From contig NC_086097.1 in the NCBI RefSeq assembly GCF_963921235.1, positions 73,410,001 through 73,474,000 on the forward strand: 64,000 nucleotides of DNA, in the 5' to 3' direction. The translations under genes and the position numbers were made by a program. The DNA comes from Mobula hypostoma (taxonomy: Eukaryota). Below are positions 1 to 64,000 of this stretch, piece after piece; within the stretch, counting starts at the first letter, position 1; each line of letters begins with the position of its first letter. The notes under the pieces are model-generated. The model saw only the letters and a list, made by a program, of their open reading frames with translations, was not told the origin of the DNA and did no database searches.

Positions 1-115
1 TGCTACTCTTGTCCGTTGGCAACCCTATCCCCCCGCCCCCCCCGGGTCGGCGGGTCCGCAAGAATATTGTCAATATTAAACTGGTCCGCAGTGCAAAAAA
101 AGTTGGGGACCCCTG
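1..115. mobile_element. End of a non-autonomous hAT (Charlie-like) MITE, cut by the window edge
   Basis: Ends in ...AAAAAAAGTTGGGGACCCCTG, the reverse complement of the hAT/Charlie-type TIR CAGGGGTCCCCAAC. Confidence 0.6.
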
Positions 116-599
116 GGTTACAGAACTAAGTCGGCCAGCATTGCCAACAAGCGTGCATTACTTCCCCATGAGTTTAACACATTCTATGCGCATTTTGAAA
201 GGAAGGAAATGGGTATGTCAAGCTGATAGTCTGCTTTGCACCTGAATCTACAGTCATTGTCGCAGGTATTAGAGTGGATTCATTTACTAATCACAAGTAC
301 ATTGAAACATACAGTGAAATATGTTGTTTGTGTTATCAACCAATGCCATCTGAGGCCAGCATAGTATGCCCACCATGTTCAATAGAACAACACACAGCCA
401 ACATACAACAGCAAAACAAACCCTTCCCCACCCTCACCCCACAGACACAGATTGACTTCAACCCCAGGACAAGTCACCTTCAGACCGTGGACCCAGACTA
501 GCAGACAACGGGCCTTTGATATCCGATCTCAACAACCTAGGAGCTTCAACCCAGGACTGGAGGGTTAACCTGTGGAAAGCATTGGGCCTGGATTGTATC

Positions 600-2190
600 T
601 CCAAATAAGTAAAAAGTAGTGTCCCTAGCCATATCCTTAGATCCTGTACGGATCAGCTAGCAAGGGTATTTGTATTCATTTTTAACCTCTTCCTGCTTCA
701 GGTTGTGGATCCTCCTACTTTAAGGAGACCACTATCATCCTGGTGTCCAAGAAAAACAAGGTAACGCACATTAAATACTACAGCCCAATGGTTCTGACAT
801 CCACCATCATAAAGTGCATCAAGAGGTTAGTCATGGCTTGCATCAACACTAGTTTTCCAAGCAACCTCAAACCACTGTAATTTGTCTTCTGCTGAAACAG
901 GTCTATGGAGGATGCCATCTCCCTAGTCCTACGCTCATTTCTGGAGCATCAAGACAGTAAAGGCACCCACATCAAACTTTACTGACTACAGTACTGCATT
1001 CATTACTATCATTCCGAGCAAGCACATCACCAAACTCTGGACCATAGGAGTCACTGCTTTCCTCGTTAACTGGATTCTTGACTTCAATCCCAATAGACCA
1101 TAATTAGTAAGGATAGGAAGCAACACCTCCACTGTGATTATCCTAAACACAAGGTTGTGTGCTCAGCCCCCTATCCCTGTACTCTCATGACTGCATGGCA
1201 AGGTTCTGCTCTAAATCTGTCTACAGGTACTGTATGCAAATTATATCACTTTAGTGGGAAGCATCTCAACGATTAGTCAAGAACAGGAAGTAGATGGAGA
1301 GCTTAGTGACATAGTGTCATGACAGCAACCTTTCCCTCAATGTCAACAAAACAAAAGAACTGGTCTTTGACTTCAGGAAGGGGACGGTAAACATGCTCCT
1401 GTCTACATCGAAGGTGTTGAGGTTAAGAACAATCAAATTGCTAGATGTGAATACCATCAATAGCCTGTCACGGTCCAACCACACTGATGTCATGGCCAAC
1501 AAAGCTCACAAATCCTTTTACTTCCTCAGGAGGCTAAAGAGGCTCATCGACCCATACCAATTGTTATCCATGCACAATAGAAAGCAATCTGTCTGGATGC
1601 CTAATGGCTTGGTATGGCAGCTGTTCTGCACACAACCACAAAGAATTGCAGAGTTGTGGGCACAGTTCAAGCATCACAGAAACCATTCTTCCCTCTATGG
1701 ATGTTGTCCGGAGTTCTCATTGCTTCAGTAAAGCAGCCCCACCACTGACATTTCCTCTTCTCTCTTCTCCCCTGTCCCAGAAGTCCTGGGGTTGAAGTCA
1801 ATCTGTGTCTGTGGGGTGACAGTGGGGAAGGGTTTGTTTTGTTGTTGTATGTTGGCTGTGTGTTGTTCTATTGAATATTGTGGGTAGAAGATACAAAAGC
1901 CTGTAAGCACGTACTTTGAGGCTCAAAGACAGCTTCTCTTTCACTGATATCAAACTCTTGAGTTGGAGCTCTTGTATGATAAAATAGACTCCAGGCCTTA
2001 TAATCTATGTCACTCTGATCCTGCATTTTGTCATTTACTTGCATTGCACTTTTTTGATGTCTTTTACAATTTATTCTGCATTGTTATTGTTTTACCTATT
2101 CTAGCTCAATGCACTGAGTAATGACCTGATCTGTATGAACAGTCTGCAAGGCAAGTTTCTTACTCTATCTTGGTACATGTGACAATGAAA
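600..2190 (+). mobile_element. Decayed Rex1/Babar-type LINE, RT region plus 3' UTR
   Basis: Degenerate motifs CTDQLARVF, QGCVLSPL and LSLNVNKTKELVFDFRK; homologous to the better preserved copy at 52037-54150; many stops and frameshifts. Confidence 0.75.
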
Positions 2191-3449
2191 AAAACAGCCA
2201 AACCAAATGCTGATGCATCATTTTGAAGTGGTCCAGGAAGAAGAAGGGAGTCGTAGGGATTGTGAGCATGCAGCAGCTGCAGAATGAATGGAAAATTCTT
2301 TATTAGCATACTGCTTTGTAATCGAAAAAAATGTCCAAGTTGTTTTTCAGAAGCATAACCTAACAAGAAAATTAGCAATGTTCCTGAATGTGGAGCTGAA
2401 TATTTCGAAAGCTTTATAAGTGTGAAGCTGTGTGTTGCAAAAGAGCACATTAATAGTTTTAGGATAACTAATTGGGCAGTTCCTAGCTTGTCTTGTCATT
2501 ATATGTACAGTACTTACCATAAGTACTGGTTGCCAAAGAATTGTTGCTACTAGGCAGAGAAAAAAAATAGTTATCATTAGTCCTTAAGGTAACAAGAAAG
2601 AAATTGATCTTTCCACATGCAAAGCTCAAGCTCAGTTCTTCATCACATGGCTGTATTTTCCACTTCATCAGTAGACTTCTAATTCAGGCCACTTTGCTAA
2701 AATTAAACATTGCTTTTGATTTTATAGCTTAAAGCGTCTAAAATTGCTATATTATTTCTTTGCAAAAAAATCCCCAAATCAAACTTGAACGTTTTATTGT
2801 AGTTATAGAGTAATGATTTTGCAAATTTAAAATTTTACATTTGATGTCTTGGTCATGCCTGCAAATAAATTTATTTTAGATACCAGATTAACATGCCTAA
2901 AATTAGTTAATCTGACAGTGTAATTATCAAACCACCTTTGTTGTTAATAACATGAGCAGTTGAAATTGCAGACAGCATGTTAATCATTTATGTGGATATC
3001 ACTATTCTTGCTAAATCTTTTCATGTTAATAGGCTTAAATTTAGAGATTACTCTTTATCGCAATTGTATTGGCATGATCACACTTTATTATGCTGAGGGA
3101 GGCCACATTTTTTAAAATCTGATTAAATAAAGCATGATTTAAGATGGATCTTCTACCTTCCAGGTTATGTTGTGATAATTCATTATTAACTCAATATATT
3201 TAAAACATATGATAAAAATTGTTCGTGAATATCTTCCTTCACTTATGAAATCCATTAGAAAATCTTCACATAGGAGGATAGTAAGCTGATTGGAAAAGTC
3301 TTTTATCTGATTTACAGCTTCTAGATCAGTGCTACTTGGTGTATTATTGTCACATGCATTGAGATACAATGGAATAATGTTACATTTACAATGCAGGCAG
3401 ACAAAGATGATGCATGAGCCATGATGAAATAGACTGAAGTCAAGAGAGC

Positions 3450-4458
3450 ATCCATAAAAAAAAAGAGGAGCAAAGTTGGGCTATTTGGCCCATCGAGTCT
3501 GCTCTGCCAATCCGTCATGGTTAATTAATTATCCCTCTCAACCCCAATCTCCTGTCTTCTGCTCATAACCTTTGATGCCCTGACTAAACAAGAACCTATC
3601 AACCTTCACTTTAAATATTTACATTGACTTGGTCTCCATAGCCATCTGTGGCAATGAATTCCTTCTCATCTCCTTTCTAAATGGACCTCCCTCTATCTGA
3701 GGCTGACCCCTCAAGTTCTAGGCTCACTCACTATAGGAAACATCCTCTCCACATCCATTCTATCTAGGCCTTTCAATATTTGATAGGTTTCGATGAGATT
3801 TCCCCCATTCTTCTAAACCCCAGTGTATATGGGCTCAAAGTTCATGTGTTAGCCTTTTCATTTCTGCATCATTCTCATGAACCTCCTCCTAACCCTCTCC
3901 AATGCCAGCACATCTTTTCTTAGATAAAGGGCCCAAAACTGCTCACAATGCTCCAAGTGCAGTCTGGCCAACACCTTATAAAGCCTCAGCATTACATCCT
4001 TGCTCTTATACTCTAGTTCTCTCAAAATGAATGTTAACGTTGCATTTGCCTTGCTTACCACTGACTCAACCTGCAAATTAATCTTTAGGGAATTTAGCAC
4101 AAGGACTCCCAAATTTTTTTGCACCTCAGATTTTTTGGATTTTCTCCCACTTTAGAAAATAGTCTAGGCTTTTATTTCTTCTACCAAAGTGCATGACCAT
4201 ACACATCCATAGACTGTATTCCATTTGCCACTTCTTTGCCCATTCTCCCAAATTAGTCTAAGTCCTTTGTAGACTTGGTGCTTCTTCAACAATACTGTAC
4301 CTGCCCCTTCATCTATCTTCATTTCATCCATTAACTTGGCCACAAAGTCATCAATTCTGTCAGCCAAATCATTAACATACAACATGAAAAGAAGCGGTCC
4401 CGACACTGATCCCTGCGGAACACAACTAGTCATCTGCAGCCCCTCTGTTCCCACTCAT
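3450..4458 (-). mobile_element. Decayed CR1 LINE 3' fragment
   Basis: ORF pieces VPQGSVSGPLLF and LRLYKVLARLHLEHCEQFW; CR1-type 3' end near 3470-3520. Confidence 0.8.
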
Positions 4459-4469
4459 TATTAATGTAC

Positions 4470-5050
4470 AACAGTCCATTCAAGAGTCTTGTATGTTAAT
4501 GATGAACAGTGGAATAGAATCTGTCCTTGAGCCTGGCTTTATGTCTTGTACCCAATGTAATGGGGGCGGGGAGGAGAAGAGAGAATGTCTGGAGAGGGTG
4601 GGGTCTTTGATTATCTCACCTGCATCCTGTATTCCCAAAACAGAAGGGAGTGTAGGTAGACTTGGTCAAGATGGAGCTGGTTTTCTTGATAAACTGTGCT
4701 GTTCACAATTCTCCATTCTTTTGTGGTCTTTGCCCTACCATGTTGTGATGCATCTGGATAGGATACTTTCTATGGTGCATCAGTAAAAGTTGGAGAGAGT
4801 CGAGCAGGATCTGCTGAGTTACCTTAGCAGTGTTTGGAAGTAGTGGTCCTGATATGTTTTCTTGGTCATTATTCTCAGAGTGGTTGGACCATGACAAACT
4901 GTTGATGATATTTATACTTAGGAACTTGAAGTTCTGAACCATCCCCACTTCAAAAATCAATAATACAAGCAGGAGCATGCATTCCGCCCTGCTTCCTGAA
5001 AATCAATGACCAGCTCTTTTGTTTTGCTAATATTGAGGGTAAGTCTCTTA
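4470..5050 (-). mobile_element. Decayed Rex1/Babar-type LINE fragment
   Basis: NFKFLSINIINSLSWS motif and a KTKELVIDFQ-like sequence on the minus strand. Confidence 0.65.
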
Positions 5051-5906
5051 ACAACTTATTTCTTGGCTCTGTATCGCCTCCCTATATTCTGTTACATCAT
5101 CTTATGTCAGTGTCTTTGTTATTCAGATCTATCCAGATCTTGCTACCAGCATCCATTTGTTGTTGAAAAGGATTTGACGTTGGAATTGGTTTATAGAAGC
5201 AGGATCATTGCTTGTCTTCCACTCCATGCGGTCCTATAATCCCAATTCAAATGGAATTCAATTATCCTAGGTAGGGCATGAGAATGGGATTGACAGACTA
5301 ATCAACCTGTAACCACTGTTGGGCGTCAAACAAAAATCAACTGGAATACTGGAAACCTTTAATCATGTCACATCTCATCCTATCACTGTTCCAGGGAATA
5401 CAAGCACTAGAGAAGACTGTTGCAGCCAATCATGGAAGAGCTCTTATAAGTATGTCAAGATCAAACATGAATGCTGGATAATATGAGTTGGTACTTGGCT
5501 GGAAATAATTGAGAACTGATGGTGATATAGTCTAGGATTAATGTAGCACTCTGAAGTTTGGATCAGAGCTGAATCCCTACATTTTGGAAATATGTCATCT
5601 TTTTCCTTTCATCTTTGTGACTCTTGTGCTTTGGGCAATTTTTTTGCCCATTTAAATATTGCATTTTGAAAATTCTTTGGGATGATTGTTAAGATTTCAT
5701 ACAATATTGAGTCATTGTTGTATTTTTGCCTACTGCCTTCCACATTTTGGATGTTAGTTTTCATCCACTGACACTTGCAGCGTTCACTCAGCAGCACTTG
5801 TGACTTTGTTACACTAAATGATAAAGTAATGATTCTCTTGCAGCCGGCTCATTGTTAAACTAAATAGTCAATCTAATTTCATTGTAAAATCCTCTTGTCT
5901 CCTCAG

Positions 5907-6064
5907 GAAACAGTATCTTACATTCAGCTGCAGACAGTGTTACTAGTGCAGTTCAAAAAGCCAGCCAAGCCTTGAACGAACGGGGTGAGAGGTTAGGCCG
6001 AGCCGAAGAAAGAACAGCAGAAATGATGAACAGCTCCCAGCAATTTGCTGAAACTGCACACAAG
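5907..6064 (+). CDS. STXBP6: Internal coding exon of syntaxin-binding protein 6 (amisyn), C-terminal R-SNARE coiled coil
   Basis: Acceptor cctcttgtctcctcag and donor AAG|gtgagt. After 2 nt it encodes NSILHSAADSVTSAVQKASQALNERGERLGRAEERTAEMMNSSQQFAETAHK, matching the amisyn C-terminus as I recall it. Absent from the ORF track because it has no start codon of its own. Confidence 0.93.
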
Positions 6065-6714
6065 GTGAGTGATCTTCATTTCATTCTTTCTATGAAACTT
6101 CTGAAATTTTAGTAACCAGAATATCATCATCATGGAAAAAAGAAATGATAAATTTTGACCAGGTTTTTCAGTTTTTATTTTGGTTACCACTGAGCCATTT
6201 TCACATTAATCCTATTTTGCTTTAATAAATTAAGATGATGTTTCAATTCATCTTGGCATCTAATTACAGGGATATACACTTGATTGTTTAAAAGGTGTTT
6301 TCCCAATCTAAAAAGATTCTCCAAATTTGCCATTTGTTACGCTGATTTGGGGTAGGTATCATGCAGCTGCTCGGTGGAGTTCAGATCCATACCTTGAGGT
6401 TTTCTGTAACTATGCACAAGACATTTACAAAGTAAACACATTTCTGAACATTGATATCCCTTCTTCATTGTGTATACATTTTCAAACTTGCCACAAAAAT
6501 CCAAATTTGTACTCACCAATACTAATACTGTATAACTGAAGAATAACACCATTCCAGTCAGTTTCCAGTCGATCTGCATTAGAAATGGTGGAAATAGAAG
6601 TTTCATGTTCTTACATATTTAAAATTTGTATTTGCACTATGTTTCACTTCACTTGCACACTCCTGTCCTCACTGAAAACTGGATTAATCATTTATTTTCT
6701 TTGAGAGTTAAGTT

Positions 6715-7115
6715 TTGGAGCGTAGAAGGTTGAGAGGGGACTTGATAGAGGTGTTTAAAATTATGAGGGGGATTGATAGAGTTGACGTGGGTAGGCTTTT
6801 TCCATTGAGAGTGGGGGAGATTCAAACAAGATGACATGAGTTGAGAGTTAAAGGACAAAAGTTTAGGGGTAACATGAGGGGGAGTTTTATTAGTCAGAGA
6901 GTGGTAGCTGTGTGGAACAAGCTTCCAGCAGAAGTGGTTGAGGCAGGTTCGATGTTGTTGTTTAAAGTTAAATTGGATAGATATATGGATAGGAAGGGAA
7001 TGGAGGGTTATGGACCGAGTGCAGGTCGGTGGGACTAGGTGAGAGTAGGAGTTCGGCACGGACTAGAAGGGCTGAGATGGCCTGTTTCTGTAGTGTAATT
7101 GTTGTATGTTATATG
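6715..7115 (+). mobile_element. CR1 LINE 3' fragment
   Basis: RRLRGDLIEVFKIMRGID and FISQRVVAVWNKLPAEVVEA motifs followed by a CR1-type 3' UTR. Confidence 0.85.
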
Positions 7116-7139
7116 AGGCAGTTTGTATGAGTGTACTTA

Positions 7140-7633
7140 CGTCAAGACACTGGAGCAGGGATCCAATCGCAGACACAGTACTGTGCACACAGTGATATTA
7201 ATTGAGTAACAAATCCCAAGGTACAAAGTTGGCATCAAAGTTCAGGCAGAGATCAAAACATCCAGAGAAATCCCAAAACCAGAATCGGGGAAACAGGCAG
7301 AGTCAATATGCAGATGGACAGAGTACAGATACAAATACTGGAAAGGCTCAGGAAAATTCACTGACACAATCTGGCAACAAACAGGTGAAAACACAGGACT
7401 GAACTACACTGAGCAATAAACAGAGGCAGATGATAGGTGGATCACAATGAGACACAGGTGGCAGCAATACAGGTAATAATTAGAAACAGGTGAGAGGCAG
7501 AGTACTCCGTAATACAGGGGCTGGAGTGGAGCAGGAGCAGGAGCAGGGACAGGAGCACATGACAGTACAAAACCACAGACTGACAGTTAGGGAGAAAAAA
7601 ACATAAAAAGACAGTCAACTGGAGGTACTGACA
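7140..7633 (-). repeat. 3' LTR of the Gypsy element
   Basis: Direct repeat of 11988-12397, roughly 85-90% identical by eye, with extra internal sequence; adjacent to the poly-C/G tract at about 7643-7659. Confidence 0.92.
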
Positions 7634-7659
7634 GTACTTGGGCCCCCCCCCCCCCCCCC

Positions 7660-10600
7660 ACCACAGCCACCTCCTGGCGTCACGGCAGGTAGAGCTGGGT
7701 GCTGGCGATGAAAGTACCAGATTAGAGAGGGGTCCAGGATGTTACAGGCGGGGACCCAGCACCTTTCCTCAGGATCGTAGCCCTCCCAGTCCACAAGGTG
7801 CTAGAGGCCACGGCCCCAACGATGAATGTCCAGCAGTTGATGCACTGTGAAGACTTCTGACCTATCGATGAGCCGTGGGGAGGGGGGGCAGTTTGGGGAC
7901 AGGACACAGGAGGTGGCTCATGAAAGGCTTGATGGAGGACACATGGAAGGTGGGATGAATGCAGCAGCAAATGGAGGGGAGCTTGAGACGGACGGCAGCA
8001 GGGCTGATGACCTTAGCAATGGGAAAGGGGCCAATGAAATGGGAGGAGAGCTTGCGGGAAACCACCTTGAGGGGTAGGTCTCAGGTTGAAAGCCACACAC
8101 GCTGTCCCTGGCAGTAACATGGGGCCTTGGAGCGACGGCGGTCAGCTTGACACTTGTTCCTGGCAGAGGCATAGAGAAGGGCAGAACGAATGTGCCTCCA
8201 CGTCTGCTGGCAACAGTGGATGAATGCCTCGGCATATGGAATGCCATCTTCCTCCTCCTGGGCAGGAAACAGTGGATGTAGGTAGGCAAGACAGCACTCG
8301 AAGGGGGACAGACGGGTGGATGAGGACGGTTGAGAGTTGATGGCGTACTTGGCCCAGGGTAGCTGCTGACTCCACGCAGAGGGGTTCTGGGAGACCAGAC
8401 ACGGCAATACTGTCTCTAGTTGTTGGTTGGCCCCCTTGGTCTGGCCATTGGTCTGTGAGTGGAATCCTAAAGACAGACTCGGAGGCACCCAGAAGATTAC
8501 AGAATGTCATCTAGAAGTTGGATGTGAATTGAGAGCCCCTGTCTGACACAACATCTACAGGTAAACCATGTAATTTTAAAACAGGCAGTACTAGTAATTT
8601 GGCTGTTTCTTTGGCTGAGGGGAGTTCAGGTAAAGGAATGAAGTGTACAGACTTGGAGAAACGATCAACTACTGTGAGAATGGTGGTATTACCATCTGAT
8701 GGGGGAAGACCGGTGACAAAATCCAGGGCAAGGTGGGACCAGGGTCTCTTGGGAAAAGACAGGGGTTGTTACAGACCAGCAGGTGACCGGTTAGAGTTCT
8801 TGCCTTGAGCACAGACCGAGTAGGCTGAGACAAAGTTGCAGATGTCATCTCCCATGGAGGGCCACCAGAACCACCGACTGATGAAGGCCTGAGTATGCTT
8901 GGTTCCAGGGTGACAGGATAACCGGGAAGAATGACCCCACTGCAATACCTGTGAGCGGACAGAGCTGGGAACATAAACACGGTTAGTGGGGCATTGACTA
9001 GGGGCTGCCTCGCTCTGTTGAGCAGCTTGCACAATGGATTCAATGTCCCATTGCGCTGCACCCACGAGACAGTGAGCAGGGAGGATGACATCAGGGACCT
9101 CAGGGGTCTTGGAGGAAGGAAATCTTTGGGAGAGGGCATCAGGTTTTCCATTCTTGGAACCGGGATGGAAGGATAGAGTAAAATTGAATCTTGAGGAAAA
9201 CAGGGACCCATGAGCTTGATGGGAGTTGAGATGCTTGGCCGCACGGATATTTTCCAGATTCTTGTGATCAGTCCAGACAAAGAGTGGCACCTTGGCTCCC
9301 TCCAGCCAATGCCTCCACTCCTCCAGAGCTAGCTTCACAGCCAGCAGCACCTGGTTTCCAACATCATAATTCCACTCTGTGGGAATGAGGCGGTGAGAGA
9401 AGGCAGTGCAGGGGTGTACCTTCTCATCCTTGGCCGAGCACTGAGAGAGGACAGCTCCTACACCAATGTCAGACGCATCCATCTCCACAATGAACTGCCG
9501 GTCGGTGTCGGGTTGAATCAGGATGGGGTCAGAGGTGAAATGTTCCTTCAGGTCAGAGAATGCTTTTTCGGCAACAGAGGACCAGGAGAATCTGACAGCA
9601 GATGAGGTAAGAGCAGTAAGTGGTGCAGCCAGTGTACTGTAATTTCTGATGAAGCGGCGATAGAAGTTAGCAAAGCCCAAGAAGCGTTGCAACTCCCAAC
9701 GAGTCGAAGGTTGGGGCTATTTGACCACCGCCTTGACCTTCTGTTGGTCCATCTGAAGGGAACCGCCTGAAATTACATACCCCAGGAAGGAGATGGTATT
9801 TTGATGAAACCCACATTTCTCAGCCTTCACAAAGAGCTGGTTCTCCAGAAGGCGCTGGAGAACTCTGCAGATGTGACCTGTGTGTTCAGCAAGGGCTTAG
9901 AAAAAAAAATCAAAATGTTATCGAGATACACAAAAACAAATTGGTTCAGCATGTCCCTGAAAACGTCATTTACCAGGGCTCAGAAGCCAGCAGGGGCATT
10001 GGTGAGACCGAATGGCATGACCAGATACTCATAATGGCCTGAAGTGGTGTTGAAGGCCGTCTTCCACTCGTCCCCTTCGCGGATGTAAACAAAATGGTAG
10101 TTGTTACGGAGATCAAGCTTGGTGAAAACTGAGGCTCTATGCAGTAGTTCAAATGCCAAGGTCATGAGCAGAAGAGGGTAACGGTTCTTAACAGTGACTT
10201 CATTCAGTCCCCAGTAATCAATACATGGACATCAGGAGCTGTCCTTTTCAAAGAAAAAACCAGCAGCAGCGGGGGAGGAAGGTGGCTGGATGACACCTGC
10301 AGCCAGAGACTCTTGAATGTACTTACTCATGGCTTCAGTTTCACGTACAGACAAGGGAATACAGGCAGCCTCTTTGGGGGAGATATGCCAGGCAAGAGGT
10401 CAATGACGCAATCATATGGACAACGAGGCAGTAGGGAAGTGGCCTGGAACTTGCTGAACTCAGCCTTGAGGTCCATGTATTCAGGAGGGTTGGCACTAAG
10501 GTCTGGAAATTGCTCGGGGGGATCTGGGCTTGGAGCAAAGGGGATCTGAGCATGGCAGAGGCAGTGGGAGTGACAGAATGGACTCCAGCCTACAATCTGG

Positions 10601-10900
10601 TGACTGAGCCAGTTAATGTGGGGGTTGTGCTTAACTAACCAGGGATGGCTCAGGACAATGGGAGCTTGAGGTGAGTCAATAACATAAAGGGTTAACTGTT
10701 CATGATGTTTGCTGGATAAACTGAGACTCACCGGGGCTGTGACACGGGTGATGTTGGCCAGTCTCTGACCGTTCAAGGCGTTGTCCACCAATGATGACTG
10801 GAGAGCAGACGTGGGTAACCCCCAATGGGCAGCCAAGTCGAAATCGATAAAACACCCCTCCGCACCAGAATCGACCAAGATGGAGACTGCTCGCCATTGG
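7660..10900 (-). pseudogene. Gypsy pol, frameshifted: protease, RT, RNase H, integrase, chromodomain
   Basis: VDSGA (PR); [23 protein letters not shown] and VYLDNILI (RT, YLDD decayed); [32 protein letters not shown] (RNase H); DFVTGLP and [10 protein letters not shown] (IN); [26 protein letters not shown] (chromodomain, about 7720-7845). Confidence 0.93.
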
Positions 10901-10974
10901 ATGTCCCATTCCAGGTATGAGAGTGAGTGGCGTTGAGGAGGGCCTGACAGAGGTCATGCTCACCAGTGCTCCCC

Positions 10975-11971
10975 ATCCTACTGGTGAGCGCATGGCTTTT
11001 ACTGGGCAGGTGGAGATGAAGTGATCTGGTTGGCCACAGTACAGACAGGAATAGGTGCTGATTCTCCTTTGTCTTTCAGTCAGTGTCAGGAGGGTACAGC
11101 CAACCTTCATAGCTTCAGGCTCTGGAACGGGAATTGTAGATGGGGCCAAATGGCAGGGCAATGTAGACTGATGAGGAGCTTGGAAATCTTCCAGTGTCCC
11201 CAGGGACCCTCTGGAACCCCTCCTCCTTCAGCACTGCTGAAGGCGAACATCAATACAGATGGCCAAATCCACCAGGGCTTCGAAGGTGTCAGGAAAGTCC
11301 CAGGTCACCAGCTCATCTTTGATGTCTTCGAAGAGGCCATTCATGAAGGTGTCGTACTGTGCCTCTGAGTTCCAGCTGCTGGAGGCAGCTAGGGTCCAGA
11401 ACCCTTATGACGTAATCTGACCCAGATCTGCGCCCCGGTTCATGTGCAGCATTTCACGGGCAGCCTCTCTCTCATGTTTTGAGTGATCAAACACTTTTCT
11501 CATCTCCTCAGAAAATAACTGAAAACTACTGCAGAAAGGGGAGCCTGCCTCCTGGACAGCTGTTCCCCATTCTCTCCCCCGACCGGACAGTTGGGTGATG
11601 CCGTAGGCTACCTTGGCTCGATCAGTCAGAAATATTGTTAGTTGCAAATCAAAAATGAGGGTGCACTGGGAAAGAAAAGAACGGCAGGTACCAGGCTCAC
11701 CTGAGTACTTTTCTGGAGGAGGTAGACAGGGCTGTTGGACAGGAGGAGCATGCAAGGACGCGGAGGGCAGGGCGGAAGATGCAGTCTCAGAATGTTGATG
11801 GGTGCTGTGGGACAGCTGGAGTGACTGAGTCTAGGCCACAAGATCAGCTACATTGGCAGGAAGTGACTCCACTGCCCTGAGCATGGAGTCCAGCTGCTTC
11901 TGGTGTCTCCCCAGCATCACTCCCTGTTGTTCCAGGGCAGCTCTCAGACGACCAGACTCTGTTGGATCCAT
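10975..11971 (-). pseudogene. Gypsy gag, frameshifted
   Basis: Starts MDPTESGRLRAALEQQGVMLGRHQ at 11971; PPPEKYSGEPGTCRSFLSQC motif; CCHC knuckle CLYCGQPDHFISTC. Confidence 0.9.
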
Positions 11972-11975
11972 TCAG

Positions 11976-11987
11976 GCCAGATTGTAC
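11976..11987 (-). promoter_or_regulatory. Self-priming-type primer binding site
   Basis: Minus-strand GTACAATCTGGC directly follows the 5' LTR and is complementary to minus-strand GCCAGATTGT in the LTR (7366-7375). Confidence 0.75.
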
Positions 11988-12397
11988 TGTCAGGGCACTG
12001 GAGCAGCAATCCAGTTGCAGACCCGGTATTGTGCATACAGTGATATTAACTGAGTAACAAACCGGAATTTGGAAACAGGCAGAGCTGATATGCAGACGGA
12101 CAGAGTACAGATACAAATGCTGGAAAGGCTCAGGAAAATTCACTGGCACAATCTTGACAACAAACAGGTGAAAACACAGGACTGAAATACACTGAGCAAT
12201 AAACAGAGAGGCAGATGATAGGTGGAGCACAATGAGACACAGGTGGCAGCAATACAGGTAATAATGAGAAACAGGTGAGAGACGGAGTACTCAGTAATAC
12301 AGGGGCCGAAGTACAGCAGGAGCACGTGCCAATACAAAACCACAGCCTGACAGCTGGGGGAAACACAAAAAAAAGTGTTCAACTGGAAGTACTGACA
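11988..12397 (-). repeat. 5' LTR of the Gypsy element
   Basis: TGTCAG...CTGACA termini; direct repeat of 7140-7633. Confidence 0.92.
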
Positions 12398-13599
12398 ACT
12401 TGATTCTCTTTATTAATTTAATTTGTTAAAATAAAAACTAAATACCTTTCTATAGCTCTGACACATAAGCCCCAATCCCACAGGCTTTGTTGGTTTTTCT
12501 CATGTTGATGTAAATGTGAGCATATGCCTGTTTCTTGTGAAAATAATATACATTTTCACAGTATTAATGCAGATTAACACTGCCTGTAATTTAGTAATTA
12601 CCAGTAATTCAGTGAACTGCCTGGCTAGACTATTATGAACTGCAGCTGTCTAATTGCTTTTGGTGCTGAAACCATGTTCTCCAGGGGTTTTCATCCCTTT
12701 CTAACAGCCTCACATGAACAAATTATACCACATTTTAGCCTCTGAATCCTTCCAGACTGAGTGTGCTCCAAGTAACAAAGGGTCCTTAATTAAGTCCTGA
12801 TTTGTGTTTATGAAGAAGCATCAACATGTGTTCTCATTCATTAAGGTCCTGCTTCTTGTTTTTCCAACATGGTCTTTCCGAATGTCTAAAGTAGATATTC
12901 AGGCTCGTCGGAGGGGAGGCAGGAAGATACTACCAGGTTGCTGATCAATGAGCTGTGAAAACAGCAAGGAAGCCTGTTATTATGTTTTTTGATGTGGACA
13001 AGGCATAGCTTAAAATTTCGCAGGAAAGAAATAAGATGGCTGTTCAATGGAACATAATGCAAAAGCAGTGTAACACCAGGGGATGTCATTAAAAGTAAAA
13101 GAAACCATAAGGAAACTTGATCTTTAGAATGTTTATTTTTAACTATTCATTGGCTGCCATCTAGTGTAGAAAATGCCATGCCAATTAATGCATTCACAGA
13201 GTCAAGCAGTTTATTCTATTAATCATTACTAATTATATCTGAATTCCATGTTTCTTAAAAACCTGTTAAAATCACATTAAAACTATGCTAAGTTTTGTGT
13301 GTGTGGACAATAACTGTCTCCTCAATTTGTACCAGAGTGCACGTAACCAGAAACAATTTCATTTTAAACCTGCTGAATTACTCCACTGTTTTGTGTGCTG
13401 CTCCAGATTTCAGCATCTGTGGTCTCTTGTGTTTCCACTTTCATATTCATGTTTGTCACCAAAATGATCACAAATCCCTTGATCAGAATGCTCTCTTACT
13501 TACACAGCAGAACAGAACAGGGCATAAACTGATCCACTTTTGTTTGGTCAGGCTACCTCAATTTTTTGAAAGGCACATGCAAGAGCTGGGGGGGGGGGG

Positions 13600-14015
13600 G
13601 GTGCAGGGGAAATATGACCTAAGTGACTTTGACTGTGGAACAATTGTTGGTGCCAGACTGGGTGGTTTGAGTATCTCAGAACTGCTGATCTCACATACAG
13701 CAATCTCCAGAGTATACAGAGAATGGTGCAAAAAAAACCAAAAAACATCAATTGAGCAGCAGTTCTGTGGGCAAAATTGCCTTATTAACGAGAGAGGTCA
13801 GAGGAGAATGATTAGATTGGTCCAAGCTGACTCAGGAAGTTGACAGTAACTCACATAGCAACACTTCACAACAGTGATGTGCAGAAGAGCATCTCCTAAA
13901 CTTACAATACATTGAACCTTCAATTGAATGGGGTACAACAGCAAAGACCACGATTATGCACTCAGTGGCCTCTTTATTAGGTACAGGAGGTCGTTAATAA
14001 AATGATCACTGAGTT
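13600..14015 (+). mobile_element. Tc1/mariner-derived non-autonomous element, partial
   Basis: DLSDFDCGTIVGARLGGLSIS...TAISRVYREW Tc1 HTH remnant; terminal TIR pair at 13959-14015; same family as 48821-50081. Confidence 0.75.
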
Positions 14016-14869
14016 TACAAGCTTGGTAATGTTAAATTGCAATTATTTCAATCTACAGTTTCCTTCAGTCTTGATAGAGGTTTGATGATTTCTCTATATT
14101 TCCATTTGACATCTGGGAGGAGAAGATCTGGTTAAGTTATCCAAATCACTGGATATTTTTGAGGTAATTTAAAGAAGATGGTGACCAACATGCGGCTGCA
14201 TTTGAGTTTGCATTTGCAGAATACTGTGTCATGAGAGTCTGTCAATAAACTTTAATGCTGTCTTCCTCCTCTGTAATATAAGTTCTCTTAAGGTTACTTC
14301 AGCAGAAGCAGATCATTATATTTAAAATATAACCTTTCTGCTATTATACCTAAGAAGTGTAGCTGTTGTTTTATATTCCCTATTGTTTAGCCTGAATGGT
14401 TTTGATGAAGCAAAACCAATTGCTGAGTGTATTATATTTAATGAAAGCCCTTGCCTACTTTTGTGCAATTTCTGTTTGTTTTTATTTTGCTATTTCAATA
14501 TCTTCTCCCTCCAAATATGTTGCACTGTTCCCTGGATAGAGGAGTGGGTAGATGATGTACTCCCTGAGCTCTTCATTAAACAGCTATTAAGAGTGTTGAA
14601 ACAGGGGGTGAGTCATCTGCCAGTTTTGACTCTCCCTTTTTTCATACAGCAAAATCTTCAGCCAAAGCTTAATAACGTTCTCTGTCCATGTTCCGGTTTG
14701 TAAACTCATCTATCCCATTCACTGTCATTGTACCACTAACTTGCCAACGGCCTGCTCCAAACTTCTAATATGTTGGACATTTTTCCTCAATGCACTAAAT
14801 ACTTTTGTATGTTTTTGCCTTTAATTCCAGTACATTTCTCCTCTTAGTAATTTAGATTACAATCAAGAA

Positions 14870-15070
14870 ATGAAAGTTGAAATGTGAGAAATCCTTAGCA
14901 AGTCAGGCAGCATTTGTGGAGGGAAAATTGGAGTTACTTTTTGGGTCTGTTGCCTGTCATCAGATAAATGATATTGATGAAAAGTTATCCTCCGGAAACA
15001 TCCTCTCTGCATAGGTTTAGCAGGCTTGCTGAATGTTTACACCATTTTCTATTTTATTTCAAATCCTCAG
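14870..15070. mobile_element. Old inverted pair of Penelope terminal-repeat fragments
   Basis: TAGCAAGTCAGGCAGCAT...TCATCAG followed by TTGATGAAAAG...GAAAC...GCTTGCTGAATG, a degenerate mirror of the pLTR motif. Confidence 0.5.
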
Positions 15071-15180
15071 CAGATGTGCTCTTGATTTTCAATAACAAAA
15101 TGTAAGTCTGTTGAATTTAACTGCAAATCGGAAAAAAATAAAAGGGCGGGGAAGAAAAATGAATGATTATTTGAAAGCTT

Positions 15181-15235
15181 GATTTCACCAGTGACATTGA
15201 TGAATGGATTTCACCAGTGACATTGATGAATGGAT
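15181..15235. repeat. Perfect 26-bp tandem duplication
   Basis: GATTTCACCAGTGACATTGATGAATG twice, plus GAT. Confidence 0.95.
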
Positions 15236-15344
15236 CTGCGCCTTAGATTTGACATCAAACATATTTTTCTGTTTACAACTTTAATTTCTTCCTTGTTTCA
15301 CTGGGTCGGGATCATTGGTATGTGGACACAAGTACAAAAATTGT

Positions 15345-17520
15345 TCGGTAGGTTTCAATGAGATCGCCCATCGTTCTAAACTTCAGTGACTACAGGTCCA
15401 GATCCATCAAATATTCATCATACATTAACTCTACCAACCCAACTGCAATGTTAACCTTCAGGGAATCCTGCACTAGGACTTCCAAGTCCCTTTGCACCTC
15501 CGATTCCTGAATTTATTACCTGTTTAGAAAATAGCTTATGTATTTATTCCCTATACCAAAGTACATGACCTTATACTTCCCTATACTGTAACTGAATTCC
15601 ATCTGCCAGTTCTTTGCCCTTTCTTCTAGTCTGTCCAGAACCGTCTGCCAACTTCCTGCTTCTTTAACACTACCTGCTCCGCCACCTATATCTGTCTCTT
15701 CTGCAAACTTGGTCATCAGTTCTGTCATCCAGATCATTAACGTACAACATGAAAAGCAAGAGATGTAACACTGACCTCTGTGGAACACCACTAGTCACTG
15801 GCAGCCAAGCAGAAAGGCATCCTTTATTCTCTCTCATTGCCATCTTCCCATCTTCTGTCCATCTTGTGGGCTGTTACCTTGTCAGGCAGCCTTATGTGCA
15901 GCACTTTGTCAAAGGCCTTCTGAAAATCCAAGTAAACAACATCCACTCACTCTCCTTCATCCATTCTACCTATTATTCTTTAAAAAATTCCAACATATTT
16001 GCTAGACAAGATTTCCCCTTCAGTAAACTATGCTGACTTTGGCCTATTTTACTGTGTGCCTCTAAGAACCCCAAAACATCATCCTTGATAATGGACTCTA
16101 ACATCTTGCCAACCACAGAGTCAGATTAACTGCCCTATAATTTCAAGTCTTTTGTCTCCCTCCCTTCTTAAAGAGTGGAGTGACATTTGGGACTTTCCAC
16201 TCATTTACGGACCTTTCCAGAATCTAAAGATTCTTGAAAGTTCACTACTAATGCCTCTACAATCTCTTCAGCTATCTCTTTCAAAACCCTGGGATGTAGT
16301 CCATCTGGTCCTTGTGTCTTTCTACCTTCAGACCTTTTAGCTTCCCAAGCAACTTCACTTTAGTAAGAGCAACTACATTCACTTCTGTCCCCAACAGTCT
16401 CAAAATTCTGGCATGCTGCTGGTGTCTTCCACAGTGAAAACTGACAGCAAATACTATTTCATTTCATCCAACATTTTCTTGTTCTACATTACTACTTCTC
16501 CAGCATCATTTTCCAGCAGTCTGATGTCAACTGTTGGCTCTCTTTTACCCTTTATATGTCTGGAAAAAAAACTTTTATTTTCTTCTTTTACAGGCTAGCT
16601 TACCTTCATATTACACCTTTTCTCTCCTTTGGCTTTTTAAAATTGCCTTCTGTTGGCTTTTAAAAGCTTAACAATCTTCTAGCTTCCCACTAGATTATGC
16701 TATACTGTATGTCCTCTTTGCTTTTGTGCATTACTGCTCTACTGTCATCCCTGCTAGTGTCCCCTTCCAAATAACTTTGGGCAGCTCCTCTCTTATGCCT
16801 GATAAGTTGCCTTTACTTAAGTAACTATACATCTGTTTTTAGTTTCTTCCTCTCAAACTGCTGGGTAAGTTCTATCATGCACACTGCCTCCTAAGGGTTC
16901 CTTTACCTTAAGCTTACTAATCATATTTGGTCCATTGCACAATACCCAAACCATAACTGCGTTTTCTCTGGACAAGCTGTTCTAAAAAGCTATCTTGTAC
17001 ACATTCCATATATTCCTTCTCTTGGGATCCAGCACCAACCTTATTTTCCCAATCTGCCTGCATACTGAACCCACACCCCCCAGTCCTTGTTCATCATAGC
17101 ATTGCTCCTATCTCCCATTGTAGTTTGTACGTCACATCCTGGCTACTGTTCGGAGTCTTGTATATAACTCCATTCAGGGTCTTTTACTTGGCAGTTCTTC
17201 AAATCTACCCACAAGGGTTCTGCATCTTCTGATCCTATGTTACTTCTTTCAAAGGTTTTGGTATCTTTTTTACCAAAATAACCTCCCACAATCTCTGCCT
17301 ACCTACCTACCTGCATGTCCTTTGTTTACGATATGTTTCCTTGACTGTTAAGCTCCCTGCTGTGATCTTCTTTCAGCCATGACTCTGTGATGACCACAGC
17401 ATCATACCTACCAATTCCTAGCTGCGCTGCAAGATTATCTGCCTCATTTTTTATACTACGTGCATTCAAAATAACACCTTCAGTCCTGTATTTACCACCT
17501 TTCTTTTCAATTGTGTCTCA
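15345..17520 (-). mobile_element. Long decayed CR1 LINE, endonuclease to RT, internally deleted
   Basis: SGVPQRSV, TKFAEET and VVYLDFQKAFDKV remnants on the minus strand; LNARSI endonuclease start near 17460. Confidence 0.8.
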
Positions 17521-18689
17521 ATGTTGCCGGAAGATGTCACTTCATGTCTCTTTTGAGATATTGCAAAACAATTGTTTTTCCTTTTGAGCTGTAATGTACT
17601 GAAATGTAAATTAGTTATTTGTAGCAAGTTGTGTACAGCTTAGACAACTACTTGGTGCACTGAATCATCCTGATATTATTTATGAAATGCCATAAGCAAA
17701 CGGGAGAGTTTTTTGCTGCTCCTTCATGTAGTGTTTCCACTGAAAACATACCTGAGTAAGAACAAAAAATGTTGAAAATAGACTTTTAAGGCATTAATTT
17801 GCAAAACCAAAGAATATTGACTGCTTGTTTTGATTGTGCAGACCTTTCGGATTTTGGTTCAGCTGAGATGATGTCCCAAGAACTGATATAATTATAAGCA
17901 ACTGGTACATTGTCACTTTATAATTTAGGGAACTAGGTTTGTGACTTTAATTTTAAACTTGTGCAGTGATGTGGCGAGGCTCTGTAACTATTCATTTTGG
18001 CCCATTGAAACCAGTTGAAAAGCTGACAAGCTAATTTTCCAATACCAGTTCCCCTCAAACCTCGTACTTTACAGTGTAACAAATAGAAGTTTGGGTTGCT
18101 TTGAAATGCGGAGTCCTGTTGATTTGCTAACAGAACCTGAGCATTAGTGGTGAGCGGTAAAAGTGGGAAGAGAAAGGGATCGACAGCACTACCTGCTGTG
18201 GGGGTATTGGGGAAAGAGTTTGGTGATATACTGCATTCAGTGTTCATTGCAGATTTGATGACTACTTAGTGCAGCGTCTACACTTGGGCTGCAGGGATGA
18301 TGCTGAGTTTCACATGCCTGCCACTTTAATTAATCATCCCACTCCTACTGTGACTCCCTTTTCTGTGGCTTTCTGCACTGTTACAATTGGGCTGTAAGCA
18401 AGGTAGAGGGACAATGTTTTATATTCCAACTGGGCACATTGCAGCCTTCAGGGATCAGTGTAGGATTCTCCAACATTCACACTTTTTCTGTTTGTATAAG
18501 AACTGACTATTTTTACATGCAGTCCTTTATTTTATTTACATATTCTCGTCTGCTAGCCCTTCCCAATAGGGCAAACTATAGGGAGCATTTAACAGACTAC
18601 ATAATGTTAGCTATAATTTACATAGACAAACTTAATATGGTCTTAACAGCTTAATAATTTCATCCTATTAGAGAAATTCCCATTGATCC

Positions 18690-18965
18690 ACCCTTCATCT
18701 TCTCCCACCTTCTCTGCTACCTAGATTAACTCTCTTCTCAGTTCAGTGAAGAACCCCAGGCATGAAATGTTAACGGATTCTTTTACCTCTGATGCATCTG
18801 GTTTGCTGAGTTTCTGAGCATTTTTGTTGTGATAATCAAAATTAAAATTGCAGATGTTAGAATTCTCAAATAAAGCAAAAATTACTGGAAATACTCAGCA
18901 GGTCAAGTCATATCTGTGGAAAGGAACAGCTAATATTTCAGGTCGGAGACCTTTTGTTGGACCTG
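18690..18965. mobile_element. Two old Penelope terminal-repeat fragments in opposite orientation
   Basis: TTGCTGAGTTTCTGAGCATTTTT on plus, then TGCAGATGTTAGAA...CTGGAAATACTCAGCAGGTCA as a minus-strand copy. Confidence 0.5.
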
Positions 18966-19152
18966 AGAAAAGAAGCAAATTAAGGTGTAAGTAAGGTTAG
19001 GAAGGGGATTTCTCTGATGGGGTAAGAATGGGATGATCAGGGGAATAAGCTATAAATAAGGTTATCTGGTCATTAGGTGAGTGGAAACAGGGTGAAATCC
19101 TTAATCCTAAATTTAGGATTCTTAATTCTTATAAATCCTAAATAGCATTCTT

Positions 19153-19742
19153 ACAACTATATCAGGTAAATTTGAGGCTGGCTTGTAAACAAATATGGCC
19201 TAGCCCTTCTTAATTGGCTGAAGCTCACTAGCACCCTGGGGAAGGCAGGAGATGGGGAGTCGAGAATCTCCTTGGATTCAGTGGGCAGCATGTGTAGTAA
19301 GACAGCAGCTGCCTAAGAACTGCCAGAGGGGTCCACATTAAGGCAAGGCCTGTGGCCTTGCCTTGTTTTGCTTGATCTTACCTTGATGACCCAATTTTCA
19401 AGGTCACAAGTGGCAGCCACTTATTTGGGACAACGCTTAAAGAACAAAAACTAATTGAGAAAGTAGCCAGGATTCCCTTCATTTATTTGAGACAGTTTGT
19501 GCTGAAGGGTCTTGGCCCAAGACGTCAACTGTACTTTTTCTATAGATGCTACCTGGCCTGCTGAGTTCCTCCAGCATTTTGTGTGTGTTGCTTGAATGTC
19601 CAGCATCTGTAGATTTTCTCTTCTGTGTGATTGTCTTTTTTACCTTTTTAACTATTTCCATGAAATTGGCTAATTGGAGCAGCTGCTTAATTGGGTCAAA
19701 ATGTACTGGCCCCTATGTGCCCCAATTAACCAAAATGCACTG
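19153..19742. mobile_element. pogo/Tigger-like MITE interrupted by a Penelope terminus
   Basis: Repeated TAATTGG/CCAATTA subterminal motifs; right end ...CCCCAATTAACCAAAATGCACTG; left end is degenerate. Confidence 0.45.
19497..19625 (+). mobile_element. Short Penelope terminal-repeat insertion with decayed hammerhead motif
   Basis: GCTGAAGGGTCTTGGCCCAAGACGTCAACTG...CCTGGCCTGCTGAGTTCCTCCAGCATTTTGTGTG. Confidence 0.75.
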
Positions 19743-20062
19743 CACACCACAAAGTTAGAAACAGAGTTGAAATGCAAACAAGTGAAATGTTATGTTAAAC
19801 TATTATTTAAACTGCAGGCTACGCAGCCACATAGTTTGATTTCCACCCCTTGTGATTTATGAGCTTGACATATACCTACAGCGCCAGAGTTTTGACTTGA
19901 AACTAACAACTTCTGATGATATTCTCACCTCCGAACATCAAAATAACTGACATTTGCACTTTAATTTATCTTTCAGATGCTCTGTCTGTGAAAGAAGCAT
20001 TTCTGTCAGGGTTTGAGCAAAAGAACCCCTTTACCAGACAAGATTAGTGGACTTTCCCTTTA

Positions 20063-23000
20063 TGTCATAAGGTGGTGGCTGGGAACGGACCCAAGTGCAA
20101 GACACAGACACTGAAGTACTAGGGACAGGACGAGGATACAGGGCGATGGCAAGGACATGGACAGGAAAAGCAGGAACCTGGAACAGGACTGAACAAGAGA
20201 GCTAGGAGCCCAGGCTTGGACTCCGAGCCAGAGACTGGACAAGGACCCAGTACCTGGGTCTTGCCTCTGGCTCGGACCCCAGAACTAGGCAAGGTCAAGG
20301 CTTGGCAGGCAGGCAGGACGAAGCAGAATTCTACAGGCTAGAAGCTTGAGGCTAGAGACTAGGCTTGGCTTGGCAAGAGGCTGGAGGCGGGAGATGAGGC
20401 GAGGCTGGGGCTGGAGGCGAGAGACGAGGCGAGGCTGGGGCTGGAGGCGGGAGACGAGGCGAGGCTGGGGCTGGAGGCGGGAGACGAGGCGAGGCTGGGG
20501 CTGGAGGCGGGAGACGAGGCGAGGCTGGGGCTGGAGGCGGGAGACGAGGCGAGGCTGGGGCTGGAGGCGGGAGACGAGGCGGGGCTGGAGGCGGGAGGCG
20601 AGGCTGGGGCTGGAGGCGGGAGACGAGGCGAGGCTGGGGCTGGAGGCGGGAGACGAGGCGAGGCTGGGGCTGGAGGCGGGAGGCGAGGCGGGGCTGGGGC
20701 TGGAGGCGGGAGGCGAGGCGAGGCTGGGGCTGGAGGCGGGAGACGAGGCTGGGGCGGGAGGCGAGGCGGGGCTGGAGGTGGGAGACGAGGCGAGGCTGGG
20801 GCTGGAGGCGGGAGACGAGGCGAGGCTGGGGCTGGAGGCGGGAGACGAGGCGAGGCTGGGGCTGGAGGCGGGAGACGAGGCGGGGCTGGAGGCGGGAGAC
20901 GAGGCTGGGGCTGGAGGCGAGGCTGGGGCTGGAGGCGGGAGACGAGGCGAGGCTGGGGCTGGAGGCGGGAGACGAGGCGAGGCTGGGGCTGGAGGCGGGA
21001 GACGAGGCGAGGCTGGGGCTGGAGGCGGGAGACAAGGCGAGGCGGGAGACGAGGCGAGGCTGGGGCTGGAGGCGGGAGGCGAGGCTGGGGCTGGAGGCGA
21101 GGCTGGGGCTGGAGGCGGGAGACGAGGCGAGGCTGGGGCTGGAGGTGGGAGACGAGGCGAGGCTGGGGCTGGAGGCGGGAGACGAGGCGAGGCTGGGGCT
21201 GGAGGCGGGAGACGAGGCGAGGCTGGGGCTGGAGGCGGGAGACGAGGCGAGGCTGGGGCTGGAGGAGGGAGACGAGGCGAGGCTGGGGCTGGAGGCGGGA
21301 GGCGGGGCTGGAGGCGGGAGGCGGGGCTGGAGGCGGGAGACGAGGCGAGGCTGGGGCTGGAGGTGGGAGACGAGGCGAGGCTGGGGCTGGAGGCAAGGCT
21401 GGGGCTGGAGGCGGGAGACGAGGCGAGGCTGGGGCTGGAGGTGGGAGACGAGGCTGGGGCTGGAGGAGGGAGACGAGGCGAGGCTGGGGCTGGAGGCGGG
21501 AGGCGGGGCTGGAGGCGGGAGACGAGGCGAGGCTGGGGCTGGAGGTGGGAGACGAGGCGAGGCTGGGGCTGGAGGCAAGGCTGGGGCTGGAGGCGGGAGA
21601 CGAGGCGAGGCTGGGGCTGGAGGCGGGAGACGAGGCTGGGGCTGGAGGCGGGAGGCGGGGCTGGGGCTGGAGGCGGGAGGCGAGGCGAGGCTGGGGCTGG
21701 AGGCGGGAGACGAGGCGAGGCTGGGGCTGGAGGCGGGAGGCGAGGTGGGGCTGGAGGCGGGAGACGAGGCGAGGCTGGGGCTGGAGGCGGGAGACGAGGC
21801 GAGGCTGGGGCTGGAGGCGGGAGACGAGGCGAGGCTGGGGCTGGAGGCGGGAGACGAGGCGAGGCTGGGGCTGGAGGCGGGAGACGAGGCTGGGGCTGGA
21901 GGCGGGAGACGAGGCGAGGCTGGGGCTGGAGGCGGGAGACGAGGCGAGGCTGGGGCTGGAGGCGGGAGACGAGGCGAGGCTGGGGCTGGAGGCGGGAGAC
22001 GAGGCGGGGCTGGAGGCGGGAGGCGAGGCTGGGGCTGGAGGCGGGAGACGAGGCGAGGCTGGAGGCGGGAGACGAGGCGAGGCTGGGGCTGGAGGCGGGA
22101 GACGAGGCGAGGCTGGGGCTGGAGGCGGGAGACGAGGCGAGGCTGGGGCTGGAGGCGGGAGACAAGGCGAGGCGGGAGACGAGGCGAGGCTGGGGCTGGA
22201 GGCGGGAGGCGCGGCTGGGGCTGGAGGCGGGAGGCGAGGCTGGGGCTGGAGGCGAGGCTGGGGCTGGAGGCGGGAGACGAGGCGAGGCTGGGGCTGGAGG
22301 TGGGAGACGAGGCGAGGCTGGGGCTGGAGGCGGGAGACGAGGCGAGGCTGGGGCTGGAGGCGGGAGACGAGGCAAGGCTGGGGCTGGAGGAGGGAGACGA
22401 GGCGAGGCTGGGGCTGGAGGCGGGAGGCGGGGCTGGAGGCGGGAGACGAGGCGAGGCTGGGGCTGGAGGTGGGAGACGAGGCGAGGCTGGGGCTGGAGGC
22501 AAGGCTGGGGCTGGAGGCGGGAGACGAGGCGAGGCTGGGGCTGGAGGCGGGAGACGAGGCTGGGGCTGGAGGAGGGAGACGAGGCGAGGCTGGGGCTGGA
22601 GGCGGGAGGCGGGGCTGGAGGCGGGAGACGAGGCGAGGCTGGGGCTGGAGGTGGGAGACGAGGCGAGGCTGGGGCTGGAGGCGAGGCTGGGGCTGGAGGC
22701 GGGAGACGAGGCGAGGCTGGGGCTGGAGGTGGGAGACGAGGCGAGGCTGGGGCTGGAGGCGGGAGACGAGGCGAGGCTGGGGCTGGAGGCGGGAGACGAG
22801 GCAAGGCTGGGGCTGGAGGAGGGAGACGAGGCGAGGCTGGGGCTGGAGGCGGGAGGCGGGGCTGGAGGCGGGAGACGAGGCGAGGCTGGGGCTGGAGGTG
22901 GGAGACGAGGCGAGGCTGGGGCTGGAGGCAAGGCTGGGGCTGGAGGCGGGAGACGAGGCGAGGCTGGGGCTGGAGGCGGGAGACGAGGCTGGGGCTGGAG

Positions 23001-26000
23001 GAGGGAGACGAGGCGAGGCTGGGGCTGGAGGCGGGAGGCGGGGCTGGAGGCGGGAGACGAGGCGAGGCTGGGGCTGGAGGTGGGAGACGAGGCGAGGCTG
23101 GGGCTGGAGGCAAGGCTGGGGCTGGAGGCGGGAGACGAGGCGAGGCTGGGGCTGGAGGCGGGAGACGAGGCTGGGGCTGGAGGCGGGAGACGAGGCGAGG
23201 CTGGGGCTGGAGGCGGGAGACGAGGCGAGGCTGGGGCTGGAGGCGGGAGGCGGGAGGCGAGGCTGGGGCTGGAGGCGGGAGGCGAGGCTGGGGCTGGAGG
23301 CGGGAGACGAGGTGAGGCTGGGGCTGGAGGCGGGAGGCGAGGCGGGAGACGAGGTGAGGCTGGGGCTGGAGGCGGGAGGCGGGGCTGGAGGCGGGAGACG
23401 AGGCGAGGCTGGGGCTGGAGGCGGGAGGCGGGGCTGGAGGCGGGAGACGAGGCGAGGCTGGGGCGGGAGACGAGGCGAGGCTGGGGCGGGAGGCGAGGCG
23501 AGGCTGGGGCTGGAGGCGGGAGGCGAGGCTGGGGCTGGAAGAGGCTGGGGCTGGCGGCGGGAGGCGGGGCGAGGCTGGGGCGGGAGGCGAGGCTGGGGCT
23601 GGAGGCGGGAGACGAGGCGAGGCTGGGGCTGGAGGCGGGAGACGAGGCGAGGCTGGGGCTGGAGGCGGGAGGCGAGGCGGGGCTGGGGCTGGAGGCGGGA
23701 GGCGAGGCGAGGCTGGGGCTGGAGGCGGGAGACGAGGCTGGGGCGGGAGGCGAGGCGGGGCTGGAGGCGGGAGACGAGGCGAGGCTGGGGCTGGAGGCGG
23801 GAGACGAGGCGAGGCTGGGGCTGGAGGCGGGAGACGAGGCGAGGCTGGGGCTGGAGGCGGGAGACGAGGCGGGGCTGGAGGCGGGAGACGAGGCTGGGGC
23901 TGGAGGCGAGGCTGGGGCTGGAGGCGGGAGACGAGGCGAGGCTGGGGCTGGAGGCGGGAGACGAGGCGAGGCTGGGGCTGGAGGCGGGAGACGAGGCGAG
24001 GCTGGGGCTGGAGGCGGGAGACAAGGCGAGGCGGGAGACGAGGCGAGGCTGGGGCTGGAGGCGGGAGGCGAGGCTGGGGCTGGAGGCGAGGCTGGGGCTG
24101 GAGGCGGGAGACGAGGCGAGGCTGGGGCTGGAGGTGGGAGACGAGGCGAGGCTGGGGCTGGAGGCGGGAGACGAGGCGAGGCTGGGGCTGGAGGCGGGAG
24201 ACGAGGCGAGGCTGGGGCTGGAGGCGGGAGACGAGGCGAGGCTGGGGCTGGAGGAGGGAGACGAGGCGAGGCTGGGGCTGGAGGCGGGAGGCGGGGCTGG
24301 AGGCGGGAGGCGGGGCTGGAGGCGGGAGACGAGGCGAGGCTGGGGCTGGAGGTGGGAGACGAGGCGAGGCTGGGGCTGGAGGCAAGGCTGGGGCTGGAGG
24401 CGGGAGACGAGGCGAGGCTGGGGCTGGAGGTGGGAGACGAGGCTGGGGCTGGAGGAGGGAGACGAGGCGAGGCTGGGGCTGGAGGCGGGAGGCGGGGCTG
24501 GAGGCGGGAGACGAGGCGAGGCTGGGGCTGGAGGTGGGAGACGAGGCGAGGCTGGGGCTGGAGGCAAGGCTGGGGCTGGAGGCGGGAGACGAGGCGAGGC
24601 TGGGGCTGGAGGCGGGAGACGAGGCTGGGGCTGGAGGCGGGAGGCGGGGCTGGGGCTGGAGGCGGGAGGCGAGGCGAGGCTGGGGCTGGAGGCGGGAGAC
24701 GAGGCGAGGCTGGGGCTGGAGGCGGGAGGCGAGGTGGGGCTGGAGGCGGGAGACGAGGCGAGGCTGGGGCTGGAGGCGGGAGACGAGGCGAGGCTGGGGC
24801 TGGAGGCGGGAGACGAGGCGAGGCTGGGGCTGGAGGCGGGAGACGAGGCGAGGCTGGGGCTGGAGGCGGGAGACGAGGCTGGGGCTGGAGGCGGGAGACG
24901 AGGCGAGGCTGGGGCTGGAGGCGGGAGACGAGGCGAGGCTGGGGCTGGAGGCGGGAGACGAGGCGAGGCTGGGGCTGGAGGCGGGAGACGAGGCGGGGCT
25001 GGAGGCGGGAGGCGAGGCTGGGGCTGGAGGCGGGAGACGAGGCGAGGCTGGAGGCGGGAGACGAGGCGAGGCTGGGGCTGGAGGCGGGAGACGAGGCGAG
25101 GCTGGGGCTGGAGGCGGGAGACGAGGCGAGGCTGGGGCTGGAGGCGGGAGACAAGGCGAGGCGGGAGACGAGGCGAGGCTGGGGCTGGAGGCGGGAGGCG
25201 CGGCTGGGGCTGGAGGCGGGAGGCGAGGCTGGGGCTGGAGGCGAGGCTGGGGCTGGAGGCGGGAGACGAGGCGAGGCTGGGGCTGGAGGTGGGAGACGAG
25301 GCGAGGCTGGGGCTGGAGGCGGGAGACGAGGCGAGGCTGGGGCTGGAGGCGGGAGACGAGGCAAGGCTGGGGCTGGAGGAGGGAGACGAGGCGAGGCTGG
25401 GGCTGGAGGCGGGAGGCGGGGCTGGAGGCGGGAGACGAGGCGAGGCTGGGGCTGGAGGTGGGAGACGAGGCGAGGCTGGGGCTGGAGGCAAGGCTGGGGC
25501 TGGAGGCGGGAGACGAGGCGAGGCTGGGGCTGGAGGCGGGAGACGAGGCTGGGGCTGGAGGAGGGAGACGAGGCGAGGCTGGGGCTGGAGGCGGGAGGCG
25601 GGGCTGGAGGCGGGAGACGAGGCGAGGCTGGGGCTGGAGGTGGGAGACGAGGCGAGGCTGGGGCTGGAGGCGAGGCTGGGGCTGGAGGCGGGAGACGAGG
25701 CGAGGCTGGGGCTGGAGGTGGGAGACGAGGCGAGGCTGGGGCTGGAGGCGGGAGACGAGGCGAGGCTGGGGCTGGAGGCGGGAGACGAGGCAAGGCTGGG
25801 GCTGGAGGAGGGAGACGAGGCGAGGCTGGGGCTGGAGGCGGGAGGCGGGGCTGGAGGCGGGAGACGAGGCGAGGCTGGGGCTGGAGGTGGGAGACGAGGC
25901 GAGGCTGGGGCTGGAGGCAAGGCTGGGGCTGGAGGCGGGAGACGAGGCGAGGCTGGGGCTGGAGGCGGGAGACGAGGCTGGGGCTGGAGGAGGGAGACGA

Positions 26001-27423
26001 GGCGAGGCTGGGGCTGGAGGCGGGAGGCGGGGCTGGAGGCGGGAGACGAGGCGAGGCTGGGGCTGGAGGTGGGAGACGAGGCGAGGCTGGGGCTGGAGGC
26101 AAGGCTGGGGCTGGAGGCGGGAGACGAGGCGAGGCTGGGGCTGGAGGCGGGAGACGAGGCTGGGGCTGGAGGCGGGAGACGAGGCGAGGCTGGGGCTGGA
26201 GGCGGGAGACGAGGCGAGGCTGGGGCTGGAGGCGGGAGGCGGGAGGCGAGGCTGGGGCTGGAGGCGGGAGGCGAGGCTGGGGCTGGAGGCGGGAGACGAG
26301 GTGAGGCTGGGGCTGGAGGCGGGAGGCGAGGCGGGAGACGAGGTGAGGCTGGGGCTGGAGGCGGGAGGCGGGGCTGGAGGCGGGAGACGAGGCGAGGCTG
26401 GGGCTGGAGGCGGGAGGCGGGGCTGGAGGCGGGAGACGAGGCGAGGCTGGGGCGGGAGACGAGGCGAGGCTGGGGCGGGAGGCGAGGCGAGGCTGGGGCT
26501 GGAGGCGGGAGGCGAGGCTGGGGCTGGAAGCGGGAGGCAAGGCGAGGCTGGGGCTGGCGGCGGGAGGCGGGGCGAGGCTGGGGCGGCAGGCGGGGCTGGA
26601 GGTGGGAGGCGGGGCTGGAGGCGAGGCGAGGCGGGAGGCGGGAGATGAGGCAAGGCTGAGTCTGGGACGGGAGGCAAGGCTGGGGCGGGAGGCGGGAGAC
26701 AAGGCTGAGGCTGGGACAGGAGGCGGGGCTGGGGCTGGAGGCGGGAGGCGAGGCTGGAGGCGGGAGACGAGGCGGGGCTGGAGGTGAGGCGGGGGTTGGG
26801 GCTGGAGGCAGGAGACGAGGCTGGGGCTGGAGGCGGGAGGCGAGGCGAGGTTGGGGCTGGAGGAGGGAGACTTGAGGCGAGGCTGGGGCTGGAGGAGGGA
26901 GACGAGGCGAGGTTGGGGCTGGAGGAGGGAGACTTGAGGCAAGGCTGGGGCTGGAGGAGGGAGACTTGAGGCGAGGCTGGGCTGCTCCTCTTGGGCAGGG
27001 CGCAGATCTCCTGGGCAGGGCGCGGATCACTACCCAACTGAAGGAAAGGACAGAACCAACCCCAGGTAACGGCAAGACAGCCTGGCTTACCTGGGCGGAG
27101 GCAAGGGACATGAAAGGAGCTAGGTACAGGGTGGCTCCAGGACCAGACAGCAAGACAAGGCAGGGCTTCTGGCAAAGCAAGGCGAGACAGAACTTAAGGC
27201 GAGGAAACAGAAGGCAGAGGAAGGGATCCAAGGAGTAAGGACAAGAACAATCCAGCAACCACGCCCTGGTCTCTGGAGGTATTTATGCAGCCAGCCCCAA
27301 CTAGCATCAGCTGCCTCAATTAGCTCAACAAGGACAGAAACAGGGTAGATAGGAAACCTGGAGCAAGGGTCGATTGACCAGACCGTGAACCGGAATATGG
27401 ACTTCACAGACCGGACTATGACA
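20063..27423 (-). mobile_element. Giant solo LTR (Gypsy/sushi-like) containing an expanded minisatellite
   Basis: Termini TGTCATA...TATGACA; perfect 5-bp TSD CTTTA at 20058-20062 and 27424-27428; minus-strand TATA-like CATAAATA (27280-27287) about 30 nt before GCTGGATTGT; U5-like end resembles that of the 7140 LTR; no gag/pol. Confidence 0.85.
20377..26980. repeat. G-rich 30-bp minisatellite with higher-order structure
   Basis: Unit GAGGCGAGGCTGGGGCTGGAGGCGGGAGAC with short deletion variants; marker variants recur at 429 bp and 2989 bp. Confidence 0.97.
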
Positions 27424-27452
27424 CTTTATCTTTCAGATTTTCTGCCATGAGC

Positions 27453-27455
<3 letters not shown>

Positions 27456-27491
<36 letters not shown>
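27456..27491. repeat. (TC)n microsatellite
   Basis: About 18 uninterrupted TC units. Confidence 0.95.
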
Positions 27492-27494
<3 letters not shown>

Positions 27495-28479
27495 TTTCTT
27501 ATCTCTCCGGCTGCAATCCTGACAACCCCATATGTTGTGCAATGGTAATCCTAAAGTCTTCTGGCAGCATTTTAAGAAGAAATATTCTAGTGACACTGTC
27601 TGTTTTGTGAGGAAAGGAGACATGTAGAATGGTTTTGTGTCTTGTGTTTATTTCAGTTTGCTGCCTAAGTTTCACAAAGAATCAACGAGGATAGATCGCT
27701 AACTGTATAAGTTTGGCAGAAACTGTGACATCTATTATCTGTACTTTTTTAAATCTCAGATGATCTGCTTCTCTAGCAAGCAGTGGTTGGTGATCAACTC
27801 CAGCTGGGAATCAGCCAGTATACCTGTATTTTAGCTTTTGTGCCTTGTATCCATCTTTAGGCCGTACATATTAGTAACTGTTTTGTTAACCTGCCGTACC
27901 ATATTCAACTATGTTCACAAAGGCACCCAGTCCTTCTTTCCTTACGCCATCCTTAAAACTGTAAAATTATCTCATTGTTCATTTCAAAAGTCATAACTTT
28001 CCATTTCCCATGTCTACCTTCATATGCATCCATCTCACCTGCCCCTCAGCACCTGGGGTTGATGACTATTTGCCACACTTACTACAAATATTTCTCGCTC
28101 AGCTTTGGATCATCAACATGGTCGGAAGTTATACTTGGTCATCTCATCTGGCCCCTCAAAACAAATTTCTATGATCCTTGGAGCATTCTTGCACTTTACC
28201 AAATGCAATGCTGAACATAAGGTATTTTTCCCCTTGGTTTTCTGATCCTGAACAAATCCACATTCCTTGGTCATGGTGGACCCAGCCATCTGCATAGTTT
28301 TACTGCCTGGACTTGCCTTTTAAGGGTTCAGAGTTCTGATTGACTTCACTGTCCACACACAAGAGGCAACTAGCAAGGCAGAGCCTTCATCAGGCAGTAT
28401 TCATACCTCAGGCAACTTTCTGCTCAGGACCTGCTCCAGGAAGACCATTGTCAATAATTTCACAAAAAAGATTTGGTTA

Positions 28480-29660
28480 TAGTATAGAAGTGTAGAGTAC
28501 AGCATAGGAACAGGCCATTCGGCTGACACTAATCCCTCCTACCTACACCATGTCCATATCCCTCCATCTTTCTTATATCCATGTGCCTTTCCAAACATCT
28601 CTTAAAAAGCCTCTGATGTATTTGCCATTACCACCATACCAAGTAGTGCATTCCAGACATCCATGACTCTCTGAGTAAAAAACATACCCCTCACATCCCC
28701 CTTTAACCTAGCCCCTCTCACCTTCAATGTATGCTGTCTGGAATTAGACATTTCAACCCTGGGAAACAGATACTCTCTATCCATTCCATCTATGCCTCTC
28801 ATAATCTTGTAAACATCTATCAGATCTCCCTCAACCTCCTTGGCTGCAGAGAAAACAACTTGAGTTTATCCAGACTCTCAGGATAGCACATGCCCTCTAA
28901 ACCAGGCAACATCCTTGTAAACCCTTCTGCACCCTCTCCAAAGCCTCAACATCCTTCCTGTAGTGGGTCGACAAGAACTGTACCCAGTACTCCAGATGGC
29001 CTAACCAGTGTTTTATAAAGTTACAATGTAAGCTCCTGACTTTTGATCTCAGTGCCTCGACTAATGAAAGCAATCATTCTATAAGCCTTAACCACCTTGT
29101 CAACCCGTGTAGCCACTTTCAAGGAGCTGTGATCTTGGATCCCAGATCTCCCTGCTCAGCAACACTGTTAAGGACCTTGCCCTTAGTGTACTGTCTCCTT
29201 ACATTTGCCCTGCCAAGGTGCAGCACCACACATTTGTCTGGGTTAAACTCCATCTGCCATTTCTCAGCCCATACTATGCTGTATTCTTTGCCAGTGTTCT
29301 ACACTATCCACAATTCCACCAATCTTGGTATCATCTGCAGATTTACTAACCCACCTATCTACATTTTCATCCAGGTCACTTATATGACAGCAGAGATCCC
29401 AGCACAGATCCCTGTGGAACTTCACTAATTACAGACCACTAGCTCAAATAAGTCCCTTCAAGCACTACTCTCTGTCTTGTATGTGCAGGCCAGTTCTGAA
29501 TCCAAGCAGCCAATTCATCACTGATCCCATGCATCGTAATCTTCTGGATTAGCCTCCCATAAGGGATATTGTCAAACACCTTATTAAAATCCATGTAGGC
29601 AATGTCTACTGCCCTACCCTCATCAATCCCATCACCTTGTCAAAAAACTCAATCAGGTCT
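28480..29660 (-). mobile_element. Decayed CR1 LINE 3' fragment
   Basis: RGIDGMDREYLFPRV and FFTQRVMDVWNAL; DGVPQGSVLG-like and MDFNKVFD remnants. Confidence 0.85.
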
Positions 29661-30426
29661 AAAACATAAAATTAATATAAATGTACAGAAGTTATTTATA
29701 TTTATGTTTAAAGCCCTTAAATAAAAGCAAGGTATCCAAAACACATAACCAATGTAAAATCACTTAAGCGTTCACCTGAACTTTTCTCTTTGCACCCTGG
29801 AGCTAGTAGTATCTCTAGCCTACCAAAATGCCCATCTGTTCCCCACTCCTTGCTGAAGAACAGGTCTGGCAGCAGAGCACAAGATGCGAGATGCCAAAGT
29901 CTGACCTTGAGCGTTGATGGAGGTTTGAGCCCGGTTGACTTCTGAACACTTACAGAACTGCTAACTCTCTCTATCCCTGTAGTTCTGATGCTGTGTGTTC
30001 TATGCTTGAGTAAAACCTTACTAAATGCTTGATTCCACAGTAATTGTTTTTCTATTCTAAAGAAGGTGAGCATTAAGTAGGAAATACAGCAGGAAGCAGT
30101 GAAAAAATTTGTCACATTCTGACTGAACATGTTATTAACATCATGTGGTTTCACATATTCAGAATAAGAGCTTTTAAGATGCAACACATTTTATTGTGAT
30201 TTCGGACTGCTGATATCTCTTTCTTACCCCAAGCTGCTGACTCAAGCAGACTGTTATTGGGAATGATGGCATAACGAAAATGAAATGAAGTGATAATTAT
30301 TGTGATGGGGATACAGATACAGTTACTGAACTGAGGTGTATTAAAGTGTCTTTTATTTTGGATTGTAAGGGGACATACAAAATTGGTCCCAAAAGATCAC
30401 ATTTAGAACTGCATCTGTATCTGATA

Positions 30427-31040
30427 AACACATGAGATTCTGCATATGCTGGAAATTTGGAGTGACACAAACAAAATGCTGGATGAACTCAGCAGGTCAG
30501 GCAGCATCTGTAGAAAGGAATAAACAGTTAACATTTCTAGTTGAAGCCCTTTATCATGATTGAAAAGAAAGGGGGAGGAAGCGAGAATATGAAGATGAGG
30601 TGAGAGAAAGGATTACAAGCTAGAAGATGATAGGTGAAGACAAGTGGATGGGGAAAGGGGATGAAGTGAGAAGCTCGGAGGAGATAGGTGGAAAAGGTAA
30701 AGGGCTGAAGAAGAAATCTGACTGGAGAGGAGAGTGGACCATAGGAGAAAGGGAAGGAGAGAGGGGCACCAGGGAATGGAATAGGAAAAGAGTTATGAGG
30801 GGAGCCAGAGTGGGTAATGGAAGAAGAGGGAAAGGGAAGGGGGAAAGATTACTGCAAGTTAAAGAAATTGATGCTCAAGCCATTAAGTTGGAGGTTACCC
30901 AAATGGAATATGAAGTGTTGTTCCTCCAACCTGAGATTGGCCTCGTCATGGCAGTAGAGATGGCCATCAACTGACACGTCTGAACAGGAGTCGGGGTTTG
31001 GTATTTAAATCACTGGCCACTGGAAAATCCTGCTTGTTGG
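30427..31040 (-). mobile_element. Penelope 3' fragment: C-terminal ORF remnant, purine-rich tract and terminal repeat
   Basis: pLTR AAAATGCTGGATGAACTCAGCAGGTCAGGCAGCATC; minus-strand LEEQHFIFHLGNLQLNGLSINF; same layout as 38562-38993. Confidence 0.75.
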
Positions 31041-31559
31041 TTGTTCATGAATCCAGGAGTTTCAAGATTTAGCAGAAGATAGCCCTGTTTGTAATAGTTA
31101 TCCTGTTCAATCCAAAGTTCAACTTTGATAAAATAAAGACAGAAAGCTATACTATTGCTGTTGTACACATGCAGAAATTAATCTGTGCCAACTCATTCTT
31201 ATACATTTATTGTTTTCCAGTTGATCTCAGCAGCAGAATAAAACCATGATGAACAGTTTCAATAGACCAAGTGTACCTGACCTAATGATGTCATGTTTCT
31301 ATTTTTAAACTGCACCCAACCAGAGGAATTAAGATATGATGCTCAGAGTACAGAGAAGTAATTGAATGACTAAAATGAAAGTGAAATTAAAAAATACAGG
31401 ACTTGGGTGCTGCATTCTCACCCTGTAATCAAAATAGTGGATTATGAGGCATGCAAACAATATATGACTTCTGGCTCTGCAGTTTGTAATCCTAAAATAA
31501 GAAGAATTCATTCTGCCTTTTACAGAACCCAAGGGAGTGTTATGCTCCCTCTGGGACTC

Positions 31560-32365
31560 ACTGAGAGTGAAATTTTCTGTGGTGAATGTAACTGCAGTAG
31601 TCATTGTCTGAAAAATCTCAGCCTGACTCCCCTGTTTCCTGCAGTATCCCTTACATTAAATTATTTGAGTCTTTGTTTTACTGTTTTAAAGAAAGTTGTG
31701 GTGGGATGATAATGTGTTTTAGAAAGTATTACTCAAGGTGATAACTAATATGTTGTCACAGATTAAAGACTAGTTCATAGACTGAAGAACAGGTTAGTTT
31801 GATGGGGGAGGATTATTAACGTAGCTCCACAAGGCTCTGTGCTAAGAACAAAGGTATTTACAATTTGTATTGCACTTTGATGAGGGAATTGAGTATCATA
31901 TCGAAATTGGTTGACAATACAAACCAGATGGGAAAGTAAGTTATGAAGAAGATGCAGAGAATTGGGCTGGTTATGTAATTGTGCAAAATGGCAGGTGGTA
32001 TAATAATATGGATCAATGAAAATTAGGTACTTTACCAGGAAAAATGGAAAAGTAAATCTTTTTTTGGAAAAGCTGAGTGGATTGCTAATGTACTACGAGA
32101 TTTGGGTATCCGTGTACCGAAAACAAAATTCACACTGGAAGAGCAGACAGGTACAAAGTCAAAGAACAAGATAATTGTTATACTCAGTGTGTTGAGGTTA
32201 AGCAAAATAAAATTTTGCAGAGAATGTATGGGGCTTGTGCAAGTCCACACCTGGACAATTGTGTTCAATTTGGGCTCTACCTTAGGTAGGAGATGCTTGG
32301 CTTAGGGCAGTCCGGAGAACAGTTCATTGAATCCTGAGGTCCATTAATTGTTCTGGGATTAGCCT
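31560..32365 (+). mobile_element. Very old CR1 remnant, continuing at 34618-34868
   Basis: VAPQGSVL, KLVDNTN and VQVHTWTIVF-like remnants; split by the L1 insertion. Confidence 0.55.
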
Positions 32366-32379
32366 GAGCACCTATCCTC

Positions 32380-34603
32380 TTTCTTTCTTTCTTTCTTTTT
32401 AAATCTTTTTATTAATTTTCAAAATTATAAACTCAATAACAAATTTGGTACAAAGAAATTGTAATGTTAATCAGCATATATAAAACGAATTTTAAGTAAC
32501 ATAGATATAAAAGACTTCCAAACTCATAATGAAATTAGTCATTAAAAAAGAAATAAAGAGAAAAAAATATATATAAACAAAAAAAACCCCAAAAGAAAAA
32601 GAGAAAAAAAATCCCAAAAGAAATAAAACAGGGCTAGTCCAATAGCTTGTATCAGACGCATTCAGTAATGTCGTTAACTCCGCTCCTCTAATCATATAAT
32701 TTAAGTTTTAAAAAAAGATTCAGGAAGGCCAGATTACATCATATGAAAATGTTGCATAAAAGGTTTCCAAGTTTCTTCAAATTTAACCGAAGGATCAAAA
32801 ATATCACTTCTAATTTTTTCTAAATTTAAACTTAATATAGTTTGAAAAAACCATTGGAATGTAGTTGGAGGATTAGTTTCCTTCCAGTTCAACAAAATAG
32901 ATCTTCTCGCCATTAAAGTAACAAATGCTATCATCCGACAGGCTGAAGAAGACAAAGGTCAATGTTCTACCATTGGCAATCCAAAAATTGCCGTAATAGG
33001 ATGGGGTTTTAAGTCAAAGCATAGAACTATTGAAATAATATCAGAAATATCTTTCCAATAGTTTTCCAAAAGAGGACAAGACCAAAACATATGGGTTAAA
33101 GAGGCCACTTCAGAGTGACATCTATCACAAATAGAATTTATATGGGAATAAAAACGAGCTAATTTATTTTTGGACATATGGGCTCTGTGTACTACTTTAG
33201 ATTGTATTAATGTATGTTTAGCACATATAGAAGAAGTACTAACTAATTAAAAAAAATTTTCCCATTTCTCTATAGGTAAACAAAGTTGAAGTTCCCTTTT
33301 CCATTCATTTTTAATTTTATCAGATATACCTGGCTGTAATTTCATAATTATATAATAAATAATTGCTTATTAATCCCTTCTGCAAAGGATTTAGGCCTAA
33401 ATTTTTATCAATAATGCCAGTAGGATTTGAAGTCGGAAAGGTAGGCAACGTAGTATTTAAAAAATTTCTTATTTGTAAGTATCTGAAAAAATGGGATCTG
33501 GGCAAATCAAATTTCTCAGATAACTGCTCAAAAGACATAAAACAGTTATCCAAAAATAAATCACGAAAATATATTATACCTTTCGTTTTCCATATCAAAA
33601 AGGCTTGGTCCATTACAGGGGGCTGAAAAAAGAAATTAGATATAATAGGACTTGATAACATGAATTCGTTCAAACCAAAAAATTTAGGAAACTGAAACCA
33701 TATTCACAATGTATGTTTAACTATAGGGTTAAACATTTGTTTATTCAATTTAGATAGTACAAAAGGCAGTGAAGTTCCTAAAATAGAAGCTAAAGAAAAT
33801 CCCTGTACAGAGTGGCCTTCAAGGTTTACCCAGTGTGGGCTTGGAGTTATATTCCAATCTTGCATCCGAAATATTAAATAGCGAATGTTAATTGACCAGT
33901 AATAAAATCTTAGGTTAGGCAATGCCAAACCACTCTCTTTCTTAGATTTCTGTAAGTATTTTTTACTTAATCTGGGATTTTTATTTTGCCATATATAAGA
34001 GGAGATTTTAGAATCAATAGTATCGAAAAAAGATTTAGGAATAAAAATTGGTATCGTTTGAAATAAGTATAGAAATTTAGGTAAAATAATCATTTTAATA
34101 GCATTAATTCGGCCAATCAATGATAGAGACAATGGGACCACTTAGTAATCAGTTGTTTAACCTGATTAATTAATGGTAAAAAGTTAAAATTGAATAGATC
34201 CTTATGTCTCTTAGTAATTTTAACTCCTAAATAAGTAAAATAGTCAGTAGTCACTCTAAATGGAGAATTTCTATGAGTAGGAACCTGCATATTTAATGGA
34301 AAGAGTTCACTCTTACCTAGGTTCAATTTATAACCAGAAAAACTATTAAACTGGGCAAGCAAAGTTAATACTGCCGGAATAGATTTCCCTGGATTAGAAA
34401 TATATAATAGTAGATCATCTGCATATAATGATAATTTGTGAGTCTCATTTCCACGGGTAATGTCAAATATATTAGGGGAGTCACGAATGGCAATAGCTAG
34501 CGGGTCCAAAGCAATATCAAATAGTAGTGGACTGAGAGGACAACCACGGAATAGATGAAAAAGAGGGGATCTTTGATTATTAGTAAATACCGAAGCCAAA
34601 GGG
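32380..34603 (-). mobile_element. 5'-truncated L1-clade LINE: ORF2 RT, C-terminus and A-rich tail
   Basis: GCPLSPLLF, LYADDLL, GRINAIKMIILPKFLYLFQ and CDRC..SLTHMFWSC; (AAAG)n/A tail at 32380-32400; 14-bp TSD GAGCACCTATCCTC / GAGCACCTATTCTC at 32366-32379 and 34604-34617. Confidence 0.92.
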
Positions 34604-34868
34604 GAGCACCTATTCTCAAGAGTTAAGGAGAATTAAAACAGAGTTCTGAATGTATGAAGTGGTGTAGATATTGGGAAGCAGGTCCCTTTCTTTGCTGAGT
34701 TAGCGGCTGGGGATTTCTGTCTTATGGATTACATACTTAGAACTATGATGAGAGGACCGATGGTTTTGCGATGAGAATGCTCAGGTTCAGTCATTATCTC
34801 ACTGAATGCTGACGCAGCTCTCACTGGAAGCATGAAATTTTCTGTGGTGAATGTTAACTGCAGCAGTC

Positions 34869-36645
34869 TTTTTTTAATTTCAAAATATACTTTATTCAAA
34901 AATAAAATTATATACAATAAACCATTCAATGACTCTCAATCCTTTACACACATTTCCCTTATGGTCTCTAGGTATCCATACTTTTGGCCACCCACGTGGC
35001 ACTCTGTTGTTTCACCTTTCCACACCACTGTTGAGGGGTATACTCCCCACCACCCGACCCCTCCCACTCCCGCGGAAGAACCCAAAACTGTGGTCCTTCC
35101 CCACCGGGCCCTTGCGGTGGCTGCACCAAGTTTCAGCACTTCCCTCAGCACATACTCCTGCAGCCAAGAATGTGCCAGTCGGCAGCATTCTCCCACGGAC
35201 ATCTCCATGTGCTGGAAGATCATCAAGTTTCGGGCCGACCAAAGAGCGTCTTTCACCAAGTTGATGATCTGCCAGCAGCACCGGATGTTGGTCTCCGTGT
35301 GCGTCCCCGGGAACAGCCCGTAGATCTGTTACGCTGCTGCTGGGGATGAAACGTGACACTAGCCCGTCCATCCTCCTTCACACCTTCTCTGCGAACTCAC
35401 AGTGTGCAAAGAGATGGGTCACAGACTCCTCCTCACTGCAGTCCTCCCGTGGGCAGTGGGGTGTGGAGACGATGTCCCAGGCGTACAGAAGGGATCTGAC
35501 TGGGAGGGCCCCTCTCACCGCCAGCCAGTCGAGGTCCTGGTGCCTGTTGATGAGGTCTGGTGATGAGGCATTTTGCCAGATGAAATGGACGGTCTGCTCA
35601 GGGAACCACCCCACTGTGTCCATCACGTCCTTCTCCTGCAGTGCCTGCAGGACATTACTGGCTGACCACTGCCTGATGGCCCTGTGGTCAAAGGCGTTCT
35701 CCTGGAAGAACTTTTCTATGAAGGACAGGTATGGCGGCAACAACCAGCTGACTGGGGTGTTGAGCGGGAGTGGGGCCAGACCCATCCTTCGTAGCCAGGG
35801 CGACAGGTAGAACCTGGGCACATAGTGGTACTTGGTGCCCTCATATCTGGGTTCTACACACAACCTGATGCAGCCACACACGAAGCTGGCCATCAGTGTG
35901 AGGGCGACATTGGGGACGTTCTTGCCCCCATTGTCCAGGGACTTGTGCATAACGGTCCATCTGACCCACTCCATCTTGGATCCCCAGACGAATCTGAAGT
36001 CAGCCTGGGTGATTTCCAAGCTGTAGGAGCGAGGGACGGGCCACACCTGCGCCAAGTACAGCAACCCTGAGGGCACCTCACACCTGATGACCAGATTCCT
36101 GACTATTATCGATAGGGAGCGCCCTCCCCACAGTCCCAGTTTCTGTTTCACCTTGGCAGTCCACTCCTGCCAGTTCTTGTTGCACGCCTTGGCCCCTCTG
36201 AACTAGATCCCCAACACCTTCACGTGATCAGACCTGATGGTGAAGGGGACACTGGATCGGTCAGACCAGTTGCCGAAGAGCATGGCTTCACTCTTCATGC
36301 GGTTGACCCTGGCCCCCGACGCTAGCTCAAACTGTTTGCAGATGCTGATCAGCCTGCGAACTGACCTCAGATCAGAGCAGAAGACGGTGATGTCGTCCAT
36401 GTACAGGGAGGTTTTCACTTGGGTCCGTCCACTGCCTGGCAGCGTCACCCCTCTTATGCCCTCATCCTGATGGCTTCCGCAAAGGGTTCTATGCAGCACA
36501 CAAACAAGACAAGGGAGAGGGGACAGCCCTGCCTGACTCCAGACCTGATGGGGAAGCTGTCTGTTTCCCACCCGTTGACCTGGACTGCACTACAGATGTC
36601 TGTGTACAGCAGTCTGATCCAGTTCCGGATTCCCTCCCCAAATCC
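34869..36645 (-). mobile_element. 5'-truncated Tx1-like (L1 group) LINE
   Basis: SGVRQGCPLSP, LYMDDIT, HKSLDNGGKNVPN and CPREDCSEEESVTHLFAHC; AATAAA and A tail at about 34869-34900; GC-rich relative to its flanks. Confidence 0.88.
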
Positions 36646-37016
36646 ACTTTCTCAAAAATCACAGCCTGACTACCCTGCTTCCTGTGGTATTCTTAAAATT
36701 AAGTACCCTAAGCTTTTGTTTCACCCTTGTAAGTTGTGAGGGTAATGTGATAATAAGGTTTTGCACAGAATGATAACTAATTTGTTGGCAGTGATTGAAG
36801 ATTTGTAACGAGAGTTCTTCTCTGAGATATAATTTGATAAAACTCTGTACCCTAAAACATAACAGTTGCTCAATCATTTGGCACATTCAAAGCAGAGTAT
36901 GATAGATTTTTAGTCATTGAGGAAATACAGGAATTTAGAGAGGGTGGGAACTACATTTTATATATAGTTTCACATTTGATTTTATGGAATAACAGCAGAC
37001 TGAATAGGTGTATAGC

Positions 37017-37018
<2 letters not shown>

Positions 37019-37048
<30 letters not shown>
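37019..37048. repeat. (AC)n microsatellite
   Basis: About 15 AC units. Confidence 0.95.
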
Positions 37049-37050
<2 letters not shown>

Positions 37051-38561
37051 TTTTTTAGGTCACATGTCTCTTAGATTTTACTTTCCAGCACAGGAGGCCT
37101 TAATAAGCCCAAACATGTAATGAAACATTGTGGGAATGCAGTCACAGTGCATGTGTTATAGAGGGTAACAGTACACTTGGCTACAGTCGGATCAGATTTT
37201 TGTCCATTCTGAATGTGGTTCTGACTACAGCCATCTTTACTTGGGTGCCTGCACCTGTGCCTGTTTTCATGAAGTGTAGTTAAGGTTCGGGGAGATAGGC
37301 TGCCTGCTCCTGCCTCTGTTTCAACACTGTTATGTTGGCATTGTAAACTGTCTCATTGTCCCACATCTCCCTGCAGCAGGCAGGTCCCACAGGCAGTAAC
37401 CTTCATGGTGTGACTGCATGACTATAATCCTCTGCAATCTTGAGCAAATCTGGCACTAGTTTCCGCCCCCACATCCATGTGATTTTCTAAAAGGTGTGTC
37501 AATAACCATCACAATAGACAAAAGCAAGGTGAGATAAGGTTAAGGAATTATTTAGTGGGTTGGGTCAAGGTGGGTTTTTATTGGCACCTTAGACCAAAAC
37601 TAGTCCTTAGATACTTATGGAAGTTCATGGCTTCTTTGAAATATACAAAGGAAGTAAGTGAATCAGAGATGGAGAATCATAATTCCCTCAAATAAATTTC
37701 AAAATACGGCAGATTTTTTTAACTTTTTAGTTTTAACAATAATTGTGTGCATGTTCTAGTCTTTGTGTTCTGTGAAGAATTTATAATATTGGTTAAGATT
37801 GGTCTTTTTCCTTGATTAAAGAATTATTTCTTATGATCAGCTTGACAGCATTTCTAACTGTTGAATGCCAGAGATTTCCCTTCATCTGACATCTGGCAGG
37901 AATAGATGTTGATAATGAGCAGTCTAGAGCTAAGTGGTGGATGGACTCCTCTCAGCCTCCTTTACTTTTGACAGCAAAATTTAGCGAATTATTGTTGCTT
38001 TTAAGTATGTGGACTGCAAGCTTAAAATACCTGTTATGACTTGATGCCAAATGATGGCTATCAGAGGGTGGAACCAAGCGTTTAACTGAACAGAGAATTG
38101 GAATCTATTGTGCGTTTTTCCCTCAGCTCTATTCTGACTCTTCAGCAACTGCAGAGGCACAGTGCACCTCTTAGTCCTGCATGATGTTGAATTCTAGGTC
38201 TGTAGTGATCATTGAGTAAACTTGATACGACTCATTAGGATTGTGGTTCCCTGCAATTGCAGACAGCAGCATACTTTCTCTGAGCACCCCAGAGAGAAAT
38301 ATAAAGTTAAGTGAAAGTATAAGTACTGTACACAATTTAGTTACTGAAATAAAATTCACCCAGTACTGAAAGTGCTTCACCAAGATGTATACAAATATAA
38401 AATACAAAACAGCTCTCGCTGACCAAGGTAAAGCAGAAAATGGGCAAGTTGAGTCGTTAAAGCACAGAAGACATTTCAGGCTATCTTTGTAACTGAAGCT
38501 CCTCAATTCTTATACCCACGCAGTGAGTCTGTACTACAGCAAGTCATTATGTGTACAGTCA

Positions 38562-38993
38562 CAATGTGGCATGAACATTGACTTCTCAAACTTCTGCTAA
38601 TGCCCCACCTCCCCCTTGTACCCCATCCATTATTTATTTATATACATACAATCTTTTTTTCTCTCTCTCCTTTGTCTCCCTCTGTCCCTCTCACTATACC
38701 CCTTGCCCATCCTCTGGGCTTCCCCCCCCCTCCCCCTTTTCTTTCTCCCTAGGCCCCCTTGTCCCATGATCCTCTCATATCCCTTTTGCCAATCAACTGT
38801 CCAGCTCTTGGCTCCTCCCTCCTCCTCCTGTCTTCTCCGATCATTTCGGATCTCCCCCTCCCCCTCCCATTTTCAAATCTCTTATTATCTCTTCTTTCAG
38901 TTAGTCCTGACGAAGGGTCTCGGTCCGAAACATCGACTGTACCTCTTCCTAGAGATGCTGCCTGGTCTGCTGCGTTCACCAGCAACTTTTATG
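38562..38993 (+). mobile_element. Penelope 3' fragment with 12-bp TSD
   Basis: GMNIDFSNF C-terminal remnant, pyrimidine tract and pLTR; TSD TGTGTACAGTCA at 38550-38561 and 38994-39005. Confidence 0.85.
38902..38939 (+). ncRNA. Minimal type I hammerhead ribozyme motif, Penelope-associated
   Basis: TAGTC-CTGACGA-A-GGGT(CTCG)GTCC-GAAA-CATC^-GACTG: stem I AGTC/GACT, both core boxes present, stem II hairpin; stem III palindrome ACGT mutated to ACAT. Confidence 0.75.
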
Positions 38994-39115
38994 TGTGTAC
39001 AGTCATAACCAGTTGCATGAAGTACCCCAGCTATGATCTCAGTTAAGTTCTTATTGTGAAGATCAATATTGCCTTATTTTCCATTCCATATCTGTAGATG
39101 CAAGAAGGATTCTGC

Positions 39116-40952
39116 TGTTATAAGAATCTACCCCTTAGTAATAATGATTAGACAGGCACAGAGAGAATCTGTATTTACTAAATCTTTATTGCCTCAACAA
39201 AACACCCATGGGTTCACAAACTAAGTACCTGTGTGCACACCCACTAGAATTTCCTGACCCTCCATGAACAGTCAATGAAGAGGAAAGGTATTATCCGGGA
39301 AAGGAGTCTTCGCTGACTAGGCATTCCTCGTGGTCCTGATCTCCATGTGTCCATGGGGTCCTCCTCATCGGTGATGGTTGTTCTCTGGTTGCTGAAGAGT
39401 TATTGCTGTTATTTATTTGAAAATCCTGACTCTTATAGTGTTCTTCATCAGTTGAACTGATGATCTCCATCCCGTTGGCTTTGATTACCTGATCTTCCTG
39501 GGTCATTTTCTTACTGGCTCTGGTCCAAGACTACAACCAACATTGTTCTATGGTCTCTGCCCTCGGCCTCGTGTCTTTGTTCCTTTCAATTTGACTGGTT
39601 CAACCCCCTTAAACTAGGTGACTCAGACACTGAGGCTACGTCTACACTTCGCCGGATAATTTTGAAAATGCCGATTTCGAGTAAAAACGATAGGCGTACA
39701 CACTAAGTGTTTTTCAAAATATCTCTGTCCACACTAACATGGATATTTAGGTGAATCTCCTCTACTGGACACGCGCAGGACACACAGAAAACAAGCAAAG
39801 AAGAAACGGTATACTTAGTGCGCGTTTGTCCAGTTACAGAGTAGAAAAACTTAAAAGGAATTGCTCTTGGCTGTCGCGCAGGAGGACTTAAAACTAAAAA
39901 AAAACAAATACTGGAGCATATGGAAGCAACCGACAGGGAGTTCACGGACAGTATGACCCGGTTGACGACGCACATTGAAAAACTGACTAACTCTGTTGCA
40001 TTAATAAAGCACCTTGTTAAATGTATAAAACATGTCTGCATCAATGTTATCTTGTTTTTCCATACAATGTTACATTAGGCTGTTACACATCTTTTGTCAG
40101 AGAAGTACTTACATAAATGGGTAAACCACCTTCATACAAGCAAGGACAGAAAACAGAGCAAAGTGAGTATACTTATTTATTCAGTAAGCTATGGGTCAAA
40201 GTATTTGGTGAGTACATTTCTAACTCTTCTGGCAGTCTCGTTGCCGTCTGTTCTGAAATTGTTAGGTTATGTGGGGAGTTGCATTCAAGAAAACAATGAA
40301 ATGCCGTGCTGCGGCCATCTGTTCCGGCACATCATGACAGCGTTTTTAAAAAGTCAAAAAAGCTCACTTTACAATTTAACTCTCACGCCGTTCACACCAA
40401 CTGCGCGTTATAACAGCGGTACGGCAGTGCTTGCGCAGTACCAAGCAGAAGCAGAAAAAGCATTGTTGTTGTGGTGTTGTCATGACAGCATTTTTAAATC
40501 TCTCCGTTTACCCCATACACACTACAATGGATATTAGACGTTTTCGGATTTATTCACTCTGGAGATTGTTTCTGAAAATCTCCGTTTTTGGGGGATGAAA
40601 ACGCCGCTTTAGTGTGGATGGAGGGTCAAAACGAAGAGAAAAAGCTTCATTTTCAAAATTATCTGGCGTAGTGTGGACGTAGCCTGAGTCTAACAAAATT
40701 ACAGATTGCTTCTCTTGCAAGCTTGTCACTTTACATAATAAAGCTACTTGTCTGAGAATGGTCTCAGGTTTAGCAGGTCATTAGCTGAAGCTCGTTGTGT
40801 CCACATTCAATTGCTCTGATTAGATTATCCCAGAGAAAGAATCAGTTCAGAGTTCAGAAAATGGAGGGAAACAAAGACAATTGGTTTGTCTACTTCCGGT
40901 CCTTGTTTCATCAATCCACTGATTTGAAGGCTGTAGTTCTTTCTGGGCAACA
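39116..40952 (-). mobile_element. Possible solo LTR of about 780 bp interrupted by the Harbinger element
   Basis: TGTT...AACA ends, minus-strand AATAAA (about 39185) and TATAAG (about 39433); TSD not clean. Confidence 0.35.
39634..40684. mobile_element. Non-autonomous PIF/Harbinger-like DNA transposon
   Basis: TIRs of about 37 bp GGCTACGTCYACACTWCGCCRGATAATTTTGAAAATG; 3-bp TSD TGA at 39631-39633 and 40685-40687; no transposase ORF. Confidence 0.85.
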
Positions 40953-41073
40953 CTCTGTTTTTTCCTGGTCACATGGTTCTCACACAGCCCATCATCATCA
41001 GTCTATTTAATGACTGAAGTACTTCTCTGGTGTATGGTTCAGTAGAAATCCTCAGCAAGGTACTCTTAGTGAT

Positions 41074-41278
41074 ACAACACACATCAAAGTTGCTGGTGAA
41101 TGCAGTGGGCCAGGCAGCATCTCTAGGAAGAGGTACAGTCGACGTTTCGGGCCGAGACTCTTCAAAACGTCGACTGTACCTCTTCCTAGAGATGCTGCCT
41201 GGCCTGCTGCGTTCTCCAGCAACTTTGATGTGTGTTGCTTGAATTTCCAGCATCCGCAGAATTCCTTGTGTTTGCGTC
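41074..41278. mobile_element. Fold-back (inverted) Penelope terminal-repeat insertion
   Basis: 73-bp inverted arms 41075-41147 and 41165-41237; 11-bp TSD CTCTTAGTGAT at 41063-41073 and 41279-41289. Confidence 0.9.
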
Positions 41279-42184
41279 CTCTTAGTGATGTTGGCTTTTG
41301 TGGCTGCACATGCAGCCCAGAATTCAGAAATGCCCTGGGAGAGCTTGGCCATGCAGTGCTGAAGGCCTGGATACACAACTTATCTAGGAAGCTAACCAGG
41401 GCTGGTGGATGAAGTGCAGCCACATTTATTCAAATAGGCTCACCAATGTGAATTAGAAATTTTAGTGCAGGATGTGATTTGACCTTTTCAAAATTTATTT
41501 TACTTAATTTTAACATATTAAACATATTATTTAAATCCTTGCAGTTAAATTTATCAATTTTAGTATTATTTTAAGCCCTGTAATTCAAAAGGAATTCCAT
41601 GATGTTGAATCAGTCCAGTGAACTGTCAGGTCTGTCTCAAGGTCAATTCTCCTCAGAATTTCCTGGTTGAGATTGAATCACCTGTTGCAGGTGCTCTGCC
41701 ACATAGCTGAAATTTGATTGGTCCTGCAGGGGTATGACACAAGGGATTTGTGTGACTGCAGTTGTGGGCGAGGGGGGTTAGTTGATAGTGGGGCAAAGGC
41801 AGACTAAGTGCAATCTGGTTTACTGAAGTGCTCAGGCAGTTGAAAAATTGATGCCCCTATTTTAGAAAACCCTTCAAATCTTCCCAAATATTTTGGTTTA
41901 ATTTGCTACTTAATTTTAAAAGCATCTTCTTACCCTTTTTAGGGTTTTTTTTCCCTCTAAGAATAAATTTCTGACATTTTCACTGTAGAAAATATAATTC
42001 ATTTCATGGTACTTTCTAATGATAACTTTCTCAATGCCAAGTTGTACAATAAATATCAATAATTCAACCATCTCAAAAAATAAGCTGTAAAAAATTATCA
42101 GAAAGGCTTAGCATCTTTTATGAGAGCACCAGGAATATTGTAGTGTTCATTCTTTGTATATAATTTTAAAATGCAGCAACCTGG

Positions 42185-42890
42185 TTGTTATTCTCACACG
42201 TACCACAATACAGTGAAAAGCTTGTTTGCATTCTCTTCGTGCAGATCAAATTATTACAGGGTGCATTGAGCTAGAATAAGGTTAAAACAATAACAATGTA
42301 GAATAAAATGTAAAAGCGACCAAAAAATTGTGGTGCAGGTAGACGATAAAGTGCAAGATTGTAATGAGTAGATTGTGAGGCCAAGAGTCCTTCTTATCAA
42401 ACATTAGGTCTGTTCAAGTGTCAGTGAGAAACTGTCCTGAGCCTTGTGGTACGTACTTCCAGGTTTTTATATTTTCTGTCCAATGGGAGACGGATGGAGA
42501 GAGAATGTCCAGGGTAGGTGGGTTCTTTGATTATCCTGGCTGGTTTACTGAGGCAGCGTGAATCTGCAGAGGGAAGGCTGGTGATGTGATGTGGTGAGCT
42601 GTGTCCACAATTCTCTGCAGTATCATGCAATCACTTCCAGAGGAGTTACCATATAAAGCTGTTATGCATCTAGACGGATTCCTTTCCATGGTGTATCAAT
42701 AAAACTTGGTAAGGAGCAAGGAGGACATGACAATTTCTTTAGCCTCCTGAGGACATAGGGGCAACTGATGAGTTTTCTTAATTGTGGCATCAGCATGTTT
42801 GGACCAGGACAGGCTGTTGATGATGATCACACCAAGGAACTTGAAACTCTCAACGTTGTTAATGTAGACAGGGGCATGTGCACCTGCTTG
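42185..42890 (-). mobile_element. Decayed Rex1/Babar-type LINE 3' fragment
   Basis: IIKEPTYPGHSL..LPLDRKYKNL..RTTRLRT; 3' UTR similar to 1900-2190. Confidence 0.7.
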
Positions 42891-43175
42891 CTGTTAATGG
42901 AAAAGTTATGTATTCAGGGCATATTTCTTTTTGCTGTGGTCAGGGTTATACTGAAAGCTTTGTGATTCTGTTATGTCTTCTGGTGCATAATTTATTGTTG
43001 AACTATATAGCCATTTATATTGCATGATGTTTGTATTGTTCAAATGAGATCAGAAATCATGGGTCAGATCCTACTGATTAGAATGATTTCCAACAAAACC
43101 GTTGATGAGATTTATCTTTTAAAGGAAATCAGATTTTCAAAATGAGATTAGTATGAGAATGATTAATTTATTTCA

Positions 43176-43312
43176 CAAACAAGAGAGAATGTGCAGATGC
43201 TGTAAATCTAAGCAACACGCACAAAATTCTGGAGGAACTCAGCAGGCCAGGCAGCATCTATGGGGGAAAAAAGTACAGTCAACTTTTTGGGCCAAGACCC
43301 TTCAGCAGAACG
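43176..43312 (-). mobile_element. Short Penelope terminal-repeat insertion with 15-bp TSD
   Basis: TSD GATTAATTTATTTCA at 43161-43175 and 43313-43327; 5' end lies at a decayed hammerhead core (CTGCTGAAGGGTCTTGGCCC). Confidence 0.85.
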
Positions 43313-43519
43313 GATTAATTTATTTCATGCTTTCTCCTGACTCCTGTCTCTGCCCTACGAAAGTGGAATATACAGCAAGGCTGCAAGGGAGACTGTAACT
43401 GCATTTCTGCAGTCAACGGCTGGAGCTAAACACTGCCTCTGACTGCAAAACTCAATACATTTTGTCTTGGTACAAATCTTCCAGAGGAACCCAGGACTTC
43501 CAGAGCTTTGCAAGGCAAG

Positions 43520-44637
43520 GTGAAGTGCTTTGAGAGTTTGGCCATGGCTGAAATTAACTCCTGCCTAGGCAAGGACCTGGACCCACTGCAATTTGCCTAT
43601 TCCACAATTGGTCTGCAGCGAATACAATTTCACTGTCTCTTCACTAGGCTTTAGAGTACTTAGATAACAGCAATACCTACATCAGGTGGTGTTTATTGCT
43701 GACGACTCAGCATTCAACACATTTATACCTTCAGTACTAGTCAACAACCTCCAAAACCTAGGCCTCTGTACCTCCCTCTGCAACTGGATCCTTGACTTCT
43801 TTATTGGTAGACCACAGTCAGTGCGGATCAAAAATAACATCTCCTCTCTCTGATGATCACCAGAGGTGCTCCTCAAGGAGACATGCTTAGCCCACTGCTC
43901 TAGTCTTTATACACTCAGGACAGTGTGGCAAGGCACGGCTCAAACTCCATCTTTAAATTTGCCGATGACACAACTGTTGTTGGCAGAATCTTAGATGGCG
44001 ATGAGGAGGGATACATGAATGAGATAGATTGGCTGGTTGAGTGATGTTGCAACAATTACCTTGCGCTTACCATCAGTAAGACCAAAGAATTTACTGTGTA
44101 TCTCAGGAAGGAGAAGTCGAAAGAACACACAACAATCCTTATCGAGGGATCAGCAGTGGAAAGGGTGAGCAGTTCCAAGTTCCTGCATGTCAACTTGTCT
44201 GGATATCTCTCCTGAATTATTGATGCAATTATGAAGAAGACACATCAGCGGCTATATTTCAATAAGAATTTGAGGCAATTTGGTATTTCATCAAAGACTT
44301 GAACAAGTTTCTACTGTTGTACTGTGAAGAGCATTCCAACTGATTGCATCATGGACTGGTATGAAGAGGCTACTGCACAGGTTCAGGGAAAACTCTGCCA
44401 ACTCCATCATAGGCATAGCCTCCCCAGCATGGAGAAAATCTTCAAAAGGCGATGCCTTAAAAAGGCATTATCCATCATCGCCCAAACCATGTCGCTATTG
44501 CTACTATTAAGGAAGAGGTGCAGGAGCCTGAAGACACACACTCAATGTTTAGGAACAGTTTATTCCCTTTTTTTCTTGTAATTTATTTTTATGTATTGCA
44601 ATGTTCTGCTGCCACTAAACAACAAATTTCATGGCAT
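43520..44637 (+). mobile_element. Decayed Rex1/Babar-type LINE
   Basis: [30 protein letters not shown] and FKFADDTTVVG. Confidence 0.8.
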
Positions 44638-44641
44638 ACAA

Positions 44642-46170
44642 CTGTGTTTCCCAACCTTTTTTAGCCCAGTGCCCCCCAGAGCACTTTCATACTTGCAAAT
44701 ACCCCCCTAAAGCACCTTCATACTTGCCAACACCCCTTTTAGGCACAATATACTTTCCAGCACTCCATAATGTAAAAGCACGTCTACCATATTACCATTT
44801 GCTAACGTGCGGAAAATGATTCTGCTTTAAGTTTTCATTTGTCTTTAAACCTAGCTTATACAGTATCTGTGTGATATCATTGTGATCCTTGAGCTTGATG
44901 GTTTTCGGCAATGCCCTGGTTAGGATCTTTACTGCTATGCTGTGGTATTTCATTTTAGCAGTTCTGTAAGAGTAGTCAATTCTGCTTTCAGCCTGTTTAG
45001 GTTTGAGCTAAGATAAGGGGCTTTGTTGTTCAACTTAGGAATGTTGTGTCAGCTAATCAGGATGGTGGAATTTGGAGAAGGTTCTAGAGATCCCTGGGTA
45101 GAGAGGTTTTTGTGATGGACACCGGTGTGGGTCAAGTCTTTCTGGCGGGAGCTAGGAGGAGACAGGAGGGAAGATGGCTGAGGATGCCATCCCTGTTACA
45201 CAGGGTACTTTGTGCACATGAATGTCCTCAAGGAGAAGGACCATGGGGGAGCTCGTTTGTTCGAGATGGATTTTGAGCGACATTCGGAAGGTGGTGTACG
45301 CTTTCATGCAGGCCAAGAGTTCAGCATGTGAGTTAAAGACAACTTCAAGATGAGCTCCAATTTATGTGCATATTTGGACTGGGTTAACTAATGGGCCCTT
45401 TTTATTTATTTTTCTTTTTCCTATTAACTGTTCAATAAAGCTGACATTTGTAAGTATACTTCTTTTATAATTGTATGCTGTGTACAAGCTGTTATTTCTT
45501 GCCAGTGGTTAATGGCTTGGGGGCAGTATTCACACAGATCAGGGTTCAGGTGGGTGAGACATCCCAACCTCCCAGGTTTGCTGGGACCCAAGTCATTATC
45601 TACCCTAGAGATATGGACCTGTGTATATATGGTGCTCCATCTGTTGCACAAGAAATCATGTTCCTAATCGGAATACTTCTATCCTCAATATACATTTTGA
45701 GCTCATCGTAGATTGTTTCTCTGTTGATATTTGTTTTTAACTTTTTACAAAAGAAAATCTTTTCATAAACTTTTCCATTTTTGAAAAACCATACATATGC
45801 CATTAGCAATGCCTCATTGTCTCGCACAGTTGACTCATCCAGTTGCATCCCAAGTTCTGTTTTTTGTAGCTCTGTAGATATATGTAGAGCTACTAGAACT
45901 TGATGTTTCAATCCCTGTGGTAAGTTGGCACTCTCGATGTTGGCAGTGGGCTTGGAATGGTGACAAGGAGGGAGGGTAGGTACGTCATTGGGGTCATCAG
46001 GTGGGCGTTGACGTTTCATTGATAAGCCCACGACGTCTCCAGAGGGCTCAACAGTGCTACCTGGCATCCCAGATAAACGCCCCTCAGTTCCATACCCTCC
46101 TGTCTTCATCTTGCAGCCCAGTTGTTGTCTGTGTATAGTTGATGCTCAATTCGTCAATATGACAAACTAC
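44642..46170 (-). mobile_element. Fragmented hAT (Charlie/ZBED8-like) transposon with later insertions
   Basis: TIR-like CTGTGTTTCCCAACCTTTTT; C-terminal AENHQAQGS near 44880-44910; QLDESTVRDNEALLMAYV...CATDGAP at 45630-45870. Confidence 0.7.
44908..45612 (+). mobile_element. LTR-like insertion inside the hAT remnant
   Basis: Abrupt non-hAT block with CCAAT-like (GCTAATCAG), purine-rich and AATAAA (about 45435) parts; termini unresolved. Confidence 0.35.
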
Positions 46171-48820
46171 AAAGTTATTACTCAGAGGAATTGATTTTAA
46201 AATACTAGTATCCGTTTTGAGAACAGTAGTGAGCACTTCTTATACGGCAGGCATTATTTCACCATTTGTATGAGATTTTCCACACTTTGACAAGGATTCA
46301 AGTTGGAATCTGAATGTTAGTCGGGAGAGATGTGGTGTTCAGCAAGCTACCTTTATACTATTCCAGTTAGCGCAATTGACCAATCATGTAAGGTCTCATA
46401 ATCCCCAAAGATGGTTCCTGACTGCACATATGAAGCCAGGGTATTTTTGAACACCTCAAGAGGAACCTTTGGGGTCAGCAGGTTCACTGATTGGCTCTAT
46501 TTCATCGTTTGGTTCCAGCCAGTGCTGTATTCCTTAGATCTGTGGAGAAAGCTGAGAGGGGGTACTTGAGTTACCAGCTGTTAAATTGCATGAATTTGTT
46601 CCATGCCACAGCTCAAGGGGGAACTGTTGGGCACCCTGGCTGCTAATTTATGCATCCCCAATAATGTCTTTTTGGTGGATAAGGTCGGATGAGATTGCCA
46701 ACTTTCAGATGCGTTGTAATGACGAGTGCTCACCGCCTGCAGAGCTGTGGTTCTTCCTGTGTTCCAGTGCCTCATCCTTTCTTTTATGGAGGTACCTGCT
46801 CTACTAACAATTGGTCAGGTCTCGTGCCTCCTTAGAGTACCATTACTACCCGTTCCCCAATGCCCCTTTAGGACACGTAACGACCCCCTTGGGGGACAAC
46901 ATGGCCCCTGTTGGGAATCACTGCATACAGTTATGTCAGTGATATTAAACCTAATTCTGATTCTGAAGCCTCCGTGTCCAGAGCAAAAAGCCCACCTAGA
47001 GCAACATTGCTGCAGGATAGAGTTCCACACAAGTGACCCTACCAAATGTCAATAGTGATTGAAGGAATTGCAAAGGAGGGAAGGGGGATAAGAAGAAAAC
47101 AAAAATGATATCAACAGTCATGTATAGAACAGGATGCCATTTATTTAAATGCTAACTTGGCTTCTCTATCAGTAATGGTTGTACATTTCTTACCTAATTT
47201 TCTGCGCTCAGTTAACAAGAATTGAATTTAGGGATGATCCTGAACAGTACTAAGCTGAGCTGCTTCTTTAAGTGGTACGTCACCAAGTTCCAGCAGCAGA
47301 GTCCATAAATCACAATTTTTTTTGTTACTTTACTAGGTATCTAAAAGATTCAGGATCCGTTAGTGTAGCGTAAGCTGGGAACTGGCAAATGAGTCCCAGT
47401 GCAAGGGTATAAAAGAAATGAGCCTCAGGCATGAATACAGAAAAATCAGTACAGGGAATTAAACATTGCAGGTTAGAATACAATTAGAAACAGTCCTGAG
47501 GGAAAGCATACAGCTGTCAAGAAGATCAACATAAATTCCACACAGATACAGATACAAGATGATAAAGGATCAATCACACAACTAATAATGGAGGAGAGAT
47601 GGAAGAATAAATATGCAGATAAATTGAGGAAACATGGTTTAAAAAATGTAATATTAATTTTAATAGCCTGAAATTTAATTGTTCATATAAGGTAGGTAAA
47701 GATGATAAAGGAGTAGAGTCCCAGTGAGGTATACAGCATTCCTCTGTAACCAAATACATTTGTTTTAAAAAAGTTAAGTAAAAAGACAATTCATTAATGG
47801 ATATTGTATCTGAGAATGAAGTGGAAAATAAGGAAAGGAGGAATGTCAAGGCAATCCTATTATTTGAAGTACATAAGGCATAGGAGCAGAATTAGGCCAT
47901 TCAGCCCATCCAGCCTGCTTTGCCATTTCATCATGCCTGACTTGTTATCTCTCTAAACCCAGTTCTGCCTTCTCCCCATAACCTTTGTCACCCTTACTAA
48001 TCAGGGACCCATCAACCTCCACTTTAAATATATGTAATAATTTGGCCTCCACAGATGTCTGTGGCAGTGAATTCCGCAGATTCACTATCCGCTAGCTAAA
48101 GAAATTCCTCCTCATTTCTGTTCTACAGAGACGTCGTTCTATTCTGAGGCTGTGCCCTCTGCTGCTAGACTCCCCCACTATAGGAAACATCCTTTTCGTG
48201 TCCACTGTATCTAGGTCTTTCAATATTTGATTTCAATGAAATTTTCCCTCTTTCTTCTAAACTCTCATGAGTACAGGCCCAGAGCCATCAGACACACCTC
48301 ATGTGTTAAACTTTTCATTCCCCAGATCATTCTTGTAAGCCTCCTCCAAGCTATCTCCATTGCCAGCACATTATTGCTTGGATATGGGCCCAAAATTTCT
48401 CACAATACTCCATATGTGGTCTGACCAATGCCTTATAAAGCTTCAGTATAATGTCCTTTTTTAATATATTCTAGTCCTCTTGAAATGTGTGTTACCACTA
48501 CATATGTCTTCTTTACTCTGATTCGACCTGCAAGTTGACCTTTAGGGAATTCTGCACCAGGGCTCCTAATTCCATTCGCACTTCCAATTTCAGAATTCTC
48601 TACTTGTTTAGAAAATAGTCTGTGCCTTTATTCCTTCTACCAACGTGCATGACCATATCCTTCGCCACACTGTATCTCAACTGCCACCTCTTTGTGCATT
48701 CTCCTAATCCATGCAAGTCTTTCTGCAGACTTCAACACTGCCAGCCCCTCCACCTATGTTTGTATCGTCCACAAACTTGGCCACAAAGCTGTCAATTATG
48801 TCACCCAGATCATTAACGTA

Positions 48821-50081
48821 CACTCAGTGGCCACTTTATTAAGTACATCTGTGTGCCTGCTCGTTAAGAGAAACATAGAGAAACACAGAAAACCTACAGC
48901 ACAATACAGGCCTTTCAGCCCACAATGCTGTGTTGAACATGCACTTACTTTAAAAATTGTCTAGGGTTACCCATAGCCCTCTATTTTTCTAAGCTCCATG
49001 TACCTACCCAGTAGTCTCTTAAAAGACCCTATCGTATCTGCATGTCACCGGCAGCCCATTCCACGCACTCACCACTCTCTGCATAAAAAAAACTTACCCC
49101 TGACATCTCCTCAGTAGCTACTTCCAAGCACCTTAAAACTGTGCCCTCTCGTGACAGCCATTTCAGCCCTGGGAGAAAGCTTCTGACTATCCACATAATC
49201 AATGCCTCTCATCATCTTATACACCTCTATCAGGTCACCTCTCATCCTCTGCTGCTCCAAGGAGAAAAGGCCAAGTTCATTCAACCTATTCTCATAAGGT
49301 ATGCTCCCCAATCCAGGCAACATCCTTGTAAATCTCCTCTGCACCCTTTCTATAGTTTCCACATCCTTTCTGTAGTGAAGTGACCAGAACTGAGCACAGT
49401 ACTCCAAGTGGGGTCTGACCAGGGTCTTGTACACTATAGCTGTAACATTACCTCTCGGCTCTTAAACTCATTGCCATGGTTGATGAAGGCCAATGTACCG
49501 GATGCTTTCTTAACCACAGAGTCAACTTGCGCAGCAGCTTTTAGTGACCTGTTAATGCAAATATCTAATCAGCCAATCATGTGCCAGCAATTCATTGGAT
49601 AAAATCATGTAGACATAGTCAAGGGGTTCAGTTGTTGTTCAGTCGAAACATCAGAATGTGGTTGAAATGTGCTCGAACTGACTTTGACCATGGACTGATT
49701 GTCAGTGCCACATAGGGTGGTTTGAGTATCTCTGAAAATGCTAATCGCTTGGGATTTTCATGCACAACAGTCTAGAGAGTTTACAGAGAATGGTATGAAA
49801 AACAAATAAAAACATTCAGTGAAGCAGTGGTTCTGTGGATAAAAATGCCTTGTTAATGAGAGGGATCAGAGGACTAAGGCCAGACTAGTTTAAGCTGACA
49901 AGAAGGTGACGGTTACTCAGATAGTCACACAGTAAAACAGTGGTGTGCAGAAATGTATCTCTGATCCTGCAACATGTGGAACCTTGAAGTGGATGGGCTA
50001 CAATAGCAGAAGACTATAGCCTGCAAAGTCAGTGGTCACTTTATTAGATACAGGAGGTATCTAACAAAAGTGCCCAGAGTG
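48821..50081 (+). mobile_element. Tc1-derived non-autonomous element at a TA site, itself interrupted by CR1
   Basis: TA|CACTCAGTGGCCACTTTATT left TIR; HTH remnant at 49670-49800; right end ...AAAGTGCCCAGAGTG|CA. Confidence 0.75.
48868..49550 (-). mobile_element. CR1 3' fragment inserted in the Tc1 element
   Basis: YKTLVRPHLEYCAQFWS...RGDLIEVYK; TTTCTATG-type tail; GTTAA duplicated at 48863-48867 and 49551-49555. Confidence 0.88.
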
Positions 50082-50489
50082 CAAAGTGAAAAGTAGAGGA
50101 CCCAACATCAACCCCTGCAGAACACCACTAGTTACTAGCCTAGCAGCCAATGAAGAAGGACCCCCTTTATTCCCACTCTGCCTTCTGCAAGTCAGCCAAT
50201 CTTCTATCCATGCTAGTATCTTTCGTGTATTACCAAGGGCTCCTATTTTGTTTAGCAGCCTCATGTACGGCACCTTTTCAAAGGTCTTCCGAAAATCTAA
50301 GTAAACAATATCCACTGACTCTCCTTCATCTGTCCTATCTGTTATTTTGCTCAAATAATTCCAATAAGTTTGTCAAGCAAGATTTTTCCTTAAGGAAACC
50401 ATGCTGCTGTCTTCATCCTATTTTTTTTCCTGTACCTCCCAAGTTTCTGAAACTTTATTTGGGTACTTTTGCCCCTTTCACTATTCAAT

Positions 50490-51161
50490 GGTGAACATTG
50501 TTAGGTGTGTTCAGGAAGGTTTCCTGAAGCAATATGTAGGTAAGCCAACCAAACGAGAGGCTGTACTTGATCTGGTATTGCGAAATGAACCTGGTCAGGT
50601 GTCAGATCTCTCAATGGGAGAGTGTTTTGGAGGTAGTGACCACAAATCTAGCTCCTTCACTGTAGTGCTGGAGGGGGATAGGAGCAGATAATTTGGGAAA
50701 ACATTTAATTGGGGCGGGGGAAATATGATGCTATTAGGTAGGAACTGAAGAACATAAATTAGGAGAAGATGTACTCAGGGAAATGCATGGCAGAACTGTG
50801 ACAAATGCTCAGGGAACATTTGCATGGAGTTCTGCATAGGTATGTTCCGGGAAAGGATGGTAGAGTTAAAGAACCATGGCGTACAAAGGATGCAGAAAAT
50901 CTAGTTAAGAAGAAAAGAAAGGCTTACGAAAGGTTCAAGAAACTAAGTACTGTTGGAACTCTAGAAAATTACAAGGTTGCTAGGAAGGAGCTAAAGAATG
51001 GAATTAGGAGAGCCAGAAGGGTATAAGATGATGAGAGGCATTGTGTATAAGTCGATGAGAGGCATTGATTGTGTGGATAGTCAGAGGCTTTTGCCCAGGG
51101 CTGAAATAGATAACAGGAGAGGGCACAGTTTTAAGGTGCTTGGAAGTAGGTACAGAAGAGA
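50490..51161 (+). mobile_element. CR1 fragments: endonuclease end joined to a 3' piece
   Basis: FLKQYVGKPTKREAVLDLVL..SDH motif, then MRGIDCVDSQRLLP. Confidence 0.75.
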
Positions 51162-51177
51162 TGCCCACAGATCTATT

Positions 51178-51342
51178 CACAGGATAGAAGGGTCACATTG
51201 ACCCTTCACATTCCTGACGAAGGGTCTCGGCCTGAAACGTCGACTGCACCTCTCCCTACAGGTGCTGCCTGGCCTGCTGCGTTCACCAGCAACTTTGATG
51301 TGTGTTGCTTGAATTTCCAGCATCTGCAGAATTCCTGTTGTT
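51178..51342 (+). mobile_element. Short Penelope terminal-repeat insertion with hammerhead core and 16-bp TSD
   Basis: TSD TGCCCACAGATCTATT at 51162-51177 and 51343-51358; CTGACGA-AGGGTCTCGGCCT-GAAACGTC^GACTG at 51214-51246. Confidence 0.88.
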
Positions 51343-51739
51343 TGCCCACAGATCTATTGCTGCCTTTCGAGAATATATTCAGCAACTCGGCCTCCATAGC
51401 TGACAAAGATTGAGAACTCTTAAGGTTCAATATTGAAAAAGGGAATGACCACAGCTCTTTAAACTGAGAATGTGATTTTTTTGATTTTAGAGACTGCAGC
51501 CAGGAGAAACGTCATCATTAAATCAATTCTGTGATACCCTAAGGGACATCTGTATTCTCTAAATCTAAAGAAAAAAATAAGCTTTATTTGTTGTATATAC
51601 ACTGAAACATTGGTGCATTGTTTGCATCAACAACAGTACAGTCCAAGGATGTGCTGGGGCAGCCTGCAAATGTCACTGTGCTTCAGCTGCCAACCCAGCA
51701 TGCCCTCAAATTATTACTCCTATGTTTTGGGAATGTGGA

Positions 51740-51850
51740 AACTGGAGCTTCTGAAGGAAATCCTTCTGGTCACAGGGAGAATGTACATGTTTCTTATAGA
51801 CAGTGGCAGGAATTGAACCCTGATTGCTGCTGCTTTAATTTGATCACCTT
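51740..51850 (-). mobile_element. tRNA-derived V-SINE (HE1-like) fragment
   Basis: Minus-strand B box GGGTTCAATTCC (51809-51820) followed by CTGTCTATAAG...TGTACATTCTCCCTGTGACC, resembling the V-domain. Confidence 0.55.
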
Positions 51851-52036
51851 TAATTAGTCCATCGTGATTAATCTCTCTTCAGACAGCAACCCTTCTACCC
51901 ACTCTGGTGTAGCCAAGAAATCAATCCAGAGAATCCTCATTGTTCTCATTCTCTTAAAAATGTATCTTGACGAAGGAGGTCAGACTTGCCCACAATATTC
52001 CAGGTGTGTTTTCACACTAAACTGCTCTGAGACAAT

Positions 52037-54150
52037 AGATCAGAATCAAATTTATTATCACCGGCGTGTGACGTGAAATTTGTTAACTTAGCAGCAGCAG
52101 TTCAATGCAATACATAATCCAACAGAGAAAAAATTAATAATAAATAACATAAAAATAATAAAAAAGAAGTAAATCAATTACGGTATACGTATATTGAATA
52201 GATTTTTAAAAGTGCAAAGACAGAAATACTGTATATTTTTTAAAAAGTGAGCTAGTGTCCAAAGATTCAATGTCCATTTAGGAATCAGATGACAGAGGGG
52301 AAGAAGCTGTTCCTGAATCACTGAGTGTGTGCCTTCAGGCTTCTGTACCTCCTGCCTGATGGTAACAGTGAGAAAAGGTCATGCCCTGGGTGCTGGAGGT
52401 CCGTAATAATGGACGCTGCCTTTCTGAGACATCACTCTCTGAAGATGTCCTGGGTACTTTATAGGCTAGTACCCAATATGGAACTGACTAGATTTACAAC
52501 CTTTTGCAGCTTCTTTCGGTCCTGTGCAGTAGGCCCTCCATACCAGACAGTGATGCAGCCTGTCAGAATGCTCTCCATGGTACATCTATAGAATTTTTGA
52601 GTGTACTTGTTGACATTCCAAATCTCTTCAAACTCCTAATAAAGTATAGCCGCTGTCTTGCCTTCTTTATTACTACATCGATATTTTGGGACCAGGTTAG
52701 ATCCTCAGAGATCTTGACAGCCAGAAACTTGAAACTGCTCACTCTCTCCACTTCTGATCCCTCTATGGGGATTGGTATGTGTTCCTTCATCTTACCCTTC
52801 CTGAGGTCCACCATCAGCTCTTTCGTCTTACTGACGTTGAGTGCCAGGTTGTTGCTGTGGCACCACTCCACTAGTTGGCATATCTCACTCCTGTACGCCC
52901 TCTCGTCACCACCTGAGATTCTACCAACTATGGTTGTATCATCAGCAAATTTATAGCTGGTATTTGGGCTATGCCTAGCCACACAGCCATGTGTATATAG
53001 AGAGTAGAGTAGTGGGCTAAGCACACACCCTTGAGGTGCGCCAGTGTTGATTGTCAGTGAGGAGGATATGTTATCACCAATCCACAGATTGTGGTCTTCC
53101 ACTTAGGAAGTTGAGGATCCAATTGCAGAGGGAGGTACAGAGGCCCAAGTTCTGCAACTTCTCAATCAGGATTGTGGGAATGATGGTATTAAATGCTGAG
53201 CTATAGTCGATGGACAGCATCCTGACATAGGTGTTTGTGTTGTTCAGGTGGTCTAAAGCCGTGTGGGGAGCCATTGAGATTGCATCTGCTGTTGACCTAC
53301 TGTGGCAATAGGCAAATTGCAGTGGGTCTAGGTCCTTGCTGAGGCTGAGTCTAGTCATGACTAACCTCTCAAAGCATTTCATCACTGTCGATGTGAGTGC
53401 TGCCCAGTGATAGTCATTAAGGCAGCCCACGTTATTCTTCTAAGGCACTGGTATAATTGTTGCCTTTTTGAAGCAAGTGGGAACTTCCACCCATTGCAGT
53501 GAGAGGTTGAAAATGTCCTTGAATACTCCCGCTAGTTGGTCGGCACAGGTTTTCAGAGCCTTACCAGGTACTCCATCGGGACCTTCCGCCTTACGAGGGT
53601 TCACTCTCATTAAAGACAGCCTAACATTGGCCTCTGAGACAGAGATCACAGGGTCATCAGGTGCAGCAGGAATCTTCACAGTTGCAGTTGTGTTCTCCCT
53701 TTCAAAGCATGCATAGAAGGCATTGAGTTCATCTGGTAGTGAAGCATCGTTGCCATTCATGCTATTGGATTTCGCCTTGTAGGAAATAATGTCTTGCAGA
53801 CCCTGCGAGAGTTGGCGTGTATCCGATGTTGTCTCCAACCTCGCTCAAAATTGTCTCTTTGCCCTTGAAATAGCCCTCTGCAAATCATACCTGGTTTTCT
53901 GGTACAGGCCTGGGTCGCCAGACGAATGCCACAGATCTAGCCTTCAGCAGTCGACGTACCTCCTGGTTCATCCATAGTTTTTGGTTTGGGAATGCACAGT
54001 AAGTCTTTCTGGGCACACGCTCATCCACACAGGTTTTAATGAAGTCAGTAACAGCTGCAGCGTACTCACTCAGGTTCAAAGATGAACCCCTGAATACAGT
54101 CCAGTCCACCGATTCAAAGCAGTCCTGTAGGCGCTCCTGTGCTTCCCTTG
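52037..54150 (-). mobile_element. 5'-truncated Rex1/Babar-type LINE, comparatively well preserved
   Basis: [45 protein letters not shown] and KFADDTT; TTCTGA-type tail at about 52040. Confidence 0.9.
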
Positions 54151-55997
54151 CCCATGATGATGAGATGAGTAATGAACTGAGTGCATCTAGCATAGAAAAG
54201 AAATTAAACAAATCAAACACCTCTTGTTCAGGTGGATTCCATCCTTGCATTTTGAAAAAATCCAAGGAAGAGAGGAGAGGCTTTTATCATTTTGTTCAGG
54301 CAGCTGCAAAGACAGAGGCATGATAGCTAGCTGGCATAATATGTATATCTCAGAAAGAAGATAGAACACATCCATTACAAACGAGAAAATCTGCAGATGC
54401 TGGAAATCTGAGCAACACACACAAAGTGCTGGAGGAACTCAGCAGGCCAGGCAGCATCTATGGAAAAATGTACAGTTGACGTTTTGGGCCAAAACCCTTC
54501 AGCAGGACTGGAGAAAAAATGCTGAAGGTATACAAGATGCCACACAAGGAGCACCGAACACAGTGTATGACCCCAACAGACTCACAGGTGAAGTGTCGCC
54601 TCACCTGGAAGGACTGTTTGGGGCCCTGAATGGTAGAAAGGGAGGAGGTTTAGGGGCAGGTGTGGCACTTGCTCCACTTACAAGATTAAGTACCAGGGTG
54701 GAGATCAGTGGGGAGGGAGGAATGGACAAGGGAGTCGTGTAGGGAGCAATCCCTGTAGAAAGCAGAAAGTTGGGGGGAGGGAAAGATGTGTTTGTTGGTG
54801 GGATCCAGTTGGAGGTGGCGGAAGTTTCGTTGAATTATGTGCTGGATTTAGAGGCTGGTGGGGGTGGTAGGTGAGGACAAGAAGAACATTATCCCTGGTA
54901 GCATGGCAGGAAGATGGGGTAAAAGCAGATGTGTGTGAAATGGAAGAGATACAGTTGAGGGCAGCGTTACTGGTGGAGGAAGGCAAGCTCTAGAGTGAAA
55001 AGCCTCATCCTGAGAGCAGATGCGGCGGAGACGGAGGAATCGAGAAAAGGGGATGGCGTTTTTACAAGTAGCAGGATGGGACGAGGTATGGTCTAGGTAG
55101 CTGTGAGAGTACATTGGTTTATAATAGACTTCGATGGATAAGCTGTCTCCAGAGATAGAGACAGTGAGAGTGAGAAAGGGAAGGCCAGTGTTGGAAATGG
55201 ACCAGGTGAATTTGAGGACAGGGTGGAAGCTGGAGACAAAGTAGATGAAATTTATGAGTTCAGCACGGGTGCAGAAAGCAGTGCCAATGCAGTCATTGAT
55301 TTAGCTTAGGAAAAATGCGGGACAGTGTAGGCTCGGAACATAGACTGTTCTACATAGCTGACAAACAGGCAGGCATAGCTGGGACCCATGCGAGTGCCCA
55401 TGTCTACCCCTTTAGTTTGAAGGAAGTGGGAGGATCTAAAGGAGAAATTACTTAGAGCAACGACAAGTTCTGCTAGGTGGAGGAGAGTGGTGGTTGAGGG
55501 GAACTTTGAGGCCTTCCTGATGGGGGATGGAGCTGTATAGGAATTGGCCATCCATAGTAAAAATAAGATGATGGGGGCCAAGGGACCTGAAATCCTTGAA
55601 AAGATCAAGAGCATGTGCGATATCATGGACGTAGGTGGGGAAGGGACTGAACCAGAACCAAAAGGGACCCCACAGAGTCGAGGTATGCAGGTATGAGTTC
55701 AGTGAGACAGGAACAAGCTGAAGCAATGGGTCTACCTGGACAAGCAGGTTTGTGAATTTTGGGTAGGAGGTAGAAATGGGAGGTGCAGGGTACAGGAACT
55801 ATGAGGTTAGTGGCAGTGAGTGGGAGATCCTCTCAGTAAGGTTGGTGATGGTGTGGGAGACAATGGCCTGGTGTTATTTCATGGGGTCCTATTCGAGGGG
55901 TAAGTAAGAGGAGGTGTCTGAGAGTTGGCGCTGGGCCTCAGCAAGGCAGAGGTCAGTTCGCCAGACTGCTACAGCACCTCCCTTATCTGCGGGTTTT

Positions 55998-56740
55998 TCA
56001 GAATCAGTATCAGGCTTATTATCACTGGTATGTGTCGTGAAATTTGTTAACTTAGCAGCAGCTCAATGCAATACATAATATTGAAGGGAAAAATAAATAA
56101 AATGAAAAAAAAAGTAAATCAATTACAGTATGTTGAATAGATTTAAAAGCGTGCAAAAAACAGAAATAATATATATTTAAGAAGTGAGGTAGTGTTCACG
56201 GGTTCAGAGTCCATTTAGGAATCCGATGGCAGAGGGGAAGAAGCTGTTCCTGAATTGCTGAGTGTGTCCCTCCAGGCTTCTGTACTTCCTACCTGATGGT
56301 AACAGTGAGAAAAGGGCATGCCCTGGGTGCTGGAGGTCCTTGATAATGGATGCTGCCTTTCTGAGACACTGCTCCTTGAAGATGTCCTGGGTACTTTGCA
56401 GGATAGTACCCAAGATGGAGCCAACTAAATTTACAGCCCTCTGCAGCTTCTTTCGGTCCTGTGCAGTAGCCCCTCCATACCAGACAGTGATGCAGCCTGT
56501 CAGAATGCTCTCCATGGTACATCTATAGAGTTTTTGAGTGTACTTGTTGACATTCCAAATCTCTTCAAACACCTTATGAAGTATAGTCGCTCTTTTGCCT
56601 CCTTTATAACTGCATCGATATGTTGGGACCAGGTTAGATCCTCAGGGATCTTGACACCCAGGAACTTGAAGCTGCTCGCTCTCTCCACTTCTGATCCCTC
56701 TGTGAGGGTTGGTCTGTGTTCCTTCGTCTTACACTTCCTG
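55998..56740 (-). mobile_element. Rex1/Babar 3' fragment nested in the Penelope element
   Basis: Close relative of 52037-52805; Penelope sequence resumes collinearly at both ends. Confidence 0.88.
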
Positions 56741-57014
56741 ATGGTGAAGTAAGGATTAGTGCGGAGGGAGTGGAAAGCCAAGCATTCAGAAAGAATGAGG
56801 TTGGAATAGGAGGGAGGAGTGTTAAAGTCTAGACGATTAATGTCCGTTTGGTAGTTGGCAATGAAATGATCCAGAGCATGCAGAAGACCAGGGTGGGTTG
56901 TGCAGGAAGAGGAGGAGGGTTGAAGATGGGAGAAGGGGTCATTGGTGTGGGGTGGGGATAACTTGCCAAGGAAATAGGCTCGGAGATGGAAGCAGCGGAA
57001 GAAGAGCTTAACAT

Positions 57015-57521
57015 TGCCATAGAGGGAGTACAAAGAAGGTTCACCAGATTGATTCCTGGGATGGCAGGACTTTCATATGAAGAAAGACTGGATGAACTAG
57101 GCTTGTACTCATTGGAATTTAGAAGATTGAGGGGGGATCTGATTGAAAGGTATAAAATCCTAAAGGGATTGGACAGGCTAGATGCAGGAAGATTGTTCCC
57201 GATGTTGGGGAAGTCCAGAACGAGGGGTCACAGTTTGAGGGTAAAGGGGAAGCCTTTTAGGACTGAGATTAGGAAAAACTTCTTCACACAGAGAGTGGTG
57301 AATCTGTGGAATTCTCTGCCACAGGAAACAGTTGAGGCCAGTTCATTGGCTATATTTAAGAGGGAGTTAGATATGGCCCTTGTGGCTACGGGGATCAGTG
57401 GGTATGGAGGGAAGGCTGGGGCGGGGTTCTGAGTTGGATGATCAGCCATGATCATAATAAATGGCGGTGCAGGCTCGAAGGGCCGAATGGCCTACTCCTG
57501 CACCTATTTTCTATGTTTCTA
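57015..57521 (+). mobile_element. Young CR1 3' fragment nested in the Penelope element
   Basis: Nearly identical to about 60439-60945; open frame to the stop at 57432; TTTCTATG tail. Confidence 0.92.
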
Positions 57522-57544
57522 TTGTGGCGGGCGCACCCATTGAT

Positions 57545-58352
57545 TTTTATAAATAACTTGGATGAGGAAGTGAAGAGGTGAGTTAGTAAGTTTGCAAATG
57601 ACCCAAAGGTTGGAGGTGTTGTGTATTGTGTAGAGACTTGGGCGGAGAAGTGGTAAACGGAATTTAGTTCAGAAATATGTGAAGTGATACACTTTGGAAG
57701 AGCATTCTTGAATATGGAGTACTGGATGGCTGGTCAATTTCATTGGTTGGTTAAGGTGGCGTATGGTGTTCTGGCCTTCGTTGATTGGGGACTAGGTTCA
57801 AGAGCTGCAAGGTAATATTGCAGCTCTATAAAACACTGTTTTGTCTTCAGTTCTGGTCGTGTCATTATAAGGGTGAGGGTGGTTTAGAGAGGGTGCAGAG
57901 GAGATTTACCAGAATTTTGCCTGGATTAGAGAACACGTATAAGGAAAGGTTGTATGTGCTAGGATTTTTCTCTTTGGTGAATGAGAAGCGATTTGATTGA
58001 GATGTATAAGATTCTAAGAAGCATAGAGTGTTCAGCCATCTCAGGGTGGCAGTGGCGAATACCAGAAGATAGCTGTTTAAGGTGTGTGGAGGAAGGTTAA
58101 GGAGAGATATCCTAAATTTTCCTCCACTCACCTTAAATGGATAGTGGTGGGTGTCTGGAACACCCTGTCACGAGTGGTGATAAGAGACTGATACACAAGG
58201 GGGAAAATGAGAAGGCTCTTAGATGAATAAAAGAAAATGGAGGGAAATGGGCTGCATACGAGGGAAAGGTTAGACTGGTCATGGAATAGATTTGTATGGG
58301 TTGGCAAAGCTTTATGGGCTAAAGGGCTCGTACTGTGCTTTACTGTTCTATC
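57545..58352 (+). mobile_element. Old CR1 fragment
   Basis: KFANDPKVGG, LQLYKTL and LERVQRRFTRILPGL. Confidence 0.75.
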
Positions 58353-59690
58353 TTCATTGAATCAGACACTATTCACTTTAATAATGTTCAGATAAGTGGT
58401 AAAATCCCCACCAAAAAAAAAGAATAGAAACAAAAGTATTCTGTAGTGAGTATGCATTTAAGCATGGAATTTAAAAATAAATTTTTTAGGAGGTAACGGA
58501 GTAGATGATGGTAATGATATTGTAATTTAACTAGATTGTCTACTGATCTTTATTTAGGTGCACTTCCACAAAACAATGAATTGGCTCATGAGTTGCAGAT
58601 CTGGGAAGAAATACAAGAATCATTTGCTGGTTTCAGGCCAAAGTGGAGAGTCCGTAAAGGATATATTTTTGGAATGGGAAATGATGGTCAGTGTGTTCCA
58701 CAGATACAGCACTGGGACCACTGCTGCACACATTTACATTAACTGGAATCAAAAAAAACTTACCATATTTGCAAAAGGTATTAACTTTTGGGTTGTGAGC
58801 TCAGTTAGTCATAGAACACTACAGTTAGGCCAAAGCACATGTTTCTATGACTCTATCTGTGTGCTGGCCTAGTTTTCTGCTTAGTCGCATCTACCTGCAC
58901 CTGGACTACAGCCCTCCATACCTCTCTCATCCACGTACATATCCAAACTTGTCTGTAATGTTACAATTGAACCTGCATCTACCACTTCAGCTGGCAGCTC
59001 ATTCCATACTCGCCTCACCCTCCTGCTGAAGTAGTACTGATCTGGTCACTAAAGGCACAGTTTGTTTTGTACGAGCATCATTTCCTTAACGTAAACTGTT
59101 CATTCTTGCATAGGTTAACCTGGATTTCATTTTGAATCGTGTTGGAAAAACATTGATTTCCATCTTCTCTTTATTTGTCCTTGAAACAGCAATATCTGTG
59201 AGTCTTAAGTTTTGTTAATAGCCATAAACATTTAATGTATATATTTTGAAGGAAGGGTTATGTTTATCACTTATCCTTATTAAGATATCATTGTGCCACG
59301 CGTTTACTCTTGCTTTCATGGCATAGTTACATAGTGTTGCGTGTGTGTGTATCTCTTGGTTAACATCGACTGTGAGAATAATGAATAGTATTTGTATATT
59401 CAGGCATGTGGCAATTTTTTATTAAATTTAATACCTATTTTACTTCACTTTCTGCAGTTTCACAAGAAAGATCTTATTAAAACCCTGAAAGAAGCTTCTG
59501 TCTCGGGTAATTTTTGAGAAGGCGTTTAACTCACGGCAGTTTTGTATATCCGCACTGCAAGGGCAGTAGAAGTGCCCCCTTAGATTCCTCTTAAATATTT
59601 CACCTTTCTCATTAACCCTATGACTTCTAGTTCTAGTCTCACCCAGCTTGCATGCATTCACCCTATCTGTATACCTCTCATTATTTTGTA

Positions 59691-60945
59691 CGGCAGAATT
59701 TTTTGAGGATGTAACTAGTAGAGTGGATAGGGGAGAACCAGTGGATGTGGTATATTTGGATTTTCAAAAGGCTTTTGACAAGGTCCCACATAGGAGATTA
59801 GTGTGCAAACTTAAAGCACACGGTATTGGGGGTAAGGTATTGGTGTGGGTGGAGAATTGGTTAGCAGACAGGAAGCAAAGAGTGGGAATAAACGGGACCT
59901 TTTCAGAATGGCAGGCGGTGACTAGTGGGGTACCGCAAGGCTCAGTGCTGGGACCCCAGTTGTTTACAATATATATTAATGACTTGGATGAGGGAATTAA
60001 ATGCAGCATCTCCAAGTTTGCGGATGACACGAAGCTTGGCGGCAGTGTTAGCAGTGAGGAGGATGCTAAGAGGATGCAGGGTGACTTGGGTAGGTTGGGT
60101 GAGTGGGCAAACTCATGGGAGATGCAATTTAATGTGGATAAATGTGAAGTTATCCACTTTGGTGGCAAAAATAGGAAAACAGATTATTATCTGAATGGTG
60201 GCCAATTAGGAAAAGGGGAGGTGCAACGAGACCTGGGTGTCATTATACACCAGTCATTGAAAGTGGGCATGCAGGTACAGCAGGCAGTGAAAAAGGCGAA
60301 TGGTATGCTGGCATTTATAGCGAGAGGATTCGAGTACAGGAGCAGGGAGGTACTACTGCAGTTGTACAAGGCCTTGGTGAGACCACACCTGGAGTATTGT
60401 GTGCAGTTTTGGTCCCCTAATCTGAGGAAAGACATCTTTGCCATAGAGGGAGTACAAAGAAGGTTCACTAGATTGATTCCTGGGATGGCAGGACTTTCAT
60501 ATGAAGAAAGACTGGATGAACTGGGCTTGTACTCGTTGGAATTTAGAAGATTGAGGGGGGATCTGATTGAAACGTATAAGATCCTAAAGGGATTGGACAG
60601 GCTAGATGCAGGAAGATTGTTCCCGATGTTGGGGAAGTCCAGAACGAGGGGTCACAGTTTGAGGATAGAGGGGAAGCCTTTTAGGACCGAGATTAGGAAA
60701 AACTTCTTCACACAGAGAGTGGTGAATCTGTGGAATTCTCTGCCACAGCAAACTGTTGAGGCCAGTTCATTGGCTATGTTTAAGAGGGAGTTAGATATGG
60801 CCCTTGTGGCTACAGGGGTCAGGGGGTATGGAGGGAAGGCTGGGGCGGGGTTCTGAGTTGGATGATCAGCCATGATCATAATAAATGGCGGTGCAGGCTC
60901 GAAGGGCCGAATGGCCTACTCCTGCACCTATTTTCTATGTTTCTA
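59691..60945 (+). mobile_element. Young 5'-truncated CR1 LINE with uninterrupted RT C-terminal frame
   Basis: About 385 codons with no stop: YLDFQKAFDKVPH, SGVPQGSVLGP, SKFADDTKL; stop at 60856; 3' UTR ends in TTTCTATG repeats. Confidence 0.95.
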
Positions 60946-61525
60946 TGTAACTCCCCTCATACTCCTGTGTTTCAGGGAATGAGGTCTGAACCTCTCCAAC
61001 CTATCACTGTGACTCTGCTCCTCACGTTCCTGCTGTATCCATGCAAATTTACTCTGCCCTTTTAAAGCTTATTGGTAGCTTTCTTGTAATAGGTGATAAG
61101 AACCGCACTAAATTTGGCCTCATATACATCGTGTACGACTTCAACATCACATCCCAGCTCATGTACTCAGAGCACTGATTTATGAACGCCATTGTGCCAA
61201 AGCTCTCTTTACAGCCTTATCTATCTGTGATGCCACTTTCAAGGAATATCGATCTGAATTTCCAGGTCCCTTTGTTCTACCGCACATCTTAATGCCCTAC
61301 CATTCACTCTGCAAGTCTGTCCTGGTTGTCCTGCTGAAGTACAACTCCTCGTGCTTGTCTGTGTTAAATTCCATCAGCCATTTTTCGGCCCATTTTCCAT
61401 CTGGTCCAGATCACTTTGCAAGCTTTGATAGCAATCCTCACCATCCTCTACACCCTAACCTTGGTGTTGTCTGTAAATTTGCTGATTCAGTTTACCAGAT
61501 TATTGTCAGAATTATTAATGTAAAT

Positions 61526-63736
61526 CAGTGGTTCTCAACATAGGCCATGCTGGATTTTGTAGGGGTCACAAGTAAAATACAAGAAACTGGGGGCCACAGG
61601 TGTTTCTGAATGAGCCATGATAAGTTTAATGTTTTAATGAAATATTACTAAAATATTAAATAAAAATGAATGTATGTAATATAGTTGAAACCCTGATTGA
61701 AATAAATAGGAAAATATGCTAGACGATGCAAACAAGGCAGCAAAACAGCTTAGCACGTGTGTGTTGGTTATCTCTCTTCCTGCTTGACCACAGACAAATC
61801 ACTGTTCACAGGGTGGCCCACATCCACTCCCAAATCGCTGATTATACAGTGAGAAGGCGAGCATGACCCAGCAGGATACCCCGCAACATACTCCATCAGC
61901 TAGTGATTATGATTACTTTGTTATAGATAATTACTTGTGAGAAAAAAAATTACTTGTTGATAAGGAAACATCCACATCTAATTCCAGCTGAAAGACTGTG
62001 AGAAGTTGCCAGGTTTTCCATATCAAAACCCTTATCAGAAGGGGATTAATATGGAAAGTCTGGCATGGCCAGTGTTGTAATTGAAGTAGTGATGATTATC
62101 ACGACGAACTGAAGATTGGGCAGGGCTGTCTGCAGAAAGGCCAGTCAGCATGTATGCAGCAGGAGGCTGGTTCTGTTTGCCTTGCACTGAAAAACAGTAA
62201 GTTGCACAACTGTGAGTTAAGAAGTTTGGTCTGCAAATCAATGAAAGCACATTATGTGATAATGAAGTCCTTCCAATGACATATGTTAGGATTTGAATGA
62301 TGATCAGGCCAGTGAGGAAGTGTTTTTTGCCCGAAAGCTTAAGACAGATACCACAGGTGAAACTATTTTTGAAGAAGAGCAATTTCTTGGAAAACAATAT
62401 TCCATGAGAAAATATAATAGCTTATGCAACTGATGGTGCTGCATAGATGGTAGGAAAATGCAGAGGATTCATTGGTCATTTAGAAAGTGCGTGCCTGGCA
62501 TTTTTTTTTGCATTCACTGTATCATCTACTGTCAGCATTTGGTTGCAAAAAAATTGGGAGGATGTTTGCATGACACACTGCTGTAATAATGGTTGTTAAC
62601 TTCATCAAATCAAATGCACTAAAAGATGTCTTTTTCGACAACTTTGTGAGGGAAACAAAGATGATTTTGAACGACTATTAATGCATGAATGTGAAGTCCA
62701 ATGGTTATCAAAAGGTAATTACCTTCATTGTTTTGTTGCACCTTGGGACAGTATTGTAGCATTTCTAAGTGATAAGCAGCTTGAAGAACAAATTGTTGCT
62801 GCTTACTCTGACATATTTTACCTGTCAGATATATTTGAAAAACTTAATTTATTAAACAAATAGTTACAAGGACAAAACTGTAGTCTCATATCATGCTAAG
62901 AGGCTATTACTGCTGTCCTTGGAAAATTCAAACTCTTCAGCAGCATAGTGGACACCACGAGTTTATGCCACTTCCTACACTGGCCCCTCTTAAAATACAA
63001 TTATTGGATGATGATCAGATTGTATATCTTGATCATTTGGAACAACTACACACTGATATGTAATTTTGGTTCAGAGACCTGCTGGTGATGCATATTCCAG
63101 ATTGGGTGGTGGATCCATTTGGGGTGAATGTGAATAATGTTGACACCACATCGCAAGAATGTCTTACTGAGCTGCAGAGTGAAATAACAGATTGAGCAAA
63201 ATTGAAACGCAGCAAGCAAAATTTCTAGATAAGTAGTGATATTCAAAATAAGTTTCCACAGCCCTGGGAGAAAGCAAAGTTGTTTCTAACTGGATTTCCC
63301 ACCTATTATCTAGTTGAATATGGTTTTAGTTAAGCTGTTCAGTTGCTATCAAACGCTCATAAGTGACTTGGTGTTTTGAAAAGGGGTGATCTTTGATTTT
63401 CTTTAACTAAATTGCAACCAGGTACTCAAAAACTCGTTAGTTGCATCAGCCACAAGGATCTCATTAGATACCCTAAGTAATAATATTAAGCACTTTTTCA
63501 TTGTAAGCTATTCAGAGCTTTGAAATAGTTTTTTTTCATCTACACCTGTAACATTACATTTAATATATAATAATACCTATAATCTGTTAAAACATAAATA
63601 TTGACTGTATATTAGAATAATTAGCACAGTTGACCAAACTTTAGAAACTAATGCAGACCGGAGAGGGTGGAGGCCACAGATGTAAGTGAAAGTTGCAAGT
63701 GAACCATGAGCAAACAAAGAAGGTTGAGAACCAGTA
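61526..63736 (+). mobile_element. Decayed hAT (Charlie/SCAND3-like) DNA transposon
   Basis: TIRs CAGTGGTTCTCAAC and GTTGAGAACCAGTA; ATDGA, IHCII..QHLVAK, EVQWLSKGN, YLSDIFEKLN, FPTYYLVE and HQPQGSH remnants; degenerate 8-bp TSD. Confidence 0.85.
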
Positions 63737-64000
63737 ATATACAGTAGGTGACAAACAACAACGGACCCAGCACCAATCCCTGCTGGGATCACTACAGGCC
63801 TGGGTCAGAGAGATAATCATCTACAACCACTCCCTAGTATCTCCCTCTAAGCCAATGTTGAATCCAATTGAATACTTCATCCCAAATGCCAAGTGACTTG
63901 ACCTTCTGGACCAGCCTCCCATGCAGGACTTTATCAAATGCTTTGTTAAACATCTACCACCTTCCCTACATCGGGCTTGGTAACCTCCTCAAAAAATTCT

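Follow-up and report, generated by a model that had tools for sequence, protein, structure and literature searches.

Satellites derived from the arrays of Ogre/Tat elements were reportedly described by Macas et al. in 2009. In the part of Vondrak et al. (2020; PMC7004042) drawn on here, satellites of Lathyrus and Pisum are traced to Ogre/Tat LTR retrotransposons, which contain short tandem arrays; these arrays are hypervariable, hold a fixed position in most copies and are spread by transposition, with occasional expansion into long, locally homogenized arrays. The arrays are placed there in the 3' UTR of plant elements that are large and autonomous, with expansion concentrated in primary constrictions. 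Among vertebrates, the mouse minisatellites Ms6-hm and Hm-2 (Kelly 1994, as summarized in a portion of PMC9659126) lie inside LTRs of MaLR, a non-autonomous retrotransposon-like family, and are two G-rich loci with units of 4 to 5 bp. A model of McGurk and Barbash, as summarized in PMC12628747, has tandem LTR-internal-LTR concatemers serve as a substrate for satellites. Finally, the Tf1/Sushi group of Ty3/Gypsy elements is described as self-priming, with a primer-binding site (PBS) complementary to the LTR and not to a tRNA (in the relevant portion of PMC6317226), and Sushi-type LTRs as carrying the att motifs TGTYANR ... CNTNACA and an AATAAA (in that of PMC3601003).

Here we describe an element in a 64,000-nucleotide stretch of DNA of the ray Mobula hypostoma (the window), where the process is of a known kind, comparable to that behind the Ogre-derived plant satellites and the mouse MaLR minisatellites. 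As in the part of the Ogre/Tat account cited above, short hypervariable arrays sit at a fixed position in most copies, travel with transposition and at times lengthen into long arrays that are homogenized locally. Unlike in Ogre/Tat, however, the ray array belongs to the LTR (predicted R/U5) of a non-autonomous animal element with a 160-bp core, and whole expansions are still enclosed between the halves of a single LTR and a target site duplication (TSD). The likeness to MaLR, so far as that summary goes, is a G-rich minisatellite growing in the LTR of a non-autonomous vertebrate family, whereas the ray units measure 24 to 37 bp, the family numbers thousands of copies, nearly all of which carry the seed, and the arrays reach 168 kb. 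Our reading, to which we assign a probability of roughly 0.85, is that the window holds a minus-strand solo LTR of a high-copy family, whose 6.6-kb array represents the family's short minisatellite in a long form and has likely grown in place after insertion.

The element in the window

The TGTCATA and TATGACA ends and the perfect CTTTA TSD around 7,361 bp were confirmed position by position as a preliminary description had given them (Table 1). That description had put the nonrepetitive part at about 760 bp and had seen neither gag nor pol. In agreement with this, 758 bp was measured (316 bp at 20063-20378 plus 442 bp at 26982-27423), no gag or pol was found in 20063-27423, and the sole long open reading frames (ORFs) were frames open through the 30-bp (10-codon) repeat. 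A coding reading of these array ORFs, of 2,200 to 2,300 amino acids, was considered and rejected on account of the 30-bp period and of the absence of any Pfam family among the matches of six 500-amino-acid pieces. Rfam gave no family in window positions 18000-29500. The element had also been taken for a solo LTR, a view upheld by the TSD on both sides, the paired LTRs of its family at other loci and the absence of a second LTR or internal piece of that family elsewhere in the 64-kb window. Its minus-strand sense was read from the PBS and the polypurine tract of paired family copies. The left outer flank (19743-20062) was single copy in this genome, which thus provides no paralogous empty site.

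Table 1. Features of the window element and long arrays in sister LTRs (window positions unless a C number is given)
Feature	Position	Strand	Basis or detail
Solo LTR, 7,361 bp, high-copy non-autonomous LTR retrotransposon family	20063..27423	-	TG..CA ends, TSD, joined flanks
TSD CTTTA, left copy	20058..20062	.	identical to 27424-27428
TSD CTTTA, right copy	27424..27428	.	same as left copy
End TGTCATA	20063..20069		
End TATGACA	27417..27423		
U5 end of LTR	20063..20334	-	adjoins PBS in paired copies
43-44-bp segment, one copy	20335..20378	-	own arrays in other copies
Minisatellite array, 6,603 bp, ~221 units	20379..26981	-	TRF
~3.0-kb block (~104 units), first of two tandem copies	20379..24006	-	self-megablast
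Partner of the block, offset 3,004 bp	23383..26981		self-megablast
~77-bp leader segment, one copy	27042..27118	-	repeated matches of right-flank positions 61-137
GCTGGATTGTTC, predicted transcript start and self-primer	27245..27256	-	complementary to PBS of paired copies
Predicted U3, 167 nt, begins TGTCATAG in element sense	27257..27423	-	border inferred from primer-motif position
TATA-like box CATAAATA	27280..27287	-	in 51/57 other copies
167.8-kb array	C1:66,068,792-66,237,534		single LTR, perfect TSD CATGC
71.5-kb array	C36		period 31, 2,319 copies, 92% matches
29.4-kb array	C5		
27.8-kb array	C63		
23.9-kb array	C1:105.5M		
14.1-kb array	C76		
14.1-kb array	C58		
Other long arrays in LTRs			8.0, 6.7, 4.4, 4.3, 4.3, 3.2 kb and more

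The plus strand of the array contained 61% G and 77% G+C, with 8.8 CpG per 100 bp. TRF reported a period of 30 bp (60 and 90 bp as well), with 75% matches and 14% indels, and 30 bp was the most frequent length among the anchor-delimited units (85 of 226). A higher-order pattern of 7 units was superimposed on this, and at a larger scale the array consisted of two tandem blocks, a lag of 104 units giving a unit-string autocorrelation of 0.84. Units of the family type (GAGACTT) were confined to the U3-side edge, with all three occurrences in the last 600-bp bin. Two further segments present once in the window LTR were tandemly repeated elsewhere: the ~77-bp leader segment showed 2 to 6 copies with a period of 58 to 69 bp in other family members (TRF), and the 43-44-bp segment formed an array of its own of at least 1.5 kb in one sister copy.

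Sister copies and the growth of the arrays

Searches of the genome with the two flanks gave 3,180 first-look candidates for the left and 4,164 for the right, 40 of which were scored for each; identities were 92 to 95% and 83 to 92%, respectively. The 58 loci used for comparison are the copies most similar to the window flanks and hence a nonrandom sample. A flank search for other genomic copies had been suggested in the preliminary description, with flanks that are never joined as the outcome that would count against it. The two flanks were joined at 48 of the 58 loci within ±1.5 kb and at 55 once the interval was extended, so that this objection fails. Of the 48 sister LTRs that were visible to both ends, 28 had a perfect 5-bp TSD and 7 had one matching at 4 of 5 positions, while 11 adjoined an internal piece and 2 lacked a TSD. 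Ends of the TGTCATA/TATGACA type recurred in nearly all 48, and the ends and TSD of the window element are therefore more than chance.

Nearly every copy contained an array with a period of 24 to 40 bp (TRF) at the same spot as the window array, with the conserved TATA-like box and 12-nt motif on one side and the U5 end on the other. In copies retaining both flanks and TSDs, its length varied between about 0 and 168 kb. The very long arrays were located with an array probe; about 17 loci were seen out of the 1,615 candidates that a first look yielded. Arrays of 14 to 168 kb occurred in at least seven single LTRs in which both flanks and the target duplication were preserved, and the window copy is thus not exceptional. 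The earlier proposal, in which the family disperses a repeat seed and this seed expands locally to kilobase scale, was supported, with short arrays in nearly all copies and arrays of 14 to 168 kb in some. The tenfold inflation ascribed to the window LTR stood only in part: it holds against the 758 bp of nonrepetitive sequence, but against the median LTR of the family (1,115 bp; range, 696 to 1,775; n = 48) the increase is about 6.6-fold.

The long arrays consist of unit variants private to each locus. Thus, a fraction of 0.89 of the 24-mers from the second half of the window array was present in its own first half, compared with 0.00 to 0.10 in 12 other long arrays and 0.000 in the 168-kb array. 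The two LTRs of one element could also differ widely in array length (5.06 kb against 0.31 kb in L068/L030; 1.28 against 0.24 kb in L070/L049, an element with a perfect GAAAC TSD), which indicates growth in place. In the window copy, which is an unpaired LTR, growth would likewise have followed insertion. The route would be unequal exchange or replication slippage, probably stepwise in the window, from the 30-bp unit to the 7-unit pattern and then to duplication of the 3.0-kb block. The array itself would be without a function of its own.

An alternative that we consider improbable accepts the LTR and the repeat as real and attributes the 6.6-kb length to the assembler, which would have inflated or deflated it, for instance by a false duplication of the 3.0-kb block. 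The array is indeed essentially one such block present twice, its 6.6 kb is the length in the assembly, repeat arrays are error-prone in assemblies, and the 167.8-kb sister array includes a 200-N gap. However, the two blocks are 96.2% identical rather than 100%, with differences in 16% of the aligned units, the window array contains no N, and at least 20 other loci of the assembly carry arrays of 2 to 168 kb whose flanks and TSDs are intact.

In a second alternative, formally raised for Ogre-linked satellites in the cited part of Vondrak et al. (PMC7004042), part of an older free-standing satellite was captured by an ancestral LTR of the family, and the long arrays are remnants instead of expansions. 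The small share of array-probe candidates seen leaves some room for it, but we regard it as very improbable here: every long array examined adjoined correctly oriented LTR flank sequence, with 20 arrays of 1.3 to 168 kb closed by both flanks and one more, L062, showing one flank and cut off at its other end; the 14 of these arrays whose ends were read all had 5-bp TSDs, of which 8 were perfect and 6 matched at 4 of 5 positions; and both the locus-private variants and the unequal LTR pairs argue against it. The long arrays probably derive from the element, and not the reverse.

Family architecture and predicted priming

The family consists of elements with the structure LTR, 160-bp internal piece, LTR, plus many solo LTRs. 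The internal piece carries the PBS and a polypurine tract (GAGGGGGGAATAC, preceding TGTCATA) and had an LTR on either side at all 30 loci examined. Whole elements were flanked by TSDs (GAAAC, perfect; AAGGG/AAGGA; TAGTC/TCGTC). No autonomous copy was found among the 30 internal-piece loci, and the 160-bp core showed no coding sequence. The family is, then, a non-autonomous LTR retrotransposon with thousands of copies. TRIM and LARD elements likewise have two LTRs around a noncoding core with only a PBS and a polypurine tract, and in TRIMs the LTRs are very short and the whole element is a miniature. The ray family resembles both in its tiny core, in its abundance and in having many solo LTRs, but its LTRs, at ~1.1 kb, are far too long for a TRIM and its 160-bp core is far shorter than that of a LARD.

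LTR-core concatemers were also observed, one with three LTRs and two cores (L057) and another with at least seven units of ~3.6 kb (C1:78.775-78.796 Mb). In this the ray family is like the substrate envisaged by McGurk and Barbash. That route, however, amplifies entire LTR-core units, and what is amplified in the window array is a 30-bp unit within one LTR.

Next to the U5 end, the PBS read GAAC(G/A)ATCCAGCC in 9 of 10 junctions (family PBS, GAACRATCCAGCC) and did not begin with TGG. Its complementarity to the LTR motif extended over 12 to 13 nt, and 5 of the 10 PBS variants included one G-U wobble. The motif itself, GCTGGATTGTTC, was exact in 49 of 57 other copies and lay exactly 31 nt behind CATAAATA in 44 of the 57; its first base was element position 168 in the window and fell at 161 to 172 in 44 other copies. 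The preliminary description had pointed to a minus-strand TATA-like box and a self-primer motif upstream of the array, and to a U5-like end downstream of it. All three were recovered, the first two conserved in the family and the last abutting the PBS in paired copies.

By analogy with Tf1/Sushi elements, transcription would begin at GCTGGATTGTTC, and this stretch would fold back on the PBS and prime reverse transcription. The array would then lie within the R/U5 leader, be copied into each new insertion and be dispersed as a seed. The similarity to that group lies in a PBS after the 5' LTR predicted to pair with an LTR stretch just downstream of a TATA-like box; the differences are that AATAAA is absent from the LTR and that primer and PBS are ~950 nt apart in a typical copy, a distance that the fold-back would need to bridge. 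Neither AATAAA nor ATTAAA occurred in any of the 48 LTRs, the only hexamer resembling a poly(A) signal in the window LTR being the CATAAA of the CATAAATA box, and R and U5 are consequently indistinguishable. Of the earlier placement of the array in R/U5, the position downstream of the predicted transcription start therefore held, but not an assignment to either part. As for the att motifs, TGTCATA fits, TATGACA agrees at 6 of 7 positions and CATGACA, found in many sister copies, at 7 of 7.

A decayed Tf1/Sushi-type Gypsy element with its own primer/PBS pair was present in the same 64-kb window. The primer motif had been called an analogue of that neighbor's. The two families are unrelated by blastn, and only chance-level words were common to the neighbor and the LTR and core, so that it did not emerge as the autonomous partner. 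With no such partner found, the assignment to Ty3/Gypsy is only indirect, and phylogenetic placement within Tf1/Sushi is impossible because the family has no coding sequence.

The 7-bp terminal inverted repeats and the 5-bp TSD, taken alone, would also suit a non-autonomous DNA transposon, or a foldback element, that contains an internal repeat, but this explanation is hardly credible, less so even than satellite capture, as copies form direct pairs around the conserved 160-bp piece, a purine tract precedes one LTR and a 12- to 13-nt complement of the LTR motif follows the other, and the TG..CA ends match the Sushi-type motif TGTYANR (PMC3601003).

Implications for the ray genome

For annotation, a caution is that LTRs of tens of kilobases and G-rich, CpG-rich blocks in this genome represent one repeat family, and that long ORFs through the arrays are artefacts, owing to the 10-codon period.

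Expansions on C1 were located at 61.9, 66.1 to 66.2, 71.1 and 73.4 Mb, with the LTR-core concatemer at 78.8 Mb. A wider reading, which we put forward tentatively and hold to be possible rather than probable, is that one non-autonomous, self-priming LTR family acts as a genome-wide satellite nursery, its LTR-borne seed having grown independently to 14 to 168 kb in at least seven single LTRs, and that the cluster on C1 may mark an expansion-permissive, possibly pericentromeric domain. If the nursery reading is true, this genome would offer a dated, replicated series of satellite births. Satellite origins are usually reconstructed once the flanks are gone. In this genome, arrays from a few units to 168 kb are still framed by LTR halves and a TSD, so that the origin, orientation, starting state and clock (LTR divergence) are known for each locus, and array growth can be measured in relation to the age of a copy, its place on the chromosome and whether it is solo or paired.

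Structure and identity of the window copy

The feature under study begins with TGTCATA at position 20063 and ends with TATGACA at 27423, with CTTTA immediately outside each end, just as the preliminary description had it. Tandem Repeats Finder (TRF) returned its interior as one array (see the table), outside which the LTR consists of 316 + 442 = 758 bp of non-repetitive sequence, namely, a left flank on the U5 side and a right flank on the U3 side. Open reading frames of up to 2,299 aa run through the array region on both strands, for the sole reason that the repeat period equals 10 codons. No Pfam family was matched by six 500-aa pieces of these array-spanning frames, and no Rfam match was obtained within positions 18000 to 29500. 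With a G+C content of 77% and 8.8 CpG per 100 bp, the array exceeds most sister arrays, the values for which are 63 to 73% and 3.1 to 9.7. Beyond the LTR on the downstream side, a perfect (TC)18 microsatellite lies at a distance of 33 bp, and a 13-mer, TTATCTTTCAGAT, that follows the insertion site recurs ∼90 bp upstream of it, probably by chance.

Both flanks were searched against the genome from which the window comes (3.48 Gb), in which the window occupies C1:73,410,001-73,474,000. Genome-wide, first-look candidates numbered 3,180 for the left flank and 4,164 for the right; the best 40 of each were scored, with identities of 92 to 95% and 83 to 92%, respectively. When both flanks were mapped onto the 58 other loci returned by these searches, they were found in the same order and orientation within ±1.5 kb in 48, and they were joined in 55 once the sequence had been extended around the ten open cases. 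Thus, the two flanks do belong together elsewhere, and the objection that they are never joined, raised in the preliminary description against its own reading, fails. As for the other three loci, in one the array runs into unrelated sequence (L007/L062), in another the left flank is present and the right flank is absent within 10 kb (L043/L073), and in the third the right flank ends before the LTR end (L050).

Both ends were visible for 48 LTRs, and 11 of these are bordered by a conserved 160-bp core, beyond which a second LTR follows. Written in the sense of the window minus strand, the core starts with GAAC(G/A)ATCCAGCC immediately after ...TATGACA and ends with the purine tract GAGGGGGGAATAC immediately before TGTCATA. 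This arrangement is that of a primer-binding site (PBS) and a polypurine tract, from which the element runs in the sense of the window minus strand. A search with the core gave 515 first-look candidates, and LTR sequence flanked it on both sides in all 30 loci returned, from which the family, as far as seen, is non-autonomous. The 5-bp target-site duplication (TSD) was perfect in 28 of the 48 LTRs, matched at 4/5 in 7 and was lacking in 2; around whole elements, one perfect TSD (GAAAC) and two more at 4/5 were observed. The core was absent on either side of the window LTR, and a second family copy was absent within the window; the window copy is therefore a solo LTR, as had been proposed.

Predicted motifs and the repeat seed

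The first 167 nt of the LTR, read in element sense, carry a TATA-like box at their end, and a 12-mer follows at exactly 31 nt from the first base of this box. Of 57 other copies, 51 carried the box, 49 the 12-mer and 44 the two at the 31-nt spacing. The PBS is the reverse complement of this 12-mer, with one G-U wobble pair in its G variant; we estimate that any particular 12-mer would turn up by chance in an LTR of 1.1 kb ∼7 times in 100,000. Such an arrangement is described for self-priming Tf1/Sushi elements in PMC6317226, and the 5' end of the LTR fits the Sushi att motif TGTYANR in Table 3 of PMC3601003. Self-priming of the family, with transcription starting at the 12-mer, is thus predicted from these motifs. 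Since the array lies downstream of the 12-mer and upstream of the U5 end, it would occupy R/U5, in line with the earlier proposal. Neither AATAAA nor ATTAAA occurred in any of the 48 LTRs, in which the sole poly(A)-signal-like hexamer was CATAAA, part of the TATA-like box. If this box also directs polyadenylation, R would be short and the array would lie in U5.

TRF analysis of all the loci revealed an array with a period of 24 to 40 (mostly 31 to 33) at the same LTR position in nearly every copy, usually 200 to 800 bp long and sharing the submotifs GAGGCG, GGCTGGAG and GAGACTT. The repeat seed postulated earlier is thus a family trait. Two neighbouring segments are also repeat-prone (see the table), and the middle of the LTR is a hypervariable region. 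LTR length had a median of 1,115 bp (range, 696 to 1,775; n = 48). The window LTR is indeed enlarged, to ∼6.6 times the median rather than the ∼tenfold initially suggested.

Long arrays and probable growth in place

Of the LTRs at the 58 sampled loci, 9 were longer than 2 kb and 5 longer than 5 kb, the latter measuring 5.1, 5.1, 15.0, 30.1 and, in a truncated copy, at least 7.3 kb. When 1.2 kb of the window array was used as the query, 1,615 first-look candidates were obtained, with ∼17 distinct loci among the scored matches; these and one further locus were fetched, a set biased to long arrays by the way of finding them. In the fetched loci, single LTRs with both flanks enclosed arrays far longer than that of the window, which is far below the largest of the family. 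The largest is held in a single solo LTR of 168.7 kb, 7.2 Mb from the window, and contains one 200-N gap. Shorter arrays measured 8.0, 6.7, 4.4, 4.3, 4.3, 3.2 and 2.1 kb; in one 4.3-kb case (L028/L067, C1:115.96 Mb), the two flanks are present and the TSD, GTCTT, is perfect.

Coordinates of features in the window and of related arrays (window positions unless a contig is named)
Feature	Location	Properties	TSD
Minisatellite array, 6.6 kb	20379-26981 (C1:73.43 Mb)	Period 30 (also 60, 90), ∼221 copies, 75% matches, 14% indels	CTTTA
TATA-like box CATAAATA	27287-27280
12-mer GCTGGATTGTTC	27256-27245
Repeat-prone segment	20335-20378	43-44-bp unit; at least 1.5 kb in locus L041
Repeat-prone segment, ∼77 bp	27042-27118	Elsewhere 2-6 copies, period 58-69
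13-mer after insertion site	27424-27441	Recurs at 19962-19981
(TC)18 microsatellite	27456-27491
Array, 167.8 kb	C1:66,068,792-66,237,534 (66.07-66.24 Mb)	24/31-bp units, private GAGACTAGGGGC variant (loci L156-L175, L151-L155, L148-L150, L141-L142); N gap near 66,182,077-66,182,288	CATGC, perfect
Array, 71.5 kb	C36	Period 31, 2,319 copies, 92% matches, no N	4/5
Array, 29.4 kb	C5		4/5
Array, 27.8 kb	C63		Perfect
Array, 23.9 kb	C1:105.5M		Perfect
Array, 14.1 kb	C76		Perfect
Array, 14.1 kb	C58		4/5 given 3-bp shift at LTR start
Expanded array, 6.7 kb	C1:61.88 Mb
Expanded array, 3.2 kb	C1:71.14 Mb
Concatemer	C1:78,775,000-78,796,800	Loci L137-L140
Gypsy element	7276-12402 (minus strand)	gag DUF4939, zinc knuckle, protease, RVT_1, RNase H, Integrase_H2C2, rve, SH3_Tf2-1
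Gypsy LTRs	7276-7640, 12059-12402	83% identity
Gypsy predicted self-primer pair	7375-7366, 11985-11976	GCCAGATTGT, ACAATCTGGC
LINE-type direct repeats	52039-52804 / 56003-56741	85%
LINE-type direct repeats	57014-57522 / 60438-60946	97%
LINE-type ORFs	52563-53102, 56500-57033, 59648-60856	RVT_1 with ALKBH8_N

When an element inserts, its two LTRs are identical. In one element (L068/L030), the arrays measured 5.06 kb in the 5' LTR versus 0.31 kb in the 3' LTR, and in another (L070/L049) the two LTRs held 1.28 versus 0.24 kb. The proportion of 24-mers from the second half of the window array that also occurred in its first half was 0.89, and the proportion found in other arrays was 0.00 to 0.10 (12 long arrays) or 0.000 (the 168-kb array). 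Within the other twelve long arrays, 24-mer recurrence ranged from 0.34 to 0.94. The arrays are thus private to their own loci. The commonest unit of the window array is 30 bp long (85 of 226 units), and a pattern of 7 units is repeated. The array contains two copies of a block of ∼104 units (3,004 bp; 20379-24006 versus 23383-26981; identity, 96.2%), and the autocorrelation of the unit string at lag 104 is 0.84. Family-typical GAGACTT units are confined to the U3-side edge (3/3 in the last 600 bp); in the private unit variant of the window, GAGACGAGG stands where GAGACTT would be. The unequal paired LTRs, the private 24-mers and the internal history of the window array therefore support growth in place. 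The window array probably grew stepwise by unequal exchange or slippage, with a doubling of the array as the last step.

An assembly error is a less likely source of the window array's length, which is given as assembled; the two blocks differ by 3.8%, which speaks against a simple duplication introduced by the assembler. That the LTRs captured an older satellite is unlikely, because LTR flank sequence adjoins every long array examined and TSDs are present wherever the ends were read. A DNA transposon is excluded by the paired-LTR structure of the family.

Four expanded arrays and a head-to-tail concatemer (78.78 Mb) lie inside 17 Mb (61.9 to 78.8 Mb) of the 256-Mb contig C1, a grouping that may mark a domain prone to expansion or may stem from the sampling. 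The concatemer comprises at least 7 units of ∼3.6 kb, each an LTR plus the 160-bp core, and every LTR in it bears the same ∼2-kb insert between right-flank positions ∼221 and ∼223. Tandem growth in the family thus has a second route, one that is macrosatellite-like.

Neighbouring elements and known systems

The window also holds a decayed Tf1/Sushi-type Gypsy element with broken frames and a predicted self-primer pair of its own; a blastn comparison found it unrelated to the minisatellite-bearing LTR family. Direct repeats among LINE-type reverse-transcriptase fragments probably represent LINE copies that lie side by side or have been duplicated.

In Lathyrus, satellites arise by expansion of short arrays within Ogre LTR retrotransposons, 9 of 11 satellites having originated in this manner, from the 3' untranslated region, according to PMC7004042. 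More general reviews of the process are PMC12628747 and PMC9659126, and Table 1 of the latter includes mouse Ms6-hm/Hm-2 in MaLR LTRs and the LTR-derived Ctenomys RPCS and Monopterus MALREP. Open-access literature text yielded nothing specific on the same phenomenon in skates. Unlike in the known cases, the seed here sits within the LTR leader of a predicted self-priming, non-autonomous family with a 160-bp core and is carried by nearly every one of thousands of copies; the arrays grow to large sizes, and flanks and TSDs are kept around each array. Overall, the original observation is confirmed, and support is found for its interpretation in amended form. The process was already known, and the present system is an unusually clean example of it, large in scale.

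Follow-up and report, generated by a model that had tools for sequence, protein, structure and literature searches.

A Probable Minimal Hammerhead Motif in a Neptune-Type Penelope-Like Insertion within the Last STXBP6 Intron of Mobula hypostoma

Introduction

Is the short sequence at positions 38902-38939 of the stretch analyzed here a hammerhead ribozyme, to what kind of element does it belong, and can it still cut? The stretch (the window) comprises 64,000 nucleotides of the Mobula hypostoma genome (RefSeq assembly GCF_963921235.1, contig NC_086097.1, positions 73,410,001 to 73,474,000, forward strand), and all coordinates below are window positions unless stated otherwise. Minimal hammerhead ribozymes (min-HHRs) of Penelope-like elements have been described as silent as monomers and weakly active as dimers (Cervera and de la Peña 2014, PMC4209133). 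We consider it highly probable that the 38-nt motif is the minimal hammerhead belonging to a Neptune-type Penelope-like retrotransposon, that it sits in a truncated insertion in the last intron of STXBP6, and that it has decayed and is likely inactive. This copy itself matters little, since the motif was already described in 2014 and the copy is a decayed one; its family is still a useful natural experiment on what Penelope hammerheads do.

Results

A sequence-only reading of the window had listed stem I, a CUGACGA box, an extra A, stem II, a GAAA box, and an NUC triplet within 38902-38939, and all of these were found. Stem I pairs AGTC (38903-38906) with GACT (38935-38938) and gains one U·G pair, its full strands occupying 38902-38906 and 38935-38939; the 5' strand was assigned by motif inspection, folding, and close copies, and the 3' strand by sequence and folding. 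The core box CUGACGA (C3 to A9) is intact at 38907-38913 and is followed by the extra A at 38914. Stem-loop II (38915-38926) consists of GGGT (38915-38918), the loop CTCG, and GTCC (38923-38926); the closing pair G10.1-C11.1 is present in this copy and its subfamily, and the T at 38924, where 22 of 29 close copies have C, forms a G·U pair. Positions 38927-38934 hold the GAAA box (38927-38930) and the bases C-A-U-C (38931-38934), that is, the loopless helix III word and C17, and the position of C17 in the motif places the predicted cut site after 38934. In this copy, the family word ACGT is replaced by ACAT through a CpG transition (G16.2>A at 38932). The CUGANGA box, the GAAA box, and an NUH site are thus all present, and helix I lies within the expected 3-5 bp and follows a U-rich stretch. 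No loop 3 was seen in the motif and no tandem array of units at the locus.

The full hammerhead descriptor gave 20 matches in 800 kb of unselected genome (80 stretches of 10 kb) and none in each of 10 dinucleotide shuffles. Exact family patterns were matched 6,605 and 38,871 times in the 3.48 Gb genome, and the reversed control was not matched at all. The idea that 38902-38939, within repeat DNA, resembles a hammerhead by chance draws on two observations: the two boxes alone had 11 matches in the window, a number reached by 3 of 100 shuffles and only weakly above chance, and an Rfam scan of the window at E ≤ 5 returned 12 rows, none of them a hammerhead family, the top row being an inverted pair at 41114-41198. 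However, the contrast between genome and shuffles for the full descriptor, the fixed place of the motif in both terminal repeats of full elements, and its agreement with a published consensus leave chance with a practically negligible probability.

The extra nucleotide between A9 and G10.1 had been considered notable and viroid-like. Instead, it belongs to the published consensus of Penelope min-HHRs, which reads NNN CUGANGAH G..C GAAAN NU H and which the family motif fits letter for letter; the box is written CUGANGAH in Fig. S3, and 54 of the 56 rows, as read from the PDF text, have the extra nucleotide (PMC4209133). In the genome, 6,605 exact matches carry the extra A and 2 lack it, and it was present in 45/45 sampled copies spanning the site. 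The family-standard counts and the published consensus together rule it out as a novelty. An alternative A-U register, by which copies with U at 11.1 would lose the extra nucleotide, was predicted to be less stable than the register that retains it (-1.1 versus -2.3 kcal/mol) and was rejected.

The motif sits at the end of a 432-bp 5'-truncated Penelope-like element (38567-38998, + strand), and homology to 29 close relatives begins and ends at these positions. The insertion is flanked by 12-bp direct repeats, a target-site duplication, at 38550-38561 and 38994-39005; the first 5 bases of the repeat also match the 3' end of the element. The truncation point and the last codons and stop of a GIY-YIG frame, with the same C-terminus as the full frame, lie at 38567-38600. 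They are followed by a pyrimidine-rich 3' UTR or pseudo-LTR (38601-38901) with a pyrimidine tract and CAG just before stem I, the hammerhead, and the Penelope "tail" (38940-38998), which ends 91 nt after C3; of the two 3' end classes common among copies, this end lies next to the shorter.

In near-intact relatives, a 1043-codon reverse transcriptase (RT) and GIY-YIG frame lies between two motifs about 3.5 kb apart. This motif-ORF-motif arrangement, in direct orientation and with a spacing of 3,496-3,727 nt, was found in 7/20 loci that had been selected for long open frames. The frame matches RVT_1 (E = 4e-5) and GIY-YIG (E = 1e-3), both below the Pfam curated cut-offs, and carries DKG and YIDD motifs together with a CX4CX2C linker. 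In-frame ATGs are found 88 and 166 nt past C3. A CX2-5CxxC linker between RT and EN defines Neptune and Nematis (PMC8557442), and by this linker motif, on which the label rests, the element is classed as a Neptune-type EN+ Penelope-like element. Partial tandems, inverted truncated copies, and the tail, all Penelope-like traits, were also observed. Element anatomy and published consensus agree with the proposal, made from the sequence alone, of a type I minimal hammerhead at the end of a Penelope-like element. Remnants of older Penelope-like ORFs, 37-80% identical to the young protein, occur at 57015-54530 (-), 30983-30852 (-), and 18223-18477 (+).

A branch-point-like word, a pyrimidine tract, and CAG abut stem I at 38880-38901, and the same was seen in relatives of both young and old subfamilies. 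The pyrimidine/CAG stretch overlaps an initiator-like word and is a candidate splice acceptor or initiator, judged by the branch-point/acceptor and initiator consensus sequences. No clear splice donor was seen for this acceptor-like stretch. In the Drosophila Penelope element, an intron is reported to end at helix I (PMC4209133).

Compared with the 29 close copies, the motif at 38902-38939 differs at 38924 (C>T, giving the stem II wobble) and at 38932 (G>A, CpG); the latter change is common to 7/29 of them. Across these 29 copies, which were chosen for likeness to this copy, non-CpG substitution was 2.3% inside the motif and 2.3% outside, and CpG substitution was 12% inside and 18% outside. 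Judged from these rates, this copy is an unselected relic decaying at the neutral rate.

The sequence-only reading had proposed that helix III is the palindrome ACGU in the family and that the change ACGT>ACAT weakens the present copy; both proposals are borne out. CG occupies positions 15.2-16.2 in 45/51 young-type copies; the family has this palindrome without loop 3, and the present copy lost it via the CpG transition. The predicted stability of the helix III duplex changes from -1.7 kcal/mol for ACGU to +3.4 kcal/mol for ACAU, and the predicted hammerhead fold has -3.3 kcal/mol for this copy versus -8.9 kcal/mol for an intact copy. The lone 38-mer was predicted to collapse into an inactive rod through pairing of the core's GACG with CGUC. 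In contexts of 130-170 nt, the predicted minimum-energy folds were without stem I, whose pair probability was at most 0.01, a prediction that counts against self-cleavage of the family form.

Covariation in stems I and II had been named as a test of the family, and its absence among genome-wide copies as evidence against self-cleavage. No double-sided covariation was detected among 119 sampled copies of this genome, a result which literally goes against the proposal; it says little, because the copies share one stem sequence and inserted copies decay neutrally. Stem covariation is evident across the published rows (PMC4209133). No second Penelope family with different stems was found among 35 descriptor matches in 1.34 Mb, 34 of which belonged to one family and 1 of which was unrelated.

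The commonest form in the genome has G10.1·U11.1 (38,871 exact matches, versus 6,605 with C11.1). In a 98-row tree, U11.1 marks a supported younger clade, in which 50/56 rows are labelled A6/U11.1 (support 99/96), and the present copy groups among C11.1 rows. An older subfamily is characterized by A6C: by hand count, 59 of the 100 matches listed first, out of 2,266 old-type matches in all, have C6, and it was found in 12/68 old-type sampled copies; several C6 copies follow the ends of GIY-YIG frames. A6C is described as an active natural hammerhead variant that is slow and prefers Mn2+. In the published set (PMC4209133), G·U at 10.1-11.1 occurs in 8/56 rows. Old and young subfamilies, whose proteins share only ~50-80% identity, have retained the boxes, the palindrome, and both stems. 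A perfect core was not required for amplification: G10.1·U11.1 characterizes the most successful of the recent subfamilies, and A6C an older one. The three amplified core states (A6/C11.1, A6/U11.1, and C6) allow cleavage rate to be compared with amplification success.

Two further copies had been cited in the window, at 51214-51246 and at 41136-41163 (-); both are present, but neither is a full hammerhead. The first belongs to a solo motif-and-tail copy (51212-51345, +) with an intact core, U11.1 (51233), and a stem I reduced to 2 bp. The second lies in a head-to-head pair of tail copies (41075-41275) joined inside the motif, the CUGA box being absent from both arms; the arm at 41163-41075 (-) starts at G8, is without the stem I 5' strand, and has a stem II mismatch. 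The stem II pattern G(U/C)CC of the sequence-only reading omits U11.1, the genome majority. Copies of the A6C type are found in the window at 54509-54384 (-) and 43311-43176 (-).

To describe the insertion ends, we screened 134 unselected 10-kb stretches and kept the 74 copies that were no less than 86% identical to the reference, extended to +45, and did not lie at a stretch end. The 3' ends cluster near +94 and +130 of C3. At the other side, 20/59 at-risk copies (16 independent sites) end within -15 to +27 of C3, mostly at -6 to +8, against 2.3 expected from the upstream rate. The 5' ends pile up at the front edge of the motif rather than at the cut site; 2/59 at-risk copies start at +26 to +28. 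A single front-edge head-to-head junction recurs in identical form 292 times in the genome. Junctions at the cut site occur 105 and 70 times and a control palindrome 8 times, the comparison of 70 with 8 being one of 6-bp with 4-bp microhomology; longer microhomology can explain the cut-site junctions.

Head-to-head motif-and-tail pairs have outer direct repeats of at least 9 bases in 16/20 loci and of 13-16 bases in 13/20, and their arms are mostly unequal, ending at different places. Priming on both strands of the target would be expected to produce such pairs, and a fold-back origin is disfavored by the unequal arms and the outer direct repeats in these 20 loci. The 5' ends would be read most simply as run-off on uncut RNA whose 5' end lies close to the front edge of the motif. 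A search of mainly open-access literature found no report of Penelope hammerheads in sharks or rays, and none of such 5'-end clustering.

The motif had been placed in the same orientation as STXBP6, in agreement with the exons, which were found on the + strand. Sequence similarity identifies the penultimate coding exon, which encodes a tomosyn-like v-SNARE, at about 5907-6064, with Sec3-PIP2 exons upstream. The last coding exon was located 17 kb beyond the window end by a motif search. As exons on the + strand lie on either side of 38902-38939, the hammerhead copy is intronic and sense. The last intron, ~75 kb long, extends from window position 6065 to contig position 73,491,133 and spans most of the window. 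Elsewhere in the window, 20379-26981 is occupied by a G-rich tandem array of 6.6 kb (30-nt period, about 221 copies, 72-77% GC), in which both strands have frames of more than 2,000 codons free of stops.

Discussion

We infer, by analogy with known min-HHRs, that the family form of this motif cleaves itself. Two motifs could occur in one transcript, given the motif-ORF-motif geometry of the full copies. In a full partial-tandem transcript, they would pair via the palindromic ACGU into a shared helix III and be cut after C17, slowly and probably with the help of the element's protein, and a lone motif would fold into the predicted inactive rod. Because most insertions run through the cut site, the copied RNA would have been uncut or re-joined for most of them, including this one. 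Dimer cleavage is the subject of Lünse et al., which may already cover these variants. In Anolis, the motif is reported to cut only with the element's protein, the uncut RNA is the main insertion template, and catalytic mutants are without effect on insertion in vitro (Frangieh et al. 2024, PMC11167929).

Could the copy in STXBP6 have been co-opted as an active ribozyme that cuts the pre-mRNA? It lies on the same strand as the gene and within its last intron, both boxes are intact, and AUC is an allowed hammerhead cleavage triplet. Nevertheless, its helix III palindrome is broken and its stem II weakened, the window holds no intact partner motif, and its changes are those of ordinary CpG decay; with tens of thousands of better copies in the genome, a sense intronic placement is expected by chance. 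We regard co-option as highly improbable. With no intact partner nearby and a helix III word that no longer pairs with itself, an effect of this copy on STXBP6 pre-mRNA is unlikely.

A less improbable alternative concerns the family as a whole, namely that the motif is no longer mainly a ribozyme and has been retained as a structured 5' terminus of the transcript, as a start-site or splice-acceptor region or a protein-binding hairpin, with cleavage dispensable. The pile-up of copy ends at the front edge, the 292 exact front-edge junctions, the amplification of core variants (C6 and the supported young U11.1 clade), and the Anolis catalytic mutants all speak in its favor. Against this, the boxes, palindrome, and stems are kept across old and young subfamilies, the G·U pair is known from published motifs and A6C from active hammerheads, and cut-site junctions do exist, though with the microhomology caveat given above. 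On balance, we hold this alternative to be possible but doubtful, and prefer the reading of the family motif as a minimal hammerhead.

A related proposal, which we put forward tentatively, is that the RNA starts at the front edge of the motif and is reverse-transcribed uncut, with 5'-tail priming giving rise to the very many solo motif-and-tail insertions and to twin-primed head-to-head pairs, and with catalysis relaxed or dispensable. If this were true, the amplification of A6C copies (thousands) and of G10.1·U11.1 copies (tens of thousands) would reveal, by relics in the genome and nothing else, that Penelope-like retrotransposition makes relaxed demands on hammerhead catalysis or none at all. 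The tens of thousands of insertion ends let the RNA 5' end be read from the genome.

Comparison with Known Systems

Canonical type I hammerheads have a helix III loop and loop-loop contacts, whereas the motif described here is without loop 3. The (+) hammerhead of CChMVd also has one extra A in its core (De la Peña and Flores 2001, as reviewed in PMC3376415). It differs in being a full hammerhead of a viroid RNA, with helix III and loop-loop contacts, and in being active as a monomer. Its extra A presumably follows A9, as the citation of this viroid in the 2014 min-HHR paper implies. No descent from CChMVd is implied.

Non-LTR retrozymes likewise contain type I hammerheads from Penelope pLTRs and are reported in the only chondrichthyan sampled (bioRxiv 10.64898/2026.07.22.740005); they form tandem arrays of non-coding units, whereas the present copy represents just one end, truncated, of an autonomous element. 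The Poseidon element PAc of Anolis carolinensis shares two 3' end classes with the family described here (~+94 and ~+130), which in PAc are attributed to reverse transcription starting at two sites downstream of the ribozyme, as well as priming on both strands and uncut RNA as the main template (PMC11167929). However, PAc belongs to the Poseidon clade and its ORF starts inside the ribozyme, whereas ATGs lie at +88 and +166 and the linker is of the Neptune/Nematis type here.

The published Penelope min-HHRs (PMC4209133) share with the present family the type I layout, the short helix I, the extra nucleotide that separates position 9 from 10.1, the loopless palindromic helix III, the U/pyrimidine-rich upstream sequence, and the location in both terminal repeats with mostly solitary truncated copies. 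None of the 56 rows of that set is from a cartilaginous fish, and no counterpart of the A6C subfamily was found in the parts of that paper covered here. Helix II is short (4 bp) here, and the majority subfamily closes it by the G·U pair that 8 of those 56 rows have. The closest published rows are those of Crassostrea gigas and of the Acropora digitifera Neptune element, the latter having nearly the same motif.
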